DNA from: a virus | Lineage: Duplodnaviria; Heunggongvirae; Uroviricota; Caudoviricetes | DNA length: 57,087 nucleotides | Virus record (IMG/VR): IMGVR_UViG_2561511241_000005 | Coordinates: 1 to 57,087 of that record | Direction: 5' to 3' (one strand) | Shown: in pieces, positions 1 through 57,087 of the stretch | Layout of the letters: each line of letters starts with the position of its first letter | Numbering within the stretch: the first letter of the stretch is position 1 | Position numbers and translations under genes: made by a program | The notes under the pieces: generated by a model | The model's database searches: none | Told to the model about the DNA's origin: nothing | What the model saw: the letters and a program-made list of their open reading frames with translations, nothing else

Positions 1-1200
1 ATGCTTACAGATACCAAATTACGAAACATCCACGGCAAGCCATATGACGGCCCGGAGGAAGTCCCGGACGCGGGCGGATTGTCTGCCAGGATAAGCCCGC
101 ACGGGGTTATATCTTTCCAGTATCGCTACCGATTCAACGGCAAGCCGCGACGGATGAAGATTGGCACTTACGGAGAAATAACACTCAAAGAAGCCCGCGC
201 GGCGGTGGCGGAGCATAAGGAGGTCTTAAACTCAGGACGAGATCCATCGATCGTAAAAAGAATGAACTTGTCCCGCGTTACGACACGGGCAACAATTGAA
301 GATATTGTTAGGGAGTACATGGAATCACCGCAGGCAAGAAACATGGTCAACTATAAGCAAGTCGAGGCGATGCTAAGTAAGCACATTGTCAGACCATGCG
401 GTAGCTATATCGTCGATGATATGGACTCCATAATGTGGGAGGGGATTTTTAGAAAGGTAGCTAATGGTGGCGCGCCCGTTCAGGCAGGGATAGTCTTAAA
501 CAGGATGAAGGCGGTAATAAAATATGCCATGCGACGCCGCCGCGTGGAGCGTGACGACATATCATTGCTACGCGTGAAAGACGTAGGCAAAAACCCGGCG
601 CAAAGGAAACGCGTCTTATCAATACAAGAGATTCACCATCTAATCAGCATTATAGACAGTTCAAAAATGGCGCGGCTAAATCAGATATTGATGAAGCTGA
701 TTATATTCACCGGATGCAGAACAAGCGAACTAACAAACGCAAGGCGCGAACATTTCGATCTTGATAACTGCGTGTGGACCGTGCCGGGTGCATTGAGTAA
801 GAACAGAAATGAGTTTAAGCGCGGTTTATCCGACGTTAGCGTTGATTTATTGCGTGAAGCTATGGATTTGCACGGCTTTAATTTTATCTTCGTTCCCGTG
901 CTTTCTGGAAGGGATGAAGCGGTAGACAGGAGCGTGCCGAAAACAGCCGCAAGGGATTTGATGCTAAGGATGGGCGGCGAGCCGTGGTCGTGTCACGACT
1001 TGCGCCGCACTGTAAGGACAAACCTTTCAGCGCTTGGCATTGCGCCGCACGTAGCAGAAAAGGTTTTAGGTCATAAACTGGCGGGAATGATGGCTATATA
1101 TGATCAGTATGATTACGTGAAGGAGCAAATAGAGGCGATGAATAAACTGGCTGATTACTACATGAAGCCCATTGATTTACAAAATGAAATAACGTCCTGA
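1..1200 (+). CDS. int: P4-type tyrosine integrase
   Basis: 399 aa; N-terminus MLTDTKLR... typical of P4-like integrases; C-terminal HDLRRT...LGH...Y catalytic signature. Confidence 0.9.
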   Translation: MLTDTKLRNIHGKPYDGPEEVPDAGGLSARISPHGVISFQYRYRFNGKPRRMKIGTYGEITLKEARAAVAEHKEVLNSGRDPSIVKRMNLSRVTTRATIEDIVREYMESPQARNMVNYKQVEAMLSKHIVRPCGSYIVDDMDSIMWEGIFRKVANGGAPVQAGIVLNRMKAVIKYAMRRRRVERDDISLLRVKDVGKNPAQRKRVLSIQEIHHLISIIDSSKMARLNQILMKLIIFTGCRTSELTNARREHFDLDNCVWTVPGALSKNRNEFKRGLSDVSVDLLREAMDLHGFNFIFVPVLSGRDEAVDRSVPKTAARDLMLRMGGEPWSCHDLRRTVRTNLSALGIAPHVAEKVLGHKLAGMMAIYDQYDYVKEQIEAMNKLADYYMKPIDLQNEITS

Positions 1201-1376
1201 TAACGGTAAAGAGATCCGCCGCGCTTTAACGCTGGCATCCCATTAACAGGTTCAGGGAAAGGAGTTCCCGCATCTTTCCATTTTTTAACGAGCTTAAAAA
1301 ATGCGGACTTGCTAAGTCCGCCTAACATTTTTTGCACTTGCTCACGATTAATAAGGATTGTCCCGATCTTATCCAT
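1158..1376 (-). CDS. AlpA/Xis-like excisionase or transcriptional regulator
   Basis: 72 aa basic protein, convergent with and overlapping the 3' end of int; start overlaps stop of upstream gene (TAATG). Confidence 0.6.
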   Translation of the reverse strand: MDKIGTILINREQVQKMLGGLSKSAFFKLVKKWKDAGTPFPEPVNGMPALKRGGSLYRYQDVISFCKSMGFM

Positions 1377-2035
1377 TATCTTTTCCCCGTGTATTCAACG
1401 TGTCCGATACATCCATCAATAATTGCTTGCGCCATATTGCGATAATCGCACGAAAATTCGTTGTCGCGGTTAAAGTCAATCTCTTTTGCCGCATCCTCAC
1501 CAATAACCTTTGTAGCAAGCGCAAACGCAATTTGCGCCAGTGCTTTTTCTTTCGGATCAATATGAATTCGATACGAGTATTGTTTCCATGCAATCGGTGT
1601 TTCAATATCAGTTTCTAACTTACTGTGAGCAATAGACCACTTATCGCCAATGTAGAAAAACTTAACTACATCAATCACTCTATCACTTGCCAATCCAATA
1701 CAATCAAGCCACACGCCGCACGGCGGCTTTTCTCCCGGTTTCCATTCCGTAACTTCCGGCTTATCGCAATCATGCCGCTCATCTTCGATTAATTCATCAA
1801 TGATTTCACTTTCTTTATTCATGCCGTCATCATCCTTATTCGATAAATCATCGTATTTTTCAAATTTCCACCCTGAAGCCATAGCCGAATAAGTGCCGCC
1901 ATTGTCAGCACGAATACCCAATAAATAGTATGTTCCGAAATTATATTCTGTGCGGCATGTTGCCACCTCAAACGATGGGTAACACTCAGGGTTAGTGCGA
2001 TGGCTAATCACGCCAATTGCTTTAAGTTTATTCAT
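1376..2035 (-). CDS. hypothetical protein
   Basis: 219 aa ORF, operon-packed between a small ORF and xis-like gene. Confidence 0.6.
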   Translation of the reverse strand: MNKLKAIGVISHRTNPECYPSFEVATCRTEYNFGTYYLLGIRADNGGTYSAMASGWKFEKYDDLSNKDDDGMNKESEIIDELIEDERHDCDKPEVTEWKPGEKPPCGVWLDCIGLASDRVIDVVKFFYIGDKWSIAHSKLETDIETPIAWKQYSYRIHIDPKEKALAQIAFALATKVIGEDAAKEIDFNRDNEFSCDYRNMAQAIIDGCIGHVEYTGKR

Positions 2036-2049
2036 TTGCTTATCCTCAA

Positions 2050-2211
2050 TTACGCCACCGTTACATTGTCAACTTTGATAAAATATTCAGGATGGTTTTC
2101 TATTTCGTGCTTAAAGTGCGCATGACACAATCGCCAATCACGCGCCTGATTGTGAAAATAGTAAACGTATTCGCCATCAATCTTGTATAAAATGCCTGTA
2201 GGTTTAGCCAT
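2050..2211 (-). CDS. small hypothetical protein (53 aa)
   Basis: ATG at 2209-2211 (revcomp), TAA at 2050-2052; hand-translated MAKPTGILYKIDGEYVYYFHNQ...; fills gap between NinB and 219-aa ORF. Confidence 0.35.
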   Translation of the reverse strand: MAKPTGILYKIDGEYVYYFHNQARDWRLCHAHFKHEIENHPEYFIKVDNVTVA

Positions 2212-2225
2212 ATAATAACTAACCA

Positions 2226-2657
2226 TCATTGCCCCCAGCGTTTTATGAATTCCTCGTTTAATTTCGTATCACCCGACCATTGAACATCATGTTCAGCGCC
2301 GAACGAGTAAATCAATTCGATCAGTTCACTGAATTCTGATTTACTCATTCGACTTGTTGACGTTCCCAATACAACGAAGCCGGATTTATCCAGGTTAGGG
2401 ACGACGCCATATTTCTTAAGTCCGGCAGTGAATACCGCTTTCCAGTCTTCCGGTGACAGCTTTTTACCGTACCAATTAACCTGATCGCTAATGTCGGTTA
2501 ACAGCGCCCAAAGCAACGCATTTTGGCTTAGCGAGCGGGTTTTCTCCTGGATGGTAATTATCAGCGGGCTTTTGCTATCAGGCTGGATCTCTCTTATCTG
2601 CCTGATAGCATTTTCTTTCACGGCGTCGTTTACTATCTCAAATCTAATTTGCCTCAT
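2226..2657 (-). CDS. ninB: NinB-family recombination protein
   Basis: 143 aa; motif ...PLIITIQEKTRSLSQNALLWALLTDISDQVNWYGKK... resembles lambda NinB. Confidence 0.75.
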   Translation of the reverse strand: MRQIRFEIVNDAVKENAIRQIREIQPDSKSPLIITIQEKTRSLSQNALLWALLTDISDQVNWYGKKLSPEDWKAVFTAGLKKYGVVPNLDKSGFVVLGTSTSRMSKSEFSELIELIYSFGAEHDVQWSGDTKLNEEFIKRWGQ

Positions 2658-2851
2658 AATACACCGTTGCTATTTTTCCATTGTGCCCGTGCGTACATAA
2701 TCGCCTGCAAAGAAATTAGCCGCGAGCTTGTCATGAAAGCGCCTTTTAAATATTTCATGTCAACCGTGACAGGTTTATCAGGATCATCGCCGCGCATGTA
2801 TTCAGCAATAGTGCTTAAATCCTCCACGGTTAACTCCAAATCCTTGTTCAT
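2654..2851 (-). CDS. hypothetical protein
   Basis: 65 aa ORF, ATGA overlap with ninB start. Confidence 0.45.
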   Translation of the reverse strand: MNKDLELTVEDLSTIAEYMRGDDPDKPVTVDMKYLKGAFMTSSRLISLQAIMYARAQWKNSNGVL

Positions 2852-2860
2852 GATTCCCCC

Positions 2861-3067
2861 TTACACAATCCGCATTGTGTTTCGTAATTCACCACGCAGC
2901 GCCAGTAATGCATCGCGCATTGGCACGAAAACCCGGTTAAATTTTACGTGTTTATATTTCCGCATTAGTGGCGGTGTATACACCATTGCGTCGCATACTT
3001 CCCACGGATAATAAACACGCGTATCATCAACAAACGTTTCAACTGAATAAAAGATTACTCGTCTCAT
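2861..3067 (-). CDS. hypothetical protein
   Basis: 68 aa ORF in operon context. Confidence 0.45.
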   Translation of the reverse strand: MRRVIFYSVETFVDDTRVYYPWEVCDAMVYTPPLMRKYKHVKFNRVFVPMRDALLALRGELRNTMRIV

Positions 3068-3621
3068 AATTCTAACACCGTTTCCTCGTTAAGTTTTTCA
3101 ATCTCAAATACTGGTTTATCAGGTAGCAGGCCGTTATTTTTCCGGTATTCGTTCAGGCGGCTGTCAAAGTCAAACGCAAGATCATTAGCGTGACCAAAGC
3201 GACCAGGTTTAAACAGTGAGTAAAAATTAAGGCCGTGTTTATTGGTATCTATGCAAAGTGTTTCATCCAGTACCATTAAACGCAGCGTGCGCGAAAGATA
3301 ATTCCACGGAATACCAGTTTCCGCGCTAATGTCACGCATACGCTTTTTAACGCTGTAGTCACTAAATAATGCAGCCACACGATCGCGCCGTTGTGCATAC
3401 AAATATTTAATTCGATACCCCAATAAGCGGCGGCGCGGTCCGAAATATGTATATACACGCTCGACAATACCAGTATCAATCAAGTGTTTAATTGTCTCAG
3501 GCAAACATCCGGCTTCGTCATATTCCGCTGATAATCCGGTTTTCTGGCGTAGCTGGTGCATTGTTGCGATGCCGTCCAGTTCAAGGATATTGATAACTTT
3601 TGTTTCAAGTTCAATGCTCAT
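3064..3621 (-). CDS. hypothetical protein
   Basis: ATG at 3619-3621 preceded by GAGG RBS (MSIELETK...); track start at 3657 is GTG. Confidence 0.55.
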   Translation of the reverse strand: MSIELETKVINILELDGIATMHQLRQKTGLSAEYDEAGCLPETIKHLIDTGIVERVYTYFGPRRRLLGYRIKYLYAQRRDRVAALFSDYSVKKRMRDISAETGIPWNYLSRTLRLMVLDETLCIDTNKHGLNFYSLFKPGRFGHANDLAFDFDSRLNEYRKNNGLLPDKPVFEIEKLNEETVLEL

Positions 3622-3700
3622 TGTTTTTCGCCTCGTTTTAAGCGCGAAAACAGCCACCAGAAAGAGGTCAACTTTCCGGTAAGCCGTTTGCTCAAGTTAA

Positions 3701-5122
3701 TTAAAAAGATGCGTTATTCTGGTTATTTCGTGGGGAAAATCGGCTTGCTGCCGGACGTTGTTGCATTGACTGTATGCAGGCGGACGCCGCGCGTGCCTGG
3801 TCGCATGGTAAAATGTTGCCGTTATCGTCAAACCGCTGGTAAACAGTCCCCGTTTTCCCGTGACGGTTTTTTGAAACGATGATCTCCATGTATTCGCGGG
3901 CAACTGATTGTTCGTTGTAGTAGCCGTCGCGGTAGACCATGATGATCCGGTCTGCGTCTTGTTCAAGATTACCGGAATCACGCAGATCAGAATTGTTCGG
4001 GCGCTTGTTCGGTCGTTCTTCAACGCGGCGGGATAATTGCGCCAGCGCCGCCACTGGCACGCGCAACTCTTTCGCCATCATTTTCAATGACCACGACAAT
4101 TGCCCTACGGCGAGATCATGACGTTCGGCCTTAGCCAGCTTCATTAACCCGATGTAGTCAATCATTACCATTCCCAGGTTAGGATGATCCTGTTTCATCC
4201 GTTCGACGGTGGCGCGTATTTCCTCGACCGTTAACTGCGATGCGTCAACAATCCACACATCGAGATCGGCAAGGGCGCTCATTCCCTGGGCGACGTGCGC
4301 CCACCCTTCATCATCAAGTTTTACCGGATTGCGTAGGCAGTCGGTTGATAAATTACCAGCGCCAGCGATGGCACGTTCAGTCATCTGATCTAGTGACATT
4401 TCAAGCGTGAACAGTAAAACACCTACCCGCTGACCTTCTCCGCCAGGGTATGGACGTTCAGCCGCCGCGCGGGCAATTGCCAACGCCAACGCAGATTTAC
4501 CAGATCCAGGGCGTCCGGCGATAAGTACCAGATCAGTAGCGTTAATGCCTCCTAACATTTCGTCGAGTGGGTCGATCCCTGTTTTGATGTTGTCAGAGTT
4601 CACGCCACACTCCATGCGTTTACTTAACACTTCCGTGTACTCCTGTACCGCGTCGCGCAACAGCACCGGAATAATCTTGTCTTTCGTTACTTTTAATTTT
4701 GAATACCGGGAATCAAAATATTTCATCGTCTCCCTGACAGCTTCAAGTGTCCCGGTCTCCAGGTTGTAGCGTATATCGTCCATCAGTTCCAACATCTGCC
4801 GCCGCTGATATTCCTCCTGTAATAGCGCGGCGTACCCCTTAAGGTTGGCGGCAGATGGACACGATCGCGCCGTTTGCATTAGCGGGACAAAATTTTCGTT
4901 ACCGATTTCATCACCGACCATCAGCGCGTCAATAAGGTTTCTGTTTCTGGCTTGCGCCCGGATTATCTCAAACGCTCGTTTATATAGTGGAATGGTGAAG
5001 ACTTCAGGATCGAGCGTAGCAAGAACATCTTGCGCGTTAGGAGTAAGACCGCCCAACAGGAGGCCACCTATCACAGCCGCCTCCCGTTCCTGGCGTAATG
5101 AGTTTACTTGCTCAGTCACCAT
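3701..5122 (-). CDS. DnaB-family replicative DNA helicase
   Basis: 473 aa; Walker A GRPGSGKS, DnaB-like N-terminal domain; GGAGG RBS upstream. Confidence 0.9.
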   Translation of the reverse strand: MVTEQVNSLRQEREAAVIGGLLLGGLTPNAQDVLATLDPEVFTIPLYKRAFEIIRAQARNRNLIDALMVGDEIGNENFVPLMQTARSCPSAANLKGYAALLQEEYQRRQMLELMDDIRYNLETGTLEAVRETMKYFDSRYSKLKVTKDKIIPVLLRDAVQEYTEVLSKRMECGVNSDNIKTGIDPLDEMLGGINATDLVLIAGRPGSGKSALALAIARAAAERPYPGGEGQRVGVLLFTLEMSLDQMTERAIAGAGNLSTDCLRNPVKLDDEGWAHVAQGMSALADLDVWIVDASQLTVEEIRATVERMKQDHPNLGMVMIDYIGLMKLAKAERHDLAVGQLSWSLKMMAKELRVPVAALAQLSRRVEERPNKRPNNSDLRDSGNLEQDADRIIMVYRDGYYNEQSVAREYMEIIVSKNRHGKTGTVYQRFDDNGNILPCDQARAASACIQSMQQRPAASRFSPRNNQNNASF

Positions 5123-5140
5123 TATGGCATTTCCTCCGGT

Positions 5141-6259
5141 TTACAGAATGGAATATTCAGGGTAATAAACAAAGCGCCCGATCTCCCCGTGATCAGGACT
5201 GTAAATTATTACCGCCGCCAGCCGCCGCGACCGCCAGCCGCCATTCGTTGAATAAGCGTCTTTGCCCGCTAACGTGCCGTGGTACTCAACAACGCCCAAC
5301 GATGATTCAATCAGCCGTTGGTGATGCCAGTGCCCGCAATGAGCGTAAACCGCCGATGACTTGCCGAAATCCTCCCGCCAGTCAGAGACGCACGCAGCCA
5401 ACAAATTTTCGGGTTTTTTGATAGTGTGCCCGTGATGATAGGCAAGGAATGTTTTGCCGTACTGTGTGTGGTGGACGATAGCAGGGGATACATCAACCGT
5501 CACACGCGGTTCATCTTCGTAAAAAGCCGCCAGCGCCGCACGTAGCCAAATCATCCCTGATTGGTCATGGTTGCCGGATAACACTTGGATCTCGACGTCT
5601 TTATGATTTAGTAACATCTTCCCGACCGCCCGCCGGACAGACCGGATAGCCACATAAACAAGTTTTGCGTAGCGGCTATCTTGATCAAGGATATGACCGC
5701 TTGTTGGTGTAACCGGGATCATCCCATCAGAATGAAGTAGATCCCCACCCAACAGCAAAACAGCTTTTTCAGACATTGGCGCAGCGCCTACCGCGTAGTC
5801 AAAGAAATCATTTAGCACGCGTTCAGCGATCCCGGTGTCGTAGCTCTCACCGCATTCAGCTTTATGAGCAAGCGCACCGATATGAAGATCGAATACCGGA
5901 TAAAGGGCCAGGCTTTTTTGGAAATCAATTTCAGGCACTGGCACGGCCTCCGCGCGTGGTATCTCTTCCGTGAAAGCGTCGCAAGCCGATTGCATTAGCC
6001 TTTCCATTTCGTCGCGATCACGGGATGTTTTAATCCAGCGCATAATCACATTGCCATCCTTATCGACTAGCAATGACTCGCCATTGACGCCAAAACCAGG
6101 TGCGCGGCGCGTGGATATTAAACCGCGCTTCGCCAGCCTTGCGCCCAGGCGTTCGACGTTGCGTTTTGCCATTCCATATTCTTCGGCTATTTGCTTGTAA
6201 GTTTTACCATTCTTGTATTCAGCGATCAGTTGTTCGTCGCTGATCTTTCTTTGTGACAT
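5141..6259 (-). CDS. HTH-domain protein fused to calcineurin-like metallophosphoesterase
   Basis: 372 aa; N-terminal HTH (KTYKQIAEEYGMAKRNVERLGARLAKRG); DLHIG, GDLLHSDG, GNHD, GHWHH phosphoesterase motifs; GAGGAA RBS. Confidence 0.7.
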   Translation of the reverse strand: MSQRKISDEQLIAEYKNGKTYKQIAEEYGMAKRNVERLGARLAKRGLISTRRAPGFGVNGESLLVDKDGNVIMRWIKTSRDRDEMERLMQSACDAFTEEIPRAEAVPVPEIDFQKSLALYPVFDLHIGALAHKAECGESYDTGIAERVLNDFFDYAVGAAPMSEKAVLLLGGDLLHSDGMIPVTPTSGHILDQDSRYAKLVYVAIRSVRRAVGKMLLNHKDVEIQVLSGNHDQSGMIWLRAALAAFYEDEPRVTVDVSPAIVHHTQYGKTFLAYHHGHTIKKPENLLAACVSDWREDFGKSSAVYAHCGHWHHQRLIESSLGVVEYHGTLAGKDAYSTNGGWRSRRLAAVIIYSPDHGEIGRFVYYPEYSIL

Positions 6260-6292
6260 AACGTTATTTCCTCAGGTTTACATTTTGTATAT

Positions 6293-7012
6293 TTAACCAC
6301 AAACGAATAATTTAGTTATCCATGCTTGGCCCTTAGCAGTGAATAACGCTTGCTCATATCCATCGAAAGTTAATTTCATCTCGCCGTATCCTTTATCAAT
6401 AAACCATTGACTAAATACACGACGACGACAACGAAGATCATAAACTCCAACAGCTTCGAGCTTTCTGTTTAATTTAATCGCAGACATTCCCAGCGCTTTT
6501 CCGACTTCTGAAGCCGTGCGGTGCATGTCGTTTTTAACAATGGCATCACAGACAGCCGCTTTTGGCGCAAGCTGTTTATTAACCAGTGCAAGCCGTTCCT
6601 TTTCCTCAGCAAGATCGGCAGCAAGGCGCAACGCTTCGCTTAATGTTTGAGGAATTGCAGGAGTGTTTTGCTGTACCCGTTTTTCAAGTTCAAACCATCG
6701 ATCAATAACAGCCGTCCGGCGCTTGATGTCGTAGCCAGTTATTAAAATCTCAGTGTATCTTCTATCGAGAAGATATTCCCAGCTATTCGGATTGTTTTTA
6801 TCATATTGATTGCATATAACTGATTGATTTGTAACGTAACTCAAATCTGATTTACGAATATAATCATCAGGTTTACCGCCTAACAATGCAGAAAGCATAA
6901 CGCGAATATCACGGCATACATTAAGATGTTTCTTACCAGTTAAATCTGCAATCTCACGCGATGACATTGTTAACACTTCATTCGCGCCATTAAGCGCCAT
7001 CAATTCAGACAT
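6293..7012 (-). CDS. Antirepressor (Rha-like N-terminus, KilAC-like C-terminus)
   Basis: ATG at 7010-7012 with GGAG RBS; EVLTMSSREIADLTGKKHLNVCRDIR Rha-like region and KilAC-like C-terminal region. Confidence 0.7.
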   Translation of the reverse strand: MSELMALNGANEVLTMSSREIADLTGKKHLNVCRDIRVMLSALLGGKPDDYIRKSDLSYVTNQSVICNQYDKNNPNSWEYLLDRRYTEILITGYDIKRRTAVIDRWFELEKRVQQNTPAIPQTLSEALRLAADLAEEKERLALVNKQLAPKAAVCDAIVKNDMHRTASEVGKALGMSAIKLNRKLEAVGVYDLRCRRRVFSQWFIDKGYGEMKLTFDGYEQALFTAKGQAWITKLFVCG

Positions 7013-7143
7013 TTTATTTTCTCCGTAAAACGCGCTACAACGCAAAAACCCACCGCGTAACCCACTTGTAAGGGTGCAGTGTCTTTTTTGCGCCAGAAGC
7101 GCAATCAGGTGGCTAATTTTCGATTTACAGACTGGTAGGTAGG

Positions 7144-7245
7144 TTATGGATTGACTAGAAGGAATAAGCCGCCGAACAAAGCGACATTAACAGCTATTGC
7201 CGCAGCTATGGCGAAAGCCAGGGCGAAAACGTGTTTACTATCCAT
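7144..7245 (-). CDS. micro-ORF encoding a 33-aa hydrophobic peptide
   Basis: MDSKHVFALAFAIAAAIAVNVALFGGLFLLVNP; GAGAGG RBS; preceded on the transcript by an inverted repeat. Confidence 0.3.
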   Translation of the reverse strand: MDSKHVFALAFAIAAAIAVNVALFGGLFLLVNP

Positions 7246-7378
7246 TTTAAAATCCTCTCTGTAACGCTCTCTAACGAGCTAATCGCAAAAAGGTAGGCAA
7301 GTGTAGCACCACATGCGATTTAGCTCGCTGGTGAGGTTGTTTTGTGGGTAATTTTGGATTTTTGCGGATCGTGGTTGG

Positions 7379-8446
7379 TCAAAGAACGCCAGCGCGCGTA
7401 TCACGTAGCGTTTTTGGTTTAAGCAGGAAATCAAGTGTCGCAGTGAAGCCATTGCCGAAGTAAAAATCTGAAGCCGTGTTTTTGAACGTTTCAAAGTAGG
7501 CGACAAAGCCGTTAATGCTTTTGTCTTTCAGGTAGTCAGTGAACGCATAGATCTTGCGTTCAAGATCCCGATCCAGTTCGGCAGGTGGTAACAGACCGTC
7601 AAACGTGCTGTTAAATGCTTCCACCACGTCGGCGGCGTTTACAGTAGCTGATAGCTTGCGCCATTGTTCAGCATCAGCCAGATACCCATCGAATTTAGTT
7701 ACCCGGCAAATGTTGATAGGCTTAGGTGTTCCACCACGGCTACGCCATTGCGTTAAAGCCCACTCAATTACTAACGTGATCTCATCCTCCGTATATGCCT
7801 TACGTGTTTTTGTTTCTGTCAGTAGTTCGATGAATGGCTTAGCGTCACGACATTTGCATCCTGCTTTTTCGTTGTAGAAGGCTAAGCAACGGTAAGCTGC
7901 CTCGCTTATCTGAAAGTAACCACCCTGATTGACCGTTTTTTGTTCATTTTCGCTAATACACGAAGTGTATATATCTTTTTCTATTTCTTCTTCTAATTCT
8001 TCTTCTAATTCTAATTCATGACCCTGACATGACCCGGTCATGACCCTATCATGACCTTTTGGCGTTGGGTTGATTAACTTTTCTAATTTGAATTGTTCTT
8101 TTGCTGCATTTATAGCAGCTCTGTAACCACTCTTAGAAGTCATTGATTGGTCCAGCCTTTTCAATAACTTTAAACAAGTTATGTGTCCTTGAGAACATTC
8201 AAATAAACCAATTTCGATGAAGTATTTCATCATTTCTTCTATACGTTTTTCAGTAGATCCGACGTTTCGCGCAATGATTCTCGCGTCATGTCGTAGGTCA
8301 AAAGTCAGATTGTGCTGATCTACGTCATAAGTAATTAATTCAAGGCAATACCAGTAAAGACCGTATCCTTCCAGGCCATAATCAAGCAAAACGTTTTGAA
8401 GTTTTTCGTCGCGGTTCGCATCGCTATCATGCTTAAACCACTTCAT
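7379..8446 (-). CDS. Replication initiation / replisome organiser protein (O-like)
   Basis: 355 aa; N-terminus MKWFKHDSDANRDEKLQ...GYGLYWYCLE typical of phage replisome-organiser N domain; GGAGGA RBS; contains iterons. Confidence 0.75.
   Translation of the reverse strand: MKWFKHDSDANRDEKLQNVLLDYGLEGYGLYWYCLELITYDVDQHNLTFDLRHDARIIARNVGSTEKRIEEMMKYFIEIGLFECSQGHITCLKLLKRLDQSMTSKSGYRAAINAAKEQFKLEKLINPTPKGHDRVMTGSCQGHELELEEELEEEIEKDIYTSCISENEQKTVNQGGYFQISEAAYRCLAFYNEKAGCKCRDAKPFIELLTETKTRKAYTEDEITLVIEWALTQWRSRGGTPKPINICRVTKFDGYLADAEQWRKLSATVNAADVVEAFNSTFDGLLPPAELDRDLERKIYAFTDYLKDKSINGFVAYFETFKNTASDFYFGNGFTATLDFLLKPKTLRDTRAGVL
8017..8056. repeat. Putative origin iterons: four direct CATGACC(C) repeats at 11-bp spacing inside the replication gene
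   Basis: CATGACCC at 8017, 8028, 8039 and CATGACC at 8050, flanked by AT-rich sequence and an acidic ELELEEELEEE-coding repeat. Confidence 0.5.
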
Positions 8447-8449
8447 AGA

Positions 8450-8704
8450 TCATTCCTCCGGCAGCATTACCAGGTAAACGTCATTTACCGGGTAAGGGTT
8501 ACAAATAAATCCTTTGTGTGTTAATCCGTCGATAGCAACCATTACCGTATTTACAGGAAGTTCACACATTTTTGCGATTTCTTGGTGTGACACCCTGGCG
8601 TGGCGGCGATTATCCGCCTTTTCTGCCAACGCCATTAAGACAAGTTTTTGAATCGGGCTGTTAAGTTCCACTTTCCAGGCCTCAGTCATCATGTGCATAC
8701 TCAT
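8450..8704 (-). CDS. HTH DNA-binding protein at the cro position
   Basis: ATG at 8702-8704 with AGGAGA RBS; 84 aa; HTH-like segment SHQEIAKMCELPVNTVMVAIDGL; first gene of leftward operon. Confidence 0.5.
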   Translation of the reverse strand: MSMHMMTEAWKVELNSPIQKLVLMALAEKADNRRHARVSHQEIAKMCELPVNTVMVAIDGLTHKGFICNPYPVNDVYLVMLPEE

Positions 8705-8821
8705 TGCTTTTTCTCCTATGGTTAAAATGAACGCGAGGGCGGGTATCCCATTAGCATTAGATAGCAGTGACTGACCGCTCAACAGATCCCGCCGTTGCGT
8801 GATATTTGTTTTTCGCTTCAC

Positions 8822-9011
8822 AGCGACACCGGGTTTTTAAAGAGCTTTTAAGGTATGTGCCTTTTTGTGCTTTCCATTATCTTTTTTCTTGCATCCTTGC
8901 AAGTATGGCCTTACCTTGTCTGCAAGTTTACAGAATGGAGTTTTAAGATCAAGGCTTGAAAAATACGTTTTGTGACTTGCGTCAAACTTTTTGAGGTTAT
9001 AGGGTAGCGAC
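8822..9011. promoter_or_regulatory. Divergent promoter/operator region between cro-position gene and CI-like repressor
   Basis: 190-bp intergenic region with repeated CTTGCA(AG) palindromic elements (8888-8927) and AT-rich promoter-like hexamers. Confidence 0.4.
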
Positions 9012-9659
9012 ATGAAAACAAAATGGTATGACTTAGCAAAGCAGCTTATGCGTGCGCAAGGCATGAGCCAGGATTCATTGGCGGATCTCATGGGGATCAC
9101 GAAAGGCGGCTTATCACACTGGCTGAATGGTCGCCGTGAGCCAAATCTTGAAGACATTGCGCGGATTATGCGGGCGCTTGGTCGTCGGCAATTCACTGTT
9201 ACACACGATGGAATGGTCATAGATGATTCTGTTTCTAACACGTTACCGGGCGCGCCACCGCGTGATTTAGGCAGTTACCCGGTTGTTGACTGGAAGGACG
9301 CAGTAAACAATATGGAAGATACAAGGCGATCAACATTACCACACGTTACAACTAGCGTTATTTGTTCAGATGATAGTTATTGGCTGGTAGCTAAAGGCGA
9401 ATCAATGAACGCGCCGCAAGGATTGAGTATACCAGCTGGGACGATGATACTTGTCGATCCGCACGCGCCAGCTATTGACGGAAAACTGGTTATAGCCCAA
9501 CTGGAGGAAGGGCAAACGCCTACGTTTAAACAGCTTGTTATTGATGGAGGTCAAAGGCTTTTACGTTCGCTCAATCCGCTGTATCCGCCAATCCCTATGA
9601 ATCCAGAATCTAAAATCATAGGTGTGGTAGTGGACGCGAAGATCGTAAACCTGCCATAA
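9012..9659 (+). CDS. CI-like repressor (HTH-XRE N-domain, S24 LexA-like peptidase C-domain)
   Basis: 215 aa; HTH near N-terminus; GESM (Ser) and TFKQL (Lys) self-cleavage dyad motifs. Confidence 0.85.
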   Translation: MKTKWYDLAKQLMRAQGMSQDSLADLMGITKGGLSHWLNGRREPNLEDIARIMRALGRRQFTVTHDGMVIDDSVSNTLPGAPPRDLGSYPVVDWKDAVNNMEDTRRSTLPHVTTSVICSDDSYWLVAKGESMNAPQGLSIPAGTMILVDPHAPAIDGKLVIAQLEEGQTPTFKQLVIDGGQRLLRSLNPLYPPIPMNPESKIIGVVVDAKIVNLP

Positions 9660-9665
9660 ATATTA

Positions 9666-9690
9666 GCCGCCGGATGGCGGCCTTTCTTTG
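9666..9690 (+). terminator. Rho-independent terminator after repressor gene
   Basis: GCCGCC-ggat-GGCGGC hairpin followed by T-rich run. Confidence 0.5.
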
Positions 9691-9783
9691 CCCGTAAAAT
9701 CACCAAAACGTAAACCAAAAACGGTTTTTATCATTTAAATATCAATGATATAGAAAATATTTTAAAAAAGTATACAAAATGGA

Positions 9784-9812
9784 TTGACTCGGTATATCAC
9801 AGGGCGTATATT
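9784..9812 (+). promoter_or_regulatory. PL-like sigma70 promoter
   Basis: TTGACT - 17 bp - TATATT; recurrent GTATACAAAATGG motif immediately upstream. Confidence 0.45.
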
Positions 9813-10066
9813 GCGAATCAAAGGAAGGAGGCAGGAAACAAAAAGCGCCTTCCTGGCACTTTAAAAATCAGGCTTAACACCTTGTCAACCGTGGAGTAAC
9901 TCCCCCGATGGGGGACCGAAAGCGGCACTGATAACAAGGCGCATGGGGTGTATAAAGCGTCACATCCCCCACGAAACCGCACGCAAGGCGACGAGTCAGC
10001 TTGCTTGGAGTGAGCAGGGTCACACCGGAAACGGCGATGATTGCGGGATTAGTTGAAAGATGTTAA

Positions 10067-10106
10067 GCCATTCTTTAACAATCTGGTCAGCCGCTGGAAG
10101 TGCGGC
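10067..10106 (+). promoter_or_regulatory. nut-like site (boxA-like TCTTTAACAAT plus boxB-like hairpin)
   Basis: TCTTTAACAAT at 10072-10082 matches boxA core; GCCGC-tggaagt-GCGGC hairpin at 10090-10106; located in leader upstream of N-like gene. Confidence 0.4.
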
Positions 10107-10162
10107 AATTAACGAAGATGATTTTTTATTAAGTATCATCAAGGATATAAGGAGATCAGATC

Positions 10163-10453
10163 ATGACAGTTACAATCATGTATGGCAAATGTGACAGTAA
10201 ACTGAATGCCAGGGAACGCAGAAGAATAAAAAGAGAAAACGAAAGAAAATCATCACCTGCAATTAATAAAACAGACAATGTGGATAAAGCTATTCGCTTT
10301 GCAAACGAGGAAAGATGCAAACCAAATAGCATTAAAGAACGTCGCAAAGGATCAGTAAAATGGTATACGGAAAACGAAAGCGGCAACTACTACCACGCAA
10401 CGCAACCACGCCAACTAGGTGAAAAACCCCTGGATAAAGTCCGCTACCATTAA
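10163..10453 (+). CDS. N-like transcription antiterminator (arginine-rich motif)
   Basis: 96 aa; N-proximal NARERRRIKRENERK arginine-rich motif; AAGGAG RBS; position downstream of PL-like promoter and nut-like site. Confidence 0.45.
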   Translation: MTVTIMYGKCDSKLNARERRRIKRENERKSSPAINKTDNVDKAIRFANEERCKPNSIKERRKGSVKWYTENESGNYYHATQPRQLGEKPLDKVRYH

Positions 10454-10483
10454 TACAAAATGTAAACAGCAGGAGGTGACATT

Positions 10484-10603
10484 ATGGTTATCGAGGCGCT
10501 TCAATTCAAACTGGCTGTAGCGGAAATGCTTCACGATGCCGAAATGTGGAGCGCCGCGAATAAAGCCTTATACGTAGTGTTAACAGCGAAGGAGATTAAA
10601 TAG
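10484..10603 (+). CDS. small hypothetical protein (39 aa)
   Basis: Strong AGGAGGTGA RBS; stop overlaps GTG start of erf. Confidence 0.4.
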   Translation: MVIEALQFKLAVAEMLHDAEMWSAANKALYVVLTAKEIK

Positions 10604-11238
10604 TGAAAACAGAGTTACACAAAAAGCTGTGGACGATTCAGCAAACGCTGAACGCGCCGAAAAATCAGCGTAATAATTTTGGCGGGTATAATTACAGGTC
10701 GGCGGAGGATATTCTAGAGGCGGTTAAACCACTGCTTCAAAATATCACGCTGACTGTTAGTGATGAAATCGTCCTGATCGGCAATCGCTATTATGTGAAA
10801 GCAACGGCGACACTAAGCGACGGTGAAGACGAAATATCGGTAACTGCTTACGCCAGGGAAGAAGAAAGCAAGAAGGGAATGGACGCAAGCCAGCTAACTG
10901 GCGCGACATCAAGTTACGCGCGAAAATATGCTTTGAACGGCTTATTCTGCATTGATGACGCAAAAGATCCTGATACTGATGCTTACGCGAAACAGACAAA
11001 TCAACAGCCGCGACAGCAGAAAAACCCGCCAAAACAACAGCAGCAGAAAGCGCCGCCAAATCCTGATGAAGTATTAGCACGTTTCTGTGATGCAGCAGCA
11101 AAAGCGCCTGACGCTAACAAGTTACGCGAGATCTTCGGCAAGTGCTGGAAGCTATTGCCTAAGGATTCAGAACAACAACAGAAAGCGAAAGACGTTTATG
11201 ACATTCGCTTAAAAGAGCTTAACGGGGAGATCAATTAA
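10603..11238 (+). CDS. erf: Erf-family single-strand annealing recombination protein
   Basis: 211 aa; NAPKNQ...GGYNYRSAEDILEAVKPLL...YYVKATATLSDGE...SYARKYALNGLF closely resembles P22 Erf. Confidence 0.85.
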   Translation: MKTELHKKLWTIQQTLNAPKNQRNNFGGYNYRSAEDILEAVKPLLQNITLTVSDEIVLIGNRYYVKATATLSDGEDEISVTAYAREEESKKGMDASQLTGATSSYARKYALNGLFCIDDAKDPDTDAYAKQTNQQPRQQKNPPKQQQQKAPPNPDEVLARFCDAAAKAPDANKLREIFGKCWKLLPKDSEQQQKAKDVYDIRLKELNGEIN

Positions 11239-11654
11239 TGAGTTTAAATTCAATCACGCTGGGCGGGAATATCGGTAATGATATGGAAGTGCGCTACACG
11301 CAAAACGGGAAAGCTATTGGTAGTTTTCCGTTAGCTGTAACGAATGGCTACGGCGATAATAAGCGGGTAATGTGGATCACTTGTCTGGTATTTGGTGAGC
11401 GTGCGGAAAAATTAGCGCCGCATATCCGCAAGGGTGGAAAGATAGTGGTAAGCGGTCGCCTGGATGTTCGGCAGTTTGACCGGAACGATGGCACGAAGGG
11501 GACGGCGGTCGAAGTGGCGGTTAATGAGTTCGAATTCATGAACGTCAACCAACAAGGCCAGCAGCAAGGCCAGCAGCAGAAAGCGCCGCCGCAGCAGCAG
11601 AATAATAACGGGAATAATCCGCCGATGGACTTCGACGACGATATTCCTTTTTAG
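11238..11654 (+). CDS. ssb: Single-stranded DNA-binding protein
   Basis: 138 aa; OB-fold SSB pattern, Gln/Gly-rich linker and acidic C-terminal tail DDDIPF. Confidence 0.9.
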   Translation: MSLNSITLGGNIGNDMEVRYTQNGKAIGSFPLAVTNGYGDNKRVMWITCLVFGERAEKLAPHIRKGGKIVVSGRLDVRQFDRNDGTKGTAVEVAVNEFEFMNVNQQGQQQGQQQKAPPQQQNNNGNNPPMDFDDDIPF

Positions 11655-11670
11655 AATCAATGTGTTAGCG

Positions 11671-11949
11671 ATGAGTGATTATCTAAAACCGCCACCGCCA
11701 CCACGAACAAAAGAGCAAGTATTAAAAGAAGCCCGTGATCAAATCGATCATGGGCTTTTTTTATGCGGCACGGCAGCGGATCGGATGGCGAAAAGATTTA
11801 GTGACCTGTACGCAAAGCAAATATGGTTCGACAACTGGCAGGTAAGTTTTTACCCACTGCAAAGAAAACCGGATATGCATTGGCCTGAATATGTCGATCC
11901 ACGTATGCGCAAATATCGCGGTCGTATGGGCCAGGTTATTAACGATTAA
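11671..11949 (+). CDS. hypothetical protein
   Basis: ORF with in-frame ATG; start uncertain. Confidence 0.45.
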   Translation: MSDYLKPPPPPRTKEQVLKEARDQIDHGLFLCGTAADRMAKRFSDLYAKQIWFDNWQVSFYPLQRKPDMHWPEYVDPRMRKYRGRMGQVIND

Positions 11950-11963
11950 TGAGGTATTAAATC

Positions 11964-12188
11964 ATGGTCGAAGATAAAGAAGTCGATAAAGAAATGCCGG
12001 ACGGTGCTGATGATCTTATTACTTTTAGCGGTGGTTTGTATGAATTCGAAACGTCTGCGGGTTGGCATGATCACTGGCACTTTCCAACGCGCAAGGAATT
12101 AAGCGAACGTAAATCATTTGGCGAGGATGCCGAACGACTGGCGAATAACAAATGGCTTGATAAATTCATTGCGGAGGGCGGGAAATGA
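11964..12188 (+). CDS. hypothetical protein
   Basis: 74 aa, GAGG RBS. Confidence 0.5.
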   Translation: MVEDKEVDKEMPDGADDLITFSGGLYEFETSAGWHDHWHFPTRKELSERKSFGEDAERLANNKWLDKFIAEGGK

Positions 12189-12298
12189 ATCTTGCAAAAA
12201 TTGCCGCATTGCTTGCGGCGGTAGCGGTGGCGGTGCTGTATCTCAGCGTATCGCTTTATATTACGGTGGCGATCATAAAACTGATTACTAATATGTGA
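12185..12298 (+). CDS. micro-ORF, 37-aa hydrophobic peptide
   Basis: MNLAKIAALLAAVAVAVLYLSVSLYITVAIIKLITNM; ATGA overlap with upstream stop. Confidence 0.35.
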   Translation: MNLAKIAALLAAVAVAVLYLSVSLYITVAIIKLITNM

Positions 12299-12306
12299 GG
12301 CTAATT

Positions 12307-12429
12307 ATGAAAGTCAGTAAGGATATTGCAACGGTCGCGTTTTGCGTTATTTGCTTCCTGTTTACGGTTGTCTTTTGTGGCGCACTGGCTGCGGTGATTG
12401 GCCTTATTGGTAAAGGGGGGATGTTATGA
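12307..12429 (+). CDS. micro-ORF, 40-aa hydrophobic peptide
   Basis: MKVSKDIATVAFCVICFLFTVVFCGALAAVIGLIGKGGML; GAGG RBS; stop overlaps next start. Confidence 0.35.
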   Translation: MKVSKDIATVAFCVICFLFTVVFCGALAAVIGLIGKGGML

Positions 12430-12698
12430 CTCCGTGGAATGCAAAAGCTGGTGATCTCGTTGTTTTGCCCGCATATCGTAGTGACCCTGGGCTGGTCGTG
12501 CTGAATAAAGCATGTATAGAAATTGAGCGCCCGATCCTTGTTAAATACCTGGACGGAACAATTATAGAGCCGATCTTCTTTGACAAGATTGAACTGAAGG
12601 CCCGCAATGTTCGCGTTAAGCCGTTCCGGGCTTATGTTGAAGACCACTGGCGGAAATTGTTCGCCGGATTGAATGGGATGTTCGGCGTATGGCTATAA
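12426..12698 (+). CDS. hypothetical protein
   Basis: 90 aa ORF, translationally coupled. Confidence 0.5.
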   Translation: MTPWNAKAGDLVVLPAYRSDPGLVVLNKACIEIERPILVKYLDGTIIEPIFFDKIELKARNVRVKPFRAYVEDHWRKLFAGLNGMFGVWL

Positions 12699-12880
12699 AA
12701 TTAGTGAAGGTTAAACACCTGAAAGGCGGCGAAAAACTCCGCGCGTGGTTCGGATATGAATTTATTGCTACTGCCTTTTATTTTGGGCCAGGGGGCCAGG
12801 TGACAATTTTTGATGAAGAATACGACGAGGTTGGACAATGGCATCTTGAGCAATATGTCGAGGTGTTAAATGAAAATTAA
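12689..12880 (+). CDS. hypothetical protein
   Basis: 63 aa ORF. Confidence 0.45.
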   Translation: MAIKLVKVKHLKGGEKLRAWFGYEFIATAFYFGPGGQVTIFDEEYDEVGQWHLEQYVEVLNEN

Positions 12881-13202
12881 ATTCCATAAAGCATATGATA
12901 GCGCGACAAATAAGCTATCACTATTTATCGAATTCGAACGCCGGATCGTTGTTGTACCTTATTCGCGGCGCTTCAATGACGCTGGCGGGCGGCGACAATT
13001 CGCGATCGATATGCTGTTACGCGGCTGCGGCCTTATGCGCCCGCTATCTGATTTGAAACGAATGATGCCTGGATCGTTCGGTCAGATTGATGAAATAGAA
13101 ATAAGCCAGGAAGAACTGAAACGGGAGCGTGATTTATTCCTTTCAAGCGAAGGAAACCCGTTTAATTCAGAAACAGAAATGAAATGGCATCACCAACTAT
13201 AA
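12870..13202 (+). CDS. hypothetical protein
   Basis: 110 aa ORF. Confidence 0.5.
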   Translation: MKIKFHKAYDSATNKLSLFIEFERRIVVVPYSRRFNDAGGRRQFAIDMLLRGCGLMRPLSDLKRMMPGSFGQIDEIEISQEELKRERDLFLSSEGNPFNSETEMKWHHQL

Positions 13203-13215
13203 AAGGATAAATATC

Positions 13216-13836
13216 ATGAACGACATCAAAACAGCTTATTCACTCGGCAGCGATGGCATGTTAATCACTCGCTACACAGAAGACGCAAGTTTTCATGAAG
13301 TGGAAACTAAGGACTATCACGAAGTATTAAAAGATATGGAAGCTGGAGCGTATGACGCTGATTTGAATCTGGCGTTACAGATTGTTGATATTATGATGGA
13401 CGCATCGATCCGCGATTATGTGTCTTTAAACGCTGAAGAAAAAACGGCTGTAGCTCGTTATGTCTTCTGCCTCACTTTCGTGAAACGAATGGAAGAGGAC
13501 TATGGTCGCGTACCAGTGCCGGAAGAAATGGACCCGCTGGCGTTCGGAAGTGCTGTTATCTTCCCGTTAGATGAAAATCATATGGGTAGCGTTGCTCTGT
13601 ATTCTATGCGCGGCTTAATGAAAAGTATCTTTGAGGCTAAAGCACTACAGAAGTGCATTGATGAAGGGCACAACGAGGAAGACGTAAGGGCGATCATGCC
13701 GTTGTTTTATGGCGAAATGGTTGGTAATAACATGCGTGCAAGTGATTTAGGTGTGCAGGCGGCTATCGCTGTGCTTAATGATGCACGGAAAAACGCACAG
13801 ACGATGCCTGAACAGGGAAAACGTGTACTGCATTAA
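13216..13836 (+). CDS. hypothetical protein
   Basis: 206 aa ORF. Confidence 0.6.
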   Translation: MNDIKTAYSLGSDGMLITRYTEDASFHEVETKDYHEVLKDMEAGAYDADLNLALQIVDIMMDASIRDYVSLNAEEKTAVARYVFCLTFVKRMEEDYGRVPVPEEMDPLAFGSAVIFPLDENHMGSVALYSMRGLMKSIFEAKALQKCIDEGHNEEDVRAIMPLFYGEMVGNNMRASDLGVQAAIAVLNDARKNAQTMPEQGKRVLH

Positions 13837-13935
13837 CCGAGTGATTCCGATCACATAAATATACATTTTGTATTGTGATCGCATATCCGTTTTGTAAGCC
13901 AAAATCAAAAGGTTTACGGTGCGGAGGAAGCAAAA

Positions 13936-14154
13936 ATGGAACGCGAATTCATGCTTTATTGCGTAGAAGGTGGCGTAGGTCATGATGCCTACGTCGCCGG
14001 GAAAAGCTATCCAGCCGATGAAGTGCTTTCTAATATGCACTTCAGGGAAAATGAAAGCCAGGTGTCTGTGTGGAAGCGATGCGTTGATGGAATTGAGATC
14101 GTTAGCCTTGAAAGATATTTAGGTAAATTCGACTACGGATTAATGGAGGCTTAA
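13936..14154 (+). CDS. hypothetical protein
   Basis: 72 aa ORF with RBS. Confidence 0.5.
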   Translation: MEREFMLYCVEGGVGHDAYVAGKSYPADEVLSNMHFRENESQVSVWKRCVDGIEIVSLERYLGKFDYGLMEA

Positions 14155-14156
14155 CA

Positions 14157-14249
14157 ATGGACGACACATTGCTATTTATGTGCATTTGTTGGGGGTTTAT
14201 TGCTTTATGTTTATTTGTTAGATGGTTTATTGAATACCATATGAGGTGA
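14157..14249 (+). CDS. micro-ORF, 30-aa hydrophobic peptide
   Basis: MDDTLLFMCICWGFIALCLFVRWFIEYHMR; GGAGG RBS. Confidence 0.35.
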   Translation: MDDTLLFMCICWGFIALCLFVRWFIEYHMR

Positions 14250-14252
14250 TAT

Positions 14253-14444
14253 ATGAAAAAGGTTGGCGAATACATGATACCGGATAACGCTAAATTAGCC
14301 GGGATCGGTCAATTTGGCTGTTATTACTATAACAGTGTCGGTGATATTTATCAGGTTAGTCTTATTGGTGGTGTGCAGCATTTTCGTCTGATGCACTTTG
14401 AATTAAGCGCACTTAAAAAGGCGGTGTTAATGTATGAAGTTTAA
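14253..14444 (+). CDS. hypothetical protein
   Basis: 63 aa ORF. Confidence 0.45.
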   Translation: MKKVGEYMIPDNAKLAGIGQFGCYYYNSVGDIYQVSLIGGVQHFRLMHFELSALKKAVLMYEV

Positions 14445-14637
14445 ACACTATAAAGAATGGAAAATTCCAGAATCAGCAACAAAGGCAGCGCCAGGAAATT
14501 TTTCTGGCGTTTATTTTTATATGGATGGCAAATGGTATTTCGGCAGCAGGCCAGATCACTATTATCAGGAAATATGCAAGCCTCACGTTTGGGATATTAA
14601 AGAGCGTGTAAAAGACGGGGTGATTGAGGACGTTTAA
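14434..14637 (+). CDS. hypothetical protein
   Basis: 67 aa ORF. Confidence 0.45.
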   Translation: MKFKHYKEWKIPESATKAAPGNFSGVYFYMDGKWYFGSRPDHYYQEICKPHVWDIKERVKDGVIEDV

Positions 14638-14638
14638 A

Positions 14639-14875
14639 ATGGTTAAGAGCTTTTTAAACTGGTTGGGAGCGTGGCTTTTAGCTACGCTTTTTGTTTTCCT
14701 GGCGTTCATGGCTGTTATCGTTGTTATTATGCTGGGGGCAATGTTTATTACGTGGTCACTGCCTGAATTTAACGAAATAGGCGAGATCCTTGCCGCAGGG
14801 CGCGCTTTATTAACGGTTAGTGCATTTATCGGGTTTTGCTGGACTGCCGCGCCAGATTGGGATGATCCTTTTTAA
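14639..14875 (+). CDS. small membrane protein (two predicted TM helices)
   Basis: ATG 14639 with GAGGA RBS; hydrophobic segments. Confidence 0.45.
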   Translation: MVKSFLNWLGAWLLATLFVFLAFMAVIVVIMLGAMFITWSLPEFNEIGEILAAGRALLTVSAFIGFCWTAAPDWDDPF

Positions 14876-14877
14876 TT

Positions 14878-15111
14878 ATGGCTTTATTCAACCTGTCAGA
14901 GCCGCAATTCAACGCCGTAAAAACTGCCGCACGCGCGGCGCTTTCTGCCTGCAAAGCGGAGGTAGAAAAGAACGGATACAGCGATAAAGCCACGCGGCTG
15001 ATACTCGACAAGCATTATCGCAAGGTCGCCCCGCTAATTAGCATTGAGCGTTTTGTGTGGTTGGTGGGGTATCTAAATAACCGCTGGGGGACTGATCAGG
15101 ATTATTTCTAA
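14878..15111 (+). CDS. hypothetical protein
   Basis: 77 aa ORF. Confidence 0.45.
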   Translation: MALFNLSEPQFNAVKTAARAALSACKAEVEKNGYSDKATRLILDKHYRKVAPLISIERFVWLVGYLNNRWGTDQDYF

Positions 15112-15120
15112 GGGGGCGTA

Positions 15121-15660
15121 ATGAAAAATGATTACGGCGGAAGCCATACGCCAAAAGAAATAAAGGACTTATGGCAAACGCCAAAACCAGTTTTTAGAGG
15201 AATGGATCGTGAATTCGAATTCGTCGCGGATGTGGCGGCAAACAAGGCAAACGCATTAGTTCCGCGATATATAACCGAAGAGATGGACACACTCCATTAT
15301 CCGTGGGGAGCGGTGGCAATGCCTGGTGAGTATGTCTGGCTTAATCCACCATATTCTAATCCGGGGCCATTCGTAGATAAGGCAGCGATGGAACATCACC
15401 GAAATCATATTGGCTGTGTAATGTTGTTGCCAGCCGACATCTCTGTTAACTGGTTTATGAACGGCGTGGAGACGGCAAACGAATGCCGATTAATCACGCG
15501 CGGGCGTCTGGCGTTTATCAATGCTGCGACAGGGAAACCAGCAAGCGGAAACAATAAAGGGAGCTTGTTCTTGATCTGGCATCCACGGTGCAGACATGAA
15601 TGTATTTTCACGCAGATAACACGTAAAGAGCTATATGCAAGAGGTGCAGAAAATGACTAG
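15121..15660 (+). CDS. Phage-type DNA N6-adenine methyltransferase
   Basis: 179 aa; NPPYS catalytic motif and overall resemblance to small phage Dam-family methylases. Confidence 0.8.
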   Translation: MKNDYGGSHTPKEIKDLWQTPKPVFRGMDREFEFVADVAANKANALVPRYITEEMDTLHYPWGAVAMPGEYVWLNPPYSNPGPFVDKAAMEHHRNHIGCVMLLPADISVNWFMNGVETANECRLITRGRLAFINAATGKPASGNNKGSLFLIWHPRCRHECIFTQITRKELYARGAEND

Positions 15661-16144
15661 TGCGGCTGATTTATTACGAATTGCAGCGGAAACAATCGAG
15701 CAAAGAGGTAAACAAAACGGCTACGACAGAAAAGAGGAAAAATCAGCGCCAAAAATAGCCACTATATACAACGCTAAGAAGGGGGCAAATTTAACCCCAC
15801 TTGATGTATGGGATCTATTGATTTGTCTCAAGGAGGCGCGATTAGAAGCCATTTTGAGCAATAACAGCGATCCGACAGACACGTTAATTGATTTGATTAG
15901 CTATAACGCGCTAAAAGCGGAGCAAATATTAACGGAGCGGGAGGAAGAACAAAGAAAGAAACAGGCTGTTTTTGATATGCCGTTAAATTGCGGCTGTAAG
16001 AAAACGTCAATCCCAGGCGACTTGATCGCCAGTGGTGAAGTAACAATGAATGGCAGCTTCCAACTTGATAACGGCTGGCGGTTTAATAAAGAGGCTTTAT
16101 TGTATACACCTAAGGATCATAAAGATGAAAAGGGTGATGATTGA
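15653..16144 (+). CDS. hypothetical protein
   Basis: ATG 15653 with GAGGTG RBS; about 163 aa. Confidence 0.5.
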   Translation: MTSAADLLRIAAETIEQRGKQNGYDRKEEKSAPKIATIYNAKKGANLTPLDVWDLLICLKEARLEAILSNNSDPTDTLIDLISYNALKAEQILTEREEEQRKKQAVFDMPLNCGCKKTSIPGDLIASGEVTMNGSFQLDNGWRFNKEALLYTPKDHKDEKGDD

Positions 16145-16628
16145 CAGGTTACTGGCCTGCGTTTATGTCGCCGTTTTCGTGATCATAAATCTTATTGTTA
16201 ACCATTGCGGCCCGTGGGTAATTCCGATCACCACGGTAGCCGCCGTGTGTGTCAATATGATGATCCGTGACTTCCTGTTATATGACGGCGGCCTGAAATG
16301 GTCGGCTACAACATGCGCCGCCGCTGGCGCAATCACTGTGCTGATAAATTACGACGCCGGAATGGTGGCGATCGCGTCATTTGTCGCGGTTGTTTCCGGT
16401 GCGCTTATTTCTGGTGGCGTTTACCGGGTTTTACCTGGTGATTTCGATTCAAAACGATGGCCTGCAAATATAGCGTCCGCCATTGGTGATGCGTTAATTT
16501 TCCCGACGCTATCGTTTATGGCGTTTATGCCGGAAATATCAGCGATGCAATTCATCTCAAAAATGGCAGCGGTAACGGTGATCACCATCATCATGCGCCG
16601 CTATTTCACGTTTGAGGGCAGAAAATGA
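16125..16628 (+). CDS. integral membrane protein (about five TM helices)
   Basis: ATG 16125 with AAGGA RBS; highly hydrophobic 167 aa; stop overlaps next start. Confidence 0.55.
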   Translation: MKRVMIDRLLACVYVAVFVIINLIVNHCGPWVIPITTVAAVCVNMMIRDFLLYDGGLKWSATTCAAAGAITVLINYDAGMVAIASFVAVVSGALISGGVYRVLPGDFDSKRWPANIASAIGDALIFPTLSFMAFMPEISAMQFISKMAAVTVITIIMRRYFTFEGRK

Positions 16629-17413
16629 GCAGGGCTAAACATTGGTTAAATAATTGGCTTAGAAATTGGGTGGTATGGTCGCTGTACGACGGCAGCGGGT
16701 ACGCCGTTAAAGATTGGGCGGACGCTGGTTATAAATGTTATTGCTTCAACTATGACGGCGCTAATCACGGTGATTATGACGGTGTAAAAATAATTCATCC
16801 AAATATTGAATATGTTAACGTCTGGATTGATAGCCATTTTCTGGTAATGTTCTCCCCTGAATTGTCTGTATATCCAGATCCTGACATTATCCTGGCTTTT
16901 CCTCCGTGCGATGATCTCGCCGTGTCCGGCGCTCGCTGGTTCGCTGATAAGCGGAAGAAAGACCCTTACTTTCAGCAGAAGGCAGCGTATAACGCAAAGT
17001 TAGTAGAAACGCTGGCGAGTATGTATAACGTGCCGTGGATGGTGGAAAATCCTGTAGGCGCACTGTCAACGTTATGGCGTAAACCGGATTTTATCTTCAA
17101 TCCGTGCGCTTACGGTGGCTACCTGCCGGAAGATGATAAGCATCCCGCTTTCCCGGAATACATTGCCGACCGCGACGCCTACACGAAGAAAACTTGTATT
17201 TGGTGCGGGAATGGATTTAAGCAGCCGCTATTCCGTCCTGTGCCGATGCCAGATGAATGGGAAGACAGTAAGCAGCACGCGAAGTTAGGCGGAAAATCAA
17301 AGCGAACAAAGATGATCCGCTCACTAACGCCGCGTGGCTTCGCCCGTGCTGTATTCCTGGCTAACGACCGGGCCATCAATCGTACTACGCTCAACCGCGT
17401 TTTGCCGGACTGA
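16625..17413 (+). CDS. Putative SAM-dependent DNA methyltransferase, C5-cytosine-like motifs
   Basis: 262 aa; DGSGY (motif I-like), FPPCDDLAVSG (PC motif IV-like), MVENPVG (ENV motif VI-like). Confidence 0.5.
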   Translation: MSRAKHWLNNWLRNWVVWSLYDGSGYAVKDWADAGYKCYCFNYDGANHGDYDGVKIIHPNIEYVNVWIDSHFLVMFSPELSVYPDPDIILAFPPCDDLAVSGARWFADKRKKDPYFQQKAAYNAKLVETLASMYNVPWMVENPVGALSTLWRKPDFIFNPCAYGGYLPEDDKHPAFPEYIADRDAYTKKTCIWCGNGFKQPLFRPVPMPDEWEDSKQHAKLGGKSKRTKMIRSLTPRGFARAVFLANDRAINRTTLNRVLPD

Positions 17414-17435
17414 AGTTTACAAAATGGCGTCATTG

Positions 17436-17451
17436 TGTGATGAATGTCACA
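17436..17451. promoter_or_regulatory. Perfect TGTGA-N6-TCACA palindrome (CRP-consensus-like site)
   Basis: tgtgatgaatgtcaca in intergenic region between methylase-like gene and NinF-like ORF. Confidence 0.3.
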
Positions 17452-17572
17452 TAATGGCGCTTTACACCTTGTTAGCACGTATCCATTTTGTATACTTCAA
17501 GCAAACAAAATGCTCTTTAAAAATCCGGCAGCGCTGAAATGCGTAGAAATCACCTGAAAAGGAGAGAGCATT

Positions 17573-17749
17573 ATGCCTTTTGATAATTACCAATGGCATG
17601 ACGACTATGAACGAGAAAGCGTTATGCGTGCAATGTGCAATGTATGCAGCACGAAGAAAGGAGGCTGTAACGAGTGCAACGAATGCTTAGAACATTGGCT
17701 AAGGGCCGGACACGCCGAAAGGCTGAACGAAACAGAGAATCAAAAATAA
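17573..17749 (+). CDS. NinF-like small zinc-ribbon protein (58 aa)
   Basis: AGGAG RBS; CNVC...CNECNEC cysteine cluster; not in ORF track (<60 aa). Confidence 0.4.
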   Translation: MPFDNYQWHDDYERESVMRAMCNVCSTKKGGCNECNECLEHWLRAGHAERLNETENQK

Positions 17750-17763
17750 TCGGGGTGGTTTTT

Positions 17764-18369
17764 ATGCAAAACCCTAAAAAACCCATAAGACGCCGTTGCA
17801 AGTGCTGCGGCGTTTTTTTTGAGCCTAAATATCATAATCAAACGTGGTGCAGCGATGAATGTCTGGAAGAACTGAAGTTTGACCAGCTATGCCGCGACCG
17901 TGAGAAGGCTATGAAGGCTATGGAGCGGAAGAAACGCCGTGATAGCCAGAGGGAAGAACGCAACCGGAAGCGTAAACAGTTAAATCCGCGTAGTTATTGG
18001 ATCAAACAAGTTCAAAATGTATTTAACGCCTATATTCGCGAACGTGACGCGCGCTTGCCGTGTATATCTTGCGGGACTTACTACGGTGAGCAATGCGGGT
18101 GGGATGCAGGTCATTACAGGACGGTAGCCGCCGCCGGACATCTTCGCTTTAACGAGGATAATTGCCATAAACAATGTAGGCACTGCAACCAGACATTAGA
18201 CGGGAACATAGGAGGGTATCGCCCGGCACTGATTCGAAAAATTGGCCTCGCCAGGGTGGTGGCGCTGGAAAACAACAATGATACGCATAAATGGACGATC
18301 GCAGAATGTAAGGAGCTAATAAACATCTATCAGGCTAAATTGGACGCCTTAAGGAGAAAGGCAGCATGA
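17764..18369 (+). CDS. ninG: NinG/Rap-family recombination protein
   Basis: ATG 17764 with GGGGTGG RBS; about 201 aa; cysteine-rich CKCCG...C..C pattern and position before rusA. Confidence 0.8.
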   Translation: MQNPKKPIRRRCKCCGVFFEPKYHNQTWCSDECLEELKFDQLCRDREKAMKAMERKKRRDSQREERNRKRKQLNPRSYWIKQVQNVFNAYIRERDARLPCISCGTYYGEQCGWDAGHYRTVAAAGHLRFNEDNCHKQCRHCNQTLDGNIGGYRPALIRKIGLARVVALENNNDTHKWTIAECKELINIYQAKLDALRRKAA

Positions 18370-18773
18370 ATGAATATTCTTTTAGCCTGCCTTACCCGCC
18401 ATCGAATAATCGCTATTACCGACATTCGCGCGGTTTTCACTATATCAGCAAAGTGGGGAAGGAATACCGGGAGCAAGTAAGAGACATCATCGAGCTATTA
18501 AATTTAAACATTAACCTATCTTGCCGACTGGCAATCGCCATTTATGCCGCGCCGCCGGATAACCGGATCAGAGATCTGGATAATATCCCCAAATGCCTTT
18601 TTGACAGCCTTACTTATGCCGGATTCTGGACCGACGACGGTCAGATCGATTCTATAAAAATTGTTCGCTGCCGGAAGGCAAAAGGCGGGCGATTGTTTAT
18701 TAAGGTACGCGAGCGCGAAGACCTGTTACCGGATATTGACGAATACGCGACTAATATGTGGGGTGAGCAATGA
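18366..18773 (+). CDS. rusA: RusA Holliday-junction resolvase
   Basis: 135 aa; LPYPPSNNRYYRH...DLDNIPKCLFDSLTYAGFWTDDGQI...KGGRL matches RusA family. Confidence 0.85.
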   Translation: MNEYSFSLPYPPSNNRYYRHSRGFHYISKVGKEYREQVRDIIELLNLNINLSCRLAIAIYAAPPDNRIRDLDNIPKCLFDSLTYAGFWTDDGQIDSIKIVRCRKAKGGRLFIKVREREDLLPDIDEYATNMWGEQ

Positions 18774-18952
18774 AAAACGAAATTAAAGATCTGCAAATAG
18801 ATATTCAGCGTGACGAGCATGATTTAGCTACAGTCCGACAAATCCAGGCTTTTCATATGCGCGAATTGCTTGCATTGAAAGAGCTTGAGAGAAAGTTAGT
18901 TCAGTCTATTTCTGATCGTAAACACCTTATTGCTCGTTACGGGGGCAAATAA
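18770..18952 (+). CDS. hypothetical protein
   Basis: 60 aa coiled-coil-like ORF, translationally coupled. Confidence 0.5.
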   Translation: MKNEIKDLQIDIQRDEHDLATVRQIQAFHMRELLALKELERKLVQSISDRKHLIARYGGK

Positions 18953-19680
18953 TGAATCTGGAATCAATTCTTAAATTCCACTTCCCGAAATCACCGCGTT
19001 TGTCAGATGAAAGCCGGGGAACGTCCCCGGATGCGCTTAATACTACTGATGCGCTAACTGCCGCAGGAATGGCGCAATCGCGCGTAGAGCTTGGCTATAG
19101 CGCTTTTTTAGGGAAGATGGAACTATCACAAGCCGAAAAACATAAGGCCGTAGTTTTGCTTACAGAGCGTTTAAGGGCTATGGCAAAAGATTATGAATAC
19201 GTTATGGAACTGGACGAGGCCAAACGCAATGATCTCATTATTCTTGTTGCCGTTTTCGCGTTTCGGGATTACTGCCAGAGTGCAGCGACCGAAAAAGTTT
19301 GCCCTACGTGCTGCGGTCACGGGCATTTACCAAAACCATATGGCGAATACACATCAACAATTTGCGCACGGTGCGGCGGCAAAGGCTACGTTAAAAACCA
19401 TTGCCAACGTTGCAAGGGGCGCGGCGAAGTACCGGATAAAACAGCCAGCGAAGCGGCGGAAATGCCAGTATTCAAAACGTGCCAGCATTGCGGCGGGCGC
19501 GGGTACTCGCGTTTCCCTGTAGATCTCGTCCGGCAGGCGGTTAATCAGCTTGTTTTTCCGGTAAGCCGATCAACCTGGTGGAAGAAATACCGGGTTTTCT
19601 ATGAAGACGCCATAGCGGAGCTATTCAAAGAAGAGGCCCGCGCGGAAAGTGAGATTAAACGAGTGACACGGGGTGAATAA
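18952..19680 (+). CDS. Q-like late antiterminator candidate with four DnaJ-type CxxCxGxG zinc-finger repeats
   Basis: 242 aa; CPTCCGHG, CARCGGKG, CQRCKGRG, CQHCGGRG repeats; located after ninG/rusA. Confidence 0.45.
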   Translation: MNLESILKFHFPKSPRLSDESRGTSPDALNTTDALTAAGMAQSRVELGYSAFLGKMELSQAEKHKAVVLLTERLRAMAKDYEYVMELDEAKRNDLIILVAVFAFRDYCQSAATEKVCPTCCGHGHLPKPYGEYTSTICARCGGKGYVKNHCQRCKGRGEVPDKTASEAAEMPVFKTCQHCGGRGYSRFPVDLVRQAVNQLVFPVSRSTWWKKYRVFYEDAIAELFKEEARAESEIKRVTRGE

Positions 19681-19883
19681 TGGATAAGCTGGAAATAAAC
19701 GATCAGTTTGCTGTTATCTTATTTCAAGATAAAACAGGCGGCGCATGGTGTAAGAAAGTCACTGGTGCGGAAGCGCGTTTAATATTGGGTATGGCAAGCG
19801 CGTTAAATGAAGGCGAATTGCCAGCCATCCCTATTAAGCCTGTCAAAATTTACAAGCGGGGTGATGATCATGAAAATAATTAA
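19680..19883 (+). CDS. hypothetical protein
   Basis: 67 aa ORF. Confidence 0.45.
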   Translation: MDKLEINDQFAVILFQDKTGGAWCKKVTGAEARLILGMASALNEGELPAIPIKPVKIYKRGDDHENN

Positions 19884-20217
19884 TATTGGTTGGTTGTATT
19901 GCGAAAACTGCGACGACGACGGCATGGTCGTTAAGACTGAAAAAGGCTGCGGCTTCTTTCTGTATCAAGGAGATAAGTTTGTTTGTCCGCGATGCGGTGG
20001 TCATGGTGAGATAGAAATTATTGAAGATAACGCCGCAGCGCCAGAGCCAGAACGCATTGTTCTTGATGAAAAAATAAAAATTCATCCTGATTTATTACAA
20101 CAAATTATCGATCACGTATCGGCAGCCGCAATCTACAGTGATAACAATTATCAGCGTGAAATGAACGTCAAGCGTGCGCTTGAGCAGTATTTTAAGGGTG
20201 ACGATGATGAAGCCTAA
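19870..20217 (+). CDS. hypothetical zinc-ribbon protein
   Basis: ATG 19870 with GGGGTGA RBS; CENC...CPRCGGHG cysteine pairs. Confidence 0.5.
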   Translation: MKIINIGWLYCENCDDDGMVVKTEKGCGFFLYQGDKFVCPRCGGHGEIEIIEDNAAAPEPERIVLDEKIKIHPDLLQQIIDHVSAAAIYSDNNYQREMNVKRALEQYFKGDDDEA

Positions 20218-20476
20218 ATTAAAAGAACATCTATTTGCAAAGCTGGTTAATGATCTGACATTATCCGCGCGGTTGTGCCGTGATACACAACAATTGAGGG
20301 CGTGGATAGCAAGGGATTTAAAAAAATATATTGAGCCTGGCGGGCAAGGTGGCGAAATGACTATGGACAAGGCCATCAAGCGCCGTTCGGCTGATTGGTC
20401 AGTTAGTAATACTGGGTTAACCGGATACATTGAAGGCTATAACGACTGTTTACAGGATCATAGCGATGAAAAGTAA
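20204..20476 (+). CDS. hypothetical protein
   Basis: ATG 20204 with AAGGGTG RBS. Confidence 0.45.
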   Translation: MMKPKLKEHLFAKLVNDLTLSARLCRDTQQLRAWIARDLKKYIEPGGQGGEMTMDKAIKRRSADWSVSNTGLTGYIEGYNDCLQDHSDEK

Positions 20477-20777
20477 ACACCTGCATTTAAATTTAAAAGG
20501 AGAATACTTCCACGCTATCCGTGCGGGAAAGAAGGTGGAGGAATACCGGCTTTATAATGATTATTGGCGTAAACGCCTGGAAGGGCGGGAATATGAACGC
20601 CTGATCATTAAGCTGGGGTATCCAGCCAGCCACGAAGCACACCGGATTATAAACCTGCCTTATTTTGGCTATGAAGTTAAAACTATCACACATCCATTGT
20701 TCGGCCCTGATCCTGTTAAGGTATTCGCAATTAAATGTGATGTGAATTGGATGCTAAGAGGTGAAAATGAAAAGTAA
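20466..20777 (+). CDS. ASCH-like (PUA-fold) domain protein
   Basis: N-terminal LKGEYFHAIRAGKKVEEYR resembles ASCH domain start. Confidence 0.4.
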   Translation: MKSKHLHLNLKGEYFHAIRAGKKVEEYRLYNDYWRKRLEGREYERLIIKLGYPASHEAHRIINLPYFGYEVKTITHPLFGPDPVKVFAIKCDVNWMLRGENEK

Positions 20778-20982
20778 CCGTAAACGCCTTGTAAGGGCGT
20801 ACGACAAAGCATTAAAGGCTTTTGATGATCTACGACACAATAAACGCCAGCGCCGCAAATGGGCGCGTATGCTTGTTTATGAGTGGCATTATTCTGATGC
20901 TTTTATGGAAAGTGCGCCGCTATTAACACAAGAACAAGCCGACGAAGTAGCTAACGATAACGTTTATTATATGATGTGGTGA
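20767..20982 (+). CDS. hypothetical protein, paralog A of tandem pair
   Basis: MKSNRKRLVRAYDKALKAFDD...DNVYYMMW; paralogous to next ORF. Confidence 0.5.
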   Translation: MKSNRKRLVRAYDKALKAFDDLRHNKRQRRKWARMLVYEWHYSDAFMESAPLLTQEQADEVANDNVYYMMW

Positions 20983-20986
20983 TAAT

Positions 20987-21208
20987 ATGAAAAGTAACCG
21001 TAAGCGCATGATAAGAGCATATGATAAAGCGTTAATGGAATTTGACATACTACCACGCAGCAAGCGCCACCGCCGCCAATTTGCGAGATATATTTTTCAT
21101 ATATGGCACGATGCTGATTTCTTTTTTGATGCCAGATATATAACACAGGAAGATGCTGATAATATAGCTTACGATAACGTTTACTACATAATGAGTGAGT
21201 GTAATTAA
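20987..21208 (+). CDS. hypothetical protein, paralog B of tandem pair
   Basis: MKSNRKRMIRAYDKALMEFD...DNVYYIMSECN; GGTGA RBS. Confidence 0.5.
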   Translation: MKSNRKRMIRAYDKALMEFDILPRSKRHRRQFARYIFHIWHDADFFFDARYITQEDADNIAYDNVYYIMSECN

Positions 21209-21209
21209 T

Positions 21210-21575
21210 ATGCAAATAATCATTGATTACCTTTGCCACGCTGTAAATACTCTTTTCGGTTTTTATCAACAACCATTCCTCAAAGAATGGGATGATATGC
21301 TAAATGACATCCTCGATAAAGGCTTAATAATGGAGGTTGACGAGCTTACAATCAAATTTAATTATGATGGTGAAATTTATCTAATTTGGGTCGGGAATAG
21401 ATGGTATTCATACGGTCATATTTATTCAATTGGCAATAAATACATTAAAAGGGGGCAAGAATTCAGACCACGCTTCCGCACAATGCGCCGCCTGCATAAC
21501 CTGCATATAAATCTATTTGAAGATCAGGAAGCACGGGAATTATTCAAAATTTACGGGGGTAAACAATGGAGTTAA
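21210..21575 (+). CDS. hypothetical protein
   Basis: 121 aa from ATG 21210. Confidence 0.45.
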   Translation: MQIIIDYLCHAVNTLFGFYQQPFLKEWDDMLNDILDKGLIMEVDELTIKFNYDGEIYLIWVGNRWYSYGHIYSIGNKYIKRGQEFRPRFRTMRRLHNLHINLFEDQEARELFKIYGGKQWS

Positions 21576-21796
21576 AGATCTGGTGTGCTATTGATGTTGT
21601 TGACAACGAATTAAGCATGTTTGCAACTGATGGAAAGCGCGTGGTGATCGCTACATGGACGCGCAATCATGATGATATTGTTTTTCGTCGCAAGGCTGCG
21701 GAGTGGCTTTTCTCTGATGACGGCTACACGATGAATATCGCACAGCTTGCCAGGATGAAAGATGAAATACTGACTGACAGCTACACAACAGCGTAA
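21566..21796 (+). CDS. hypothetical protein
   Basis: 76 aa ORF with RBS. Confidence 0.5.
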   Translation: MELKIWCAIDVVDNELSMFATDGKRVVIATWTRNHDDIVFRRKAAEWLFSDDGYTMNIAQLARMKDEILTDSYTTA

Positions 21797-21806
21797 CGGG
21801 GTAAAT

Positions 21807-22037
21807 ATGCGTATCTATGAGCACAAGCGGGATAAGACCCGCTTTTTTGTTCGTGCTGGCGTTGCGTACCAGTATCACGAATGCGGATATATTGAGGCGC
21901 TTGCTTACGATCTGGACTTCGAACAAGAAAAGGAATGGTTTGATTTTAAAGTTTACCGGAAGCGTAAACCGTCGCGCGACGAGCGCCACGCTATCCGGGA
22001 CTTTTTAATCAGCATTGAACGATGGGATACAGAGTAA
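21807..22037 (+). CDS. hypothetical protein
   Basis: 76 aa ORF with RBS. Confidence 0.5.
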   Translation: MRIYEHKRDKTRFFVRAGVAYQYHECGYIEALAYDLDFEQEKEWFDFKVYRKRKPSRDERHAIRDFLISIERWDTE

Positions 22038-22330
22038 TGAGAGCGAAGAAAATGGCAGACAAGAAAGCGTTAGTTATTGCCACAACGGATGTATCGTTAT
22101 TTACGAAGGGCGAAGAAATAGATCTTAAATTGCTTTTTGGCATGTTTGAGCCACACGAAAAGCCGTGGTTCGTACATGAAGATAAACAAGGCAATATGCG
22201 CGTTGTAGTGCCGGACAAAAACAGCGACATATTTTTTGCTATTCCAGACCCATTACATGACGGTGAAATGCTGGCGGTATTGTTGGTCACTGATGCTGTT
22301 ACTTACAAGGGAAAAAAACATGAAAGTTAA
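22037..22330 (+). CDS. hypothetical protein
   Basis: ORF; start uncertain (22022, 22037 or 22052). Confidence 0.45.
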   Translation: MRAKKMADKKALVIATTDVSLFTKGEEIDLKLLFGMFEPHEKPWFVHEDKQGNMRVVVPDKNSDIFFAIPDPLHDGEMLAVLLVTDAVTYKGKKHES

Positions 22331-22547
22331 ATTCTTGCACGATCACGGTTATCCGTCACTGAAACAGGTTGTTGGTAAGGTCGTGAAAGTGGTTCATAGT
22401 GATAATGTTACTTGCATGATTAACGGTGCTGATCTAATAGCCGCTGGCGCTGATGACCATTACATCAATCCTGCGTGGTCGTATACGTTCAGCCTTGCCG
22501 ACTTCGTTGGCGACAAGGGGCGCGGGCTGGAAGTAGTCGAGGGTTAA
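22320..22547 (+). CDS. hypothetical protein
   Basis: 75 aa from ATG 22320. Confidence 0.45.
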   Translation: MKVKFLHDHGYPSLKQVVGKVVKVVHSDNVTCMINGADLIAAGADDHYINPAWSYTFSLADFVGDKGRGLEVVEG

Positions 22548-22551
22548 CATC

Positions 22552-22800
22552 ATGGACGTTTACGAAGATCTATACCTCCAGACAAACACTCGCACTTTTT
22601 ATTTCCTGAAAAACGGCGTCGTATATCGCAGTGACGACGGGGTAATAATGAAAGAGTGGTTATTCAAGCGTAAAGACCTACTCGACGATCTGGTTTTTTC
22701 CGGGATATTCCGTAAACGTCCGGCTAACCTGGAAGAAGAAATGTTGATCGAGGTAATTAAAAATGAAAATCAGGGTAAGTTATTTCCGGGCGAAAGATAA
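22552..22800 (+). CDS. hypothetical protein
   Basis: 82 aa, GAGGG RBS. Confidence 0.5.
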   Translation: MDVYEDLYLQTNTRTFYFLKNGVVYRSDDGVIMKEWLFKRKDLLDDLVFSGIFRKRPANLEEEMLIEVIKNENQGKLFPGER

Positions 22801-23014
22801 GGCAACAGGAAAGCAGGTGGCGATCCTGGTTAACGAGGCCAATTACATGTTTGTGCTTCAGCCGTGGTGCGTAGCTGACTATAACGATAATTATCGTCGC
22901 CACGGCGTGCGTGGTGCTGTAGGCATGAAAGGCTGGCAACCGCGCGACATGGAAAGCTATTGTGAATGGAAGCTGATAGCAAAATACACGGTCGATTATA
23001 AAGGGGTTTTCTGA
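22763..23014 (+). CDS. hypothetical protein
   Basis: 83 aa, GAGGT RBS. Confidence 0.5.
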   Translation: MKIRVSYFRAKDKATGKQVAILVNEANYMFVLQPWCVADYNDNYRRHGVRGAVGMKGWQPRDMESYCEWKLIAKYTVDYKGVF

Positions 23015-23016
23015 TT

Positions 23017-23232
23017 ATGTTTGCAAGATGTGTTTGTTCTGATACTCCGTTCTTTACTGTTGGGGAGTCATACAGCGTTGAGCTTCTTAATGGGTGCAAG
23101 CGCGGTGCTGGCGGTATTCATTATGTAAAAGATAATGATGGCGATGCGTGGCAATTTTACGGCGATCATGCAAAAGGGGTTGTTAAGGGTAGTTTTGATA
23201 ATCGTGTAATGGCGCGTTTCGTTAAGTGGTGA
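23017..23232 (+). CDS. hypothetical protein
   Basis: 71 aa, AAAGGGG RBS. Confidence 0.5.
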   Translation: MFARCVCSDTPFFTVGESYSVELLNGCKRGAGGIHYVKDNDGDAWQFYGDHAKGVVKGSFDNRVMARFVKW

Positions 23233-23241
23233 GGTAGTGTC

Positions 23242-23481
23242 ATGAGCCGGAATCAGAGATACCAGTGCACATATTCACGATGTAGCGCGTTTTTTAAGAA
23301 TGGCAATATCTACGAAGTCGGCGCGGCATTGGTTGACGCAAAGAATCAGGAATATATTCACGCCATTACTGACGACCAGGGCCAGCTATGGCGCTTTTAC
23401 AAAATGGGGTGCGGGACGGCGCTTGTTTATTCCCGTGCTGGTGGTGGTGCTTTTGCTGCGTTTTCGTATGTGGGGGTATGA
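23242..23481 (+). CDS. hypothetical protein
   Basis: 79 aa, GAGGT RBS. Confidence 0.5.
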   Translation: MSRNQRYQCTYSRCSAFFKNGNIYEVGAALVDAKNQEYIHAITDDQGQLWRFYKMGCGTALVYSRAGGGAFAAFSYVGV

Positions 23482-23483
23482 AA

Positions 23484-23699
23484 ATGATTTTAACGTGTCA
23501 CGGATCTGATCTTGATTGTTTCGAAGACGGTTGCCAGTACGAAGCGGAAAAGCCAGGCGGATTACCAAAAAATCCGTTTTTAGTCGTTACAGACGCTTAC
23601 GGTCACTTATGGTATGCAGCGCCCAGCAAGGCGCGCGGCTGGTGGCTGATTCAGAATGACGATCGCGATGTTGTAGTTGCCTTCAGACAGGATGAATAA
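23484..23699 (+). CDS. hypothetical protein
   Basis: 71 aa from ATG 23484. Confidence 0.45.
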   Translation: MILTCHGSDLDCFEDGCQYEAEKPGGLPKNPFLVVTDAYGHLWYAAPSKARGWWLIQNDDRDVVVAFRQDE

Positions 23700-23799
23700 A
23701 AAGCGTGATCTACTCCGCAAAGTATACAAAATGGCATTGTTACGGCAGTGCCGTTTTGTTATATATAAGTCAAGGAAAGACGGAAGTGGAGACAAGAAA

Positions 23800-23940
23800 A
23801 TGAACGCAAACGCTAAATATCCGGCCTGGGTCTTTGAACTATACGCCCGCTATTTTGAAGAACTGGCACCAGGTGAAGAAGCATTAAGCATTGACGAATA
23901 CGCGGAGTGTTTAGGATTCAAGGGGGACGAAGAAGAATAA
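23800..23940 (+). CDS. small hypothetical protein (46 aa)
   Basis: ATG 23800 with GGAG RBS downstream of inverted-repeat motif; alternative longer start at 23692. Confidence 0.3.
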   Translation: MNANAKYPAWVFELYARYFEELAPGEEALSIDEYAECLGFKGDEEE

Positions 23941-23983
23941 AACACGGGGCCGGATGGCCCCATCAAACCAGAAGGGTGTAATT

Positions 23984-24283
23984 ATGAAAAGCGCTAAATT
24001 TATTGCTTGCTGTTTTGTTGAAGTCCCTAACGATGATGTTTTCTGCAATTATGAATTTAAAGACAGCTTAGGCAGATCTCATGTTGTTGTTGGTAAGCGC
24101 GGCGATTGGTTATATATAACCGATGACGATATGATTTTTACCAGAAATCAACTATTTCACATACACTCAGTAAATAATTATGCGCCAGTTGCCGCTATAT
24201 CCACAATGGATATGCATTCTAATATGTGGCTTGAAAAGGACACCGTGCATAAAGCGCGTAGCTTACCTGGTGCGGAGTATTAA
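23984..24283 (+). CDS. hypothetical protein
   Basis: 99 aa from ATG 23984 with AAGGGTG RBS. Confidence 0.5.
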   Translation: MKSAKFIACCFVEVPNDDVFCNYEFKDSLGRSHVVVGKRGDWLYITDDDMIFTRNQLFHIHSVNNYAPVAAISTMDMHSNMWLEKDTVHKARSLPGAEY

Positions 24284-24285
24284 TT

Positions 24286-24543
24286 ATGGTTGTATTTAGA
24301 CTATGGCGCGGAGTTAGTAGGCTTGATGGTGAATACAGCCGCGTTATTGAAGATGTTAACCGTGGGCGTTTTTATGAACTGGCATACAATGAGGAATTGG
24401 AAAAAACATACTTGAATGAATCTCTCCCCATGTGGCGAAAAATGGCTGGTGAAATAGCTTTCGCAATGCTCTACGGGTTTTATACAGATCATAACACGCT
24501 AATTGACGCCGAACTGGTGACGACTCTTTACGAAGGAGAATAA
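24286..24543 (+). CDS. hypothetical protein
   Basis: 85 aa, GGAG RBS. Confidence 0.5.
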   Translation: MVVFRLWRGVSRLDGEYSRVIEDVNRGRFYELAYNEELEKTYLNESLPMWRKMAGEIAFAMLYGFYTDHNTLIDAELVTTLYEGE

Positions 24544-24546
24544 ACA

Positions 24547-24870
24547 ATGACTAAATTTATCAGCGTTAAAGTTTTCCGTGGCACTATTTCAGAAGATGAA
24601 AAAAATGGCAAATTCGCCGGGCAACCTGGCGCATGTTTCCGTGTAGCCACTGAAGACGACGCGCACGTTAAATGCTTTCACGTATCGGAGCCGCCTTTTG
24701 ATGCAAAACACCTTGAAGATCTAAATAAAGTCAGAGGCTTTGTTTTTGCTTCGCTGGTGCTTAATCCTTTCCCTGAAAACGAAGTCGAATTAATTGGCGC
24801 GGAAAAGATCGCTGAATACAAAATAACAGAATCGGAAGACGGGGGATCGAAAATTGAGCGGATTGTATAA
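24547..24870 (+). CDS. hypothetical protein
   Basis: 107 aa, AAGGAG RBS. Confidence 0.5.
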   Translation: MTKFISVKVFRGTISEDEKNGKFAGQPGACFRVATEDDAHVKCFHVSEPPFDAKHLEDLNKVRGFVFASLVLNPFPENEVELIGAEKIAEYKITESEDGGSKIERIV

Positions 24871-25102
24871 GGTGTACAAAATCCGGTGTAAGGGCGAATA
24901 CCTGGGCTTTACAACCGGATGCGAATACCTGGGCCACATTGGGTACGGCCCTTTCGGTGAGTTAGGTATGAATACGATTGATGACGAGGGCGACAGCCGG
25001 ACGATTGATCTTGATTCTGATGATTTCGAATACATCCCGCCAGTGACTTACCGTGCTGTTGATGATTTCCTGGCTGAACATGAAGACGAGGAGGATGATT
25101 AA

Positions 25103-25231
25103 ATGGAAGAGTGGTATAAAATTTTATTAATCATGTTTCTTTCTGAAAATTGGGCGCTATTTGAGCGTTTTTGCGAGGAACATGGTGAAGACCCTAACGA
25201 TATTTATCACGATCTTGGGGGTGAAGATGAT
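25103..25231 (+). CDS. small hypothetical protein (42 aa)
   Basis: GAGGAGG RBS; MEEWYKILLIMFLSENWALFERF... Confidence 0.3.
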
Positions 25232-25427
25232 TGAATGCCTTATTGCTGTGATTGTTTTGCTTTATATCGCTGGCGCGATCCTGATGTCATGTTTTATTAA
25301 GTTTAGCGGTGCCGAACCTGGTGGACTTGAGATTCCTTTTTGGCCTGTGACTGTTTTTATCGCTTTCTTCGACGCTACGGCAGAGCAAATCAGGCGAGCC
25401 ATTAAGGAGCGTAAAAATGGGAAATAG
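25227..25427 (+). CDS. small membrane protein
   Basis: ATG 25227 with GGGGGTGA RBS; two hydrophobic segments. Confidence 0.4.
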   Translation: MIECLIAVIVLLYIAGAILMSCFIKFSGAEPGGLEIPFWPVTVFIAFFDATAEQIRRAIKERKNGK

Positions 25428-25614
25428 CGACCATGAATATGATGGCGTTTATCAGTCATTGGCTACGCGAGCTTATTACCGCCTCGAAGGTGAGCACGTT
25501 TTGATGCGCCTCGGTAGTCTTGATCGGTGGCATGAGCCATTTTTACCTATGACAGCGAAAGAAGTTATCACGATGGTTAATCATAGATACTGGCGCAAGG
25601 TTGGTGATTTGTAA
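25417..25614 (+). CDS. hypothetical protein
   Basis: 65 aa ORF. Confidence 0.45.
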   Translation: MGNSDHEYDGVYQSLATRAYYRLEGEHVLMRLGSLDRWHEPFLPMTAKEVITMVNHRYWRKVGDL

Positions 25615-25676
25615 CCATAATCGCGCATAAAAAACAAATAGATTAAAATATTTCCTAACAATGCGAAATTGTAATT

Positions 25677-25705
25677 ACCCGGCACCGCGCCGGGTTTTTG
25701 CTTTG
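25677..25705 (+). terminator. Rho-independent terminator immediately upstream of lysis genes (tR'-like)
   Basis: ACCCGGC-accgc-GCCGGGT hairpin followed by TTTTT. Confidence 0.5.
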
Positions 25706-25719
25706 TTGGAGGTAAATCT

Positions 25720-25920
25720 ATGTTCGACAGAATACGGGAGGCGTGCGCGTATGTGACTGGGGCCGTAACTGCTTTTTTCGGCGCGATAACCATCAATGAT
25801 ATTGCCGTCTTTGTGGGTATCTTATCAACCATAGGCACATTTGCCGTTAACTATTACTTCAAATCACAGGAGAACAAGCGAGCGCAAGAGGAACACGACG
25901 CGCGAATGGGGAATAAGTAA
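25720..25920 (+). CDS. Class II holin (pinholin-like, two TM domains)
   Basis: 66 aa; two hydrophobic helices then charged C-terminus; GGAGG RBS; directly upstream of SAR endolysin. Confidence 0.7.
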
Positions 25921-25921
25921 C

Positions 25922-26413
25922 ATGATTAGCCAATCGCTGAAGAATAAGATTATTGCTGCGGCGGCTGGTGGGGCGATCGCTATTGCGGCGGTGATGGTTA
26001 AACCATTAGAGGGCGTGGAGTACGATCCCTATCGTGATGTTATCGGCGTATGGACAGTTTGCTATGGTCACACCGGAAAAGACATCATGCTTGGTAAGAC
26101 TTACACGCAATCAGAATGCGATGCTTTGTTAAACAAGGATCTCCACAAAACCGCAAAAGCGATTGACCCATATATTAAAGTCGAAATATCAGATTTTACC
26201 CGCGCGGCGCTTTATTCATTCGCCTATAACGTAGGCGCTACCAACTTCAAAACATCAACCTTATTGAAGCTACTCAATGACGGCAAGAAATCAGAGGCGT
26301 GCGCACAGCTTAAACGCTGGGTATACGCTGGCGGTAAGAAGTGGCAAGGCCTGGTTAACCGCCGTGATGTTGAATATGCCGTTTGCGAATGGGGTGAAAC
26401 ATGGACAAGGTGA
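25922..26413 (+). CDS. SAR endolysin (T4-lysozyme-type muramidase with N-terminal signal-arrest-release domain)
   Basis: ATG 25922; N-terminal Gly/Ala-rich weakly hydrophobic helix [17 protein letters not shown]; E-x8-D-x5-T catalytic pattern [22 protein letters not shown]. Confidence 0.85.
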
Positions 26414-26871
26414 AGACGGTAATTATCGCCGCTATCGTTTGTGTCGTTGTTGGGCTTGTTGCCGCGCTTAGTCACTGCCAGTCAGTGATAAACACAATGC
26501 AAAGCGAGCTAACTACTACACAGGGCGCACTAAAAACAGCAAGTAACACTATTCAGCAGATGAAGGAGCGAAACGCCGAACTGTCAAAACTTGATAAGAG
26601 GTATCACGATGAAATTAAAGCTATCAGATCTGACATTGCTGATCTGCGTGCTGGTATTGATAGCGGTGCTATCCGGTTGCACGTCAACGCAATACCCGTG
26701 CGAGTGTCAGACGCCACCGGAACCGCCAGCAGCATTGATGGAGCCGCCTGTAGACTCACTCCCGACGCTGAATCGGCTTATCTATCCCTCAGAGAACAAC
26801 TAAAAGAGAAAGACGCGAAGATCACCGGATTGCAGGACTACATCAAGACGCAGTGCATACGCAAAGAATAA
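26401..26871 (+). CDS. Rz-like inner-membrane spanin
   Basis: 156 aa; N-terminal TM helix then coiled-coil periplasmic domain; overlaps endolysin end. Confidence 0.75.
26609..26803 (+). CDS. Rz1-like outer-membrane lipoprotein spanin embedded in Rz
   Basis: ATG 26609 with AGAGG RBS; lipobox LSGC; proline-rich mature region; alternate frame inside Rz. Confidence 0.75.
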   Translation: MKLKLSDLTLLICVLVLIAVLSGCTSTQYPCECQTPPEPPAALMEPPVDSLPTLNRLIYPSENN

Positions 26872-36291: not shown

Positions 36292-36652
36292 GATCGCGCG
36301 ATTCAGCTACAAGGCATTAGCCACCATTTACCCAGTAACGCGTGACGACTGGACAAACTCCGATGTATACGGTGCACCATACCTGATTGATTGCTCATGG
36401 GAGCGCACAGACGGCACGGCAACAGACACAAACGGCAATGAGGTTAGCAATACAATAACCGTATTTACCGAACTGCTTCACAATATGCAGCCAGTACAGC
36501 GCCCGGAAAAAGGCTGGATGATTGCCACTGGTGACACCACTGATATTTCCGACCCGCTGGCGGCAGGGGCCAACGTTATAACCGGAATCGTTGAATGGGA
36601 CATGAGCATGTTTAACGACACGCCGGATTATAAGATCGTGACAGGGGGTTAA
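36284..36652 (+). CDS. hypothetical head-tail joining protein
   Basis: ATG 36284 with GGAG RBS. Confidence 0.45.
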   Translation: MSKIARFSYKALATIYPVTRDDWTNSDVYGAPYLIDCSWERTDGTATDTNGNEVSNTITVFTELLHNMQPVQRPEKGWMIATGDTTDISDPLAAGANVITGIVEWDMSMFNDTPDYKIVTGG

Positions 36653-36654
36653 TC

Positions 36655-37095
36655 ATGCCTATCAAGGGTGTTAAACGTGTCAGAGAACGATTAAAGCAGG
36701 AGCTAAAGGAAATTACAGATAAGAAAACTCATGAAGTGTTATGGCGTGTAGGGATGCTGGCTGGTGGCTTCGCGGCGAACATGACCCCAGTTGACACGGG
36801 TTTTTTAATTAACAGTCAATTTCAGTATATAGGAAACACGGCGGAGGGTATGCAGTTACGGCTTGGATATACTGCCCGGTATGCTGAATGGGTGCACAAT
36901 ATGCCAGGTAAATTAAAGGGACAGCCGCGCGAACATTTCGGCAAGACTAGCGAAGGGGTTGAATTCGGCGGCGGTACTGGAAAAGGTAAATATTGGGACC
37001 CAAACGCGGAGCCGGAATTCTTGCGCACAGCATTCGAAGATCCAAACAACGCCGACGATATTTATAAAGAGATTGTAGAAGGTTACAAAACATGA
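36655..37095 (+). CDS. HK97 gp10-like tail component
   Basis: 146 aa; N-terminus MPIKGVKRVRERLKQ typical of HK97 gp10 family. Confidence 0.5.
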   Translation: MPIKGVKRVRERLKQELKEITDKKTHEVLWRVGMLAGGFAANMTPVDTGFLINSQFQYIGNTAEGMQLRLGYTARYAEWVHNMPGKLKGQPREHFGKTSEGVEFGGGTGKGKYWDPNAEPEFLRTAFEDPNNADDIYKEIVEGYKT

Positions 37096-37478
37096 AACGC
37101 AGCGAAGTATACGACGAAATAAGGGATTGGATTAAATCCCACGGGTACGATAAAGGCTATATTTTGCAAGCCCGTTTCTGGAATGAAAAATCCAATTCGA
37201 ATAACGACCGATACATTGTCATTCAGCAAAACGGCGGCGCGGCTGGTGAGGAAGCAATAACCCGTGATTATTTCCGCATCCTGGTTATTTCGGCGCGTAA
37301 TGACGCAAATATCAGTGAAGTGGAAGACCTTGCCGACGCCATCCGTCAAAGTATGTTAACAGAATATAAAACTGATAAAATTACACACATGAAGCCAGTA
37401 GGCGCTATTCCTGCAATGCAGACAAGAGAAGGGCGCTTTATTTTTACCGTAGCTTTTCAAACCATCATATCTAGATAA
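37092..37478 (+). CDS. Putative tail completion / terminator protein
   Basis: 128 aa, position before major tail protein. Confidence 0.45.
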   Translation: MKRSEVYDEIRDWIKSHGYDKGYILQARFWNEKSNSNNDRYIVIQQNGGAAGEEAITRDYFRILVISARNDANISEVEDLADAIRQSMLTEYKTDKITHMKPVGAIPAMQTREGRFIFTVAFQTIISR

Positions 37479-37490
37479 GAGGTAACAAAC

Positions 37491-37967
37491 ATGTCTCAGA
37501 CTTGCGAAAAGGGATCGTTTTTGGGCCGCGACGTGGCTGTATTCTACGCTATCGCTTGTCCTAACGCTAAGCCGTTAGATGACGCTTACAAAGCGTTAGG
37601 AATGATGCGCGGTAAAACGCTTTCCGTCGAATGGGAAACCGCAGACGCCACCGCTGATAAATCAGCAGACTACACGAAAGAATCAATGGTTACTTACAAA
37701 TCCGTTTCTTTCTCCGGCGATGGTGTATCCCGTACTGAAGAAATTCACAACCAGAAGGCATTGAAACGTCACACCATTAACCCTGGCGAAACCACTGGCA
37801 ATCAACCATATGTATGGCTGAAAATTGTTTCTCCGGTTGACGTAACTGAAGGACCATTTCTTTGCACATCCTTTAAAGAAGAAGATCCGCACGATGATGT
37901 CTCAACCTGGTCTATTGAGTGTTCAAGCGCTGGCCAGGTAACGGTAGATGACATCCCGGCAGCATAA
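37491..37967 (+). CDS. Major tail protein
   Basis: 158 aa; followed by strong terminator; position. Confidence 0.6.
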   Translation: MSQTCEKGSFLGRDVAVFYAIACPNAKPLDDAYKALGMMRGKTLSVEWETADATADKSADYTKESMVTYKSVSFSGDGVSRTEEIHNQKALKRHTINPGETTGNQPYVWLKIVSPVDVTEGPFLCTSFKEEDPHDDVSTWSIECSSAGQVTVDDIPAA

Positions 37968-37983
37968 TAATCAATATTAATAA

Positions 37984-38005
37984 TCGGGGCCGTTGGCCCC
38001 TTTCT
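37984..38005 (+). terminator. Rho-independent terminator after major tail gene
   Basis: GGGGCC-gtt-GGCCCC hairpin followed by T-rich run. Confidence 0.55.
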
Positions 38006-38020
38006 TTTAGGGTGAAAGCT

Positions 38021-38701
38021 ATGATTCATGTTCGAACTGGACAATTTGCGGCTGTAGTCGATGGCAGGCGGTATGTATTTAATCCCTGTTTCGCCGCAAT
38101 GGCTAAGATCGGCAGTGACAGAGAACTGGTAGAATACTTCGCAACCATCCACGGTGGCAAATATCCATCACGATTGCCAGCAGATCCAGACCTACGCAAT
38201 CGCATTCTGGCGCGGTGTTATGGTGAGATAGTGCAAACGTCTATGCGCATCCTGAAATGTTGCTCAGAAGAGGAAACAGGGCCATTGCTTGGCGAATGCT
38301 GGTTTACTCCTTCTGGCAAGTTACGACTAAAACCCGGATTGATGCCTACTGATGACGTCATCACGCTTGCGCAGCATTGCATGTACCACGGTTTAATCGG
38401 TGATGGACCGGAAGAATACGCTGGAGAGATCCGGGAAGGTGAATATAAGCCGACATTTGACGTCCTTGAATTCGTTTATTCTGCCGTCGCTCACCTGGGA
38501 TTATCTGAATCAGAAGCATGGAATATGACAATGACCGGATATAGGGCCGCTGTGCGCGCTAAAACGCCGCCAGACGAAAGAAACGAGAGAAGCAAGCCAA
38601 ATGTTCACATAAATAAACGTGCTTATGATGAGCAAATGGAGGCCGCTAAAAAGGCACTGGAAAGAATGAAAAATCGCAAGCAAGAAAAAGCCCGGAATTA
38701 A
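38021..38701 (+). CDS. Putative tail assembly chaperone
   Basis: ATG 38021 with AGGGTGA RBS; position between major tail and tape-measure genes. Confidence 0.4.
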   Translation: MIHVRTGQFAAVVDGRRYVFNPCFAAMAKIGSDRELVEYFATIHGGKYPSRLPADPDLRNRILARCYGEIVQTSMRILKCCSEEETGPLLGECWFTPSGKLRLKPGLMPTDDVITLAQHCMYHGLIGDGPEEYAGEIREGEYKPTFDVLEFVYSAVAHLGLSESEAWNMTMTGYRAAVRAKTPPDERNERSKPNVHINKRAYDEQMEAAKKALERMKNRKQEKARN

Positions 38702-38715
38702 CCGGGCCTTTATTT

Positions 38716-39018
38716 TTATTTGTATGCTGCAAAGCGCCATCTTGCCTCTTCTAAATCATGGACTGTGTACACGTTATCGTAAAGATAAGTCGCGATCTGT
38801 GCTTTCTGTACGTCAGTTGCGTCAGAAAACTCCATGTTGACGAAAGTTAAAGCATCTATGTAGTGTTTAAACATCTTCTTGTTGACGCATAGGGCGTAAA
38901 TCAATACAGCAGGCCAACAAATCAGAGCGCCAATAAATGCAAGGAACATATTAAGATGTTTTTTCTCGGCTACAACCATAGTTACCACAAATCCAATAAA
39001 GAGAATTACTAGTTCCAT
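38716..39018 (-). CDS. membrane protein (opposite-strand cassette 1)
   Basis: 100 aa; two N-terminal TM helices; AAGGCGG RBS. Confidence 0.5.
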   Translation of the reverse strand: MELVILFIGFVVTMVVAEKKHLNMFLAFIGALICWPAVLIYALCVNKKMFKHYIDALTFVNMEFSDATDVQKAQIATYLYDNVYTVHDLEEARWRFAAYK

Positions 39019-39029
39019 GATGCACCGCC

Positions 39030-39137
39030 TTATTTACATTCGCCTTTTATTGTTAATGCCAGCACGAATACAGCCATTACATTAAAAGCCACCCATGCTG
39101 ATATATACACTTCTATGATGCTTTTGATGGTATCCAT
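39030..39137 (-). CDS. micro-ORF, 35-aa TM peptide (cassette 1)
   Basis: MDTIKSIIEVYISAWVAFNVMAVFVLALTIKGECK; GAGG RBS. Confidence 0.3.
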   Translation of the reverse strand: MDTIKSIIEVYISAWVAFNVMAVFVLALTIKGECK

Positions 39138-39148
39138 GTGCGCCTCGC

Positions 39149-39238
39149 TTAATTTTTGTTTTTAAGTGCTTTTAACATTTCTTCGATGAAGTCCGCATAG
39201 CGTTCATGTTCGTTGGGACGGTAGTTTACGTTTTTCAT
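39149..39238 (-). CDS. micro-ORF, 29-aa peptide (cassette 1)
   Basis: MKNVNYRPNEHERYADFIEEMLKALKNKN; AGAGGA RBS. Confidence 0.3.
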   Translation of the reverse strand: MKNVNYRPNEHERYADFIEEMLKALKNKN

Positions 39239-39487
39239 TTTCTTATCCTCTTTTGCTTCCTCCGGTTAATCCGGCCTTTTAAATCCCTTTGCTGTTTCCT
39301 TAGTTTTAGGGGTTTTCGCCTCCCTCGTTCCATCGGTTAGCTGTGCTTCAAGTCTTAATCCTTTATATCCTTCGACCTTCTTTTATCTCTCTCATCCTTC
39401 ACCTTCTTTATACAAAATGTATTCGTTGAAATGAAGCCATTTTGTATAAAATAGAGACATAGATCACATTTTGTATGAGGTTAAATC

Positions 39488-41827
39488 ATGGCTACCAGTG
39501 TAGGTACAATTTATTACGAGGTTGATGCAAAAACTGGTCAACTTCTCGTTGCACAACGACAGGCAGACCAGGCCTTTGACCGTATAGAGCGCGGCGCAAA
39601 ACAGGCTGACCGCCAGGTAAACACCCTGAAAACATCCATCAAAGCACTGACCAGGGTCATCCATCTGCTACTTGCTGCGGAAGCAGTGCGCCAATTTATG
39701 GATATGGCGGAACAAGCAAAAATGCTACGCGTAAAAATCAAAATGCTTACTGGCGATGCGGAGTCCGCCGGACGGGTTTTCGACGGCCTGAAAGCAATAT
39801 CGAAAGAAACAGGCCAGAGCCTGAAAGATACTGGCGAATTATGGCAAGGACTTGCCATCTCATTAAAAAACACATCCGCTACTGAAGGCCAGTTACTTAA
39901 CCTTGTTGGCACTATTCAGAAAATGGGGGCGTTAGGTGGTGCATCAGCGGAACAGATGTCTAACTCAATGCGCCAGTTCCGCCAGGCTATCGACGGCGGC
40001 GTACTCCGTGCTGAAGAATTCAACAGCCTTCTTGAGAACACCCCGACCATCGTACAGACAATGGCCCGCCAGATGGGATTATCAATGGGCCAGTTCCGCG
40101 CAGAAATGCTGGACGGCAAGATCACGGCTGAAAGGATGGTCAACGCGATCCAGGCGGCTACGCAGGAAACAAACGATAAGTTTGCTCAGTTGCCGCGCAC
40201 ATCCGGTACGGCTATCAATGAGCTTAAAGTAGAGATCATGGGCCTTGTTGAGCAGTTGGACGATCTTTTCGGCGTATCAGACGGCGTGGTATCAGCTATC
40301 GACTTAATCACGAAGGGCGTTAAAGGACTTGGCGAGGGCGCTAAATTCGCTAAAACATGCTTTGACACTCTCAAAACGGCTGGGAGTGAATTCATCGACA
40401 TGTTTGACGACGTTGCTGTTAAAGCTGGTGAGGTGGCGGAAGAGATCATTAGAATGGTAACGCCAATAAAAGCGCTAATGGATGGCTACAAATGGATGAA
40501 GGAAATTGTCGATAAACGCAAGGAAGAGCTAAACAGTAACAACGAGAAAAAATTCGGCCCTACCGTCGGCAAGGTCATGACGTTTGCAAACGATATTAAA
40601 AACGCGACTGCCGCTTATGATGAGTTCATGCAGAAACAGGGTGAGGCTAACGACGGCAAGATCACCGGATTCGATCAGCCAGTTGATAAGCCGAAAAAAC
40701 CGAAAAAAGAGAAGAAATCAGAAGCTGATCGGCTTGGTGACAAAGGCATAAGCGTTTCTGACCAGTACAACAAAGACGCCGCCGCCATGCGCAAAGCATT
40801 AGAGAACGGCAAGGCCATTGATGCTGCATTCGCCCAGGGTAAAATCACACTCCTTGAATACCGCGCCGCGCAAAAAGGGATCGGCAAAGAACTGAAGGAA
40901 GAATTAGCGCAAATCCCTGTAGATGAATTGCGTGATAAATGGTCGCAAATAGTTAGCCCGATGGACCAGCTAAAAGGCGAGGTTGACCCTATTCAGCAGG
41001 TACAGAATGAATGGGCCATTCGTAAGCAAATGCTTATCGACCTGGGGGCTACCGAAGCGCAACAGAAACAGGAATTGTTAGCCTATGAGCAACAGATCCG
41101 CGATCTGAAGTGGGAGCAGTGGCAAGCGCAAAGCGACACTAACGGCCTGATCGGTGATTGCGTTAATGGCCTTAAAGGTGGTATGAGCAATGCACTTGTT
41201 GGCCTGTTAAACGGTACTCAATCATTGAGCGATGTTTTTGCTAACTTAGGTAGCAATATCCTCGGCAATATTGGTAGCAGACTTTCAGATATAGCCGCTG
41301 ACTGGATAGCAGATCAAATCATGATGGAGACACAAAGCAAGGCCACGCAAGCAAGTACAACGGCGGGCGCGGTAGCGGCGCAAGGCCAGATTGCTGCGGC
41401 GGCGGCCCCGGCGGCGGCGGCAACAGCGGCGTCAACTGGCGGCGCATGGGCTGCGGCTGGTTCTGCGGCACTAACTGCGATCATGTCGCTGGCTACGTCA
41501 ATTTTCGGCGGTGGTCGCTTTAATGGTGGTAGCGTTATTGGTGGCAATATGTACCGCGTAGGGGAACATAACAGGCCGGAGCTATTCCAGACATCTAACG
41601 GAAATCAATATATGATCCCAGGCGAGAATGGCAGGGTTATTCCTGGGCGTGATATTGGCGGTGGCGTCGGCATTAGTATGCCTGTCAATATCAACATTCA
41701 GACCACAAACGGATTTAGCGACGAAGACAGTCGCAGACTTGAACAAACAATGGAACGTGTAGCAATGAAAATGATAACAAGGGAATCACAAAGACCAGGC
41801 GGAATATTGCAACCGCGCCGCAAATAA
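39488..41827 (+). CDS. Tail tape measure protein
   Basis: 779 aa; long alpha-helical protein with Gly/Ala-rich segment; position. Confidence 0.85.
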   Translation: MATSVGTIYYEVDAKTGQLLVAQRQADQAFDRIERGAKQADRQVNTLKTSIKALTRVIHLLLAAEAVRQFMDMAEQAKMLRVKIKMLTGDAESAGRVFDGLKAISKETGQSLKDTGELWQGLAISLKNTSATEGQLLNLVGTIQKMGALGGASAEQMSNSMRQFRQAIDGGVLRAEEFNSLLENTPTIVQTMARQMGLSMGQFRAEMLDGKITAERMVNAIQAATQETNDKFAQLPRTSGTAINELKVEIMGLVEQLDDLFGVSDGVVSAIDLITKGVKGLGEGAKFAKTCFDTLKTAGSEFIDMFDDVAVKAGEVAEEIIRMVTPIKALMDGYKWMKEIVDKRKEELNSNNEKKFGPTVGKVMTFANDIKNATAAYDEFMQKQGEANDGKITGFDQPVDKPKKPKKEKKSEADRLGDKGISVSDQYNKDAAAMRKALENGKAIDAAFAQGKITLLEYRAAQKGIGKELKEELAQIPVDELRDKWSQIVSPMDQLKGEVDPIQQVQNEWAIRKQMLIDLGATEAQQKQELLAYEQQIRDLKWEQWQAQSDTNGLIGDCVNGLKGGMSNALVGLLNGTQSLSDVFANLGSNILGNIGSRLSDIAADWIADQIMMETQSKATQASTTAGAVAAQGQIAAAAAPAAAATAASTGGAWAAAGSAALTAIMSLATSIFGGGRFNGGSVIGGNMYRVGEHNRPELFQTSNGNQYMIPGENGRVIPGRDIGGGVGISMPVNINIQTTNGFSDEDSRRLEQTMERVAMKMITRESQRPGGILQPRRK

Positions 41828-41858
41828 ACAAAGCCCCGGCATTGTGCCGGGGTTATCT
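41828..41858. terminator. Bidirectional rho-independent terminator
   Basis: CCCCGGCA-ttgt-GCCGGGG hairpin with T-rich flanks on both strands. Confidence 0.55.
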
Positions 41859-41859
41859 T

Positions 41860-42039
41860 TTATTCAATTTCATCATTTTTAAATTCGCCGTTTACATAAA
41901 GCTGTAATGCATTTATTAGTTCTGCGGCTTGCTTTTTATCTATTACGATCAATTCGCAGTCGCACTCAAGCCATAATCTTTCGTCATACTCAATGCTAAG
42001 AGTAATACGTCTGCATTCTTCCGTTTCGTTAATAATCAT
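41860..42039 (-). CDS. hypothetical acidic protein (cassette 2)
   Basis: ATG 42037-42039 with GGAG RBS; 59 aa. Confidence 0.45.
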   Translation of the reverse strand: MIINETEECRRITLSIEYDERLWLECDCELIVIDKKQAAELINALQLYVNGEFKNDEIE

Positions 42040-42077
42040 TATCAATCTCCACTGTGCTATTAATCACATAAATAAAT

Positions 42078-42248
42078 TTACTCAAAACTTGTATATCCTC
42101 TTTCAATTTTCCCGCCTCTTACACTTCTTGCAAATACTGCGTCAGTATGCTTGAAAAATGGTTCAGTATATGTGTCTCCTTTGCTATCCATCCATTTTAC
42201 GATCCAGGCCATACGTTTTACATTGCTTTTATTTGCCGGGTTTTTCAT
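42078..42248 (-). CDS. small hypothetical protein (cassette 2)
   Basis: about 56 aa; GGAGG RBS; hand-translated. Confidence 0.35.
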   Translation of the reverse strand: MKNPANKSNVKRMAWIVKWMDSKGDTYTEPFFKHTDAVFARSVRGGKIERGYTSFE

Positions 42249-42266
42249 TTTATTTTCCTCCGCAAA

Positions 42267-42359
42267 TTACAATCTTCCGTTTCTTGCTATGTAGCTGCGA
42301 GCAAACATCACTTGCCAGATGTTCCAGATCTCACGCCAGGTGAATTTATCGTCATTCAT
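42267..42359 (-). CDS. micro-ORF, 30 aa (cassette 2)
   Basis: MNDDKFTWREIWNIWQVMFARSYIARNGRL; GAGG RBS. Confidence 0.25.
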   Translation of the reverse strand: MNDDKFTWREIWNIWQVMFARSYIARNGRL

Positions 42360-42366
42360 ACCTACC

Positions 42367-42621
42367 TCACTTATGCGCACCTTTGACGCCGCAGTGCCTG
42401 TTATATTCAAGATGATCGATGATTAACCATACCTTGAGGTCTTCACTGAACAGCCGCCAATCAGGGTTGATGTCAAATTTAAAACCGTATCCGTCGCGTA
42501 ACTTTTTGGGGTGGGCTTCTTTCTTCAAAAATGCTTTAAGAAGTTCCTTGCCTTTCTTGATGATCCGGTCATGTGCGTTTTTCTGTGCTTTCAGGTTTTT
42601 GTCAATCGCTACCAGTTTCAT
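42367..42621 (-). CDS. hypothetical basic protein (cassette 2)
   Basis: 84 aa; AAGGGGGA RBS. Confidence 0.5.
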   Translation of the reverse strand: MKLVAIDKNLKAQKNAHDRIIKKGKELLKAFLKKEAHPKKLRDGYGFKFDINPDWRLFSEDLKVWLIIDHLEYNRHCGVKGAHK

Positions 42622-42788
42622 AACATCCCCCTTTGTGCAACGTCTTTCTTATTTGCTTTCTGTATACAATATGTGATTGCCAAAGTGAAGCCATTTTGAA
42701 AACTGGCTATAATCATTGTGATGAGGATCTCATTTTTCGCGTAGAATCGCGTAAAGGTATATACAAAATGTAACTTATAGGGGGATTT

Positions 42789-43142
42789 ATGCCTGAAGTG
42801 TTCCGATGGACACCACAAAGAAGCTACAGCGTAAACAGTGAGCCTAACGTGTCTGTCATTAAACTGGGTGATGGGTATGAACAGCGCCAGACAAAAGGGA
42901 TTAACCCTTTACTTGATAGCTATACGCTGGTCTTTAAAGGTACGAGCGCAGGATGCGGTGACGCCGGAAACGTAGCGCTACAGGTTGACGCATTTTTAAG
43001 AGCACGTTGCGCGGTCGAGGCGTTTTACTGGACCCCATCCACTGACGGGGTGCAAAGGCTTTTTGTATGCAGAAAGTGGAGCATGACGAAAGACGGCCCG
43101 GTATGCACTCTTAATGCAACGTTTGAACAAGTCGTCAATTAA
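42789..43142 (+). CDS. Minor tail protein M (lambda gpM-like)
   Basis: 117 aa; FRW near N-terminus, GDGY...Q motif and C-terminal FEQVVN as in lambda M. Confidence 0.8.
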   Translation: MPEVFRWTPQRSYSVNSEPNVSVIKLGDGYEQRQTKGINPLLDSYTLVFKGTSAGCGDAGNVALQVDAFLRARCAVEAFYWTPSTDGVQRLFVCRKWSMTKDGPVCTLNATFEQVVN

Positions 43143-43155
43143 TGGAGGTGTCAAT

Positions 43156-43341
43156 ATGTATGCTATTTGTGTAGTTGACCTCGCGGGCGCTTTTACATTG
43201 TTTGACGACTACGAGATCAACGACCTTACTGTAAAATCTGATAATGGTGAGACCTGGTATCTTCATGACATGGGCGACGGTTATGTTGGATGCAGATCAA
43301 GAGAAGGTAAGGAGGTCTTATTCTTACTTGACGGCGTATAA
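43156..43341 (+). CDS. hypothetical protein
   Basis: 61 aa; GGAGGTG RBS; followed by terminator. Confidence 0.45.
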   Translation: MYAICVVDLAGAFTLFDDYEINDLTVKSDNGETWYLHDMGDGYVGCRSREGKEVLFLLDGV

Positions 43342-43348
43342 ACACGAC

Positions 43349-43372
43349 CCCGCGCGAAGCGGGGTTTTACAT
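43349..43372. terminator. Rho-independent terminator
   Basis: CCCCGCGCGAAGCGGGG hairpin followed by TTTT. Confidence 0.55.
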
Positions 43373-43442
43373 TGTTGATAGCAGAATAAAAAATAATCCT
43401 ATTATTATAATAATCACTTCTAATATGTAGTGATCACACATA

Positions 43443-43691
43443 TCATAATGTTTCCCTTAAGTATGTTAACCCCTTATCAGTGACGAATGAGTGATTAACC
43501 TGGTTTTCATCCGTCATGATGATGAATAACTTTTCCTGTAGGTATTTCGCTTTTGGGTACAGTGTTAAACAGACCTGGTACAGTATCCCGCGCTCAATCA
43601 GCAAATCAATAAATTCGTGCTCATGATAACCGATGAGGCGGGCGGCCTGTTTCAACGTGTACACATAATCACCGTGATTGCGCCGCCCCAT
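43443..43691 (-). CDS. hypothetical protein, possible HTH (cassette 3)
   Basis: 82 aa from ATG 43689-43691. Confidence 0.45.
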   Translation of the reverse strand: MGRRNHGDYVYTLKQAARLIGYHEHEFIDLLIERGILYQVCLTLYPKAKYLQEKLFIIMTDENQVNHSFVTDKGLTYLRETL

Positions 43692-43696
43692 GATTT

Positions 43697-43936
43697 TTAT
43701 TCCCACGTTTCAAAAAATAGCATATCAGGCACAAAATCATCACCGCAAGCAGTTCCGTACCCTTTCACCCTTGTTCCAGAAATATCAAGCACTGTCAGCG
43801 GCACAAAGTTTAAACAGTTATCAACAGTAAAATAATTGCCAGAAGATGTTTTGAATAATGGGTATCTATCTTTTATATTAAAATCCCCCCTTTTGTTAGA
43901 TGTAACAACGAGTTTTATAATACCAATCATTTTCAT
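43697..43936 (-). CDS. hypothetical protein (cassette 3)
   Basis: 79 aa ORF. Confidence 0.45.
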   Translation of the reverse strand: MKMIGIIKLVVTSNKRGDFNIKDRYPLFKTSSGNYFTVDNCLNFVPLTVLDISGTRVKGYGTACGDDFVPDMLFFETWE

Positions 43937-43951
43937 ATATTGGCCTACTAT

Positions 43952-44305
43952 TTATTTGCCATTAAAACAGCCCAGGTTATCTATGCAGAAGTCTTTTGCC
44001 GCTTTTTCGTATTCGCGTTTTGCTTCTGGATCGTCTGCCGGGAAACCTTTTGCGTGTATTTCACCAGGGCAAGACTGATCCATAGAATCAGCAAATTCAA
44101 CATTGACGTTAAAGTTAATATCTTTCGGGTTCATCTCTTCCACCTTGTCCGGTACTTGGACCGGAGTAATATCAAAATCTCGAGCGTTAGACCAACAGCG
44201 AAGTAATTCGCGACCCTCATCACGCGCAGCTGTATATGTGTCAAATAGCCCCATGCTTTCCCATTCACATTTATCAGTCCACACGTCTAATCTGTATTTT
44301 TTCAT
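43952..44305 (-). CDS. hypothetical protein (cassette 3)
   Basis: 117 aa; GGGAGG RBS. Confidence 0.5.
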   Translation of the reverse strand: MKKYRLDVWTDKCEWESMGLFDTYTAARDEGRELLRCWSNARDFDITPVQVPDKVEEMNPKDINFNVNVEFADSMDQSCPGEIHAKGFPADDPEAKREYEKAAKDFCIDNLGCFNGK

Positions 44306-44477
44306 TTTTTGTTATAACCTCCCATTTGACAGGTTCGATCCTGTACCCCAAAACGCGTTCGTCTTCAGCGAGTAAGAGCGCGTCGGTAAGTGCCTCGCCT
44401 TCATCTTTATACAGGGCCACAGTCATTTCCCTGCCATCCGCAAGGAACACCGTCAACCTCCACACCTTATCATCCAT
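44274..44477 (-). CDS. hypothetical acidic protein (cassette 3)
   Basis: ATG 44475-44477 with GGAGGTG RBS. Confidence 0.4.
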   Translation of the reverse strand: MDDKVWRLTVFLADGREMTVALYKDEGEALTDALLLAEDERVLGYRIEPVKWEVITKNEKIQIRRVD

Positions 44478-44607
44478 ATCACACCTCCGCGCCATTTTGT
44501 TAACTGTGCTTCCGTTTGAGTAAAATATACATATTGTAAAAAGCGCGATCAACCATTTCGGTATGATTTAGCGTGACGCAGATCACAAAAAAGCGAAAGG
44601 TGATAAA

Positions 44608-45312
44608 ATGCGCAATATACCTACAGAGATGATTATTGATTCCGTGGACGCTGGTGTGGGCGCGGTGATTGACTTGTTCGAACTGGACTTGTCGCCCCTG
44701 GGTGGCGAGGTTATCCGCTTCCATTCCGGCGCGAATGGCTATTACGGCCCGGTTATCTGGAAGGGGGTAGCTTACAACAGCTACCCGATCGAGGCCACTG
44801 GCTTCGAAATGAAAAACGAAGGCGTTTATTCTCGGCCTCAAATGGTTGTAGCCAATATCGGCGGACTCATTACTGGGATGAATAACGATTTCAACGACCT
44901 AAGAGGCATGAAGGTTACACGCCGCCAGGTGGAAGTAAAATACCTGGACGCTGTTAACTTCCCTAACGGCAATCCAGATGCAGATCCATCTATTGAGGCT
45001 GTATCTTTTTACGTCGTTGAAGCAATGAGCGAGGAAACAGCGGATCAGGTGCAATATGAGCTGTCAACTCCAATTGATGCTGACAAGGCCGTTATCCCTG
45101 GGCGCACCATCCTTGCTGACGTTTGCCAGTGGCAATACAGAGGCGACGGTTGTATGTACGCTGGCGGACCAGTAGCAAACGATAAAGACGAGCCGACAAG
45201 CGATCCTAAAGCCGACAGATGCAGCCACCGCTTGAGCGGTTGTCGTTTACGTTTCCCGCGTCCAAATCCGTTACCAATTTCCTGTTTCCCTGGTTCCAGC
45301 AAGGTAGGTTAA
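44608..45312 (+). CDS. Minor tail protein L (lambda gpL-like)
   Basis: 234 aa; conserved CQWQYRGDGCMY cysteine cluster as in lambda L. Confidence 0.85.
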   Translation: MRNIPTEMIIDSVDAGVGAVIDLFELDLSPLGGEVIRFHSGANGYYGPVIWKGVAYNSYPIEATGFEMKNEGVYSRPQMVVANIGGLITGMNNDFNDLRGMKVTRRQVEVKYLDAVNFPNGNPDADPSIEAVSFYVVEAMSEETADQVQYELSTPIDADKAVIPGRTILADVCQWQYRGDGCMYAGGPVANDKDEPTSDPKADRCSHRLSGCRLRFPRPNPLPISCFPGSSKVG

Positions 45313-45314
45313 TC

Positions 45315-46046
45315 ATGGTAATGGAAGACAAAATGTTGCGTTATGCCGCCGCGCATCCGTTTGAAGAAGTTTGCGGACTGGTGATAGATAACGAATATTT
45401 TTACCCTTGCGCTAACGTGTCTGAAACGCCATACAACAGCTTTAAAATTTCGCCTGACGATTACATCAAAGCTGACGAATTGGGCGTTATAACCGCCGTT
45501 TTTCACTCTCACGTTAATGATATTCCTGTATTGTCGGCACGGGATCGACAACAGCAAGTTATTTCAGGGCTACCCTGGATTTTGTATTCAGGCGGCAAGA
45601 TAAGGAAATTCCGTCCGGTAGCGCACCTGTTAGGCAGAAAATTTGAGCACGGAAAAACAGACTGCTACGCGCTTTTCCGCGACGCCTATCACCTTTGCGG
45701 CGTGGATCTGCCTGACTTCGAGCGCCTTGATGGGTGGTGGTTGCGTGGTGAAAACCTGTATTTAAAAAACTTGCCGCTAAACGGGTTTTATCAGGTTGAC
45801 GCGCGAAGCATCAAGCCAGGTGACGTAATAATCAGGCAGCCGTTCAAAGGTGCTGACCCATGCCACGCGATGATTTACCTGGGCGATAACACTGTTTTGC
45901 ATCATGACAATGCCGGACTGCTAAGCCGCCGCGAGCAAATGCGCCCCGCTTATGTTCGACAAACGAATTCAATATGGAGATCTGATAAATGCTCAAATTT
46001 AGATTTACGGGCAATCTTCGAAGATATTACAGCAAAGTGTGTTTAA
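45315..46046 (+). CDS. Tail assembly protein K (JAB/MPN plus NlpC/P60-like)
   Basis: ATG 45315; HSHVNDIPVLSARD JAMM motif; followed by overlapping I-like gene. Confidence 0.85.
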   Translation: MVMEDKMLRYAAAHPFEEVCGLVIDNEYFYPCANVSETPYNSFKISPDDYIKADELGVITAVFHSHVNDIPVLSARDRQQQVISGLPWILYSGGKIRKFRPVAHLLGRKFEHGKTDCYALFRDAYHLCGVDLPDFERLDGWWLRGENLYLKNLPLNGFYQVDARSIKPGDVIIRQPFKGADPCHAMIYLGDNTVLHHDNAGLLSRREQMRPAYVRQTNSIWRSDKCSNLDLRAIFEDITAKCV

Positions 46047-46519
46047 ACGTTGAAACGCCAGCGCAAGGACTTCGCTTATTGACCTCACAGAATCAGGAAT
46101 TCAAGAAGGCGTTTTTAAATACCCCATTGCGCTTGCGAATTGCCGGAAAAGATTATGACGAAAAGACCGCGCCCGCAGCGGTTAACAGTAAATACCCTGA
46201 CGGGACTACTGTCATTGTTGCGCCAGTGGTGGAAGGCGGTATTGCAGGAATTGGCGTTGTAGGCTGGATTTTGATCGGTGTTTCGGTTGTTAGCGTTGCG
46301 TTCTCGATCTTTATGTCTCGCAACATGAAGATAAAAACATCAGCAGAAAGCGCACAAGATAACACCATATCTAATAACACCTACACCAGCGTTGAAAACA
46401 AGGTAGGCCAGGGTAGACCAGTGCCGATCCTATTGGGTGAAATGAAAATAGGTTCAAACGTCGGATCGTTAGGCATAGACACAAGTAATAACAAAGACGC
46501 CTTAGACGTTGTAAGTTAA
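45989..46519 (+). CDS. Tail assembly protein I (lambda gpI-like)
   Basis: 176 aa; RIAGKD and QGRPVPILLGEMKIGS resemble lambda I; overlaps K as in lambda. Confidence 0.8.
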   Translation: MLKFRFTGNLRRYYSKVCLNVETPAQGLRLLTSQNQEFKKAFLNTPLRLRIAGKDYDEKTAPAAVNSKYPDGTTVIVAPVVEGGIAGIGVVGWILIGVSVVSVAFSIFMSRNMKIKTSAESAQDNTISNNTYTSVENKVGQGRPVPILLGEMKIGSNVGSLGIDTSNNKDALDVVS

Positions 46520-46533
46520 CAGGAGAAAAGGCC

Positions 46534-49500
46534 ATGAGTAGCGGCGGCGGCAAAGCCAAAACACCAACATTATTAAACGATAACCTGTATCATAAACAGT
46601 TTTATCGTGTTTTAGACATTCTCAGCGAGGGGCCGATATACGGCCCGGTAAACCAGAAAGCGCCATTAAACAGCGTAATGCTTAATGACACACCTGTAAC
46701 TGACGCGAACGGAAATACATCAATCCCGGGGATTAGTATAGCCTGGCGCAATGGCACGGCTGACCAATCGCCGATTAATGGTTTTAACGCTATCGAATCA
46801 ACAGTTATTGTCAACGCAAAGGTAACTCACGATACGCCAATAATCAGGACTGTTTCAGATCCAAACGTTAACCGCGTAAGGCTGAATGTTGGCGTTGATG
46901 CTCTCGTTCAGTCAGATGATAAGGGCAATCAATATAACACGTCAGTCATGTTAATGGTTGATGTTAAGCCATCATCATCATCTACGTGGTCGCTGGTTAA
47001 AAACATTACAATCGGGCCTGGTAAACAGAGTGGTGAATACCTTGAAGCTCACGTTATCAACGCGCCGGATGAAAAGCCGTTTGATATTCGCGTTCGTCGC
47101 GTAACGCCAGACAGCAAAAGCGATCTTCTTCGTAATGATACGCGGTGGAGCAGTTACAGCGAGATAATCGACGATAACCTGTCTTACCCTCATACCGCTG
47201 TAGCTGGCGCGGTAATTGACCATGACCAGTATACTGATACTCCTACCCGCACCTATCACCTGCGTGGGCTGATTGTTGATGTGCCGGACAACTATAACCC
47301 TGAAACGCGCGCGTATTCCGGTTTATGGCTTGGTGGCTTTAAAAAAGCGTATACCAATAACCCTGCATGGCTTTTCCGGTATCTGGTTAAAAATGAACGT
47401 TTCGGACTTGCTCGCCACGCTGGTTACATTGACGTTGACGACGGCGCATTATATACGCTTTCTCAATACTGTGACCAGTTGGTTGATGATGGCTACGGTG
47501 GCCTTGAGCCTCGCATGACGCTTAACGCTTACATCACAGAGCAAATGAGCGCACGCGACTTACTGGACAATATCGCCGGGATGTTCAGGGGTATCGCATT
47601 ATGGGACGGGCAACGCCTTACCGTGATGATTGATGCACCACAAGACCCGATCGCCACCATTACAAATGCAAACGTCGTTGATGGCGAGTTTACTCGTTCA
47701 AGTATCGCCCGCGCAGAATGCTACAACGCAGTGATCGTATCATGGACTGACCCGGAAAACGGATGGGAGCAATCAAAAGAGTATGTGGCAGACGATGAGC
47801 TGATCGCCCGTGATGGTTACAACGAAACCACGTTAGAGGCGTTCGGGTGCACATCACGCGGGCAAGCATACCGCGCGGGCAAGTGGCTGATAGAAACAGC
47901 AAAACGCGAGCCGTCAAAATTCACGTTTAAAATGGCCCGTGACGCGATTCACTTTACGCCAGGGGATATTATCGAGATACTCGACAATAACCGCGCAGGC
48001 GCTCGTTTAGGCGGTCGCATCGTGGCGAACAATGGCAAGGTGATAACGGTCGATAAGGTTGATTCGGAATACATCACCGCAGGCGATACCATTAGTTTGC
48101 TTGATAGTGATGGCAAATTTAAGAAACACCAGATCACCGGGGTGAGCGGAAACAAAATCACACTGGCGGCGGCCCCGTCATGGATTCGAAACGGCACTGT
48201 TTTTGCTGTATCGACTGAATCTGCAAAACCTGTTCTGTGTCGAATTATCAGCGTGGCAGAAACAGAAAATAATAGCGTGTACACCATCGAGGCCGCACAG
48301 CACGACCAAAACAAGCAAGCTGTAGTCGATGAAGGCGCAATCTTTGAGGTCAACAACGACACGCTTAATCACTTCCGCGTGCCGAACATTGAAAACCTGA
48401 AGGTGTTAAATGTTGGTTCTGAAACTGTTCAATGTCGCGCTACATGGGAAACACAGACGACAACGCATCGCCTGACCTTTGAGATCCGCGTATATAACGA
48501 CGAAGGCCGCGTGGTGGCAGCTTATGAAACAACGAATTACCGCTATGATTTTTATGGCCTCGACGCTGGCAGCTACACGCTTGGTATTCGCGGGCGTAAT
48601 GACACTGGCATGAAGGGTGCGGAAAGTATTGTGGATCTGGTTATTGGTGCGCCAGCGGCCCCGATTGGAGTCAATTGGGTTTCCGGCGTCTTCCAGGCAA
48701 CGGTATATCCGATCAGCAAAACAACCCTGACCACTGATACAGCATACGAGTTTTATTACTCAGGTGAAAACCAGATCACAGACCCATCAAAAGTAACCAC
48801 GCTGGCGCAATTCACCGGGCGCGGATACCAATGGACTTTTGGCGGCATGAACACGGGCCATAAATATTACGTTTATGTGCGCACGCGTAACGCTTTCGGT
48901 GTGTCAGACTTCGTTGAGGCATCAGGCAAACCTACAGAAAACTTCGACGAAATCAGCGACTACGTGATGAAGGATGTCATGGAGTCAGAACAGTTTAAGG
49001 ACATGATTGGCGATATTAAAGATCTTGGCGACCGTGCCGACCTTATCGAAAGCGCTACCAATGACCTTAAGACTGCTACTGACAACCTCAAAACTGCAAC
49101 TGATAACCTGACAAACATCACTGACGAATTGAGGGTTGACACGGACAACCTGACAAACATCACTGACGAATTGAGGACTGATACGGACGGCCTAATCACA
49201 GAAACTGGGGCCATAAAAGCTGACACGGACACACTGAAAAAAGAAACGGAAGATCTCTATAAAAAGGTTGAGGAAAACGCCGACGATATTGGACAGCATG
49301 AGGCAAGAATAGATTCTCTTGAGGTATCTAGCGAAAAAGTTGGCAGTGAACTGGCGCAAGCAAAAGCAAGCCTGCAAAACGCGTCATTGGCGCTTATCAA
49401 TAACTCACTTGCACAGACCAACACGCGGGTTACTCTCACCGCTCAGTACAAGAAAGGTAGGACAGAAACGAAGGCCGAAATTGACCGCATTGACAACGTT

Positions 49501-51576
49501 ATTGCTGAAGAGAAAAAGGCAACGGCTGAATCACTGAAAACCATCACGGCAGAAATGAACACGATGGATTCTAACCTCAAAGGTCAGATCTCAAACGTGG
49601 AACACGCAGTGGCTGACGAGGCCAGCGCCCGCGCTGAAGCCATTAACGGTGTGAATGCTTCAATAGGCAATCTCGACAAGAAAACCGACGCCAGCATCAA
49701 TAGACTTGATCAAGCTATTGCAGACGAAACGAACGCCCGCACACAGGCAGTCAGTGACGTTAACGCGAGTATCTCATCGCTCGACAAGAAAACAGACGCC
49801 AGCGTTAAACGCTTGGATCAAGCAATAGCAGACGAAACCAGTGCAAGAACTGAAGCTATCAGCAGTGTTAACGCCTCAATAAACAGCATTGACACTAAGG
49901 TTACAAGCAACGTAACACGTATTGATAAAGCCATCGCAGACGAAACGAAGGCACGCACAGACGCGATCAGCGGCGTCAAAGCAAGTATTGACACACTTGA
50001 AGGTAACACCAATTCAGAAGTTAAACGCCTGGACCAGGCAATTTCTGACGAGGCCAGCGCACGCAGCCAGGCGGTGAGCGATGTTAAAGCGTCAATAAGC
50101 AATCTTGAAAGCAAAACTGACGCAAGTGTTTCCCGTCTCGACAAGGCTATCGCTGACGAAACACAGGCAAGAAGCGCTGCAATAACAGATGTTAAGGCTG
50201 ATTTGACAACGCTCGAAAACAGCACAAACGCCAGCGTCAAACGACTTGATCAGGCGATTGCCGACGAATCAAGCGCACGCGCTGAAGCAATCTCAGGCAT
50301 TAACGCAGAGATCGGCAGCATTGAAAACAACGTTGACAAAAACAGCGATGATATAAATCAGACCAAAGCAAGCCTGCAAAACGCTTCGATTGCGCTTATT
50401 AATAACTCAATCGCTCAAACCAACACTCGCGTTACCCTTACGGCCCAGTACAAGAAAGGTCGCAAGGAAACAAACGCGCAGATTGATCGTATTGACAGCG
50501 TTATCGCTGAAGAGAAAAAGGCTACAGCCGAAGCAATTGGCGTGGTAAAAGCATCGATCACGGATCTCGACAAGAAAACCAACGCCAGCGTTTCACGTCT
50601 CGATAAGGCCATTGCAGACGAAACCAACGCACGCAGCGAGTCAATCAGCGGTGTTAACGCAAGCATTAACACGCTTGAAAGCAACACAGAATCAGAGGTT
50701 AGCAGACTGGACCAGGCAATTGCTGACGAGGCAAGCGCCAGAGCACAAGCCATCAGTGGCGTGAATGCGTCAATTTCAACCCTTGATGGCAAAGTTACAA
50801 GCAACGTGACCCGTATCGACAAGGCCATCGCTGACGAAACGAAGGCCCGCACTGACGCGATAAGTAGTCTTAACTCATCGCTTACCAGTACGATTAATTC
50901 GAAAGTATCTGAAGTATCCACAGCACTTTCTACGCATGAAGCATCAAGCGCGGAAAAATTCAACCAGATCTCAGCGTCTTTCGAAGCGGTAAACTCAAGC
51001 ATCACAGAATGGTCGCAGACCATGACAACGGCGGACGAGGCATTATCAACCAAAATTGATCAGCTGACAGTGACCGTTAACGGGAACACCACGGCGATCG
51101 AGACAACATCTAAAGCGTTAACCGACTTCAAAGGTAACGTTGATGCGTCATTGTCAATCAAGATTGCCACCGACAACAACGGCATGAAATACGCAACAGG
51201 TATGTCACTTGGCCTGACTGGTAGCGGTACTAACGTTCAATCGCAGTGTATTTTCCTTGTTGACCGCTTCGTGTTAATGACTGCGGCAAACGGCACATAT
51301 ACAACGCCTTTCTATGTGTCTAATGGTGCAATGTATGTGAAAGAAGCGTTTATTAAAGACGCCTCGATCACTAACGCGAAAATAGGTTCATACATCCAGT
51401 CAAATAACTATGTTTCCGGCAGCACTGGCTGGAAACTGGATAAATCAGGGACGTTTGAAAACTATGGCGCGGTAAGTGGCGAAGGTGCAATGAAATTAAC
51501 TAATACCACTATCTCGGTAAAAGACGGCAACGGGCGTTTACGCGTACAAATTGGTAGGATTACAGGATCATGGTAG
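46534..51576 (+). CDS. Central tail fibre / host specificity protein J-like with long repetitive coiled-coil insertion
   Basis: 1680 aa; N-terminal 800 aa align with lambda J (LSEGPIYGPV, FGCTSRGQAYRAGKWL); internal 36-aa repeats. Confidence 0.9.
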   Translation: MSSGGGKAKTPTLLNDNLYHKQFYRVLDILSEGPIYGPVNQKAPLNSVMLNDTPVTDANGNTSIPGISIAWRNGTADQSPINGFNAIESTVIVNAKVTHDTPIIRTVSDPNVNRVRLNVGVDALVQSDDKGNQYNTSVMLMVDVKPSSSSTWSLVKNITIGPGKQSGEYLEAHVINAPDEKPFDIRVRRVTPDSKSDLLRNDTRWSSYSEIIDDNLSYPHTAVAGAVIDHDQYTDTPTRTYHLRGLIVDVPDNYNPETRAYSGLWLGGFKKAYTNNPAWLFRYLVKNERFGLARHAGYIDVDDGALYTLSQYCDQLVDDGYGGLEPRMTLNAYITEQMSARDLLDNIAGMFRGIALWDGQRLTVMIDAPQDPIATITNANVVDGEFTRSSIARAECYNAVIVSWTDPENGWEQSKEYVADDELIARDGYNETTLEAFGCTSRGQAYRAGKWLIETAKREPSKFTFKMARDAIHFTPGDIIEILDNNRAGARLGGRIVANNGKVITVDKVDSEYITAGDTISLLDSDGKFKKHQITGVSGNKITLAAAPSWIRNGTVFAVSTESAKPVLCRIISVAETENNSVYTIEAAQHDQNKQAVVDEGAIFEVNNDTLNHFRVPNIENLKVLNVGSETVQCRATWETQTTTHRLTFEIRVYNDEGRVVAAYETTNYRYDFYGLDAGSYTLGIRGRNDTGMKGAESIVDLVIGAPAAPIGVNWVSGVFQATVYPISKTTLTTDTAYEFYYSGENQITDPSKVTTLAQFTGRGYQWTFGGMNTGHKYYVYVRTRNAFGVSDFVEASGKPTENFDEISDYVMKDVMESEQFKDMIGDIKDLGDRADLIESATNDLKTATDNLKTATDNLTNITDELRVDTDNLTNITDELRTDTDGLITETGAIKADTDTLKKETEDLYKKVEENADDIGQHEARIDSLEVSSEKVGSELAQAKASLQNASLALINNSLAQTNTRVTLTAQYKKGRTETKAEIDRIDNVIAEEKKATAESLKTITAEMNTMDSNLKGQISNVEHAVADEASARAEAINGVNASIGNLDKKTDASINRLDQAIADETNARTQAVSDVNASISSLDKKTDASVKRLDQAIADETSARTEAISSVNASINSIDTKVTSNVTRIDKAIADETKARTDAISGVKASIDTLEGNTNSEVKRLDQAISDEASARSQAVSDVKASISNLESKTDASVSRLDKAIADETQARSAAITDVKADLTTLENSTNASVKRLDQAIADESSARAEAISGINAEIGSIENNVDKNSDDINQTKASLQNASIALINNSIAQTNTRVTLTAQYKKGRKETNAQIDRIDSVIAEEKKATAEAIGVVKASITDLDKKTNASVSRLDKAIADETNARSESISGVNASINTLESNTESEVSRLDQAIADEASARAQAISGVNASISTLDGKVTSNVTRIDKAIADETKARTDAISSLNSSLTSTINSKVSEVSTALSTHEASSAEKFNQISASFEAVNSSITEWSQTMTTADEALSTKIDQLTVTVNGNTTAIETTSKALTDFKGNVDASLSIKIATDNNGMKYATGMSLGLTGSGTNVQSQCIFLVDRFVLMTAANGTYTTPFYVSNGAMYVKEAFIKDASITNAKIGSYIQSNNYVSGSTGWKLDKSGTFENYGAVSGEGAMKLTNTTISVKDGNGRLRVQIGRITGSW
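49105..49188 (+). repeat. 42-bp perfect-to-near-perfect tandem duplication inside J
   Basis: aacctgacaaacatcactgacgaattgagg(g/a)(t/c)tga(c/t)acggac twice. Confidence 0.8.
49577..50890 (+). repeat. Array of about 11 in-frame 108-bp (36-aa) repeats plus a duplicated 170-bp block (49363-49533 and 50364-50532)
   Basis: Repeated LDKKTDASVxRLDQAIADETxARxxAISxVNASIxx units visible in translation and DNA. Confidence 0.8.
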
Positions 51577-51584
51577 AATTAAGG

Positions 51585-51610
51585 GGCCGACTTGTTCGGC
51601 CTCGGTTTTT
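51585..51610 (+). terminator. Rho-independent terminator after J
   Basis: GGCCGA-cttgt-TCGGCC hairpin followed by TTTTT. Confidence 0.55.
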
Positions 51611-51627
51611 ATTAATGAGGTGTAATT

Positions 51628-51939
51628 ATGGCTACTTTCGGCATTGCAACATGGGACGCCAACGGAAACGCTAATAACTATGGGATCAAACCTTCCGTCG
51701 TGGTTGGTTATATTTCCCTATCTTCCGGGCAAGTGTCCGGCACGTATAATTTTACAGTTCCTACAGGATGTAAATTATCTTATGCCATGACGCTTGATCA
51801 TGGCACAACATCAACGACGCGCAGAAAGATCAGCATTTCAGGTGGCACCGTTTCCATTTCCTCAGCAGGGAATACAGTAGGCGCTAATATATGGCCCGCG
51901 TCACAGTGTGAAATTGTTATATTTGCGGAGGTGGCTTAA
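51628..51939 (+). CDS. hypothetical protein, single copy of MATFG domain
   Basis: 103 aa; N-terminus MATFGIATWDANGNAN. Confidence 0.5.
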   Translation: MATFGIATWDANGNANNYGIKPSVVVGYISLSSGQVSGTYNFTVPTGCKLSYAMTLDHGTTSTTRRKISISGGTVSISSAGNTVGANIWPASQCEIVIFAEVA

Positions 51940-52571
51940 TGGCAACTTTTGGCGCTTATCTGCTTTTAAGTAACGGCAATGTATTTGTCACGCCCGACGC
52001 TACGCCTATGTGCCTTTACACAAGACAGCAAATATCTTGTCCATCAACGCAAAACACATCAAAATACATTACAGTCCCAACAAATAAGCCTGTAATGGTA
52101 TTTGTAAAGACAAGTATAGGCGGTGTTACAGCAAGCGTTAGCAGGGCTAACTCTGGACAAATACTTTGCGCTTTTGGTAGAGATGTCAACAATACCTATA
52201 CTGCAACTGTATATGTATTTTCTATTTTTTCTCCCCCCCTCCCCAAATGGGGTATGGCTATATGGAATTCATCGGGTGAGCTTGTTTTGACAAATGAATC
52301 AAGAATATTAACTGACATCATCACGGTGGGTTCTCCGGGTAATGGAGGCGGGATAAATATAGATCAGACACTTTCAGGATCATACGCAATTTGCCCGCAA
52401 TTGTTGGGCGCGGTTGTTGGGCAAGGTTCAGCATCGATTTATGCTGCCGCATACTATAACGGCAGCAAAACAAGGATCTATGGTGTTACGGCTGGTGGCG
52501 TATATAATCCTACTGGCTACATAAACCACGGTAACGCCATAACCGCCATTAAAACCGATGCCTATGATTAA
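51939..52571 (+). CDS. hypothetical protein with two copies of the MATFG domain and internal T6/C7/C4 homopolymer tracts
   Basis: 210 aa; MATFGAYLLLSNGN... and internal ...WGMAIWNSSGEL...; poly-C at 52231-52244. Confidence 0.5.
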   Translation: MATFGAYLLLSNGNVFVTPDATPMCLYTRQQISCPSTQNTSKYITVPTNKPVMVFVKTSIGGVTASVSRANSGQILCAFGRDVNNTYTATVYVFSIFSPPLPKWGMAIWNSSGELVLTNESRILTDIITVGSPGNGGGINIDQTLSGSYAICPQLLGAVVGQGSASIYAAAYYNGSKTRIYGVTAGGVYNPTGYINHGNAITAIKTDAYD

Positions 52572-52807
52572 TTCAGTTCCGGGCAATCCGTTTTATTGAA
52601 GTGGTCAACGCTTACCCATTGGAAGTTAAACGGATACCCGGCCTTAACCATTTTATGACCGCCAACATCCGCGACACCGAAGACTGCAACCGCATACTCA
52701 TTACCGCCAGTTTGATAAGTTGCCATGCATTCACGTTTCGGCATATCAGCGCAACCAACCAGACCAGCGACCATTGCAGCGATAGCGATATTTTTAAAGC
52801 CTTTCAT
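52568..52807 (-). CDS. Small lipoprotein (possible Cor-like superinfection exclusion protein)
   Basis: ATG 52805-52807 with GGAGGG RBS; signal peptide MKGFKNIAIAAMVAGLVGC with lipobox; opposite strand between J and tail fibre. Confidence 0.55.
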   Translation of the reverse strand: MKGFKNIAIAAMVAGLVGCADMPKRECMATYQTGGNEYAVAVFGVADVGGHKMVKAGYPFNFQWVSVDHFNKTDCPELN

Positions 52808-52966
52808 TGTCTTACCCTCCATTGTTAAGTTGGTTGTAGTATCCATAAACAGCTTTTTAACAACATTGACATAAATCAATAAATACATTTTGTGCGCGTC
52901 AAAAATGTAACATAGATCACAAAATGGTAGAATTATTCCGTTAATTAACATAATGGAGTCATTGCG

Positions 52967-57087: not shown

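Follow-up and report, generated by a model that had tools for sequence, protein, structure and literature searches.

A prophage beside abgT, very probably of the mEp021/mEpimmI group of E. coli phages, with an early region that appears inverted relative to those of phages P22 and lambda

Phage mEp021 and its relatives, that is, the mEpimmI group, are Nus-dependent, 'non-lambdoid' temperate siphophages of Escherichia coli (MH706966; Negrete-Mendez 2025, PMC11893012). Isolated mEpimmI phages display siphovirus morphology and require host Nus factors, and mEp021-group phages are classed as non-lambdoid because they form no viable hybrids with phage lambda (PMC11893012). Regulation within this group has been characterised experimentally. 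A repressor, Rep021, confers immunity, and an N-like protein, Gp17, which has conserved arginines at positions 17, 19, 20, and 24, antiterminates at three sites, i.e., nutL, nutR1, and nutR2 (PMC11893012). Of these sites, nutL is described as 'upstream of gp15', before the repressor gene, and nutR1 as 'upstream of gp17', and the group's integration sites are ydaM, abgT, and mppA (PMC11893012).

The DNA considered here, termed the window, consists of all 57,087 nucleotides of IMG/VR record IMGVR_UViG_2561511241_000005. Upon nucleotide comparison, mEp010 and mEp044 cover 85-87% of the window at about 88% identity, and 76% of its bases align with mEp021 at 80-91% identity, fully collinearly and all on the same strand. 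The best nucleotide identity to any searched record is about 91% at most. The two ends of the window are as follows.

1-1200, + strand: tyrosine integrase gene, int (Pfam Arm-DNA-bind_3, Phage_int_M, and Phage_integrase); the window begins at its ATG
55642-57087, - strand: host gene abgT (Pfam ABG_transport, E=3e-197), cut by the window end and just outside of the prophage's right boundary

The recognition of this last gene as the host's, given its 95-99% identity with the abgT genes of 4,924 E. coli genomes, corrects its description in the initial annotation. The integrase is 91% identical to that of a prophage of E. coli N1286, the closest one, which sits between ogt and abgT. What distinguishes mEpimmI phages is genome-wide similarity to and synteny with mEp021, an immunity-I, Rep021-type repressor, a Gp17 with the conserved arginines, three nut sites in the published places, and integration at ydaM, abgT, or mppA. 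All of these are seen here, the nut sites as predicted from their sequences, and with abgT found directly past the tail-fibre gene. The window very probably is therefore a prophage that has integrated into E. coli DNA next to abgT and that belongs to the mEp021/mEpimmI group, a judgement that is made jointly with those, presented below, of a gene order that is invariant across the group, of a layout resulting from one inversion, and of the associated regulatory circuit.

The immunity region, along with elements presumptively involved in early antitermination, can be described in terms of these features.

8808-8847, - strand (leftward transcript): putative nutL, with boxA GCTCTTTAAAAA, spacer CCCGGTG, and boxB hairpin TCGCT-GTGA-AGCGA
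9012-9659, + strand: CI-type repressor gene, immunity group I (Pfam HTH_3 and Peptidase_S24)
9666-9681, + strand: intrinsic terminator 3' of the repressor gene, t1 of mEp021, GCCGCCGGATGGCGGC then CTTTCTTT
9784-9812, + strand: predicted early rightward promoter, PL-like in function, TTGACT-17-TATATT, with 10/12 consensus matches
10068-10106, + strand: putative nutR1, with boxA CATTCTTTAACAA and boxB GCCGC-TGGAAGT-GCGGC
10163-10453, + strand: N-like antiterminator gene, the Gp17 orthologue (97.9% identical to mEp021 Gp17; PHROG 271 'N-like', E=2e-11)
17510-17542, + strand: putative nutR2, with boxA TGCTCTTTAAAAA and boxB CGC-TGAAAT-GCG

The succession over 9012-10453 of repressor, promoter, nut site, and N-like gene, all on the + strand, is thus as had been initially read. 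The repressor is 98% identical (211/215) to Rep021 and 41% identical to P22 c2. The terminator that follows is TERM_1 in the mEp021 annotation and is kept in the alignment of relatives, and the promoter hexamers do not vary across 10 aligned relatives. The nutL pattern, nutR2 aside, is found once in the window, is kept in 40 related sequences, and matches the published position; nutR2 matches the nutL boxA and spacer at 16/18. Both nutR1 and nutR2 are kept in 43 related sequences, the 5' part of the nutR1 boxA being variable. The same three nut sequences occupy the same places in mEp021, whose nutR2 comes, as published, after TERM_4 and a cytosine methylase. The Gp17/nut work of Valencia-Toxqui et al. 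2023 (Arch Virol 168:92) reportedly maps nut sites and terminators.

The N-like protein carries, in translation, R17, R19, R20, R21, and R24. Against Pfam N_peptide (PF25694) it scores 16.9 bits (E=0.009), below the cut-off of 27.9. Going by published results for Gp17, to which it is 97.9% identical, this protein likely works like N. No leftward promoter, operators, or Q-dependent late promoter could be located with confidence in the window. Two additional observations are of a conserved, dispersed 11-bp dyad motif and of a 214-nt insertion (9853-10067, + strand) in the leader of the N-like gene, directly 5' of the nutR1 boxA. The latter is not found group-wide, being carried by 4 of 7 isolated phages and, as one copy each, by 30 E. 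coli genomes, and upon alignment is absent from loci L008, L010, L046, and L048.

Leftward from the immunity region is what can be described as a replication-side operon. Gene identities and strands, here as elsewhere, were checked using Pfam and PHROGs, and those of the initial annotation hold with small corrections.

1158-1376, - strand: xis/AlpA-like ORF of 72 aa, the last operon gene, adjoining int (PHROG 4745 'DNA binding protein', E=4e-4, a weak assignment)
2226-2657, - strand: NinB/Orf recombination mediator (Pfam NinB, E=1e-46)
3701-5122, - strand: DnaB-type replicative helicase (Pfam DnaB_C, E=1e-75), 57% identical to P22 gp12
5141-6259, - strand: HTH and metallophosphoesterase protein of 372 aa (PHROG 704 'DNA repair exonuclease', E=2e-140)
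6293-7045, - strand: Rha/KilAC antirepressor (Pfam Phage_pRha and ANT), a variable cassette
7379-8446, - strand: replication initiator (Pfam Lin1244_N/DUF4373 N-terminus)
7985-8094, strand not applicable: origin-like element inside the initiator gene, from repeat search, with four CATGACC iterons and AT-rich repeats
8450-8704, - strand: stand-alone winged-helix protein of 84 aa, the first operon gene (Pfam HTH_36)

That the operon contains only the genes initially listed is too strong a statement, as there are further ORFs of 197, 68, 65, 59, and 219 aa plus a 33-aa membrane peptide. The operon does run into xis, as claimed, but not into int, which is on the + strand and thus convergent, overlapping the xis-like ORF by 43 nt. 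NinB is 53% identical to P22 NinB and 52% to that of lambda (tblastn). The 372-aa protein displays the metallophosphoesterase motifs DLH, GGD, GNHD, and GHWH in translation, with its N-terminal HTH match to Pfam only weak. Most IMG/VR loci either lack the antirepressor or carry a divergent one, and that of the window does not align with mEp021. The initiator shares 93% identity with the mEp010 'O' protein over residues 179-355 and, over its last 87 aa (residues 269-355), 35% with the P22 gp18 C-terminus (both tblastn). The CATGACC iterons, spaced at 11 bp over 8016-8056, have AT-rich TTCTAATT repeats on their flanks. The lambda ori sits inside gene O, and by analogy the iteron array may be origin-like in function as well.

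The gene at 8450-8704 had been described as a 'cro-position regulator'. A Cro-type identity was rejected, there being neither Cro homology nor co-variation with the repressor: across loci with 93-100% identity in the repressor, identity in this protein spans 34-92%. It changes instead together with the N-terminal half of the initiator. The protein matches PHROGs 4617, 6643, 270, and 391, among others ('replication initiation'), at profile positions 1-69, and in lambdoid phages it best matches replication proteins, at their N-termini. Going by these homologies, it is the stand-alone N-terminal DNA-binding domain of an O-type initiator.

To the right of the N-like gene are found recombination, nin, late-regulatory, lysis, and virion genes.

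10603-11238, + strand: erf (Pfam ERF), 56% identical to P22 erf
11238-11654, + strand: ssb (Pfam SSB)
11662-11949, + strand: abc2, anti-RecBCD (PHROG 656)
17573-17749, + strand: NinF-like, from the ORF list
to 18369, + strand: NinG (Pfam NinG, E=1e-66)
18366-18773, + strand: RusA (Pfam RusA)
18952-19680, + strand: Q-type late antiterminator (Pfam Antiterm, E=2e-29)
25677-26871, + strand: terminator (t5 of mEp021), a ACCCGGCACCGCGCCGGGT hairpin then TTTT, followed by holin, lysozyme, and Rz genes (Pfam Phage_lysozyme and Phage_lysis; mEp021 annotation)
28617-55492, + strand: packaging, head, and tail genes (Pfam TerS, TerL, portal, DUF6260 capsid, tape measure protein, J, and S74 tail fibre)
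52568-52951, - strand: Cor exclusion protein, a leftward island in the tail region

NinB (-) is thus indeed apart from NinG and RusA (+, to 18773), and erf and ssb (10603-11654) are indeed on the late-gene strand, as initially noted. The idea of one long rightward series also mostly stands, with the tail genes, however, broken by four small leftward islands (38716-39018, about 41860-42621, 43443-44305, and 52568-52951). In the direction of transcription, erf, ssb, and abc2 follow one another as in the P22 PL operon. Identities with the P22 and lambda counterparts amount to 51-53% for NinG and 31-34% for Q. No intergenic gap is found 3' of Q, and just one strong terminator, 6 kb downstream, precedes the holin.

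Were these gene identities misassigned, then both the NinB/NinG separation and the replication operon would be apparent only. In keeping with such a reading, the xis-like ORF lacks any Pfam match even at E<5, with its PHROG match weak, the N-like protein falls under its Pfam threshold, and the 'cro-position' gene lacks homology to Cro. NinB, DnaB, ERF, SSB, NinG, RusA, Q, the S24 repressor, and the integrase nevertheless are all far above curated thresholds, and the anchor proteins also match P22 and lambda proteins directly. Misassignment is refuted, that is, for those anchor genes upon which the argument is based, and overall is very improbable.

The order of these genes is not peculiar to the window. 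Across 42 of 42 IMG/VR loci, all 17 anchor genes lie in one order and on the same strands as far as each sequence reaches, the same order and orientation are seen in seven independently isolated, sequenced phages, and prophages with the same annotation order are present in 56 of 5,426 complete E. coli genomes. An artefact of one sequence, arising through misassembly or through inversion in a particular strain's lambdoid prophage, has nothing found in its favour, is refuted by this recurrence across seven phages, 42 contigs, and 56 chromosomes, and can be given almost no credence. The arrangement had been suggested to be novel. It is instead the invariant, already published layout of the mEp021/mEpimmI group, well-studied relatives with known regulation, and therefore represents no new kind of system.

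That this order differs from those of lambda and P22, as well as that a module has been inverted, are claims which did find support, using tblastn. In the window the order is ninB(-), DnaB(-), initiator C-terminus(-), repressor(+), and erf(+), versus erf(-), c2(-), 18(+), 12(+), and ninB(+) in P22, with ninG, Q, lysozyme, and Rz keeping the P22 orientation. The early block thus is collinear with that of P22 but flipped relative to ninG-Q-lysis, for which a single inversion is the simplest description. The inverted block consists of abc2-ssb-erf-N-like-repressor on one arm and winged-helix gene-initiator (with the putative ori)-DnaB-ninB on the other, with int/xis to one side and ninF-ninG-rusA-Q-lysis-morphogenesis to the other. 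Of the two breakpoints, one would fall within the nin region, the other between xis and the recombination/accessory genes. The putative nutR2 is at the right junction, accessory genes being on one side of it and ninF-ninG-rusA-Q on the other.

From a different perspective, this layout could be a product of stepwise mosaic assembly, in which a P22-like replication module came to lie between int and the immunity genes, and a recombination module arrived on the other side in a separate event. The leftward operon is clearly modular, as phages whose repressors are nearly identical differ by swaps of the Rha/ANT cassette, of the N-terminal half of the initiator, and of the winged-helix gene. Integrases are of several types (47-100% identity), and ssb, Dam, and RusA are without P22 counterparts. 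The integrase, furthermore, belongs to a different type and its gene is turned around with respect to xis, something that one inversion leaves unexplained. Five anchors spanning both early-region arms nonetheless keep their P22 relative order and strands, abc2 still follows erf, and the topology of the immunity core (cro side/repressor/N) is the same as in lambda and P22; separate acquisitions would need to recreate that collinearity by chance. Mosaic assembly is, as a consequence, the unlikelier reading, though one meriting consideration. A single inversion, the preferred reading, would be ancient, as P22 protein similarity is only 31-57%, and it is not separable with certainty from stepwise module exchange.

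Among known systems, mEp021 is like the window in the order and strand of every anchor gene as well as in the tail-region leftward islands, which are those of its group. It differs in having a zinc-ribbon protein where the window has its Rha/ANT antirepressor, in having HNH endonucleases as well as a methyltransferase beside ninB, in its initiator N-terminal domain (that of the window being of the DUF4373 type, common to phage MagusPhagus), in its winged-helix gene (33% identity with mEp021 gp14), and in lacking about 1.9 kb of sequence that the window carries after Q. With P22 the window shares homologues of erf, abc2, the c2-type repressor, the gp18 C-terminus, gp12, ninB, ninG, Q (gp23), lysozyme, and Rz, along with the internal order of the early block and an immunity core in which repressor and N are co-directional and the replication operon divergent. 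Unlike P22, the window has its early block inverted versus xis and ninG-Q-late genes, int on the opposite strand, a third putative nut site, no Cro, C1, or C3 homologue, and virion genes that are siphovirus-type.

With lambda the window shares NinB, NinG, Q, Rz, and J homologues, an origin-like iteron array within the initiator gene, and, judging by homology, the CI/N/Q logic with boxA/boxB nut sites. As such, it probably displays the CI-type repressor together with N-type and Q-type antitermination by which lambdoid phages can be defined. It does not, however, display the lambda gene order, the early block being inverted versus int/xis and ninG-Q-late genes. In lambda, Q ends the cro-O-P-nin operon and recombination genes lead to xis-int, both of which are swapped here.

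The circuit that may be proposed is based on homology along with published mEp021 work. The CI-type repressor would shut two early promoters, a leftward one within the 8705-9011 control region and the rightward one at 9784-9812, the latter placed behind the terminator that would end the repressor transcript. Derepression would give rise to a rightward transcript and thereby to the N-like Gp17. This protein, with host Nus factors, would load at nutR1 and nutR2, allowing transcription to proceed for about 9 kb through recombination and accessory genes to Q, and also at nutL, extending leftward transcription across the replication genes as far as ninB and the xis-like gene. Q then would switch on lysis and morphogenesis. 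As consequences of the flip, Q would be fed by the N-side operon instead of by the replication operon, the genes upstream of xis would be replication rather than recombination genes, and int would be transcribed separately, from the opposite strand.

In its gene order the window follows a layout that is already known and is conserved in a published phage group. The order is not peculiar to this sequence, the window instead being one more group member with approximately 90% identity to known members. When window bases 1-12000 were compared by megablast with the phages in GenBank, seven E. coli phages of a single group were matched (mEp010, mEp013, mEp021, mEp044, mEp515, mEp554, and MagusPhagus), with 71-87% query coverage and identities of about 88-91%. 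With blastn against the full mEp021 genome, a single collinear, same-strand series of matches covers 76% of the window. Forty-two IMG/VR contigs were retrieved with the N-like protein as query, and the 17 anchor genes from int to Q, scored only within the extent of each contig, are identical in order and strands in 42/42. The group has been named mEpimmI, with 48 genomes described, ‘conserved genome architecture’, 50 core genes, and high synteny; immunity is conferred by the Rep021 repressor, an N-like protein (Gp17) works at nutL, nutR1, and nutR2, the three nut sites, and integration is at ydaM, abgT, or mppA (PMC11893012). The initial annotation had seen possible novelty in the arrangement, which synteny comparison does not bear out, i.e., the layout is that of the published mEp021 group, whose regulators have been tested experimentally. 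The window's repressor is 98% identical to Rep021, and its N-like protein is 97.9% identical to Gp17, with arginines 17, 19, 20, 21, and 24 present. Given those identities, the published functions very likely apply here as well.

Pfam (E=3e-197) identifies the final window ORF (55642-57087, minus strand) as the host gene abgT, and 4,924 E. coli genomes have an abgT that is 95-99% identical to it. The closest prophage, that of N1286, is flanked by ogt and abgT. The window thus is an integrated prophage that begins at the start codon of int and extends as far as the adjacent host gene. A syntenic prophage is found in 56 of 5,426 complete E. coli genomes (top identity 91%). No Gp17 relatives were matched in GTDB species-representative genomes, and a tRNA/tmRNA scan of the window found none.

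Nearly all of the initially proposed gene identities were upheld by Pfam and PHROG searches. The leftward operon holds the genes named for it, but not ‘only’ those, as more small ORFs were found there, among them one for a 197-aa MarR-like protein, and int, which had been placed at the end of that leftward run, is in fact on the plus strand, converging on the xis-like ORF. All remaining functions do form a single rightward series overall, one that nevertheless is interrupted within the tail genes by four small leftward islands.

Principal features of the window, in map order.
1158-1376, minus: 72-aa xis-like ORF, weakly supported
2226-2657, minus: NinB (Pfam/PHROG)
3701-5122, minus: DnaB helicase (Pfam/PHROG)
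5141-6259, minus: 372-aa HTH plus metallophosphoesterase protein (PHROG 704, E=2e-140; motifs DLH, GGD, GNHD, and GHWH readable)
6293-7045, minus: Rha/ANT antirepressor (Pfam/PHROG)
7379-8446, minus: initiator (Pfam/PHROG)
8450-8704, minus: 84-aa winged-helix gene (Pfam/PHROG)
9012-9659, plus: repressor (Pfam/PHROG)
9666-9681, plus: terminator
9784-9812, plus: promoter TTGACT-17-TATATT
10068-10106, plus: boxA/boxB site (nutR1)
10163-10453, plus: N-like gene
after the N-like gene, plus: erf, ssb, abc2, then accessory genes including a Dam methylase
17573-19680, plus: NinF, NinG, RusA, Q
about 25.7-26.9 kb, plus: holin, lysozyme, Rz
28.6-55.5 kb, plus: terminase to tail fibre

Pfam, even at E<5, gave no match for the xis-like ORF or for ORFs of 219, 59, and 262 aa, and the 372-aa protein had no significant match among PDB sequences. 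The islands lie at 38716-39018, ~41860-42621, 43443-44305, and 52568-52951 (all minus), and mEp021 possesses leftward islands of the same kind. The last of these encodes a Cor-type superinfection-exclusion lipoprotein and is adjoined, on the plus strand, by a membrane-associated ‘moron’ protein (PHROG 425). GC content at 42-44 kb is 0.41, below that of the rest of the window. A strong, terminator-like hairpin within the xis-like ORF (1303-1321, minus; GCGGACTTAGCAAGTCCGC then ATTTTTT) was weighed as a possible N-dependent control point. None of the 47 other related sequences has it, however, and it probably is not functional.

That this order differs from those of lambda and P22, as initially claimed, is seen upon tblastn of window proteins against both phages, interpreted with their annotation. 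The P22 order is erf(-), c2(-), 18(+), 12(+), ninB(+), ninG(+), 23(+), 19(+), 15(+), whereas that of the window is NinB(-), DnaB(-), initiator C-terminus(-), repressor(+), erf(+), NinG(+), Q(+), lysozyme(+), Rz(+). Relative to P22, that is, the first five window anchors are flipped in both order and strand as one block, while the last four are unflipped. In P22, abc1/abc2 come after erf, and in the window abc2 comes after erf and ssb. Common to all three, furthermore, is the core topology, in which the repressor and N genes point the same way and the replication operon diverges from them. The block reversal of five genes, the place of abc2, and this shared topology together make a single inversion encompassing the entire early region the simplest description of the layout, and the module inversion that had been suggested thus is reasonable and now backed by a direct anchor-gene test. 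The same layout could instead have been assembled stepwise, which, with five anchors reversed as one block, we consider the less likely course, though not a remote one.

On a circular map, inversion of the early region is equivalent to inversion of all the rest. One breakpoint of the proposed single inversion would fall within the nin region, between ninB and ninF, and the other would separate xis from the distal accessory genes of the N operon. Identities to P22 and lambda proteins are 31-57%, so the event would be an old one. The terms inversion, orientation, opposite, and rearrangement do not occur in the text of PMC11893012, though its gene maps carry the same information. The one-block test against P22, the location of nutR2 at the inversion junction, and the assignment of the first leftward-operon gene to the replication module rather than to Cro are additions of the present analysis, each of them modest.

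The nut sites were located from sequence along with position statements in PMC11893012.

The nut sites of the window.
nutL, 8847-8808, leftward transcript: GCTCTTTAAAAA CCCGGTG TCGCT-GTGA-AGCGA
nutR1, 10068-10106, plus: CATTCTTTAACAA TCTGGTCA GCCGC-TGGAAGT-GCGGC
nutR2, 17510-17542, plus: TGCTCTTTAAAAA TCCGGCAG CGC-TGAAAT-GCG

These three boxA/boxB sites are related in sequence, agree in position with PMC11893012, and recur at matching places in mEp021 and in 40-43 related sequences. The site nutR2 is found in the gap immediately 5' of ninF, where the inverted block has its right-hand junction. Over boxA plus spacer, 16 of 18 bases are identical between nutR2 and nutL, and nutL is also its closest match according to PMC11893012. 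Q, in turn, is about 9 kb from its promoter, in what may be described as the ‘wrong’ operon, and the extra nut site, we infer, would help N-modified polymerase to reach it. More speculatively, nutR2 may owe its existence to the inversion: ninF-ninG-Q would have been separated from the nut site serving the replication-side operon, and a near-copy of nutL (nutR2), placed right at the junction, would now restore N-dependent access to Q. A promoter-like match upstream of nutR2 (17469-17496) was set aside, as the scan gave fewer promoter-like sites than did shuffles.

Directly 5' of the nutR1 boxA, in the leader of the N-like gene, is a 214-nt insertion (9853-10067). Thirty E. coli prophages carry it, each in a single copy, as do 4/7 isolated phages. 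It is about 96-99% conserved where present and contains a second boxA-like sequence (9856-9872) along with 13-nt terminal inverted repeats. Relatives without the insertion have a perfect rrn-type boxA, TGCTCTTTAACAA. Presence versus absence of the insertion accounts for the statement in the literature that, of the nut sites, nutR1 varies most. No credible Rfam family was found for the whole window at gathering thresholds or for the N leader at E<10, and the fold of the insertion is barely better than those of shuffled sequences (z=-1.9). The insertion varies too little for a covariation test.

The first gene of the leftward operon had been described as a cro-position regulator. Its 84-aa winged-helix product, however, has no Cro likeness, matching instead positions 1 to 67-69 of several ‘replication initiation / O-like’ PHROG families. 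Its top lambdoid-phage matches are the N-termini of those phages' replication proteins, and it matches both mEp021 gp14 (33% identity) and the N-terminus of the initiator, gp13. These matches argue that it is a stand-alone copy of the N-terminal winged-helix domain of an O-type initiator. Among IMG/VR loci the gene is 34-92% identical, versus 93-100% for the repressor, and window positions 7891-8710 do not align with mEp021 by blastn. The gene and the initiator's N-terminal half, that is, have been swapped as a unit among phages with near-identical repressors. A true Cro must recognise the operators of its own repressor, and a gene varying apart from that repressor thus behaves as though it belonged to the replication module. 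Between the winged-helix and repressor genes there is no further ORF that could be a Cro candidate. This co-exchange points to at least two replication-specificity types within one immunity group.

Between the initiator's N- and C-terminal parts is an element (7985-8094) in which CATGACC occurs four times as iterons spaced 11 bp apart (8016-8056), with AT-rich repeats, TTCTAATT, on either side. By analogy this likely is a replication origin, placed as in lambda O, as the lambda ori sits inside of gene O.

No sequence could be assigned with confidence as a repressor operator or as the leftward promoter. A perfect palindrome, CTTGCATCCTTGCAAG (8888-8903), was rejected as an operator as it is without a counterpart at the rightward promoter, and the spacer of that early promoter differs among phages of one immunity. 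The repressor ATG (9012) lacks a convincing Shine-Dalgarno sequence and is preceded, 8-9 nt upstream, by a -10-like TATAGG (8998-9014 region), a combination suggesting that the maintenance transcript may be leaderless. Lambda cI mRNA from PRM is leaderless. Within 19680-25720 there was no convincing candidate for a Q-dependent late promoter. Q overlaps the next ORF, leaving zero intergenic gap, and is followed by small ORFs over ~6 kb, of which ~1.9 kb has no counterpart in mEp021. A strong terminator (25677-25695) lies directly before holin, with a weak -10-like TAAAAT as the sole promoter element before it.

Dispersed across the window is an 11-bp dyad motif, TACAAAATG(G/T)A (i.e., TACARAAYGKA; core TACA-AAA-TGTA). 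It occurs 10 times in the window versus 0.29 expected, a number reached by 0/100 shuffles, and with one mismatch permitted there are 21 matches versus 2.6 +/- 1.6 expected. About 15 of these 21 are in intergenic gaps, gaps being few.

Dyad sites of the window, as starts of the 11-bp motif.
5142, 6279, 8929, 9773, 10454, 13862, 13886, 17418, 17482, 39411, 39436, 39465, 42762, 44528, 52884

Both early operons have such sites in their intergenic gaps. One site directly adjoins the -35 of the early rightward promoter, a second is within the repressor control region, a third is directly 3' of the N stop codon, and a pair flanks the gap preceding nutR2. There is in addition a cluster upstream of the tape-measure gene, and single sites adjoin the leftward islands. 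Synteny of the sites extends to mEp021, mEp010, the N1286 prophage, and every IMG/VR locus analysed. P22 lacks the motif, and in lambda there are three near matches only, with one mismatch each. The sites occur in both orientations, as would be expected of a dyad acting at the DNA level more than of an RNA signal. A full-text literature search with the motif gave unrelated matches only. Two readings, nutR2 as a consequence of the inversion and the dyad as genome-wide binding sites of a regulator, are graded here jointly, and as a pair we hold them to be speculative and rather improbable.

As the layout shows, a CI/N/Q circuit of the lambda type can accommodate reversal of its entire early region, following which Q is fed from the N-side operon and the replication genes lead towards xis. 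That tolerance is already evident in published mEp021-group genomes, and the window brings no new principle in this regard. The dyad, if the above reading of it is true, would represent a genome-wide layer of control by a phage regulator, one undescribed for the mEp021 group or indeed for lambdoid phages.

Follow-up and report, generated by a model that had tools for sequence, protein, structure and literature searches.

A predicted helix-turn-helix metallophosphoesterase of the PHROG 704 family encoded in the replication operon of a mEp021-like temperate coliphage

The window, a stretch of 57,087 nucleotides, is a temperate coliphage of the mEpimmI group (mEp021-like), and its first 25 kb have 87-89% nucleotide identity with the Escherichia phages mEp010, mEp013, mEp044, mEp554, mEp515 and mEp021. 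The mEpimmI group has been described as comprising Nus-dependent, non-lambdoid temperate coliphages (PMC11893012), and the gene considered here is discussed neither in that paper nor in its supplements. It encodes a protein in which a predicted helix-turn-helix (HTH) domain precedes a calcineurin-like metallophosphoesterase (MPE) domain (Table 1). The reading frame proposed for this gene in a preliminary description of the DNA is real and runs on the minus strand: homologues are found down to E 1e-241, which rules out a chance ORF, and the start codon is the ATG at 6259-6257. That description also placed the gene between an antirepressor and a helicase within the replication operon, and so it lies, with 33 nt separating it from the Ant/KilAC gene and 18 nt from its stop codon to the DnaB-like gene. 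A consensus scan for promoters and terminators between the genes of the operon gave no signal above chance, which is compatible with a single operon. The upstream slot, occupied here by Ant/KilAC, is variable and holds a zinc-ribbon protein on the map of mEp021. The homologue in mEp013, mEp013_11, is labelled 'hypothetical protein' and is 95.7% identical to the protein of the window, while mEp021_11 is its counterpart in mEp021. The gene also occurs in 34 of 5,426 complete E. coli genomes, at 80-95% nucleotide identity, and among the matches listed it is in every case called 'hypothetical protein'.

Table 1. Features of the HTH-MPE gene and of the surrounding operon, in positions of the window
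Feature	Position	Strand	Remarks
DnaB-like replicative helicase	3701-5122	minus	Downstream neighbour, same operon; phrog_19, E 2.2e-110
HTH-MPE coding sequence, 372 aa and stop	5141-6259	minus	PHROG 704, E 2.1e-140, residues 4-368; mEp013_11 95.7% identical
Calcineurin-like MPE domain, residues 111-372	5144-5929	minus	
Second family-specific conserved loop, residues 333-346	5222-5263	minus	KDAYxxxGGWRSxR; low model confidence
MPE motif V, G309-H310-W-H312	5324-5335	minus	G309 and H312 invariant, H310 at least 90%; after strand 303-309
MPE motif IV region, H275-H276-G277-H278	5426-5437	minus	H276 invariant; after strand 270-275
MPE motif III, G229-N230-H231-D232	5564-5575	minus	N230 and H231 invariant; after strand 219-226
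Conserved insertion specific to the family, following motif II, residues 177-199	5663-5731	minus	SDGxxPVTPxSGHxLDxDSRYxK; poorly modelled
MPE motif II, G172-D173-L-L-H176	5732-5746	minus	G172 and D173 invariant, H176 at least 90%; after strand 163-170
MPE motif I, D124-L-H126	5882-5890	minus	Invariant in 68 representatives; after strand 114-122
Linker, residues 51-110	5930-6109	minus	Beta-hairpin 58-78 and helix 79-97 predicted with low model confidence
N-terminal HTH, residues 1-50, sigma-70 region 4 / LuxR-GerE type	6110-6259	minus	Sub-threshold here, significant in relatives
Shine-Dalgarno sequence GAGGA	6269-6273	minus	9 nt 5' of the ATG; direct sequence reading
Ant/KilAC anti-repressor-like protein	6293-7045	minus	Upstream neighbour, same operon; phrog_63, E 3.8e-48
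O-like replication initiator	7379-8446	minus	Further upstream of the HTH-MPE gene
Small HTH ORF, like an initiator N-terminus	8450-8821	minus	Further upstream
cI-type repressor gene	9012-9659		Divergent

The protein belongs, as an unremarkable member, to a very large phage family that is already catalogued (PHROG 704 / VOG9929) and includes Escherichia phage aaroes gp03, Salmonella phage skrot gp41, mEp013_11 and mEp021_11. Its match to PHROG 704, annotated as 'DNA repair exonuclease', is full-length, aligning with profile positions 2-387 of 390, and PHROG 284 ('exonuclease') is matched more weakly by the MPE part. Relatives of the PHROG 704 type are found by tblastn in 2,040 phage records, including phages of Escherichia, Klebsiella, Salmonella, Vibrio, Campylobacter, Flavobacterium and Rhodobacter, where they carry labels as different as 'DNA repair exonuclease', 'putative phosphoesterase', 'wHTH protein', 'oxidoreductase' and 'hypothetical'. 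An exhaustive HMMER scan yielded 4,408 clusters at 50% identity with E<=1e-3, and 962 with E<=1e-30; most of these clusters have lengths of 370-420 aa, which indicates that the N-terminal extension is retained. The HTH plus MPE architecture and the invariant motifs are common to the members, with 67% identity between the protein of the window and aaroes gp03. The difference resides in the neighbourhood only: a DnaB-adjacent replication operon surrounds the gene here, genomes of Drexlerviridae have it at a lysis cassette, and others carry it in tail or nin regions. A literature search for functional data on members of the family retrieved genome-annotation papers only, and the database label 'DNA repair exonuclease' is a propagated prediction that carries no evidence of activity.

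The metal-ligand motifs of the MPE superfamily, DxH, GD, GNH[DE], H and GHxH, can all be read in the protein and in this order. The full phosphoesterase set reported earlier is thus borne out for all of the metal-binding motifs, although motif II reads GDxxH and not GDxxD. Over 68 representatives of the family, with 30-57% identity to the query, the columns of D124, H126, G172, D173, T184, N230, H231, H276, G309 and H312 are invariant, and conservation reaches 90% or more in those of H176, D178, D192, D194, R196, D232, H310 and D334. This invariance across the 68 relatives indicates strict selection on the canonical metal ligands. The insertion that follows motif II is conserved to a similar degree, with T184 invariant and D178, L191, D192, D194 and R196 nearly so. 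An AF2 model built with 27 sequences is of moderate quality (mean pLDDT 74.6, pTM 0.67) and has an alpha/beta core in which a beta-strand immediately precedes every MPE motif, the arrangement that the MPE fold demands. The modelled chain forms the beta-sandwich of the superfamily, and each strand concerned carries its motif at the C-terminal end. The two conserved loops near the active site (177-199 and 333-346) have no confident placement in the model.

Sequence-based detection of the domain is much weaker. The protein of the window has no Metallophos match in Pfam or NCBIfam, so that neither PF00149 nor PF12850 reaches the Pfam gathering score, and PF00149 matches 15 of the 68 relatives at E<0.01, with P0148 alone above the cut-off (25.1 versus 21.5 bits). 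The divergence of the HTH-MPE family exceeds what the Pfam Metallophos model can capture. Searches against solved structures with the single protein, a profile of the close family and the 68-member profile returned no significant MPE match, the best being Thermotoga maritima Mre11 (E 0.3) and a Pseudomonas putida MPE (E 1.5). Structure search with the AF2 model retrieves SbcD (7dog, score 12.7), PolD DP1 (5ihe, 12.5), MJ0936 (1s3l, 12.5), Mre11 (4yke, 12.3), the Pol delta B-subunit (12.1), LpxH (11.7) and Rv0805 (10.4), and Foldseek recovers Mre11, LpxH, PolD and Rv0805, all with E ~1e-4 and TM 0.3-0.4. The structures matched in BFVD include many uncharacterised phage homologues. Membership of the protein in the MPE superfamily is solid, and sequence and model together predict an intact active site.

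Conservation is lowest in the N-terminal domain. In the model this domain consists of three helices at 8-16, 21-28 and 32-44, and in the protein itself its HTH matches stay below threshold, with HTH_28 at E 0.009, TIGR02937 region 4 at E 0.007 and Sigma70_r4_2 at E 0.05 (13.7 bits, against a cut-off of 25.7). Among the 68 relatives, Sigma70_r4_2 matches the N-terminus of 11 (best 1.5e-9), GerE that of 6 (best 2.4e-8) and HTH_1 that of 12, and other HTH models match there likewise; the top PDB match of the family profile is GerE (1fse, E 0.011). The HTH resembling sigma region 4 that had been read at this end is therefore a reasonable assignment at the level of the family, where the matches of relatives reach the values just given, but it remains sub-threshold in the protein of the window. 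In the linker that follows, W75 is invariant in close alignments and at least 90% conserved in distant relatives.

The surroundings of the gene were surveyed at 85 viral loci and at 67 prophage loci of Alpha-, Beta- and Gammaproteobacteria. In genomes of the Drexlerviridae type among the viral loci, the HTH-MPE gene is followed by holin, endolysin and spanin genes. A HAD Pnkp-type phosphatase (phrog_415) and a dNMP kinase (phrog_139) lie directly downstream at 15-17 of 45 Drexler-type and 7-8 of 39 Jersey/Kaguna-type loci. At the prophage loci the neighbours are endolysin (8), NinG/Rap (6), NinB (5), the terminase large subunit (5-7), a dNMP-kinase-like protein (5), a DUF5664 dNTP-pyrophosphohydrolase-like protein (4), an HNH_3 endonuclease (4) and, most rarely, RusA (2) and a DnaB-like helicase (2). 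These neighbourhoods have in common that genes of nucleotide metabolism and of DNA junctions stand at the boundary between early and late regions. The position of the gene in the window had been called unusual, but the fusion of HTH and MPE is standard in PHROG 704; it is the adjacency to DnaB that is particular. With a DnaB nearby at 2 of 67 prophage loci elsewhere, this adjacency is a feature of the mEpimmI group and not of the family. Two recurrent neighbours were considered as partners and rejected. The HNH_3 genes, repeatedly inserted just downstream in a Jerseyvirus, a Vibrio phage and mEp021, have the HNH motif alone in common and resemble homing endonucleases, whereas Ant/KilAC, recurrent near the gene in the mEp group and in Jerseyvirus, is not a general neighbour. 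In Drexlerviridae, a module built around the HTH-MPE gene is present in 508 of 522 genomes, and its gene families count as persistent there; in phages without the SH3 gene a polynucleotide kinase and a dNMP kinase are the commonest genes directly after it (PMC13164509, 2026).

The reading that we favour, tentatively and at somewhat less than an even chance, is that the protein is a DNA-tethered, stand-alone binuclear MPE that acts on DNA in the DNA or nucleotide metabolism of the phage; its substrate, metal and role are inferred. The sigma-4/LuxR-type HTH would hold the binuclear MPE on DNA, where the enzyme would hydrolyse DNA phosphodiester bonds in a Mn2+-dependent manner, as an exo- or endonuclease, without an ATPase of the Rad50/SbcC type. 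This activity could serve the processing of ends and intermediates for recombination-dependent replication, and/or the breakdown of DNA to mononucleotides that neighbouring nucleotide kinases would recycle. In a phage of the mEpimmI type, the gene would be co-transcribed with those of the O-like initiator, Ant and DnaB. A catalytic MPE is supported by the invariant metal-ligand motifs at the strand ends of the model, and the conservation of the N-terminal HTH across the family argues for a DNA-bound enzyme. A role in phage DNA metabolism is in turn supported by neighbours that consistently belong to DNA and nucleotide metabolism, and the persistence of the module in Drexlerviridae points to a core function in the life cycle. 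The region downstream, however, is a variable hot spot that is also invaded by HNH genes, so that the adjacency of the kinase may be incidental. Several observations stand against a DNA nuclease: similarity to SbcD/Mre11 and to gp47 of Bxb1 is not significant, small-molecule phosphodiesterases score as high among the structural neighbours, and the model is of moderate quality and leaves both family-specific loops beside the active site unplaced.

The nuclease to which the protein had initially been likened is Mre11/SbcD, a likeness that holds at the level of the fold only. The profile similarity is insignificant (in addition to the PDB profile match of E 0.3, hhalign against E. coli SbcD gives 2.6% and hmmsearch -1.3 bits), the SbcD-like PHROG 100 is not matched from the query, and the HTH-MPE protein ends 60 residues past motif V, without the capping domain of the Mre11 type, while it adds the N-terminal HTH and two family-specific loops. 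No SbcC-like protein is present among the scanned ORFs of the window of at least 200 aa, of which the three longest, the sole ones >500 aa, encode the tape measure protein, a J-like central fibre and a tail fibre; nor was an SbcC/Rad50-type partner seen at the homologous viral and prophage loci. The absence of both partner and capping domain implies that the protein is not a true Mre11/SbcD. The likeness to DP1, the small subunit of archaeal PolD and a 3'-5' proofreading exonuclease, is likewise confined to the fold, as the HTH-MPE protein has no OB-fold, no DP2 partner and no sequence similarity to it.

A functional precedent is provided by the family of mycobacteriophage Bxb1 gp47 and A10ZJ24 Gp48 (PHROG 221), which on the map of Bxb1 is likewise a phage MPE among replication genes. 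Phosphodiesterase activity has been measured for the A10ZJ24 Gp48 MPE, which damages host DNA (PMC12287305). Bxb1 gp47 differs in its length of 255 aa, in having no HTH and in a motif I that reads DTQ; the regions of motifs III-V align locally with those of the HTH-MPE protein (hmmsearch 5.9 bits), and PHROG 221 is not matched from the query. A closer link, prompted by the similar C-terminal loop 'K.A.Y..GG..W', was rejected, since profile-profile comparison with 26 aligned gp47 members gave a probability of 3.2%. From the sequences, no relationship closer than that of the superfamily is demonstrable. When the family profile is aligned with the single sequences of E. coli SbcD, lambda NinI and Bxb1 gp47, hhalign produces short, motif-level alignments with probabilities of 0.6-11%.

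It could be argued that the enzyme is instead a phosphodiesterase of small molecules or nucleotides (cyclic mono-, di- or oligonucleotides, Ap4A or 2',3'-cyclic phosphates), perhaps destroying signalling molecules of host immunity in a counter-defence role, and that the HTH serves autoregulation or localisation. The small-molecule enzymes MJ0936, LpxH, Rv0805 (a cNMP phosphodiesterase) and GpdQ score equally with nucleases as structural neighbours, the Ap4A hydrolase Spr1479 is as close, and the lack of the Mre11/SbcD capping domain and ATPase partner is also in keeping with this proposal. We nevertheless consider it unlikely, about one notch above the other alternatives, because a predicted DNA-binding domain is kept family-wide and the neighbours are genes of DNA and nucleotide metabolism and not anti-defence islands. 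The gene is moreover persistent and fixed in position in Drexlerviridae, unlike variable anti-defence genes, which argues against an anti-defence role. The phage signal-degrading enzymes Acb1 and Apyc1 are built on other folds, which likewise speaks against a counter-defence phosphodiesterase; no link to such a function was found in the literature, and PADLOC defence-system models gave 0 families at E<=1. The suggestion that the protein acts against defence on signalling nucleotides has accordingly gained no positive evidence, and the fixed-position persistence counts against it.

A bolder version of the nuclease reading, to which we assign a rather low likelihood, makes the protein a self-sufficient, HTH-guided MPE nuclease that takes part in the takeover of the host, either by degrading its chromosome or by destroying one of its immune signals or immune nucleic acids. 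If this were true, the breakdown of host DNA would feed the adjacent salvage genes for a dNMP kinase and a phosphatase, and the protein would be a candidate for the unassigned host-DNA-degradation function of T1-like phages.

Healing of nucleic-acid ends is improbable. The MPE would there act as a 3'-phosphatase or 2',3'-cyclic phosphodiesterase in concert with a Pnkp-type phosphatase and a P-loop kinase encoded next to it, much as the MPE domain of bacterial Pnkp does in the repair of RNA or DNA. In Clostridium thermocellum Pnkp an MPE domain does serve end healing, in lytic relatives the phrog_415 HAD Pnkp-phosphatase and the phrog_139 P-loop kinase lie directly downstream of the gene, and small proteins related to the polynucleotide kinase-phosphatase PHROG adjoin prophage homologues. 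However, no ligase was seen in the neighbourhoods with the Pnkp-phosphatase and kinase, the kinase matches a dNMP kinase and not a polynucleotide kinase, neither partner adjoins the HTH-MPE gene in the window, and the protein has no similarity to MPEs of the lambda-phosphatase type. Even less probable is a regulator of transcription or replication in which the HTH is functional and the MPE has a sensing or structural part, comparable to the B-subunits of MPE fold, inactive as enzymes, that belong to eukaryotic DNA polymerases, given that those B-subunits have lost their metal ligands while every metal-ligand residue is invariant here in distant relatives, and that the supposedly functional N-terminal domain is the one that varies most. 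A Ser/Thr protein phosphatase of the kind of lambda NinI, also an MPE-superfamily enzyme of the phage early/nin region, is scarcely credible, for although proteobacterial prophage homologues sit among NinB, NinG and RusA, upstream of lysis and packaging genes as in the ninI region of lambda and thus in a comparable nin-region slot of lambdoid phages, similarity is lacking (hhalign 0.6%, hmmsearch -2.6 bits), the subfamily is different, and the PPP signatures GDxxDRG and GNHE are absent, the protein reading GDLLHSDG and GNHD.

The copy of the window adds little beyond placing the family in the replication operon of a temperate coliphage. The family itself is among the most widespread conserved phage proteins, present in about 2,000 sequenced phages and in prophages across Proteobacteria, and it is near-universal in the T1-like phages used in therapy. 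Once its activity is assigned, a great many 'DNA repair exonuclease' labels that were propagated would be put right, and it may become visible how siphophages that have no polymerase process DNA or nucleotides. The Pnkp-type phosphatase and the dNMP kinase occur downstream of the gene in two separate phage lineages, an arrangement also recorded independently (PMC13164509).

Downstream of the HTH-MPE gene (N-terminal HTH and calcineurin-like metallophosphoesterase), two separate phage lineages carry a pair of genes encoding phrog_415, an HAD Pnkp-type 3'-phosphatase, and phrog_139, a dNMP kinase, and the same pairing with the HTH-MPE gene has been independently noted (PMC13164509). Together with the MPE, these two enzymes may constitute a nucleotide-salvage or end-healing module. 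The window also encodes an adjoining Erf-like and SSB-like pair, and no dedicated exonuclease is recognisable among the small ORFs neighbouring it (window 10603-11654, plus strand). HTH-MPE could be the putative resection nuclease that this pair lacks.

In three unrelated phage groups, an HNH_3-type endonuclease gene lies directly 3' of the HTH-MPE gene, a position at which the window has none. When the Jerseyvirus and Vibrio-phage copies are compared, the HNH motif is their sole likeness, and the HNH_3 genes therefore look like separate homing-endonuclease insertions beside a conserved target gene, HTH-MPE. On the 5' side, the gene slot varies within the mEpimmI group to which the window phage belongs, being occupied by either an Ant/KilAC or a zinc-ribbon protein, and in Jerseyvirus a Rha+KilAC protein is found two genes away from the HTH-MPE homologue.

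Positions of the features discussed, in the coordinates of each locus
Feature	Locus	Positions	Strand	Remark
phrog_415 + phrog_139 pair	L025; L033	7160-7648; 7655-8227		IMG/VR Klebsiella-phage-like contigs
phrog_415 + phrog_139 pair	L055, L057, L062-L064, L066			Jersey/Kaguna-like loci
HNH_3-type endonuclease gene	L086 (mEp021)	6080-6583		annotation only
HNH_3-type endonuclease gene	L003 (Salmonella phage skrot)	6171-6671
HNH_3-type endonuclease gene	L004 (Vibrio phage 91E30-1)	6208-6717
Ant/KilAC protein	window	6293-7045	-	likewise in mEp013-like phages
Zinc-ribbon protein, 495 aa	L086 (mEp021)	7737-9224
Rha+KilAC protein	L003	7026-7697
Erf-like single-strand annealing protein	window	10603-11238	+
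SSB-like ORF	window	11238-11654	+
HTH ORF	window	8450-8821	-	resembles N-terminus of replication initiators
O-like protein	window	7379-8446	-
Two-ORF initiator	window	7379-8821	-
Hairpin	window	3654-3682	-	11-bp stem, T-rich tail
gp46 and gp47	Bxb1 (L089, NC_002656.1)	3876-4788
481-aa ORF	window	55642-57087	-	touches right window end

The replication initiator of the window appears as two adjoining ORFs 3 nt apart; they may naturally be two genes, or a single gene may have been split. About 20 nt past the DnaB stop codon there is a hairpin, possibly a terminator or attenuator that closes the replication gene block.

In the RefSeq feature table of the mycobacteriophage Bxb1, gp46 is labelled as recombination directionality factor and gp47 as metallo-phosphoesterase. 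As the homologue of gp47 in phage Pari, 99% identical to it, is named 'RDF protein', the former label looks to be displaced by one gene in the Bxb1 record. The 481-aa ORF, which lies beyond the tail-fibre gene and reaches the window's right end, has no PHROG match; it might be a moron, serving lysogenic conversion, or else a host gene from the flank.

Follow-up and report, generated by a model that had tools for sequence, protein, structure and literature searches.

The window, by which we mean the whole stretch of 57,087 nucleotides analysed here (virus record IMGVR_UViG_2561511241_000005, Caudoviricetes), carries at this locus a gene for a CI-like repressor, an early promoter, a long structured leader and a gene for a small arginine-rich protein; features lie on the plus strand unless stated otherwise. 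The repressor gene (9012-9659; 215 aa, HTH_3 and Peptidase_S24) is a homolog of Rep021 of coliphage mEp021, in agreement with the annotation of the relatives, and is directly followed by an intrinsic terminator (9666-9681), a hairpin with 6 G-C pairs and the T-rich tail CTTTCTTT, which corresponds to TERM_1 of the mEp021 record and is the repressor terminator that an earlier, sequence-only reading of this DNA had placed upstream of the promoter. The near-consensus, PL-like promoter named in the same reading (TTGACT-17-TATATT, 9784-9812) is the best sigma-70 match within 8400-11400 (10/12 positions), with -35 and -10 hexamers unchanged across all 7 aligned relatives and a predicted start near 9819, while promoter-like sites in that interval are overall not enriched (6 found vs 5.1 expected). 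A search for operators at the two promoter regions, the early and the divergent one, gave no convincing shared motif or repeats.

From this strong sigma-70 promoter would start a leader of ~345 nt, ending in a nut site and the N-like gene. Structure prediction, which had been proposed as a check, indicates that 9819-10175 folds better than its shuffles (z = -2.8). The minimum free energy fold begins with a hairpin, AGGAAGG / CCTTCCT (9822-9854), that is specific to the long leader allele and differs in sequence in phages without the insert described below. It is followed by a degenerate extra copy of boxA, GCACTTTAAAAA(TCAGGC) (9856-9867), which marks the left junction of that insert and is 16/18 identical to boxA plus spacer of the nutR2 candidate, GCTCTTTAAAAATCCGGC. 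At the far end of the leader lie the boxA-like element and the adjoining boxB-like hairpin pointed out before, namely boxA ATTCTTTAACAA (10070-10081), the spacer TCTGGTCA and a hairpin predicted in the folds, GCCGC-TGGAAGT-GCGGC (10090-10106), whose exact 17-mer occurs only once in the window. The boxA-like string needs one correction: its AACAAT part alone is common to all relatives, and its TCTTT part sits at the insert junction. L035 has GCTCTTTAACAA at this place, and so do phages lacking the insert, in which the junction forms a perfect boxA, TGCTCTTTAACAA, identical to the rrn boxA consensus. The predicted start is ~270 nt away from this boxA/boxB pair, and the start codon of the N-like gene 57 nt; the pair fits the position of nutR1 in the published account of mEp021 (PMC11893012), and we regard it as the nutR1 candidate.

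The gene downstream (10163-10453, with the Shine-Dalgarno sequence AAGGAG at 10149-10154) encodes the 96-aa protein with an N-proximal arginine-rich motif noted earlier, the motif being NARERRRIKRENERK at residues 15-29. The protein is identical to mEp021 Gp17 (mEp021_17) at 94 of 96 positions (98%) and has a full-length match (E = 2e-11) to PHROG 271, 'anti-termination protein N-like', while its match to the Pfam family N_peptide (16.9 bits, E = 0.0094) stays under the 27.9-bit cut-off. An alignment to classical N proteins had also been suggested; for lambda N, BLASTP finds no similarity (E = 31). The conserved arginines of Gp17 are given as positions 17, 19, 20 and 24 in PMC11893012; R17, R19, R20, R21 and R24 are all present here and the synteny is that of mEp021, which identifies the protein as an ortholog of mEpimmI Gp17. 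In a STEC308-type prophage variant, boxB and the arginine-rich motif change together. According to that account, mEp021 Gp17 is an experimentally demonstrated, N-lambda-like early antiterminator that acts on nutR1, nutR2 and nutL, with Nus-dependent terminator read-through, and the mEp collection is likewise Nus-dependent (PMC11893012, citing Valencia-Toxqui et al. 2023). The earlier reading of the locus as one of N-type processive antitermination is thus supported by the 98% identity to a reported antiterminator, the PHROG 271 match and the nutR1 position.

In line with this, the window holds more boxA-like strings than expected (14 vs 6.2), and the best of them fall where the three nut sites were predicted, with a short hairpin 7-8 nt after each. 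The nutL candidate lies on the minus strand (8813-8845; boxA GCTCTTTAAAAA, spacer CCCGGTGT and boxB TCGCT-GTGA-AGCGA), upstream of the repressor gene and read leftward into the leftward operon, and the nutR2 candidate (17512-17544; boxA GCTCTTTAAAAA, spacer TCCGGCA and boxB GCGC-TGAAAT-GCGT) just past the open reading frame 16625-17413; the first location agrees with, and the second is consistent with, the sites described in PMC11893012, where nutR2 is downstream of a methyltransferase gene. The boxB loops, TGGAAGT in nutR1, TGAAAT in nutR2 and GTGA in nutL, are purine-rich and of 7, 6 and 4 nt, and are not GNRA-like pentaloops of the lambda/P22 kind. In the rightward operon we found a strong intrinsic-terminator-like site at 14487-14511 and a second one at 14665-14691, of 11 and 12 pairs, respectively, and both with a T-rich tail; another such site, a stem followed by 8 T, lies at 17794-17812, ~270 nt past the nutR2 candidate. 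On the model of lambda N, and in keeping with what is reported for mEp021, the 96-aa protein would bind boxB via its arginine-rich motif and, together with boxA and host Nus factors, would make RNA polymerase resist the operon terminators at ~14.5, 14.7 and 17.8 kb, and the nut candidates at ~17.5 kb (rightward) and ~8.8 kb (leftward) would serve the remaining early genes.

The region is 92-96% identical to coliphages mEp021, mEp515, mEp010 and MagusPhagus, and among 5426 complete E. coli genomes searched, 34 contain equally similar prophages (92-96%). Window and mEp021 have a common gene order, consisting of repressor, terminator, promoter, leader, gp17, Kil-like ORF, ERF and SSB. The locus is therefore very probably the early rightward (PL-like) control region of a temperate coliphage of the mEp021 group (mEpimmI), with a Gp17-type N-like cassette into which a 199-nt RNA module is embedded. 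Promoter, nut site and N-like gene are nothing new, as the Gp17 cassette of the mEp021 group has already been characterised; what is new is the RNA.

The sequence-only reading had described two GC-rich hairpins in the leader and allowed that they may be additional RNA elements. Both hairpins exist, as TCCCC(C)-GAT-(G)GGGGA (9901-9915) and GGGGTGT-ATAAAGCGTC-ACATCCC (9945-9968), with compensatory changes in relatives, and the suggestion was right but understated: the two correspond to P3 and P4 in a separate, modular RNA of 199 nt (9871-10069), located between the degenerate boxA copy and the boxA of nutR1. This RNA forms a four-way junction closed by P1 (9871-9879/10061-10069). One arm comprises P2 (9880-9885/9934-9939), P2a (9889-9892/9922-9925), which adjoins a loop-E-like AGUA/GAA internal loop, and P3 (9901-9905/9911-9915); it is followed by P4 (9945-9951/9962-9968) with a conserved 10-nt loop, junction J4/5 (CCACGAAA, 9969-9976), and P5 (9977-9981/10042-10046), which encloses P6 (10000-10006/10012-10018) and the GAAA-capped P7 (10023-10027/10032-10036), before junction J5/1 (GATTAGTTG, 10047-10055) leads back to P1.

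The structure was evaluated across the mEp021 lineage and a second one, that of Salmonella phage 9NA, in an alignment that was N-padded and segmented by hand to the structure because, with MAFFT alone, the two lineages came out misaligned in their 3' half. In this hand-segmented alignment 98.8% of the cells are paired and 28 of 48 pairs carry compensatory double changes, most of which separate only the two lineages, with within-lineage changes also in P1, P4, P6 and P7. The covariation score is 0.528, compared with 0.03-0.11 for slid controls, the 67 G-U cells are compatible with the plus strand only, and RNAalifold recovers the same helices. While the stems covary, ~50 unpaired nucleotides are conserved, and the junction and loop sequences are common to both lineages. 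For the 9NA copy, the z-score of folding is unremarkable (-0.55). Run on the window, a covariance model detects a single copy, which scores 238 bits. Tertiary pairings sought by eye (the P4 loop with ACGC, and CUGAU with AUUAG) are not supported by the Klebsiella and L045 variants and were discarded.

The element is present, as an insert of ~215 nt, in 30 of the 34 prophages and 4 of the 7 phage records, and missing from the rest; mEp021, mEp010 and mEp515 have it, and it is lacking in mEp044, mEp013 and mEp554. Each of the 30 E. coli genomes and of the phage records that carry it has a single copy, at the same locus. Homologs are found in 9NA, Sergei, Solent, Sashavirus and Klebsiella phages, a group with almost no proteins in common with the mEp021 group; 9NA-like copies, in some Salmonella and Klebsiella phages, begin 2-4 nt past the predicted start of an early transcript, and seven 9NA-like contigs have the same promoter without the element. 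A TerL-based search for 9NA relatives returned only close relatives, most of them without it. Pattern scans of viral contigs hit mEp021-like and 9NA-like contigs only, scans of genome collections for further lineages gave 0 matches and then 6 chance matches, and a metagenome scan gave 11 mEp-type, 1 9NA-type and 4 chance matches, so that no third lineage was found across the three kinds of scan. The 199-nt RNA passes as a module from one enterobacterial phage to another, unrelated one, and is always the first thing transcribed; since phages without it keep the same operon architecture, it is dispensable. It may also account for the "higher variability of nutR1" mentioned in the literature.

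The element is an undescribed RNA that belongs to no RNA family in the databases searched. Rfam 15, searched up to E = 10 with the window region and the Klebsiella and Sashavirus copies, returned no family match but only noise, including the sole overlap with the element, at its 3' end; ARAGORN identified neither a tRNA nor a tmRNA in it, and a literature search retrieved no description. A likeness of P3 to a type I-E CRISPR repeat was ruled out, as the 9NA lineage has another sequence in this stem.

For its role we tentatively prefer that of an accessory RNA, autonomous and expressed immediately, whose target would be a host factor or a defence component that it binds. Next comes, as a possibility we hold with less conviction, an action in cis, either on the elongation complex or on how stable the leader is; a sensor gating boxA or the ribosome-binding site we consider doubtful, and a ribozyme or something else more doubtful still. 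It is similarly improbable, in our view, that the element represents a new class of phage regulatory RNA within the nut site, whether as a factor or ligand sensor in which P1 decides on the availability of the nutR1 boxA or, in 9NA-like phages, of the first ribosome-binding site, or as a protein-independent modifier of the elongation complex; were it so, early expression and N-type antitermination would be coupled to host state. Whatever its role, be it anti-defence decoy, polymerase modifier or sensor, early phage development would gain an RNA participant with this element, and its function is directly testable in the natural plus and minus variants (mEp021, mEp010 and mEp515 vs mEp044, mEp013 and mEp554), all cultivated on E. 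coli K-12.

The strongest competitor of the accessory-RNA reading, although on balance an unlikely one, is that the element acts in cis on processive antitermination or the elongation complex like HK022 put or Bacillus EAR, folding on the nascent transcript and modifying the polymerase independently of downstream genes. Its position speaks for this: in every case an early promoter precedes it and the first gene, whichever that is, follows it, the element being on the transcribed strand; in the mEp021 lineage it is nested in the nut region between two boxA-like strings, and no terminator follows it, so that there is no obvious release as a separate RNA. Yet covariance model R1, run with filters off on the HK022 nun/put/cI/cro region, has no match in putL or putR (the best hit, 8.8 bits, is noise in IS903), and a 199-nt four-way junction is a different architecture from the two stem-loops of put. 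Moreover, siblings with the same operons and terminators do without the element, the mEp021 lineage already has Gp17, and the early operon of the 9NA-like phage Sergei has no annotated terminator.

Rather improbable is a riboswitch-like sensor in which formation of P1 frees the adjacent boxA (nutR1) or ribosome-binding site (9NA-like phages), with which the 3' strand of P1 would otherwise pair. The ~50 conserved unpaired nucleotides amid covarying stems are what aptamers display, the 3' strand of P1 plus its flank (AGATGTTAAG) can pair with CTTTAACA-ATCT of boxA, and the resulting alternative hairpin is the local minimum free energy structure when the 5' strand of P1 is omitted; similar short complementarities adjoin the Shine-Dalgarno sequence or start codon in L045, BDX09P1 and KP13-27. 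In 8 of 9 cases, however, the complementarity is no better than with shuffled downstream sequence (fraction at least as good 0.07-0.5; 0.006 in L052 alone), nothing comparable was found in 9NA, and we found no conserved expression platform, link to metabolic genes or Rfam riboswitch match.

The remaining alternatives are far weaker. In lambda, the N leader forms an RNase III-sensitive structure that affects N translation, and with the element sitting in the leader of an N-like gene this precedent would allow the hairpins to be plain leader structure, an attenuator or RNase III site without independent identity. We regard this as very improbable, as the same element occurs in phages without an N-like gene downstream, is lacking in siblings whose gp17 and boxB are the same, and has neither a helix long enough for a typical RNase III site nor a U-tract after any helix. 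Hardly more credible, and if anything less so, is that the insert is not an RNA element at all, but either codes for a small protein (annotated gp16, 37 aa, 9943-10056) or is a MITE-type DNA transposon that ends in 9-bp inverted repeats and has duplicated its target. Open reading frames are indeed annotated at the insert in mEp021 and MagusPhagus, the insert has inverted repeats, GGCTTAACA / TGTTAAGCC, at its ends, and a boxA-like string lies on either side of it; but the 37-aa frame has no family match, 9NA-type copies lack the ATG and have a stop after 21 codons, and substitutions within the frame are non-synonymous yet keep the base pairs, whereas the single copy in each of the 30 E. coli genomes and in every phage record is at odds with a transposon, the supposed repeats show the covariation of an RNA helix at 5 of 9 pairs, and the G-U pairs mark one strand. 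Least credible of all is an HK022-type exclusion module whose arginine-rich protein is a Nun-like terminator of other phages' transcription: the only pairwise similarity of the 96-aa protein to a classical protein is indeed that of its arginine-rich motif to that of HK022 Nun (12/37 identical, E = 0.002 in a single comparison), but it is 98% identical to a protein reported as antiterminating, the phage has its own matching nut sites ahead of terminators, and the covariance-model search of the HK022 region detected no put-like RNA.

Among known systems, the Gp17/nutR1-nutR2-nutL system of mEp021 is the same in gene order, protein (98%), DNA (95.6%) and positions of the nut candidates, and differs only in small sequence changes such as the boxA, which is GCTCATTAACAA in mEp021 and ATTCTTTAACAA in the window; the available part of that description makes no mention of the 199-nt structured insert or of its absence from mEp044, mEp013 and mEp554. 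The element resembles orphan phage RNA motifs, such as those in Rfam, in being defined by covariation, conserved junctions and phage context, while neither of its lineages matches any Rfam 15 family. HK022 put consists of two adjacent stem-loops of ~70 nt and is similar in position only, being a structured RNA directly past the early promoters of an enterobacterial phage, whatever genes lie downstream; the window element has no match to it in sequence or structure, is ~3 times larger, forms a four-way junction, and occurs once per genome and optionally among close relatives. With rrn-type leaders it has in common a boxA-like string immediately before a long-range helix, here P1, as boxA precedes the 16S processing stem, although in the window boxB follows boxA as in lambda, and 9NA-type copies have no boxA; a role as folding chaperone by this likeness would be speculation. 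The broadest parallel is the lambda PL operon with N and nutL, where an early promoter likewise lies by the repressor gene, boxA, spacer and boxB precede the gene for a small arginine-rich protein, and recombination genes, a Kil-like ORF and downstream terminators belong to the same operon, even though the two proteins have no pairwise similarity detectable by BLASTP. In lambda, the nut site is near the promoter and a large structure comes after it; in the window, by contrast, the nut site lies ~270 nt from the predicted start with the structured RNA upstream of boxA, and it is one of three nut sites, whose boxB loops measure 4-7 nt.

The N-like cassette lies downstream of a repressor gene of 215 aa with HTH/S24 domains (9012-9659, +; recovered as an ORF and by domain search) and of the G+C-rich hairpin that the terminator scan placed behind it (9666-9681, +). 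It opens with a sigma-70 promoter, TTGACT-17-TATATT (9784-9812, +; 10/12, the best match of its neighbourhood), and continues through a leader of ∼345 nt (+), which carries the boxB-like hairpin GCCGC-TGGAAGT-GCGGC (10090-10106, +), and an AAGGAG ribosome-binding site (+) to an ORF of 96 aa with the arginine-rich stretch NARERRRIKRENERK (10163-10453, +). A sequence-only reading had proposed N-type processive antitermination from this promoter, two leader hairpins, a boxA-like string, the boxB-like hairpin and the arginine-rich protein; all of these were recovered where it had placed them, and the RNA structure prediction it had suggested as a check gave a leader folding better than shuffles (z = -2.8). 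Over 800 bases, the region is 92-96% identical to mEp021, mEp515, mEp010, mEp044, mEp013, mEp554 and MagusPhagus, and it is matched in 34 of 5426 complete E. coli genomes, as single-copy prophages.

The 96-aa protein is identical to mEp021_17 (Gp17) at 94 of 96 positions (98%), matches PHROG 271, "anti-termination protein N-like", over its full length (E = 2e-11) and has an arginine-rich motif similar to that of HK022 Nun; the Pfam N_peptide match is weak and below threshold, and the proposed alignment to lambda N showed no pairwise similarity. Passages of PMC11893012 attribute early antitermination in mEp021 to this N-lambda-like protein (citing Valencia-Toxqui et al. 2023), report Arg17, 19, 20 and 24 as invariant across 48 phages, place the protein's targets ahead of gp17 (nutR1), behind the methyltransferase gene (nutR2) and upstream of the repressor gene (nutL), and describe experiments on this 98%-identical protein that demonstrate antitermination, nut-site dependence and Nus-dependent phage growth. 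BoxA-like strings are enriched in the window (14 vs 6.2 expected at ≤2 mismatches), and the best of them coincide exactly with the three nut positions described in those passages: candidate nutL, with boxA GCTCTTTAAAAA (8845-8834, -) and then boxB TCGCT-GTGA-AGCGA; candidate nutR1, with boxA ATTCTTTAACAA (10070-10081, +) and then the 10090-10106 hairpin; and candidate nutR2, with boxA GCTCTTTAAAAA (17512-17523, +) and then boxB GCGC-TGAAAT-GCGT. Strong terminator-like sites lie downstream (14487-14511, 14665-14691 and 17794-17812, +).

In the STEC308, RM9245 and E21845 prophages (locus ∼1935-2264), Gp17 is a variant, 73% identical, whose arginine-rich motif is changed to NARARRRMKRAAEQ and whose nutR1 boxB is changed to GCTAC-TGAAAT-GTAGC. 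Such joint change is what a cognate protein-RNA pair should show and, with the Gp17 identity, the PHROG 271 match and the nut sites, supports the N-type interpretation; the variant appears to constitute a second type of specificity in this phage group. On this evidence the cassette belongs to the mEp021 Gp17/nut system, so that the sequence-only reading was correct about biology already known, and its mechanism would follow the lambda-N paradigm. What is new is a structured RNA in the leader.

Several further features accompany the region. A 16-mer, ACAAAATGGATTGACT (9774-9789), overlaps the -35 hexamer and recurs at the beginning of the repressor ORF (9018-9033, 14/16). The window holds 7 matches at ≤3 mismatches where 0.72 would be expected; the 16-mer may be operator-like, or A-rich composition may account for it. 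The mechanically called ORF at 8450-8821 (-) has its GTG start inside the candidate nutL boxB; since relatives are annotated with a shorter, 81-aa HTH protein here, its real start is probably an ATG further downstream. Its product is similar to N-terminal domains of replication initiators (phrog_4617, E = 2e-16).

When the relatives are aligned, a ∼215-nt segment of the leader proves to be an indel. The window, mEp021, mEp515, mEp010, MagusPhagus and 30 of the 34 prophages carry it; mEp044, mEp013, mEp554 and the other four prophages do not. The suggestion that the upstream hairpins might be additional RNA elements was borne out: they are helices P3 and P4 of this optional, structured insert. 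Insert-free junctions read TTGCTCTTTAACAATCTGG, a perfect rrn-type boxA, followed by the same boxB. Where the insert is present, its right flank is the working boxA (a perfect GCTCTTTAACAA in contig L035) and its left flank a degenerate boxA copy, GCACTTTAAAAATCAGGC (9856-9867), which matches the phage's own nutR2 boxA and spacer (17512-17529) at 16 of 18 positions; this suggests that the long leader originated through recombination in which a nut region took part. The two alleles also differ in the leader sequence ahead of the insert, so that the long form is more aptly called a mosaic allele than the product of a simple transposition.

A homologous element occurs in some 9NA-like phages of Salmonella and Klebsiella. 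The first link, to the early leader of Salmonella phage 9NA, was a weak blastn match (E = 0.06); once structure is considered, the entire 190-nt stretch is clearly homologous. The element is also found, in every case unannotated, in Sergei, Solent, two Sashavirus records, four Klebsiella phages and several IMG/VR or metagenome contigs. It begins 2-4 nt past the predicted start of a TTGACx-17-TATxxT early promoter divergent from the terminase gene, and the small gene 3' of it differs between sub-lineages. Seven other 9NA-like contigs, with TerL 93-97% identical (L049, L050, L051, L053, L054, L056 and L059; ∼2350-2500, -), keep the promoter but have a leader of ∼35 nt, lack the element and differ in their first gene in nearly every case; mosaicism is concentrated at this early-promoter locus. 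Given presence and absence among siblings, and almost no proteins in common between the mEp021-like and 9NA-like groups, the element is an optional module of two unrelated phage groups. Among the very few shared proteins is that of a 262-aa ORF just upstream of candidate nutR2 (16625-17413, +), at the published methyltransferase position; its counterpart ORF in the 9NA-like contig L045 shows 58% identity.

The fold derived from both lineages is a four-way junction closed by a 9-bp P1, with an arm P2-P2a-P3 containing an AGUA/GAA loop-E-like internal loop, an arm P4 with a conserved 10-nt loop, (A/U)UAAAGCGU(N), and an arm P5 enclosing hairpins P6 and P7; the joining strands CGC(U)A, CCACGAAA and (G/A)A(U/C)UAGUUG are conserved. 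Because MAFFT misaligned the 3' half, 20 distinct sequences were segmented by hand and padded with N. In this alignment, which is fitted to the structure and whose double changes mostly separate just two lineages, standard pairs occupy 98.8% of 960 cells, 28 of 48 pairs change on both sides, and the covariation score is 0.528 (0.03-0.11 with partners slid by 1-3 columns). RNAalifold returned the same eight helices on it, with 26 of 50 predicted pairs compensatory. Covariation is also seen within lineages, in P6 among the coliphages (three pairs in the STEC308 type) and in P1, P4 and P6 among the 9NA type. The 67 G-U cells would become A-C on the opposite strand, and the folded species is therefore the + strand RNA. 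A covariance model scores its single hit in the window at 238 bits and 9NA-type copies at 139-146 bits. This structured RNA family is well supported, seems not to have been described before and is confined to enterobacterial phages.

On the minus strand, a 5' leader hairpin followed by TTGTTT (9862-9842, -) scores as a terminator-like site, and a weak promoter-like site lies within the element (10066-10037, -). An antisense transcript across the leader is conceivable; the G-U pairs favour the + strand fold.

The module is transcribed first, dispensable, exchanged horizontally and indifferent to the identity of the downstream gene, and is predicted to fold autonomously. This anatomy and distribution are typical of accessory early functions, and we tentatively favour an autonomous RNA whose target would be a host factor or defence. 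Second, as a possible though doubtful alternative, the RNA would act in cis, on the elongation complex or on leader stability. Third, and unlikely, is a sensor gating boxA or the ribosome-binding site: the 3' strand of P1 is predicted to have an alternative partner in boxA, forming the local hairpin AGAUGUUAAG / CUUUAACA-AUCU, but this complementarity and similar ones in 9NA-type copies are no better than shuffles in 8 of 9 cases tested. Natural plus and minus variants of the element exist in cultivated phages.

Other identities were rejected. Rfam gave no family match for either lineage at E up to 10, a tRNA/tmRNA search of the element returned nothing of either kind, and a covariance-model search for a relation to HK022 put was negative. 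The annotated 37-aa gp16 ORF has no protein family match, lacks a start codon and meets an early stop in 9NA-type copies, and its substitutions are non-synonymous yet preserve base pairs. The element occurs once in each genome, always at the same place, which speaks against a multi-copy transposon, and the + strand lacks the U-tract of a terminator.

Directly 3' of the N-like gene, a 39-aa ORF (10484-10603, +) shows a weak likeness to lambda Kil (PF06301, E = 2.8e-4) and matches phrog_34942 (E = 4e-28). It is followed by genes for an ERF recombinase (10603-11238, +) and an SSB (11238-11654, +), so that the operon parallels in content the PL operon of lambda and P22.

Follow-up and report, generated by a model that had tools for sequence, protein, structure and literature searches.

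Does a membrane protein encoded between two putative DNA methylases belong to a single DNA-modification machine, or do these genes only share an operon? The question is raised by a locus of a 57,087-nt viral sequence (hereafter the window), which by its sequence is a mEp021-like (mEpimmI) temperate prophage of E. coli, one of a group of coliphages that reportedly are prevalent in the gut of humans. An earlier note on this DNA described the locus as a DNA-modification cluster and offered two roles for the membrane protein, namely uptake of a precursor for an unusual DNA modification or a membrane-linked anti-restriction function.

Organization of the Block

The block is a segment of the delayed-early ('nin') operon of a mEp021-like coliphage, and comparison with phage and prophage records showed that its synteny is shared with mEp021-type relatives. 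The open reading frames are present where they were originally placed, apart from the start of the membrane gene, and reading of the sequence gives four genes, each overlapping the next start-to-stop (Table 1). The ATG of the DUF6378 gene at 15653 lies inside ATGACTAG, in the overlap with the Dam stop, the ATG of the membrane gene at 16125 is found 20 nt 5′ of the DUF6378 stop, and ATGA at 16625-16628 makes up the junction between the membrane and methylase genes. At the sequence level, these overlaps support the translational coupling already proposed for the block, although not the count of three genes, since the 390-465 nt separating Dam from the membrane gene are occupied by the DUF6378 gene, which had been overlooked. 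As for the membrane gene itself, its likely start is the ATG at 16125, the one used by the homologues and by the PGAP annotation, and not position 16050. The whole four-gene block is intact in a distant relative (L003) at 52-65% protein identity, a conservation compatible with a functional link among its genes.

Table 1. Features of the block, with positions in the window.
Feature	Position	Strand	Length	Basis of assignment
Phage Dam-family N6-adenine DNA methyltransferase	15121..15660	+	179 aa	PF05869, TIGR01712, phrog_111, PADLOC orphan MTase
DUF6378 protein	15653..16144	+	163 aa	PF19905, phrog_9871, phrog_474
Membrane protein, divergent VUT/COG1738 (YhhQ-like), predicted ECF S-component-like fold	16125..16628	+	167 aa	Family homology, fold
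Predicted Dcm-like C5-cytosine DNA methyltransferase	16625..17413	+	262 aa	phrog_757, motifs, predicted fold
Hairpin just past the methylase stop	17427..17460	+		RNA fold of 17405-17575

A scan for promoters and terminators gave no convincing internal signal in the block. The hairpin beyond its end is strong, with a 13-bp stem and a z value of -5.67 against shuffled sequences. In the mEp021 record, TERM_4 comes directly after the methylase gene, and nutR2 of this phage has been placed downstream of gp32, named a putative cytosine methyltransferase (PMC11893012); the hairpin would correspond, in position only, to the region of mEp021 terminator t4 and nutR2. In a PADLOC scan only orphan-MTase models were matched, by Dam, and a BFVD fold search returned weak matches, none of them with a name.

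The overlooked gene encodes a member of DUF6378 (31.4 bits to PF19905, gathering cutoff 27.1), whose homologues carry a precomputed match to the same model, and an identical (100%) 163-aa protein is already on record. Its N-terminal domain of ~100 aa is conserved (88-94% identity in all the mEp-group relatives compared), followed by a hypervariable C-terminal tail, only 21-47% identical in three relatives. Neither single-sequence nor profile searches against the PDB gave anything meaningful for this protein, and a word-index search returned close relatives only. The domain may resemble MazG-like pyrophosphatases. Nothing observed supports the 'phosphofructokinase' label attached to phrog_474.

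Two Orphan Methyltransferases

The Dam-type call on the first gene was correct. The encoded protein aligns to profile positions 1-167 of the 169 of PF05869 (E 2e-51; 174.4 bits, cutoff 28.1) and scores 140.9 bits with the TIGR01712 equivalog (cutoff 97.05), that is, it is a full-length member above both curated cutoffs, and it keeps the (D/N)PPY motif as NPPYS at residues 75-79 (NPPY 75-78). There is no notable difference from the family, which we take to include the Dam enzymes of HP1, T1 and VT2. Compared with relatives, its dN/dS is 0.05-0.08.

The 262-aa product of the last gene, rightly recognised as a C5-methylase, falls in phrog_757 (E 7e-89) and has more than 7800 homologues. It shows YDGSG at 21-25 (motif I), PPC95 (motif IV) and E141-N-P (motif VI), and the corresponding FxGxG, PPC and ENP columns are invariant across 46 homologues; C95, E141 and K188/K189 are the predicted catalytic residues. 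An AF2 model of the protein (pLDDT 87, pTM 0.86) was compared with the PDB by Foldseek, where the top 50 matches were all DNMT3A/3B/3C catalytic domains, the best of them DNMT3A/3B with E 2e-7 and probability 1.0 (TM 0.34-0.50 over the top 50). The class I methyltransferase fold of a C5 enzyme, the absence of which had been named among the findings that would speak against the assignment, is thus predicted with confidence. Likewise, the remark that the protein is too short for a canonical target-recognition domain agrees with its best structural matches being DNMT3A/3B catalytic domains. In HMM searches on the proteins of the block, as proposed in the earlier note, Dam matches PF05869, whereas the thresholds of PF00145 and PF02592 were not reached by the 262-aa and the membrane protein, respectively. 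For the former, there was no Pfam match at E <= 1, only 2 among the 120 homologues listed carry a precomputed PF00145 match, and the family profile reaches M.HaeIII in the PDB at E 0.73 only; the phrog_757 family is too divergent for the PF00145 model.

The 'Dcm-like' protein of JakobBernoulli Bas07 (bas07_0054, 236 aa, 711-bp gene) is 60% identical over 237 residues, and its C82, E128, K175 and K176 align with C95, E141, K188 and K189 of the window protein. Structural models of both the window protein and the Dcm-like proteins of the Drexlerviridae of the BASEL collection follow the DNMT3 catalytic domain, although the window protein has ~13 extra residues at the N-terminus and ~13 at the C-terminus and, unlike them, belongs to a temperate phage, where its gene immediately follows that of a VUT protein. 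The Dcm of phage K42 (KarlJaspers-like), with the same length and residue numbering as the Bas07 protein, makes 5mC, as determined by LC-MS, and triggers retron Ec86 (bioRxiv 10.1101/2023.08.16.553469). Membership of the 262-aa protein in this retron trigger family predicts that mEpimmI phages would be sensed by Ec86. Judging from motifs and model, it appears to be an ordinary phage Dcm-like C5-cytosine DNA methyltransferase, with nothing exotic about it.

By analogy with characterised relatives, target sites are probably GATC-type for Dam and CCWGG-type for the Dcm-like enzyme. The CCWGG assignment is carried over from the relative with 60% identity, where msDNA mutants had pointed to the site; it does not come from mapping on the protein encoded here. 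Observed/expected ratios in the prophage (GATC 1.10, CCWGG 1.01) indicate no avoidance and are neutral evidence.

A Divergent Transporter of the VUT/YhhQ Family

The gene previously described as encoding a five-TM membrane protein is real, but its start is probably not at 16050, and the number of transmembrane segments depends on the source: the mEp021 record gives six, and the model has five long helices, one of which (30-74) is long enough for two. On its own, the window protein scores below the curated threshold of PF02592 (cutoff 27.2 bits; it obtains 11.9, E 0.3), with a sub-threshold match spanning model positions 6-149 of 152, and has no match to NCBIfam/TIGR00697. Its homologues tell more. 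A profile of the phage protein recovers 258 representatives, and 70 of 73 VUT relatives match PF02592 (best E 5e-15) and 62 of 73 TIGR00697. Moreover, alignment by hhalign of a deep profile of the window protein with CAjan gp41 gave 97.8% and E 1.2e-12, where BLASTP and a shallow profile had been insignificant and only the deep profile succeeded. The window protein is also homologous by profile to E. coli YhhQ (COG1738), an importer of preQ0/preQ1, and it keeps the family-invariant D122 and K146 together with most of the near-invariant residues. Homology to VUT/COG1738 was in this way found through intermediates and profiles, and membership of the window protein may be described as transitive, via its homologues.

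In its model the protein is small and polytopic, built of helices throughout, with an S-component-type fold like that of the ECF S-components RibU, FolT, BioY and ThiT and of the solitary BtuM. Sequence identity to these is as low as 8-15%, the phage has no genes for ECF T or A components, and membership in an S-component family is not claimed. Homology and predicted fold together identify the membrane protein as a divergent transporter of the VUT/YhhQ family with an ECF S-component fold. Its gene has the lowest dN/dS of the block (0.012-0.029 at dS 0.18-0.36), that is, it is under the strongest constraint, and it is full-length in 45 viral contigs at 96-99% protein identity.

A Transporter without DpdA

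Elsewhere in phages, homologues of this transporter keep a characteristic company. In 8/8 other isolated phages examined (PEAT2, AB3P2, Opt-719, LHE71, Phc, RCIP0319, Tbat1_6 and ECO111 5-P) the VUT gene directly adjoins a small gene resembling DpdA, the TGT-like transglycosylase for 7-deazaguanine in DNA, as it does in two metagenomic loci (L138 and L053), giving at least 10 phages or loci with a DpdA partner. The VUT proteins of these two-gene modules are 28-35% identical to that of the window; their genes, which belong to early or accessory regions, overlap the neighbour in like manner, but the neighbour is DpdA-like there and the Dcm-like methylase in the window, where the latter gene occupies the position held by DpdA in other phages. 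A fusion of QueF and VUT was also found (P0219). CAjan gp41, annotated as 'putative preQ0 transporter', is of similarly short length (159 versus 167 aa), although it is encoded inside a 12-gene 7-deazaguanine cluster, whereas no Que or DpdA genes are found near the transporter of the window. The CAjan yhhQ gene sits within the preQ0 cluster of this phage, and its deletion left the DNA modification unchanged.

Since Pfam gives no match even for the validated DpdA of CAjan, its negatives for DpdA/TGT were left aside in favour of a custom HMM, for which CAjan DpdA and three small DpdA-like proteins were aligned and which was run on ORFs of at least 40 aa. CAjan DpdA is itself hit, with E 9e-13, by the profile of the small DpdA-like proteins. 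At E <= 1 no DpdA-like ORF was detected in the window, the mEp-like loci, L003 or L049-52, and the same HMM finds the partners in L053, L138 and L146-150; in two neighbours of metagenomic VUT genes, for which Pfam had given nothing, it later recognised DpdA-like genes. By this search, the window contains no DpdA gene of a 7-deazaguanine DNA-modification system. The phage and prophage records closest to it carry no annotated genes for preQ0 synthesis, nor did its long ORFs without assignment match any in Pfam or PHROGs, in a search that took in some of the ORFs <190 aa. A second orphan VUT lineage (P0133, 44% identical) is also devoid of DpdA.

The methylase, in turn, does without the transporter. 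Of 50,697 phage records, 1520 (~3%) contain the Dcm-like family, and in nearly all of them the membrane gene is missing; in a set of 80 viral loci with the methylase, ~59 do without it. Because a VUT neighbour within 4 kb occurs only in the 21 mEp-type loci among these 80, the Dcm-like enzyme is considered independent of the membrane gene, and the idea of an obligate pair of membrane protein and methylase is rejected, their adjacency being limited to one phage lineage.

Biological Role of the Block

With DpdA lacking, the methylase independent and a fourth gene missed, the view of the block as one DNA-modification machine is not borne out. The idea of precursor uptake comes close to the role of the VUT family elsewhere, but the part concerning an unusual DNA modification finds no DpdA-like gene here, and a membrane-linked anti-restriction function is without support. 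What is shown here, namely the structure of the genes, the families and folds of their products, the statistics of their context and their purifying selection, can be brought together in another reading, in which methylation specificities, the substrate of the transporter and its destination, and the anti-restriction role are inferred. We assign this reading a probability of about 60%: two known orphan methylases, an 'orphan' precursor transporter and a DUF6378 protein, encoded by overlapping yet functionally separable accessory genes. Dam and the Dcm-like enzyme would act, as SAM-dependent orphan methyltransferases, on replicating phage DNA, each alone and without the membrane protein, and the resulting methylation would blunt host restriction. 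The membrane protein would work as a solitary S-component-type VUT/YhhQ transporter. Its most probable substrate is a 7-deazaguanine precursor of queuosine (preQ0 or preQ1), a circumstantial case drawn from the QueF fusion and the DpdA adjacency in 8/8 phages. In other phages such a transporter would partner DpdA, which swaps these bases into DNA; in the mEp021-type lineage, where DpdA is absent and a Dcm-like gene lies in its place, the imported base may feed only the host tRNA-queuosine pathway or some other acceptor. E. coli itself makes preQ0 and has YhhQ, which leaves the benefit of an extra importer unclear and counts against this reading.

Other explanations differ mostly in what they make of the transporter. 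A VUT-fold protein could do another job, such as the uptake of a different vitamin-like compound or a membrane effect on exclusion or lysis timing, and the low identity to the DpdA-linked homologues (28-35%), the insignificant direct Pfam match, a fold common to riboflavin, folate, biotin, thiamine and cobalamin S-components and the second lineage without DpdA (P0133) lend it some weight. We regard it nevertheless as unlikely, as the only characterised members named by the TIGR00697/PRK11212 models transport preQ0/preQ1, a deazaguanine link is also suggested by the fusion to QueF and by DpdA recurring as the neighbour, and no holin or exclusion family was matched in PHROGs or PADLOC. Incorporation of the imported precursor into phage DNA by an enzyme not recognisable as DpdA (DUF6378, the Dcm-like protein or another gene) would account for the partnership of transporter homologues with DpdA in at least 10 phages, the translational coupling to DNA-modification genes, the gene order retained in the distant L003 and the very strong purifying selection on a transporter whose partner is not visible. 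This is improbable, however, given that the window yielded no DpdA-like ORF at E <= 1 and that close relatives lack annotated preQ0-synthesis genes, a Dcm-like protein that keeps all C5 catalytic residues and functions without VUT elsewhere, and a Dam::VUT deletion fusion in a relative (L056; P0130), which indicates that the gene can be lost.

The occasional deletion seen in L056 could be read in yet another way, together with a Dcm-like gene located exactly at the DpdA position with the same overlapping stop/start: the membrane gene would be a functionless remnant of a VUT-DpdA module in which the methylase replaced DpdA. Set against this are the minimal dN/dS, the 45 full-length copies and a copy in L003 that is intact, with the key residues of the family, at 52% identity, so that a remnant seems very improbable. 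Still harder to believe is a catalytically dead or repurposed 262-aa protein that is not a DNA C5-methyltransferase. The missing PF00145 match, TM-scores to DNMT3 of just 0.4-0.5 and truncated or split copies of the gene in some relatives would fit this idea, but the motif columns invariant across 46 homologues, the equivalents of C82/E128/K175/K176 of active phage Dcm and a dN/dS of 0.08-0.17 oppose it.

The separable-gene reading predicts no unusual modification of the DNA of the mEp021-like prophage, and the current understanding of these systems is not overturned by any of these findings. The puzzle lies in a strongly conserved deazaguanine-type importer without a DNA-inserting enzyme. A strongly constrained VUT gene, devoid of DpdA and coupled to a methylase, could point to a transporter that delivers an imported base to an undescribed, DpdA-independent nucleic-acid modification in mEpimmI phages, a step that could involve DUF6378 or another of their proteins, but we give this very little credence. 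In any case, the orphan importer offers a test case for the published idea of phages that manipulate the supply of queuosine precursors while their own DNA stays unmodified. Annotations can also be updated: phrog_4899, listed as 'hypothetical/putative membrane protein' under unknown function, can henceforth be labelled as a transporter of the VUT/YhhQ type, and the small 'hypothetical' genes beside VUT homologues in several Drexlerviridae records are DpdA-like.

Gene content and genomic setting

The 2.5 kb around the block share 86-94% DNA identity with the mEp021 group of temperate coliphages (mEp010, 013, 021, 044, 515, 554 and MagusPhagus), described as the 'mEpimmI' Nus-dependent group (PMC11893012), and prophages in 34 of 5426 complete E. 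coli genomes match the same stretch. With an integrase ORF exactly at its start and host abgT (PF03806, E 3e-197) at its end, which falls inside that gene, the window corresponds to an integrated prophage. A related prophage of E. coli N1286 adjoins ogt, the attachment-site region. The block lies in the rightward early operon, with genes for NinF, NinG, RusA and the Q antiterminator downstream and an ipe homologue upstream. Ipe, the 'inducer of pleiotropic effects', mediates a haemolytic phenotype in lysogens (PMC11893012).

The earlier note had described three genes in this block, whose ORFs are all present, but the actual count is four, as the gap left unexplained between Dam and the membrane protein is occupied by a DUF6378 gene scoring above the Pfam gathering threshold. 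Every start codon overlaps the end of the preceding gene (ATGACTAG for Dam/DUF6378, 20 nt for DUF6378/membrane protein and ATGA for membrane protein/methylase), so that the translational coupling previously proposed seems a fair reading of the sequence. The intergenic RNA at 17405-17575, which includes a 13-bp hairpin, has a very stable predicted fold (-55.6 kcal/mol, z -5.67); the mEp021 record places terminator t4 at the same position, and a nutR2 antitermination site has been described in this region (PMC11893012).

A protein identical to the DUF6378 product is already on record, where lengths range from 112 to 170 aa. Its N-terminal domain (first ~100 residues) is conserved among mEp phages (88-94% identity, dN/dS 0.07-0.14), and its C-terminal tail (last ~55 residues), which overlaps the start of the transporter gene, is hypervariable (21-47% identity in three relatives).

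Features of the block, its surroundings and the compared phage loci
Feature	Record	Position	Details
Integrase gene	window	1-1200	window start, exactly at ORF
ipe homologue	window	14878-15111	directly upstream of Dam; 94% identical to mEp021 ipe; phrog_303
Dam	window	15121-15660	179 aa
DUF6378 protein	window	15653-16144	163 aa
Membrane protein (VUT)	window	16125-16628	167 aa
C5-methylase-like (Dcm-like) protein	window	16625-17413	262 aa
Hairpin	window	17427-17460	directly 3' of methylase gene; 13-bp stem
Host abgT	window	55642-57087	minus strand
Dam::VUT deletion fusion (P0130)	L056 (IMGVR_UViG_3300045988_049781)	3654-4007	
VUT locus (P0133)	L049, metagenomic temperate phage	6001-8258	
Truncated Dcm-like gene	L134, N1286 prophage	21929-22420	
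Split Dcm-like gene	L146, LHE71	187-920	
Small DpdA-like gene	L145, Opt-719	4561-5304	'hypothetical protein', adjoining VUT
Small DpdA-like gene	L146, LHE71	3492-4319	'hypothetical protein', adjoining VUT
Small DpdA-like gene	L147, Phc	3464-4285	'hypothetical protein', adjoining VUT
Small DpdA-like gene	L148, RCIP0319	3474-4301	'hypothetical protein', adjoining VUT
Small DpdA-like gene	L149, Tbat1_6	3519-4259	'hypothetical protein', adjoining VUT

Two methylases of known kinds

Both methylases of the block belong to kinds already known. The HMM check leaves the Dam-type adenine methylase unambiguous, with a full-profile match to PF05869 (E 2e-51), a score above the TIGR01712 cutoff and an NPPYS motif. 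The 262-aa protein has no match in a Pfam scan and matches phrog_757 (E 7e-89). The family is a very large one, with over 7800 metagenomic homologues and members in 1520 of 50,697 phage records, carried by Drexlerviridae, Dhillonvirus, large myoviruses and Klebsiella, Salmonella and Campylobacter phages. Invariant among 46 aligned members are the GS of FDGSG, PPC, ENP, K-x-TC-W and IRSLT-x-R, and an AlphaFold model built on this alignment is confident (pLDDT 87, pTM 0.86). In a Foldseek comparison with the PDB, all 50 matches listed were catalytic domains of DNMT3A, DNMT3B or DNMT3C (E down to 2e-7, probability 1.0, TM 0.34-0.50). A methyltransferase fold is thus predicted, in agreement with the minimal C5-methylase suggested before; the lack of such a fold, which the earlier note had named as counting against its reading, was not seen.

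In this regard, retron Ec86 is triggered by a 711-bp 'Dcm-like' gene found in a Drexlerviridae phage of the KarlJaspers type. The encoded protein, likewise modelled on DNMT3A, puts 5mC into msDNA, as detected by LC-MS, and an inactive control with C82, E128, K175 and K176 jointly mutated left Ec86 untriggered (bioRxiv 10.1101/2023.08.16.553469). The window protein is 60% identical to the product of a 711-bp gene in the sister phage JakobBernoulli, named 'Dcm-like C5 cytosine methyltransferase', and window residues C95, E141 and K188/K189 fall exactly on C82, E128 and K175/K176 in the alignment. On this identity and these aligned functional residues, we assign the 262-aa protein to a family of small cytosine methylases from phages that has already been characterised.

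From the behaviour of their families, the two methylases would each work separately on phage DNA, as orphan enzymes with an anti-restriction role. The prophage shows no depletion of GATC (O/E 1.10) or CCWGG (O/E 1.01), which is compatible with anti-restriction methylases though not decisive. Other sites are under-represented in the prophage (1-55600), strongly for CTAG (15 sites, O/E 0.24) and moderately for GANTC and GGCC (O/E 0.66 each). The N1286 prophage has a Dcm-like gene truncated at its 5' end, and in phage LHE71 the gene is split into two ORFs; speculatively, selection against it, for instance through retron Ec86-type sensing, may lie behind such cases.

A divergent transporter of the VUT family

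Direct scans of the membrane protein yielded no more than an insignificant Vut_1 match (E 0.3), yet one spanning the whole model. An exhaustive profile search recovered 258 representative homologues; among 73 sampled, 70 carry Pfam Vut_1 and 62 match TIGR00697, 'queuosine precursor transporter', and one homologue is a QueF-VUT fusion. The window protein keeps the family-invariant D122 and K146 together with most near-invariant residues, and its model on the homologue alignment is very confident (pLDDT 94.4). The profile matches, the fusion, the model and the kept residues place it as a divergent, short member of VUT/COG1738, whose characterised representative is E. coli YhhQ, a preQ0/preQ1 importer (NCBIfam model names; cited in PMC6884629). 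Many bacterial homologues, among them P0202, P0253 and some 20 others (290-340 aa), bear a C-terminal extension of ~150 aa, which corresponds to DUF5020 in two cases; the remaining bacterial extensions gave no Pfam match.

Other phages pair this transporter with the DNA transglycosylase DpdA. The 7-deazaguanine cluster of coliphage CAjan, which has been studied by experiment, includes a gene for a 159-aa 'preQ0 transporter', and a deep VUT profile detects this protein with E 1.2e-12. A tblastn search of isolated phages with the window VUT gave 14 further records (28-35% identity), and in all eight distinct phages examined (PEAT2, AB3P2, Opt-719, LHE71, Phc, RCIP0319, Tbat1_6 and ECO111 5-P) a small DpdA-like gene (243-275 aa) directly abuts or overlaps the VUT gene. 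Two records label it 'queuine tRNA-ribosyltransferase', that of ECO111 5-P is unannotated and the others read 'hypothetical'. The pairing also occurs on two metagenomic contigs (L053 and L138), which carry two of the nearest metagenomic homologues outside the mEp lineage. The small DpdA-like profile matches the genetically validated CAjan DpdA (E 9e-13), itself without a match in a Pfam-A scan. This recurrent adjacency defines VUT plus DpdA as a recurrent two-gene module, and Opt-719, LHE71, Phc, RCIP0319 and Tbat1_6 (Drexlerviridae and related) may carry a 7-deazaguanine DNA modification absent from their records.

A transporter kept without its usual partner

In the mEp lineage, the gene overlapping the VUT stop codon is instead the Dcm-like methylase. 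A DpdA HMM at E <= 1 found nothing in the window, the mEp-type loci, the distant relative L003 or loci L049-52, and preQ0 synthesis genes are neither annotated in close relatives nor found among the longer unassigned ORFs of the window. The window VUT adds a new member to a known transporter family, and its point of interest is that it is conserved although the DpdA that usually accompanies it is missing. The earlier note's observation is confirmed in part, and its suggestion of precursor uptake for an unusual DNA modification is partly supported, through the transporter family; we do not predict such a modification here, and a DpdA-independent use of the base for one has a low probability.

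A gene without its partner might be a decaying remnant. Occasional loss does occur: in one relative (L056), a deletion removes DUF6378 and leaves the N-terminus of Dam joined to the transporter's C-terminal half, so both genes are dispensable for that phage. Against decay, VUT shows the strongest constraint in the block (dN/dS 0.012-0.029 at dS 0.18-0.36, compared with 0.05-0.08 for Dam and 0.08-0.17 for the Dcm-like gene), which makes a remnant very improbable. The order Dam-DUF6378-VUT-Dcm is also preserved in L003, whose proteins are 52-65% identical to those of the block. Nor does the methylase need the transporter: a VUT gene lies within 4 kb in only 21 of 80 viral methylase loci, all mEp-type, so the adjacency is lineage-specific.

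Most likely, the transporter would import a queuosine-precursor base. With DpdA absent, this base would be limited to the host tRNA-queuosine pathway or another acceptor, a conjectural entry that is the weakest step of the scheme. YhhQ homologues have been noted in some phages, with no evident pattern, and phages that have Q-pathway genes yet lack DpdA may increase the supply of Q precursors (PMC6884629).

L049 represents a second orphan VUT lineage, with 44% identity to the window VUT and likewise without DpdA by the HMM. Downstream of its VUT gene come genes for two ~140-aa proteins and for an N6_N4 DNA methylase. Both orphan lineages occur in phages that bear an integrase.

Follow-up and report, generated by a model that had tools for sequence, protein, structure and literature searches.

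A conserved block of 24 small genes between Q and the lysis cassette of an mEpimmI-group prophage, probably the distal end of its early-right operon

The stretch of viral DNA analysed here (57,087 nucleotides, IMG/VR record IMGVR_UViG_2561511241_000005; "the window") carries, between a homologue of the λ Q antiterminator and a holin gene, an unbroken chain of 24 co-oriented + strand ORFs of 43-121 aa, which occupy 19680-25614 (Table 1). Gene starts were adjusted by ribosome-binding sites (RBS) and orthologues before the count was made; a sequence-only reading of the same DNA had put it at about 25 ORFs of 45-125 aa, which stands, as does its placing of the block between a Q-like gene and a lysis cassette (holin, lysozyme, Rz). 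Its description of the genes as tightly packed and translationally coupled holds for most of the block: 97.0% of the 5,935 bp is coding, junctions range from -38 to +10 nt and are mostly overlapping or <10 nt apart (among them six 10-14-nt overlaps, one ATGA junction and an overlap of 38 nt between g12 and g13), and the Q stop overlaps the g1 ATG by 1 nt. The block is not seamless, however, since wider gaps separate g16 from g17 (+100 nt) and g17 from g18 (+43 nt). (An 82-aa reading of g17 that starts at 23692 is probably not real: phrog_22232 matches only its residues 37-82, as family positions 1-46 of 46, and the extra part is occupied by a conserved non-coding element at 23697-23799.) At +0.11 to +0.24, the GC skew runs on from the early region through the block, then falls to ~0 at the lysis genes. 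No tRNAs were found in the block, and toxin genes are absent from it.

Table 1. Genes and sequence elements from Q to the lysis cassette (positions in the window; intervals are distinct Q-to-holin intervals of relatives)
Feature	Position	Strand	Remarks
Q antiterminator, 242 aa	18952-19680	+	PF03589, E 2e-29; PDB 7UBM (λ Q), E 1e-36
g1, 67 aa	19680-19883	+	phrog_35000, E 8e-39; dN/dS 0.18; 39/41 intervals
g2, 115 aa, acidic, N-terminal zinc ribbon	19870-20217	+	dN/dS 0.13; 18/41 intervals
g3, 89 aa	20207-20476	+	phrog_29262, E 1e-54; dN/dS 0.23
g4, 103 aa, probable ASCH/PUA-like fold	20466-20777	+	phrog_625, E 5e-36; dN/dS 0.10
g5, 71 aa, tandem paralogue of g6	20767-20982	+	phrog_8758
g6, 73 aa, tandem paralogue of g5	20987-21208	+	dN/dS 0.25
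g7, 121 aa, core	21210-21575	+	40/41 intervals
g8, 76 aa, core	21566-21796	+	phrog_38280; dN/dS 0.10; 41/41 intervals
g9, 76 aa, core, most conserved of the block	21807-22037	+	dN/dS 0.06; 41/41 intervals
Terminator-like hairpin and T run, g9 codons 7-16	21825-21854	+
g10, 97 aa	22037-22330	+	phrog_33175, E 5e-61; dN/dS 0.10
g11, 75 aa, near-core	22320-22547	+
g12, 82 aa, core, orthologue of mEp021_41	22552-22800	+
g13, 83 aa, core	22763-23014	+	phrog_38609, E 2e-56, full length; 41/41 intervals
g14, 71 aa, weak paralogue of g15	23017-23232	+
g15, 79 aa	23242-23481	+
g16, 73 aa, acidic	23478-23699	+	dN/dS 0.23; 20/41 intervals
E3, mid-block non-coding element, g16-g17 gap	23703-23768	+	degenerate CRP-like palindrome 23703-23718; hairpin 23726-23759; -35-like TTGTTA 23736-23741; CCGTTTTGT box 23751-23759; -10-like TATATA 23759-23764
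g17, 46 aa	23800-23940	+	phrog_22232
GC-rich hairpin, g17-g18 gap	23944-23963	-	T run on minus strand only
g18, 99 aa	23984-24283	+	alternative start 23954
g19, 85 aa	24286-24543	+	phrog_32200; dN/dS 0.22
g20, 107 aa	24547-24870	+	phrog_23107; dN/dS 0.33
g21, 76-82 aa, very acidic	24854-25102	+	phrog_25234; pI 4.1
g22, 43 aa, very acidic	25103-25234	+	phrog_15754, phrog_21467
g23, 66 aa, membrane protein	25227-25427	+	phrog_10061; maximum 19-aa hydropathy 2.76
g24, 65 aa	25417-25614	+	phrog_15318; dN/dS 0.26
Putative late cassette	25631-25705	+	-10-like TAAAAT 25643-25648; pause-element-like AACAAT 25656-25661; terminator (hairpin 25677-25695, T run to 25705)
Lysis cassette	25720-26871	+	PF16080, PF00959, PF03245
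Holin, HP1/P21-type	25720-25920	+
Lysozyme	25922-26413	+
Rz	26401-26871	+

All 24 ORFs are real genes under purifying selection. Their very small sizes, and the fact that neither Pfam nor NCBIfam assigns any of them above cutoff, might suggest that many are open merely by chance, in DNA that is non-coding or in decay, but that explanation is so improbable that we regard it as refuted. Each of the 24 has dN/dS of 0.06-0.34 (measured against 4-36 distinct orthologues) and an excess of third-position substitutions, and the flanking controls are alike (Q 0.15, holin 0.14, lysozyme 0.09, Rz 0.32); conservation and coding signal, whose lack in most ORFs would have told against the sequence-only reading, are thus found throughout. 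RBS-like sequences and coupled junctions are seen, gene order is kept in 47 relatives, and the product of mEp021_41 has been found by mass spectrometry in purified mEp021 virions. PHROG families are matched by 21 of the 24 genes, every one of these families being of unknown function, as the sequence-only reading had it for the block at large.

The products are mostly small cytoplasmic single-domain proteins, several of them very acidic; g23 is the only membrane protein. Zinc-ribbon proteins had been claimed in the plural, which overstates the case: g2 (CxxC at residues 11 and 39, with a weak match to the DnaJ CXXCXGXG domain, E 1.6e-3) is the sole zinc ribbon of the block. The proposed ASCH-like protein is g4. 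Its Pfam ASCH score (15.9 bits) lies below the cutoff of 21.2, homologues are named ASCH, RNA-binding or DUF3850 in their source annotations, and the best 11 Foldseek PDB matches of its AlphaFold2 model (pLDDT 90) are all ASCH/PUA-like, each of them weak (E 0.02-0.55); g4 probably has this fold and is a predicted nucleic-acid binder. The tandem paralogue pair is g5/g6 (57% identity, E 2e-26), and g14/g15 form a second, weak pair (30%, E 1.5e-4; both match phrog_31142). The g7 family is broad and stand-alone (187 clusters among 1.84e9 representatives), with motifs W..N.WY.YG and RP.F.TM.RL, and has no relative in Pfam or PDB; a fold search with g12 gave no match. A PADLOC search of the block returned no defence-family matches, and none of these results supports the proposal, made in the sequence-only reading, that the block is a reservoir of host-takeover or anti-defence proteins.

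Sequence comparison puts the window, a prophage, in the mEpimmI (mEp021-like) coliphage group, published in 2025 (mEp021 MH706966, mEp010 PP180001, mEp044, mEp554, mEp013 and MagusPhagus; Negrete-Mendez et al. 2025, PMC11893012). The block lies between Q and holin in 47 of 47 fetched relatives, where it measures 2.0-6.8 kb and holds 8-28 ORFs, and its genes are drawn, in conserved order, from only ~28 families (41 distinct intervals). A core of g7-g9 and g11-g13 is present in 40-41 of the 41. Nucleotide identity to the named mEpimmI phages is 84-89% across 53-89% of the block, and no relative reaches >90% identity over the whole of it. As a feature of a known phage group the block is an ordinary accessory region, whose particular gene content is a new combination. 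The contrast that the sequence-only reading had drawn with lambdoid phages misses this published, non-lambdoid group, where the block is a regular component. The group's annotations list the block genes as hypothetical proteins, core or flexible, and the publication leaves the block itself, its timing and the elements inside it undiscussed (PMC11893012). At least four block families (g4, g5/g6, g11, g22) have relatives in small-ORF runs of other phages, virulent rV5-like and Sasha-like phages included: g11 homologues occur in ~119 virulent rV5-like myoviruses, g5/g6 relatives in Sashavirus phages, and g22 relatives in Dhillonvirus-like phages.

Conserved hairpins and a thrice-repeated composite element, E1-E3, are features of this DNA that the sequence-only reading did not record. 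The hairpin in g9 is kept in 48 of 48 copies, one of which carries a synonymous compensatory double change, and lies in the region of lowest third-position diversity in the gene (rank 1 of 67 windows). E3, present in 36 of 47 relatives, contains a hairpin that is 99.8% paired and varies solely via G.U wobble; the mEp010 annotation places ARNold terminator T8 at this position. The hairpin between g17 and g18 is kept in 35 relatives beside differing flanking genes.

Q itself is a λ Q homologue with an extra CxxC insert (four CxxC motifs in total) and is preceded by ninF, ninG and rusA. Published work places nutR2 immediately 3' of the methyltransferase gene; at that position the window has a boxA (TGCTCTTTAA, 17509-17518), 1.4 kb upstream of Q, and an A-rich-loop hairpin, and the block lies downstream of nutR2. 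The gene that follows Q varies among relatives (g1, g7 or g8), so that directly after Q there is no conserved intergenic promoter. Between Q and the late genes, one large non-coding stretch alone is conserved: the ~90 nt before holin, unchanged whatever ORF precedes. Here TAAAAT, 7 nt, AACAAT and 15 nt lead to a strong terminator (7-bp stem, 6 GC pairs), an arrangement that parallels λ PR' with its sigma-dependent pause element (TAAATT-N6-AACGAT), followed by tR'. The cassette is 90-100% identical in 34 block-carrying E. coli genomes in which the block is only 80-90% identical. The terminator, already noted in the sequence-only reading, is kept in all relatives and so sets the block apart from the lysis genes, as that reading supposed. 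The putative late promoter has a poor -35 (TTGTGG or TTGTAG in most relatives, no match in the window's version), and a consensus promoter scan reported nothing at this cassette. Q would act here. (A Q binding element is not recognisable by sequence in the cassette.)

Because this only late-promoter/terminator-like cassette for Q lies downstream of the block, before holin, the block is most likely part of the early operon. In the canonical arrangement PR' stands immediately downstream of the Q gene (bioRxiv 10.1101/651190; PMC9388147), and a Q-dependent promoter where Q ends or g1 begins, with read-through of the pre-holin terminator, would instead place the block in the late operon. Counting in that direction, and against early transcription, is a λ-like TAAGCT-N7-AACGAT directly after the Q stop (19685-19703), which shares the λ pause hexamer; a promoter-like TTTACA-17-GAAAAT also occurs at 19849-19877. 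But the λ-like motif sits within g1 codons 2-8, is not found in relatives with another gene in place of g1 (among them the viable phage mEp021 and the L004 type), has CAAGTT for its -10-like part in at least eight relatives, and was found with a loose pattern that has 27 + strand matches in the window. The first terminator-like structure after it is the hairpin in g9, and the strongly conserved non-coding cassette is the pre-holin one. We consider late transcription of the block distinctly improbable.

Somewhat less improbable, though still unlikely, is that all or part of the block consists of morons that are expressed in the resident prophage from internal promoters and serve the lysogen, not lytic growth; the promoters would be possibly CRP-dependent, such as E3 ahead of g17-g24. 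The window has three copies of the composite element [GTGA-N6-YCRCA]-N17-[TTGTKA]-N8-[CCRTTTTGT], and 100 shuffles gave none; all three copies are on the + strand, intergenic, and placed before small-gene sets or nutR2, and their synteny is kept at 48 of 51 loci. CRP-like palindromes number 8 where 1.6 are expected, many relatives have a perfect TGTGA-N6-TCACA at E3, the palindrome-to-(-35) spacing is that of lac-type class I promoters, and E3 stands at a module junction downstream of which genes differ among relatives. As an internal promoter it could give g17-g24 their own regulation. On the other hand, only E2 has a proper -10 (TATACT; E3, with TATATA, and E1, with TAAGCC, both lack the T at -7), the window's E3 palindrome is mismatched at 3 of 10 positions, and E3 overlaps a U-run RNA hairpin, conserved on the + strand, that annotators have called a terminator. 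E3 is also missing from 11 of 47 relatives, g1-g16 lie upstream of it and have no candidate promoter of their own, and the hairpin that follows g17 has a minus-strand orientation.

The closest counterpart is the Q-to-holin region of the mEpimmI phages, alike in position, gene families and order, and terminator before an HP1-type holin, and differing in gene number (24 in the window, 8 in mEp021, ~23 in mEp010). The λ nin region (ninA-ninI, from P to Q) likewise consists of small, overlapping, mostly dispensable, N-dependent early-right genes and, like other delayed-early accessory clusters, has internal terminators that antiterminated polymerase passes; it lies before Q rather than after it, and no sequence homology of the block to nin genes was found. 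The putative late cassette shares with λ a homologous Q and the same order of -10-like element, second -10-like element 6-7 nt on, and terminator. It differs in its distance from the Q gene (5.9 kb here and 2.0-6.8 kb in relatives, against ~80 nt), in the distance of the terminator from the predicted start (~45 nt against 194 nt), in its weak or absent -35 and in the extra zinc-ribbon insert of Q. Stx-converting lambdoid phages also have a multi-kilobase accessory insertion between Q and the lysis genes (stx, tRNAs, several ORFs), but there the accessory genes are downstream of PR'/tR' and are Q-dependent and late, whereas the window's block is apparently upstream of the cassette. Runs of small hypothetical ORFs in rV5-like Vequintavirus and Sashavirus share g11 (43-51% identity) and g5/g6 (~51%) homologues; the overlap with small-ORF regions of virulent coliphages amounts to just 4-5 of the block's 24 families.

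The observation made in the sequence-only reading is thus confirmed and its interpretation supported in part: the early-region look is probably right, the block being upstream of the sole conserved cassette, contiguous with Q and downstream of nutR2. We favor, with some confidence, the view that this temperate phage of the mEpimmI group carries a conserved set of small accessory genes as the distal part of its early-right (delayed-early) operon. RNA polymerase would start at an early promoter and be made termination-resistant by the N-like Gp17 at nutR1 and nutR2, cross ninF, ninG, rusA and Q directly into g1-g24, and read past the hairpins in g9 and in the g16-g17 gap. A λ-type Q, product of the same early transcript, would load at 25631-25705 and open the late operon from holin onward. 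If this is so, the block genes are expressed with Q or just after it, before the lysis and structural genes. Early in lytic growth, their products may act as binders or modulators of processes in the host or of the phage, with the core g7-g9 and g11-g13 needed by every member of the group and the other genes dispensable, and the g12 product may end up in virions, as in mEp021.

The block between the Q gene and the holin gene consists of 24 small plus-strand genes (g1 to g24, 43-121 aa), and the chain of ORFs running from Q to the holin is unbroken. With gene starts refined by ribosome-binding sites, PHROG profile coverage and comparison with relatives, coding sequence accounts for 97.0% of its 5,935 bp. 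Junctions fall between -38 and +10 nt in 21 of 23 cases (six of them overlaps of 10-14 nt); the two wider gaps are those between g16 and g17 (100 nt) and between g17 and g18 (43 nt). (The 82-aa version of g17 is unlikely to be correct: its PHROG profile covers the last 46 residues only, and a conserved non-coding element occupies the part before them.)

These ORFs are genes. The judgement follows from the gathering of substitutions at third codon positions; from dN/dS values of 0.06-0.34, determined with 4-36 distinct orthologues for each ORF among 47 related loci (the pooled comparisons are phylogenetically non-independent, and the signal is uniform); from PHROG family matches for 21 of the 24 proteins, many of them full length and all to families of 'unknown function'; and from detection of the g12 orthologue by mass spectrometry in CsCl-purified virions of phage mEp021 (PMC11893012). 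For comparison, the same script yields 0.15 (Q), 0.14 (holin), 0.09 (lysozyme) and 0.32 (Rz). The possibility, raised by the sequence-only reading itself, that most of these ORFs lack conservation or coding signal is thereby set aside.

Nucleotide similarity, protein similarity and gene order place the window with the mEpimmI phages, a group of Nus-dependent, non-lambdoid temperate coliphages described in 2025 (PMC11893012). The block is 84-89% identical in nucleotide sequence to Escherichia phages mEp010, MagusPhagus, mEp044, mEp554 and mEp013, partially matches mEp021 and mEp515, and has counterparts among the prophages of 34 out of 5,426 complete E. coli genomes. When IMG/VR was scanned with Q, 45 loci emerged, to which mEp010 and mEp021 were added; every one of them has such a block between Q and holin, with Q, holin, lysozyme and Rz 85-100% identical and identically ordered. 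(No relative of Q was confirmed in the GTDB genome collection.) The shortest interval, that of mEp021, is 2.0 kb with 8 ORFs, and the longest measures 6.8 kb and has 28. Clustering of the 41 distinct intervals gives only about 28 protein families (an approximate count, since single linkage merged a few of them), and their order is constant. The families of g8, g9, g12 and g13 are present in all 41 intervals, that of g7 in 40, and those of g1, g5/g6 and g11 in 39. Thus, the block is a stable, nearly closed gene set that is subject to deletions, and not an open hot spot for insertion. It is a member of a feature that already exists in the public records of a published group, and a new combination of known families. 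The deposited records annotate it as a row of hypothetical proteins, and the description of the group, which discusses core and flexible genes, does not analyze the Q-to-holin region (PMC11893012).

When all 24 proteins are compared by tblastn with 50,697 phage records, relatives outside the mEpimmI group appear for only a few, among the matches listed (these sample the ranking, and further rare matches are possible). Relatives of g4 occur beside EaA in Stx phages, and further ones in phages that include Jersey-like, Klebsiella and Ralstonia phages; relatives of g11 occur in about 119 virulent rV5-like myoviruses, and those of g5/g6 in Sashavirus and phages like it. Outside relatives also exist for g22 and for part of g3. 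Runs of small hypothetical ORFs containing block homologues are found in phage JES2013 and in Sasha.

Searched with all or most of the block proteins, Pfam and NCBIfam provide no assignment above cutoff, and none of the 24 matches a PADLOC protein model at E<=0.01. The 'ASCH-like protein' of the sequence-only reading is g4, which belongs to a large family with the source names ASCH, RNA-binding and DUF3850. Its match to Pfam ASCH (PF04266) is confined to the N-terminal 25 residues and scores 15.9 bits, against a gathering cutoff of 21.2; only two of 26 family members reach E<0.01, and the family profile finds PDB sequences marginally (2Z0T and 1XNE, at E 0.45-0.96). On the other hand, the predicted structure of g4 (pLDDT 90) has ASCH/PUA-like proteins as all of its 11 best PDB matches, each of them weak (E 0.02-0.55, TM 0.35-0.55); these include the ASCH proteins 3IUW, 2Z0T, 1S04, 5GUS, 1WK2 and YqfB (9KYH). 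We accept an ASCH-like fold as likely for g4, but not membership of the Pfam family. The zinc-ribbon proteins proposed in the plural reduce to one, g2; g23 is the only membrane protein, and g2, g21 and g22 are very acidic. The proposed tandem pair of paralogues is present as g5 and g6, and g14 and g15 form a second, weak pair. The g7 family is broad (stand-alone proteins of ~120 aa, 187 clusters at 50% identity in a full HMMER scan), with conserved motifs W..N.WY.YG and RP.F.TM.RL; its profile finds no Pfam or PDB relative. The g12 protein has been proposed to be a RegA-like translational repressor (PMC11893012); a search for similarity to T4 or RB69 RegA in fold or sequence found none.

Q itself is homologous to λ Q: phmmer aligns both halves with PDB entries 7UBM, 4MO1 and 7UBJ at E 1e-36 to 2e-14, and PF03589 is matched above cutoff. 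Residues 115-149 are an insertion of ~35 residues relative to λ Q; they contain extra CxxC motifs that resemble DnaJ CXXCXGXG (E 8e-6) and may form a second zinc ribbon. In λ and its relatives, PR', a σ-dependent pause element and a terminator directly follow the Q gene (bioRxiv 10.1101/651190; PMC9388147). Here, in contrast, the Q stop codon overlaps the start of the next gene and the candidate late cassette lies 5.9 kb downstream. A λ-like TAAGCT-N7-AACGAT does stand just 3' of the Q stop. However, it is made of g1 codons, it is gone where g1 is replaced (the gene after Q is g1, g7 or g8, depending on the relative) and it is degraded in several relatives, and a PR' right after Q was rejected.

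From Q to the late genes, only one conserved non-coding stretch is sizeable, the ~90 nt preceding the holin gene. This stretch is unchanged whichever ORF comes before it, and is 90-100% identical where the surrounding block is 80-90% identical (in the same 34 E. coli genomes). It contains the cassette AAAACAAAYAGAT-TAAAAT-ATTTCCT-AACAAT-N15-hairpin-TTTTTGCTTTG, for comparison with λ PR', TTGACT-N17-TAAATT-TGACTC-AACGAT. The -10-like TAAAAT is kept in all relatives. AACAAT, 7 nt after it and invariant in 30 variants (λ AACGAT follows TAAATT after 6 nt), would correspond to a -10-like σ-dependent pause element in the initial transcribed region. The conserved AAAACAAAYAGAT occupies the place between the -35 and -10 positions where the Q binding element of λ sits, and is by this position a putative Q site. 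A terminator before the holin had been claimed, and the claim holds up: its hairpin has six GC pairs and a T run, is conserved with variation in the loop, and coincides in position with TERM_5 of mEp021. The weak point is the -35 element, which most relatives have as TTGTGG or TTGTAG and which cannot be recognized in the window version; a consensus promoter scan calls no promoter at this place. The layout matches that of λ PR' and Q is of the λ type, so the pre-holin cassette is the best candidate for late promoter, Q-loading site and tR'. Among the 5,426 E. coli genomes, the cassette sequence is absent outside the 34 carriers; consequently, no independent lineage shows it beside a Q gene.

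Downstream of the cassette, the lysozyme has a hydrophobic N-terminal stretch of 17 residues, which suggests a signal-anchor-release (SAR) endolysin, paired with a holin of the HP1/P21 type. Beyond Rz stands a hairpin with a 10-bp stem, CTGGAAACGG...CCGTTTCCAG, and a 13-nt loop, followed by TGTTTTATAGCTGTTTT; it is the equivalent of TERM_6 of mEp021, a second terminator, between lysis and structural genes, and was missed by the consensus scan because of its long loop. Between a 180-aa gene (phrog_1365) and the terminase genes, very small ORFs cluster once more; their products are 31-52 aa long and for the most part hydrophobic.

If the cassette is the late switch, the block would lie upstream of the Q-controlled terminator and would form the last part of the early-right operon, transcribed by polymerase that had been modified at nutR2 (one of the two sites of the N-like antiterminator Gp17 in that operon). 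We infer the timing of block expression in this way. GC skew in the block continues the values of the early region and drops to about zero at the lysis genes. The position reported for nutR2 is just after the methyltransferase gene (PMC11893012). The window has a corresponding, near-identical stretch to that of mEp021, with boxA (TGCTCTTTAA) and a hairpin with an A-rich loop, which places its predicted nutR2 downstream of the cytosine methyltransferase gene, as in the mEpimmI group. The arrangement would be comparable with the nin region of λ, whose genes are likewise small, tightly packed and individually dispensable, in the N-dependent right operon: the block genes are packed, present or absent with order kept, and downstream of the putative nutR2. 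The nin region differs in lying between the replication genes and Q, whereas the block comes after Q. Stx phages have accessory insertions between Q and S that resemble the block in position only, and are downstream of PR'. Host-takeover or anti-defence roles are plausible for early small proteins; this analysis yields no result in their support.

The early-right operon also contains three copies, E1 to E3, of a 55-nt composite element, [GTGA-N6-YCRCA]-N17-[TTGTKA]-N8-[CCRTTTTGT], of which 100 shuffles yield none. The three align without gaps and have syntenic copies in 48 of 51 related loci. Their spacing fits CRP promoters of the lac class I type, the center of the palindrome being ~60-61 nt from the predicted start (E2 and E3), where that class has it near -61.5. 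TGTGA-N6-TCACA is perfect in E2 and in the E3 of 16 of 36 relatives; in the E3 of the window it is degenerate (7/10). E3 has a -35-like TTGTTA and TGnTATATA. (A σ54-like GG-N10-GC in E3 was dismissed as, judged by eye, a by-product of the palindrome.) In E2, a promoter-like TTGTTA-16-TATACT and a perfect CRP core precede boxA and the hairpin, and nutR2 may for this reason have its own promoter. For E1 to E3 as a class, a promoter, a terminator or some other protein-binding site would each be compatible with the sequence, and we choose none of these. CRP-like palindromes (TGTGA-N6-TCACA with at most one mismatch) number eight in the window against 1.6 expected, and none of 100 shuffles reaches eight. 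A 9-mer, ACAAAATGG (reverse complement CCATTTTGT), has 11 sites in the window versus 0.93 expected. E1 heads a further run of small genes (72, 63, 67, 83 and 77 aa) upstream of the methyltransferase genes; the last of them may, by position and length, be the counterpart of mEp021 ipe (inducer of pleiotropic effects).

Positions of features in and near the block
Feature	Position	Strand	Remarks
Composite element E1	13841-13895	+	intergenic, early-right operon; precedes small-gene set; without T at -7
Small-gene run headed by E1	13936-15111
Methyltransferase gene	16625-17413
nutR2 region	17414-17572		after methyltransferase gene
CRP core of E2	17436-17451		5' of nutR2 boxA
Composite element E2	17437-17491	+	intergenic, just upstream of nutR2; proper -10
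Promoter-like TTGTTA-16-TATACT of E2	17469-17496		5' of nutR2 boxA
boxA of nutR2	17509-17518
A-rich-loop hairpin of nutR2	~17531-17543
Q gene	18952-19680
Block, g1 to g24	19680-25614	+
Hairpin in first codons of g9	21825-21854		terminator-like
Composite element E3	23705-23759	+	intergenic, g16-g17 gap; precedes small-gene set; without T at -7
Hairpin in g17-g18 gap	23944-23963	-
Candidate late cassette	25631-25705		before holin
Pre-holin terminator hairpin	25677-25695
Holin gene	25720		start
Lysozyme gene	25922-26413
Hairpin after Rz	27041-27090		second terminator
180-aa gene	27150-27692
Second cluster of very small ORFs	27689-28230
CRP-like palindromes	8971, 10009, 13840, 17436, 42053, 42717, 44572, 52906		several intergenic; many contain GATC
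9-mer sites	9018, 9774, 17419, 17483, 23399, 23726, 31848, 35712, 39437, 44492, 52919		some coding, others beside palindromes in regulatory gaps

Three hairpins lie within the block. The first codons of g9 contain one that is terminator-like, with a T run, and is kept in all 48 copies, in one of them by a pair of synonymous changes that compensate each other; nowhere else in the gene is third-position diversity as low (0.11 vs 0.56 bits, rank 1 of 67 windows). In the g16-g17 gap lies an element of ~75 nt, which begins with the E3 palindrome and is shared by 36 of 47 relatives. The hairpin in it has 15 bp, shows pairing in 99.8% of cells and varies by G.U wobble only, which fits a plus-strand RNA; double compensatory changes are absent among the relatives. 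ARNold calls a terminator at this place in mEp010. The GC-rich hairpin of the g17-g18 gap is conserved in 35 relatives with differing flanking genes, and could be a terminator of antisense transcription or an RNA-stability hairpin. As to a moron comprising g17 and the genes that follow it, what is found is this hairpin after g17, whose T run exists only on the minus strand, and upstream an E3 without T at -7. Rfam finds no family in the window or the block, at gathering thresholds or at E<=1, and a tRNA scan finds none.

These elements can be combined into a wider proposal, which we consider rather unlikely to hold in full: that the late switch is split, with the Q gene 2-7 kb from the site of Q action and a conserved early 'toolkit' of ~28 small-protein families in between; that expression of the toolkit is subdivided by read-through hairpins and by the triplicated, possibly cAMP-CRP-responsive E1 to E3; and that several of its proteins are new host-takeover or anti-defence inhibitors. 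Candidates for the latter would be three very acidic proteins (g2, g21, g22), the g4 and g7 families, which are widespread, and the virion-carried g12.

The block is real and largely ordinary; such blocks are routine in temperate phages and nothing about it is surprising in kind. The one unusual point, an interesting one, would be the separation, by kilobases, of Q from its presumed site of action. The practical value of the analysis is a map of 24 verified small genes, with a core of six genes distinguished from a dispensable shell and a few families common to virulent phages. These are worthwhile candidates for toxicity and anti-defence screening, in phages whose group is frequent in the human gut. 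The regulatory reading makes three claims: that Q acts kilobases from its own gene, that the accessory genes come before the late cassette, and that copies of one composite element punctuate the early operon. Confirmation would give the textbook late switch of λ a further variant.

What the first reader, a model, noticed from the sequence alone, without database searches (positions are those of the whole stretch)
38716..39238. Opposite-strand three-gene cassette (membrane protein plus two micro-ORFs) inserted between the tail chaperone and tape-measure genes
Lambda-like tail clusters are normally a single co-directional block. Here a minus-strand cassette (29-aa peptide 39149-39238, 35-aa TM peptide 39030-39137, 100-aa two-TM protein 38716-39018), each with its own RBS, sits where a chaperone frameshift partner would be expected. 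Its upstream side is the motif-rich divergent region 39407-39480. Membrane proteins at such moron positions are candidates for superinfection exclusion or abortive-infection functions.
Basis: partly seen in the sequence, partly recalled or inferred. Interest (0 to 1): 0.6.

Follow-up and report, generated by a model that had tools for sequence, protein, structure and literature searches.

The report
Reverse-strand membrane-protein moron before tape measure
Three small genes really do sit backwards between two tail genes of an E. coli prophage, in a slot where related phages swap cell-envelope proteins, and they most likely protect the host cell from other phages, as a known gene at the same position in phage HK97 does, but their function is untested.

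Summary
The three minus-strand ORFs exist at the stated coordinates and all are under purifying selection: pN/pS is 0.19 (100 aa), 0.31 (35 aa) and 0.10 (29 aa).

The window is a complete mEpimmI-type E. coli prophage, running from int to abgT. The cassette lies between the DUF6246 gene and the tape-measure gene.
- In 17 distant DUF6246 phages these two genes abut, so the cassette is an insertion.
- It is AT-rich (39% GC against 48-50% in the flanks).
- It ends at a bidirectional terminator.
- It starts from a strongly conserved promoter/operator module.

In all 56 close relatives examined the slot carries reverse-strand genes. The contents are swapped between phages and are mostly envelope proteins. 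The cassette splits into two parts:
- **29-aa gene:** a soluble micro-protein that is resident in the unit (38 of 56 loci, and the only gene in one).
- **35-aa + 100-aa pair:** an always-linked membrane-protein module (14 of 56 loci) with no homologue outside this phage group and no family or fold match.

The closest precedent is the HK97 gp15 moron, a superinfection-exclusion protein at the same junction, but there is no sequence similarity. The function and timing of expression remain inferred. I rate it a new member of a known kind, of moderate interest.

The parts
38021..38701 (+). Left flank: DUF6246 protein gene (226 aa from the ATG). By position it is the tail-assembly-chaperone-like gene. 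It is not part of the cassette.
   Evidence: Pfam PF19759, E=3e-53. PGAP names it 'DUF6246 family protein' in relatives. No slippery heptamer and no long alternative frame.
38686..38711 (.). Bidirectional intrinsic terminator. It overlaps the DUF6246 stop codon, ends the reverse operon, and also reads as a terminator on the + strand.
   Evidence: Terminator scan finds it on both strands. The hairpin AAAAAGCCCGG-N5/6-CCGGGC is conserved in all relatives whatever the cargo.
38716..39018 (-). Cargo gene 2: 100-aa protein with two N-terminal transmembrane helices and a helical C-terminal domain of about 55 aa.
   Evidence: ORF. pN/pS 0.19. Hydropathy. AF2 model is all-alpha, pLDDT 74.5. Only 8 clusters in 5.8 billion proteins and 3 representatives in 1.8 billion. 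No Pfam, PHROG, PADLOC or NCBIfam hit.
39030..39137 (-). Cargo gene 1: 35-aa single-pass membrane peptide, always found with the 100-aa gene.
   Evidence: ORF. pN/pS 0.31. Hydropathy. Found in all 14 loci that carry the 100-aa gene. Tandemly duplicated in L019.
39149..39238 (-). Resident first gene of the reverse unit: 29-aa hydrophilic micro-protein, MKNVNYRPNEHERYADFIEEMLKALKNKN.
   Evidence: pN/pS 0.10, with variable columns 5/4/19 by codon position. Present in 38 of 56 clade loci in 16 peptide variants, upstream of unrelated cargoes. It is the only gene in the slot in L015. tblastn against 50,697 phage genomes finds it only in mEpimmI phages.
39239..39400 (-). Predicted 5' leader of about 160 nt, purine-rich on the transcribed strand. 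It contains a conserved small hairpin CCGG-ATTAA-CCGG (39262-39274) and a 92-nt insertion (about 39303-39394) absent from most relatives.
   Evidence: Alignment A2. The insertion variant is also seen in L020 and L015. No match in complete E. coli genomes. No Rfam match near any gathering score.
39407..39468 (-). Conserved promoter/operator module. The candidate sigma-70 promoter has -35 TTCATT (39430-39435), a 17-nt spacer and -10 TATAAA (39407-39412). The -35 hexamer lies between the arms of the inverted repeat TATACAAAATG / CATTTTGTATA (39438-39448 and 39409-39419), whose downstream arm overlaps the -10. An invariant TGTGAT lies at 39463-39468, and a less-conserved third motif copy just beyond the module at 39466-39476.
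   Evidence: Among 29 distinct versions from 49 loci, the repeat arms and TGTGAT are invariant while the -35 region varies. The same module precedes the 122-aa homologue at a different junction in L015 and, in diverged form, the second reverse cassette at about 42660-42700. The strict consensus scan did not call it a promoter.
39488..41827 (+). Right flank: tape-measure protein gene (779 aa), transcribed divergently from the cassette. It is not part of the cassette.
   Evidence: Pfam TMP_3, E=3e-50.

Best explanation
This is a self-contained accessory operon (a moron) that runs against the late tail operon of an mEpimmI-type E. coli prophage. It occupies a cargo-exchange hotspot between the DUF6246 gene and the tape-measure gene.

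**Anatomy (inferred from sequence)**
- Transcription starts at a conserved promoter/operator module (39407-39468).
- It runs leftwards through a leader of about 160 nt and the three genes.
- It stops at the bidirectional terminator overlapping the DUF6246 stop codon (38686-38711).

**Two parts with different histories**
- The 29-aa soluble micro-protein is the resident gene of the unit.
- The 35-aa single-pass peptide and the 100-aa two-pass protein are an obligately linked inner-membrane pair, inserted as cargo behind it.

**Most likely role (inferred, not shown)**
The membrane pair is made in the lysogen. There the silent late operon does not interfere with antisense transcription. The pair acts at the cytoplasmic membrane to block genome entry by superinfecting phages. 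This is the role shown for the unrelated inner-membrane protein gp15 of HK97, which sits at the same chaperone|tape-measure junction.

**What is shown and what is inferred**
- Shown: the genes are real, the locus is an insertion hotspot with its own terminator and a conserved upstream module, and the cargo in relatives is mostly envelope proteins.
- Inferred: promoter activity, expression in the lysogen, membrane topology and the exclusion phenotype.

My confidence that this is a real moron operon in a hotspot is about 0.9. My confidence in exclusion or defence as its function is about 0.4.
For: **Real genes**
- All three frames are under purifying selection.
- PGAP calls the 100-aa gene on the minus strand in three E. 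coli genomes.

**An insertion**
- 17 distant DUF6246 phages have a gap of -4 to 77 nt between DUF6246 and the tape-measure gene.
- GC content is 39% against 48-50% in the flanks.

**A transcription unit**
- A bidirectional terminator closes it.
- The upstream module has invariant blocks across 29 distinct versions.
- The same module travels with a 122-aa homologue at the tail-tube|DUF6246 junction in L015, again on the opposite strand.

**A hotspot for envelope proteins**
- All 56 clade loci carry minus-strand cargo.
- Cargo types include signal-peptide proteins, a VasI/TagO-like lipoprotein (Pfam E=2e-16), BamE-like lipoproteins, and the 35+100 pair in 14 of 56 loci.
- Seven more distant phages carry co-directional cargo at the same junction, mostly lipoprotein or signal-peptide proteins.

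**Precedents**
- HK97 gp15 is a 62-aa inner-membrane exclusion protein encoded between the GT chaperone gene and the tape-measure gene (PMC3594210).
- phi80 tai is a reverse-oriented immunity gene that interrupts the late operon; its authors model it as being switched off by late transcription (PMC11364771).

**Shared upstream sequence with an exclusion gene**
- A Cor-type exclusion lipoprotein gene elsewhere in the same tail region (52568-52807, minus strand; NF047972, E=9e-15) shares TGTGATCTATGT and ACAAAATG elements upstream.
Against: - There are no expression data. The strict sigma-70 scan did not call the promoter, and its -35 hexamer is weak and variable.
- The dyad motif of the module also lies next to the -35 of the early promoter just downstream of the CI-like repressor gene (9772). 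The unit could therefore be under lytic-cycle control rather than expressed in the lysogen.
- There is no sequence or fold similarity to any exclusion or defence protein:
  - HK97 gp15 gives no alignment.
  - PADLOC, Pfam, PHROGs and NCBIfam give nothing significant.
  - Foldseek against BFVD and the PDB gives nothing at E<=0.001.
- The phage already carries a Cor-type exclusion gene.
- The positional analogy is weak evidence for function.
Confidence: 0.45

Rival explanations
1. The cassette is lysogenic conversion unrelated to phages. The membrane pair, and the periplasmic or lipoprotein cargoes in relatives, would protect or adapt the host envelope against something else. Examples are immunity to pore-forming bacteriocins or T6SS effectors, or tolerance of stress.
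For: - The alternative cargo in the same slot includes a VasI/TagO-like T6SS-associated lipoprotein (Pfam PF11319, E=2e-16; PGAP name) and BamE-like lipoproteins.
- From general knowledge, not tested here: small two- to four-pass inner-membrane proteins are the typical form of colicin immunity proteins.
- Moron products with host-fitness roles are well documented (PMC3594210).
Against: - No Pfam or NCBIfam match to any immunity family.
- The family is confined to one phage group and always lies in the tail region.
- No toxin or effector gene lies next to it.
Confidence: 0.2
2. The cassette is an abortive-infection or toxic small-membrane-protein module. The 35-aa hydrophobic peptide would be a membrane-damaging effector held in check by, or acting with, the 100-aa protein. 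It would collapse the membrane potential when a second phage infects.
For: - The 35-aa peptide has the size and hydrophobic profile of type I toxins and small holin-like peptides.
- The strict 35+100 linkage (14 of 14 loci) fits a two-component effector/regulator design.
- The tandem duplication in L019 shows that gene dosage can vary.
Against: - No similarity to known toxin, holin or Abi families.
- No antisense or antitoxin feature is evident.
- The peptide is translated as an ordinary gene in an operon with a good ribosome-binding site.
- The exact 35-aa sequence is carried stably on 45 public contigs.
Confidence: 0.15
3. The cassette has a lytic-cycle function. It would be switched on by a phage regulator early or late in infection, for example to stop re-injection into infected cells, tune lysis timing or assist the inner-membrane step of the phage's own cycle. 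It would not be a prophage-expressed gene.
For: - The ACAAAATG motif of its promoter module is enriched across the genome (21 occurrences against 2.4 expected).
- The motif sits at operon boundaries of the early region, including directly upstream of the -35 of the strong promoter after the repressor gene (TTGACT-17-TATATT at 9785-9813).
- The weak, variable -35 hexamer suggests dependence on an activator.
Against: - The orientation against the late operon and the insulating bidirectional terminator are typical of prophage-expressed genes (PMC11364771, PMC3594210).
- The cargo is non-core and is swapped for unrelated proteins.
- The lysis cassette lies elsewhere: endolysin at 25841-26413 and an Rz-like spanin at 26401-26871.
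Confidence: 0.15
4. The micro-ORFs are not genes. Only the 100-aa ORF would be real, and the 35-aa and 29-aa frames would be chance frames in a leader. Alternatively, the plus-strand ORFs annotated in GenBank for mEp554, mEp044 and mEp515 would be the real genes.
For: - PHANOTATE-based GenBank records annotate plus-strand ORFs over this region.
- PGAP does not annotate the 29-aa or 35-aa frames.
Against: - Both micro-ORFs show third-position-dominated variation and low pN/pS.
- The 29-aa peptide keeps its sequence while synonymous sites approach saturation.
- The wobble positions of the 29-aa frame fall on codon position 1 of the overlapping plus-strand ORF (my own calculation from the coordinates).
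- The plus-strand ORFs are not open in the window and are broken by the indel in the leader.
Confidence: 0.03

Closest known systems
HK97 gp15 moron (superinfection exclusion; YebO-like)
   Same: - It sits at the same place in a siphophage tail operon, between the tail assembly chaperone gene and the tape-measure gene (PMC3594210).
- It is a small protein with an N-terminal membrane helix and a helical tail.
- It has its own terminator.
- It is extra DNA compared with relatives.
   Different: - No detectable sequence similarity and no YebO Pfam hit.
- gp15 is a single 62-aa gene co-directional with the tail genes. Here there are three genes on the opposite strand, two membrane proteins that always occur together, and a conserved 29-aa first gene.
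- The exclusion phenotype is shown for gp15 and untested here.
Cor / Lpp exclusion lipoproteins of lambdoid and mEpimmI phages
   Same: - Both are reverse-strand accessory genes in the tail region of the same phage group.
- Lpp021 and Lpp010 were shown to exclude mEpimmI phages (PMC11893012).
- The window's own cor-like gene (52568-52807) shares upstream sequence elements with this cassette.
   Different: - None of the three products has a signal peptide or a lipobox.
- They are predicted to be inner-membrane or soluble proteins, not outer-membrane-directed lipoproteins.
- They lie in a different slot.
- The mEpimmI paper does not discuss this slot.
phi80 tai (reverse-oriented immunity gene interrupting the late operon; 'noncontiguous operon')
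   Same: An accessory gene is placed divergently inside the late operon. The phi80 authors' model is that late transcription switches it off during lytic growth (PMC11364771).
   Different: - It lies in a different genomic location, upstream of the packaging module.
- It is a soluble protein that blocks tail assembly.
- No homology was found.
T4 Imm / P22 SieA type inner-membrane injection blockers
   Same: They are small inner-membrane proteins that stop DNA entry. This similarity comes from general knowledge and is only a lead.
   Different: No family match (Pfam, PHROGs). They occur in a different genomic context.

Membership tests
Moron (Juhala/Hendrix sense) | Extra DNA between two genes that are adjacent in related phages | tested here: met
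   17 distant DUF6246 phages have DUF6246 and the tape-measure gene -4 to 77 nt apart. The window has 786 nt between them.
Moron (Juhala/Hendrix sense) | Base composition different from the neighbouring genes | tested here: met
   The cassette is 39.0% GC, against 47.7% for DUF6246 and 50.0% for the tape-measure gene.
Moron (Juhala/Hendrix sense) | Own transcription terminator | tested here: met
   A bidirectional hairpin plus T-run at 38686-38711, conserved in relatives.
Moron (Juhala/Hendrix sense) | Own promoter | tested here: inconclusive
   A conserved TTCAYT-17-TATAAA element with flanking invariant dyad arms is present. The strict consensus scan did not call it, and there are no transcript data.
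Moron (Juhala/Hendrix sense) | Expressed from the repressed prophage | not testable with these tools
   This needs RNA-seq or reporter data from a lysogen.
HK97 gp15 / YebO family | Sequence homology to gp15/YebO | tested here: not met
   BLASTP finds no alignment for the 100-aa or the 35-aa protein against gp15. There is no YebO Pfam hit.
HK97 gp15 / YebO family | Location between the chaperone gene and the tape-measure gene | tested here: met
HK97 gp15 / YebO family | Blocks genome entry of superinfecting phage | not testable with these tools
   This needs plating and DNA-entry assays.
Cor / Lpp exclusion lipoprotein | Signal peptide with a lipobox, and a match to the Cor model | tested here: not met
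   None of the three products has a lipobox (sequences), and none hits NF047972. A separate gene at 52568-52807 does (E=9e-15).
Tail assembly chaperone G/GT frameshift pair | A slippery heptamer and an overlapping -1 frame that extends the chaperone towards the tape-measure gene | tested here: not met
   DUF6246 has no in-frame X XXY YYZ heptamer, and its longest alternative frame is 43 codons. The DNA after the stop codon is a terminator followed by reverse-strand genes.
Known anti-phage defence systems (PADLOC) | Match to a PADLOC model | tested here: not met
   No family at E<=0.1 for any of the three proteins or for six alternative cargo proteins.
Holin / type I toxin families | Match to a Pfam or PHROG holin or toxin family | tested here: not met
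   No significant hits. The phage's lysis genes lie at about 25.8-26.9 kb.

The most novel reading that the evidence does not exclude
The locus may be a portable, phage-regulated expression platform rather than a simple moron.

The platform would consist of:
- a conserved dyad operator (TATACAAAATG / CATTTTGTATA) plus an invariant TGTGAT element;
- a conserved 29-aa micro-protein gene;
- a bidirectional terminator.

Unrelated envelope-protein genes would be slotted in and exchanged behind the micro-protein gene. The promoter/operator module and a bidirectional terminator recur at a second junction of the tail operon in this window (the cassette at 41860-42621). The promoter/operator module also recurs at a third junction in relatives (tail tube|DUF6246 in L015). 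Both lack the 29-aa gene.

The two enriched motifs are ACAAAATG (21 occurrences against 2.4 expected) and the CRP-like TGTGA-N6-TCACA (8 against 1.6). Under this reading they tie these accessory units to the phage's own repressor or regulator circuit, or to cAMP-CRP. The 29-aa peptide would have a function of its own.
Probability: 0.25. Interest if true: 0.6.

Novelty: new member of a known kind. Interest (0 to 1): 0.42.

Why it matters
mEpimmI phages are reported to be as common as lambdoid phages among temperate coliphages from human faeces (PMC11893012). Their published description does not cover this slot.

If the 35+100 pair is an exclusion or defence module, it would add an unrelated inner-membrane system to the few that are known. 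It would also give a second, independent case of an envelope-acting moron next to the tape-measure gene. That would support the idea that this junction is a favoured place for genes that act on DNA entry.

The 29-aa gene is a strongly conserved micro-protein. PGAP leaves it unannotated in the RefSeq E. coli genomes examined here, and public records that do call it label it only 'hypothetical'.

The conserved promoter/operator module gives a concrete handle on how such accessory units are regulated.

Tried and rejected
**Homology searches for the 100-aa protein**
- The word-indexed search found 8 clusters, all at least 68% identical.
- The full HMMER profile search of 1.8 billion representatives found 3 hits, all in the same phage group.
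- No distant family was reached.

**Family libraries**
- Pfam, PHROGs, PADLOC and NCBIfam gave nothing significant for any of the three proteins.

**Structure**
- The AF2 model of the 100-aa protein has pLDDT 74.5.
- Foldseek against BFVD and the PDB gave nothing at E<=0.001.
- The afdb50 library was not available.

**RNA families**
- Rfam on 38600-39600 gave only sub-threshold chance hits.

**Direct comparison with HK97 gp15**
- No similarity.

**The 92-nt leader insertion**
- It has no match in complete E. coli genomes, so it is not a known repeat element.
- The 32-aa basic ORF inside it (39235-39333) lacks a start codon in L020, so I rejected it as a gene.

**Other rejected ORFs**
- The 22-24-aa ORF in the promoter region (39392-39460) is conserved only where the DNA motif is, and changes freely in the spacer.
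- The plus-strand ORFs annotated in the mEp GenBank records are not open in the window, and their codon phase is wrong for the observed variation.

**Rejected hypotheses**
- Frameshift partner of the chaperone.
- Lysis module, because the endolysin and spanin genes lie elsewhere.

**Not attempted**
- Association between cargo type and tape-measure or J protein type. Physical linkage would confound it.
Full report
**1. What is in the sequence**

Each is preceded by a purine-rich ribosome-binding stretch.

A hydropathy scan gives two transmembrane segments at the N-terminus of the 100-aa protein, one in the 35-aa peptide and none in the 29-aa peptide.

The left neighbour is a DUF6246 protein (38021-38701, +; Pfam E=3e-53). 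The right neighbour is a TMP_3 tape-measure protein (39488-41827, +).

The window as a whole is a complete prophage:
- integrase at 1-1200;
- a CI-like HTH + S24 repressor at 9012-9659;
- the host abgT gene at 55642-57087.

It belongs to the recently described mEpimmI group of temperate E. coli siphophages, which includes mEp554, mEp044, mEp515, mEp010, mEp013, mEp021 and MagusPhagus (PMC11893012). The region 37000-41800 is identical to an NCBI assembly contig. The exact three proteins occur in many public E. coli assemblies, all labelled 'hypothetical'.

**2. Are they genes?**

Yes. I aligned orthologous copies from relatives at 80-85% nucleotide identity.

| ORF | Sequences | Variable columns by codon position | Pooled pN/pS |
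|---|---|---|---|
| 100 aa | 6 | 21/10/43 | 0.19 |
| 35 aa | 6 | 10/4/17 | 0.31 |
| 29 aa | 10 | 5/4/19 | 0.10 |

For the 29-aa frame, synonymous differences reach 0.5-0.9 per site while the peptide barely changes.

PHANOTATE-based GenBank records annotate plus-strand ORFs over this stretch. These are not open in the window. The wobble positions of the 29-aa frame fall on their first codon position, so they are mis-calls. PGAP annotates the 100-aa gene on the minus strand in E. coli 127, N1286 and E21845, but not the two micro-ORFs.

**3. It is an insertion in a hotspot**

I collected 76 loci encoding DUF6246 relatives from IMG/VR and added 12 loci from GenBank and RefSeq.

In phages whose DUF6246 is only 26-43% identical to the window's:
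- The tape-measure gene follows directly in 17 loci, with a gap of -4 to 77 nt.
- Seven others carry co-directional cargo there, mostly lipoprotein or signal-peptide genes.

In the mEpimmI clade (DUF6246 at least 71% identical), all 56 loci with a readable slot carry 640-1319 nt of minus-strand genes. The contents differ between phages:
- a family of secreted proteins of 116-165 aa, the most common cargo;
- a VasI/TagO-like lipoprotein (Pfam E=2e-16);
- BamE-like lipoproteins;
- a 106-aa soluble protein and a 60-aa soluble protein;
- a 59-aa membrane protein;
- the 35+100 pair, in 14 of 56 loci.

The cassette is AT-rich, at 39% GC against 48-50% in the flanks.

The conserved edges of the slot are as follows:
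- **Left edge:** a bidirectional terminator hairpin that overlaps the last codons of DUF6246 (38686-38711).
- **Right edge:** a promoter/operator module next to the tape-measure start codon.

**4. The cassette is two things, not one**

The 29-aa gene is the first gene of the reverse unit in 38 of 56 clade loci, whatever follows it. It occurs in 16 peptide variants. In the metagenomic locus L015 it is the only gene between the module and the terminator. It is therefore the resident gene of the unit, and the other genes have been added behind it. The remaining 18 loci have a shorter leader without it.

The 35-aa and 100-aa genes always occur together (14 of 14 loci). They sit either alone behind the 29-aa gene or behind an extra secreted or soluble protein. 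In L019 the 35-aa gene is tandemly duplicated.

The 100-aa family is tiny:
- 8 clusters at 90% identity in 5.8 billion proteins;
- 3 representatives in a full HMMER profile search of 1.8 billion.

The only distant member is a 122-aa protein, P0009. It lies in L015 between the tail-tube gene and DUF6246. It is again on the opposite strand and is again preceded by the same promoter module. The association with the tail region and with this module is therefore conserved across the family.

**5. Regulation, as far as sequence shows**

Read on the minus strand, the module contains, in order:
- an invariant TGTGAT (39463-39468);
- the arm TATACAAAATG (39438-39448);
- a weak and variable -35 hexamer, TTCATT in the window and TTCACT or TTTACT elsewhere (39430-39435);
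- a 17-nt spacer;
- the arm CATTTTGTATA, which overlaps a -10 TATAAA (39407-39412).

Across 29 distinct versions the arms and TGTGAT never change, while the -35 region does. This points to a promoter that depends on, or is controlled by, a DNA-binding protein. The strict consensus scan did not call it a promoter, so promoter activity is an inference.

The 8-mer ACAAAATG occurs 21 times in the window against 2.4 expected. For the 11-mer, 11 of the 12 hits lie between genes. One sits directly upstream of the -35 of a strong promoter after the repressor gene. Others lie upstream of the second reverse cassette and of the cor-like gene.

A CRP-like dyad, TGTGA-N6-TCACA, is also enriched, at 8 hits against 1.6 expected. 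Its sites include:
- upstream of the repressor gene (8971);
- a perfect copy at 17436;
- upstream of the second cassette (42717);
- upstream of cor (52906).

The slot-1 copy keeps only the left half of this dyad. I cannot say which protein binds either motif. For that reason the timing of expression, in the lysogen or during lytic growth, is unresolved.

The opposite orientation and the insulating terminator favour expression in the lysogen. They match the reverse-gene-in-late-operon arrangement described for phi80 tai (PMC11364771).

**6. Function**

Nothing in the family libraries or fold libraries matches any of the three proteins:
- Pfam, PHROGs, PADLOC and NCBIfam;
- an AF2 model of the 100-aa protein (pLDDT 74.5, all-alpha);
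- Foldseek against BFVD and the PDB.

The best guide is context. The slot collects envelope proteins. The same phage group uses reverse-strand lipoproteins in the tail region for superinfection exclusion (PMC11893012; the window's own cor-like gene). The first moron ever described, HK97 gene 15, lies at the same chaperone|tape-measure junction. It encodes a small inner-membrane protein that blocks genome entry in a tail-dependent way (PMC3594210).

I therefore rank the possible roles as follows:
1. An inner-membrane block of DNA entry, confidence about 0.4.
2. A non-phage lysogenic-conversion role, such as bacteriocin or T6SS immunity.
3. An abortive-infection or toxic-peptide module.
4. A lytic-cycle role.

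The cassette is not the lysis module, because the endolysin and spanin genes lie at 25.8-26.9 kb. It is not a chaperone frameshift partner either, because DUF6246 has no slippery site and no overlapping frame.

**7. Comparison with known systems and verdict**

The cassette works like a moron. On the membership test it meets the insertion, composition and terminator criteria. The promoter criterion is inconclusive, and expression from the prophage is untestable here.

It is not a member of the gp15/YebO family, the Cor family or any PADLOC family, because homology was tested and not met.

I rate it a new member of a known kind. It is a real and conserved accessory operon with uncharacterised products, in a phage group whose published description does not cover this slot.

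Beyond the ordinary, two things stand out: the strongly conserved 29-aa resident micro-protein, and the conserved and reused promoter/operator module. Interest is moderate, at 0.42.

Noticed in passing
window 6280, 9772, 10453, 13863, 17419-17505, 23726, 39410-39476, 42664-42771, 52886-52919: ACAAAATG, the core of ATACAAAATGT/G, is strongly over-represented: 21 occurrences against 2.4 expected. The 11-mer gives 12 hits against 2.0 expected, and 11 of the 12 lie between genes at operon boundaries. In three places it lies 15-25 nt upstream of a start codon in the gene's orientation. At 9772 it abuts the -35 of a strong promoter after the repressor gene. It is probably the site of a phage regulator, but the binding protein is unknown.
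   Followed up: partly
window 8971, 10009, 13840, 17436, 42053, 42717, 44572, 52906: The CRP-like dyad TGTGA-N6-TCACA (at most 1 mismatch) occurs 8 times against 1.6 expected. Sites include a perfect copy at 17436, one just upstream of the CI-like repressor gene, and ones upstream of the second reverse cassette and of the cor-like gene. It could be a CRP site or the repressor's operator.
   Followed up: partly
window 41832-42790: A second reverse-strand cassette lies directly after the tape-measure gene and has the same architecture. It has a bidirectional terminator at 41832-41854 and a diverged copy of the promoter module at about 42660-42700. Four small minus-strand ORFs were read there: 41860-42045, 42078-42248, 42267-42410 and 42367-42621; the last two overlap, so at most one of them is likely to be real. 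The orthologue of the 84-aa protein in E. coli 127 (92% identical) is named 'ParE family toxin-like protein' by PGAP. Here it has no NCBIfam hit and matches only an unknown-function PHROG.
   Followed up: partly
window 52568-52807 (-): A third reverse-strand gene in the tail region encodes a 79-aa lipoprotein that matches the Cor phage-exclusion equivalog (NF047972, E=9e-15). It corresponds to the Lpp exclusion lipoproteins tested in the mEpimmI paper. Its upstream region shares TGTGATCTATGT and ACAAAATG elements with the cassette studied here.
   Followed up: partly
window about 39303-39394: A 92-nt purine-rich insertion lies in the leader of the reverse operon. It is absent from all 10 relatives aligned. 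Diverged copies occur in the IMG/VR locus L020 and the metagenomic locus L015. It has no match in complete E. coli genomes. The 32-aa basic ORF inside it is not conserved.
   Followed up: partly
L015 500-2100: In this metagenomic relative the DUF6246|tape-measure slot holds only the 29-aa gene. A 122-aa homologue of the 100-aa protein sits in a different junction (tail tube|DUF6246), on the opposite strand and behind the same promoter module. No 35-aa partner is visible there.
   Followed up: yes
L019 407-633: The 35-aa membrane-peptide gene is tandemly duplicated, as two identical copies, upstream of the 100-aa gene in a human-gut metagenome contig.
   Followed up: no
window 38021-38701: The DUF6246 gene occupies the tail-chaperone position. 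It has no -1 slippery heptamer and no overlapping frame, and its size (226 aa) is close to that of the fused GT product of HK97 (224 aa). This phage group may therefore make a single chaperone product without frameshifting.
   Followed up: partly
L001, L007, L008, L009 (GenBank PP180001-PP180005): The deposited annotations of the mEp phages call plus-strand ORFs across this slot. In mEp554 the minus-strand genes are missed altogether. PGAP annotations of E. coli prophages omit the 29-aa and 35-aa genes.
   Followed up: yes
window 37986-38000 and 38690-38707: Intrinsic terminators that read on the plus strand lie inside the tail operon, one after the tail-tube gene and one after DUF6246. Late transcription must therefore read through them, which implies antitermination of the late operon.
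   Followed up: no
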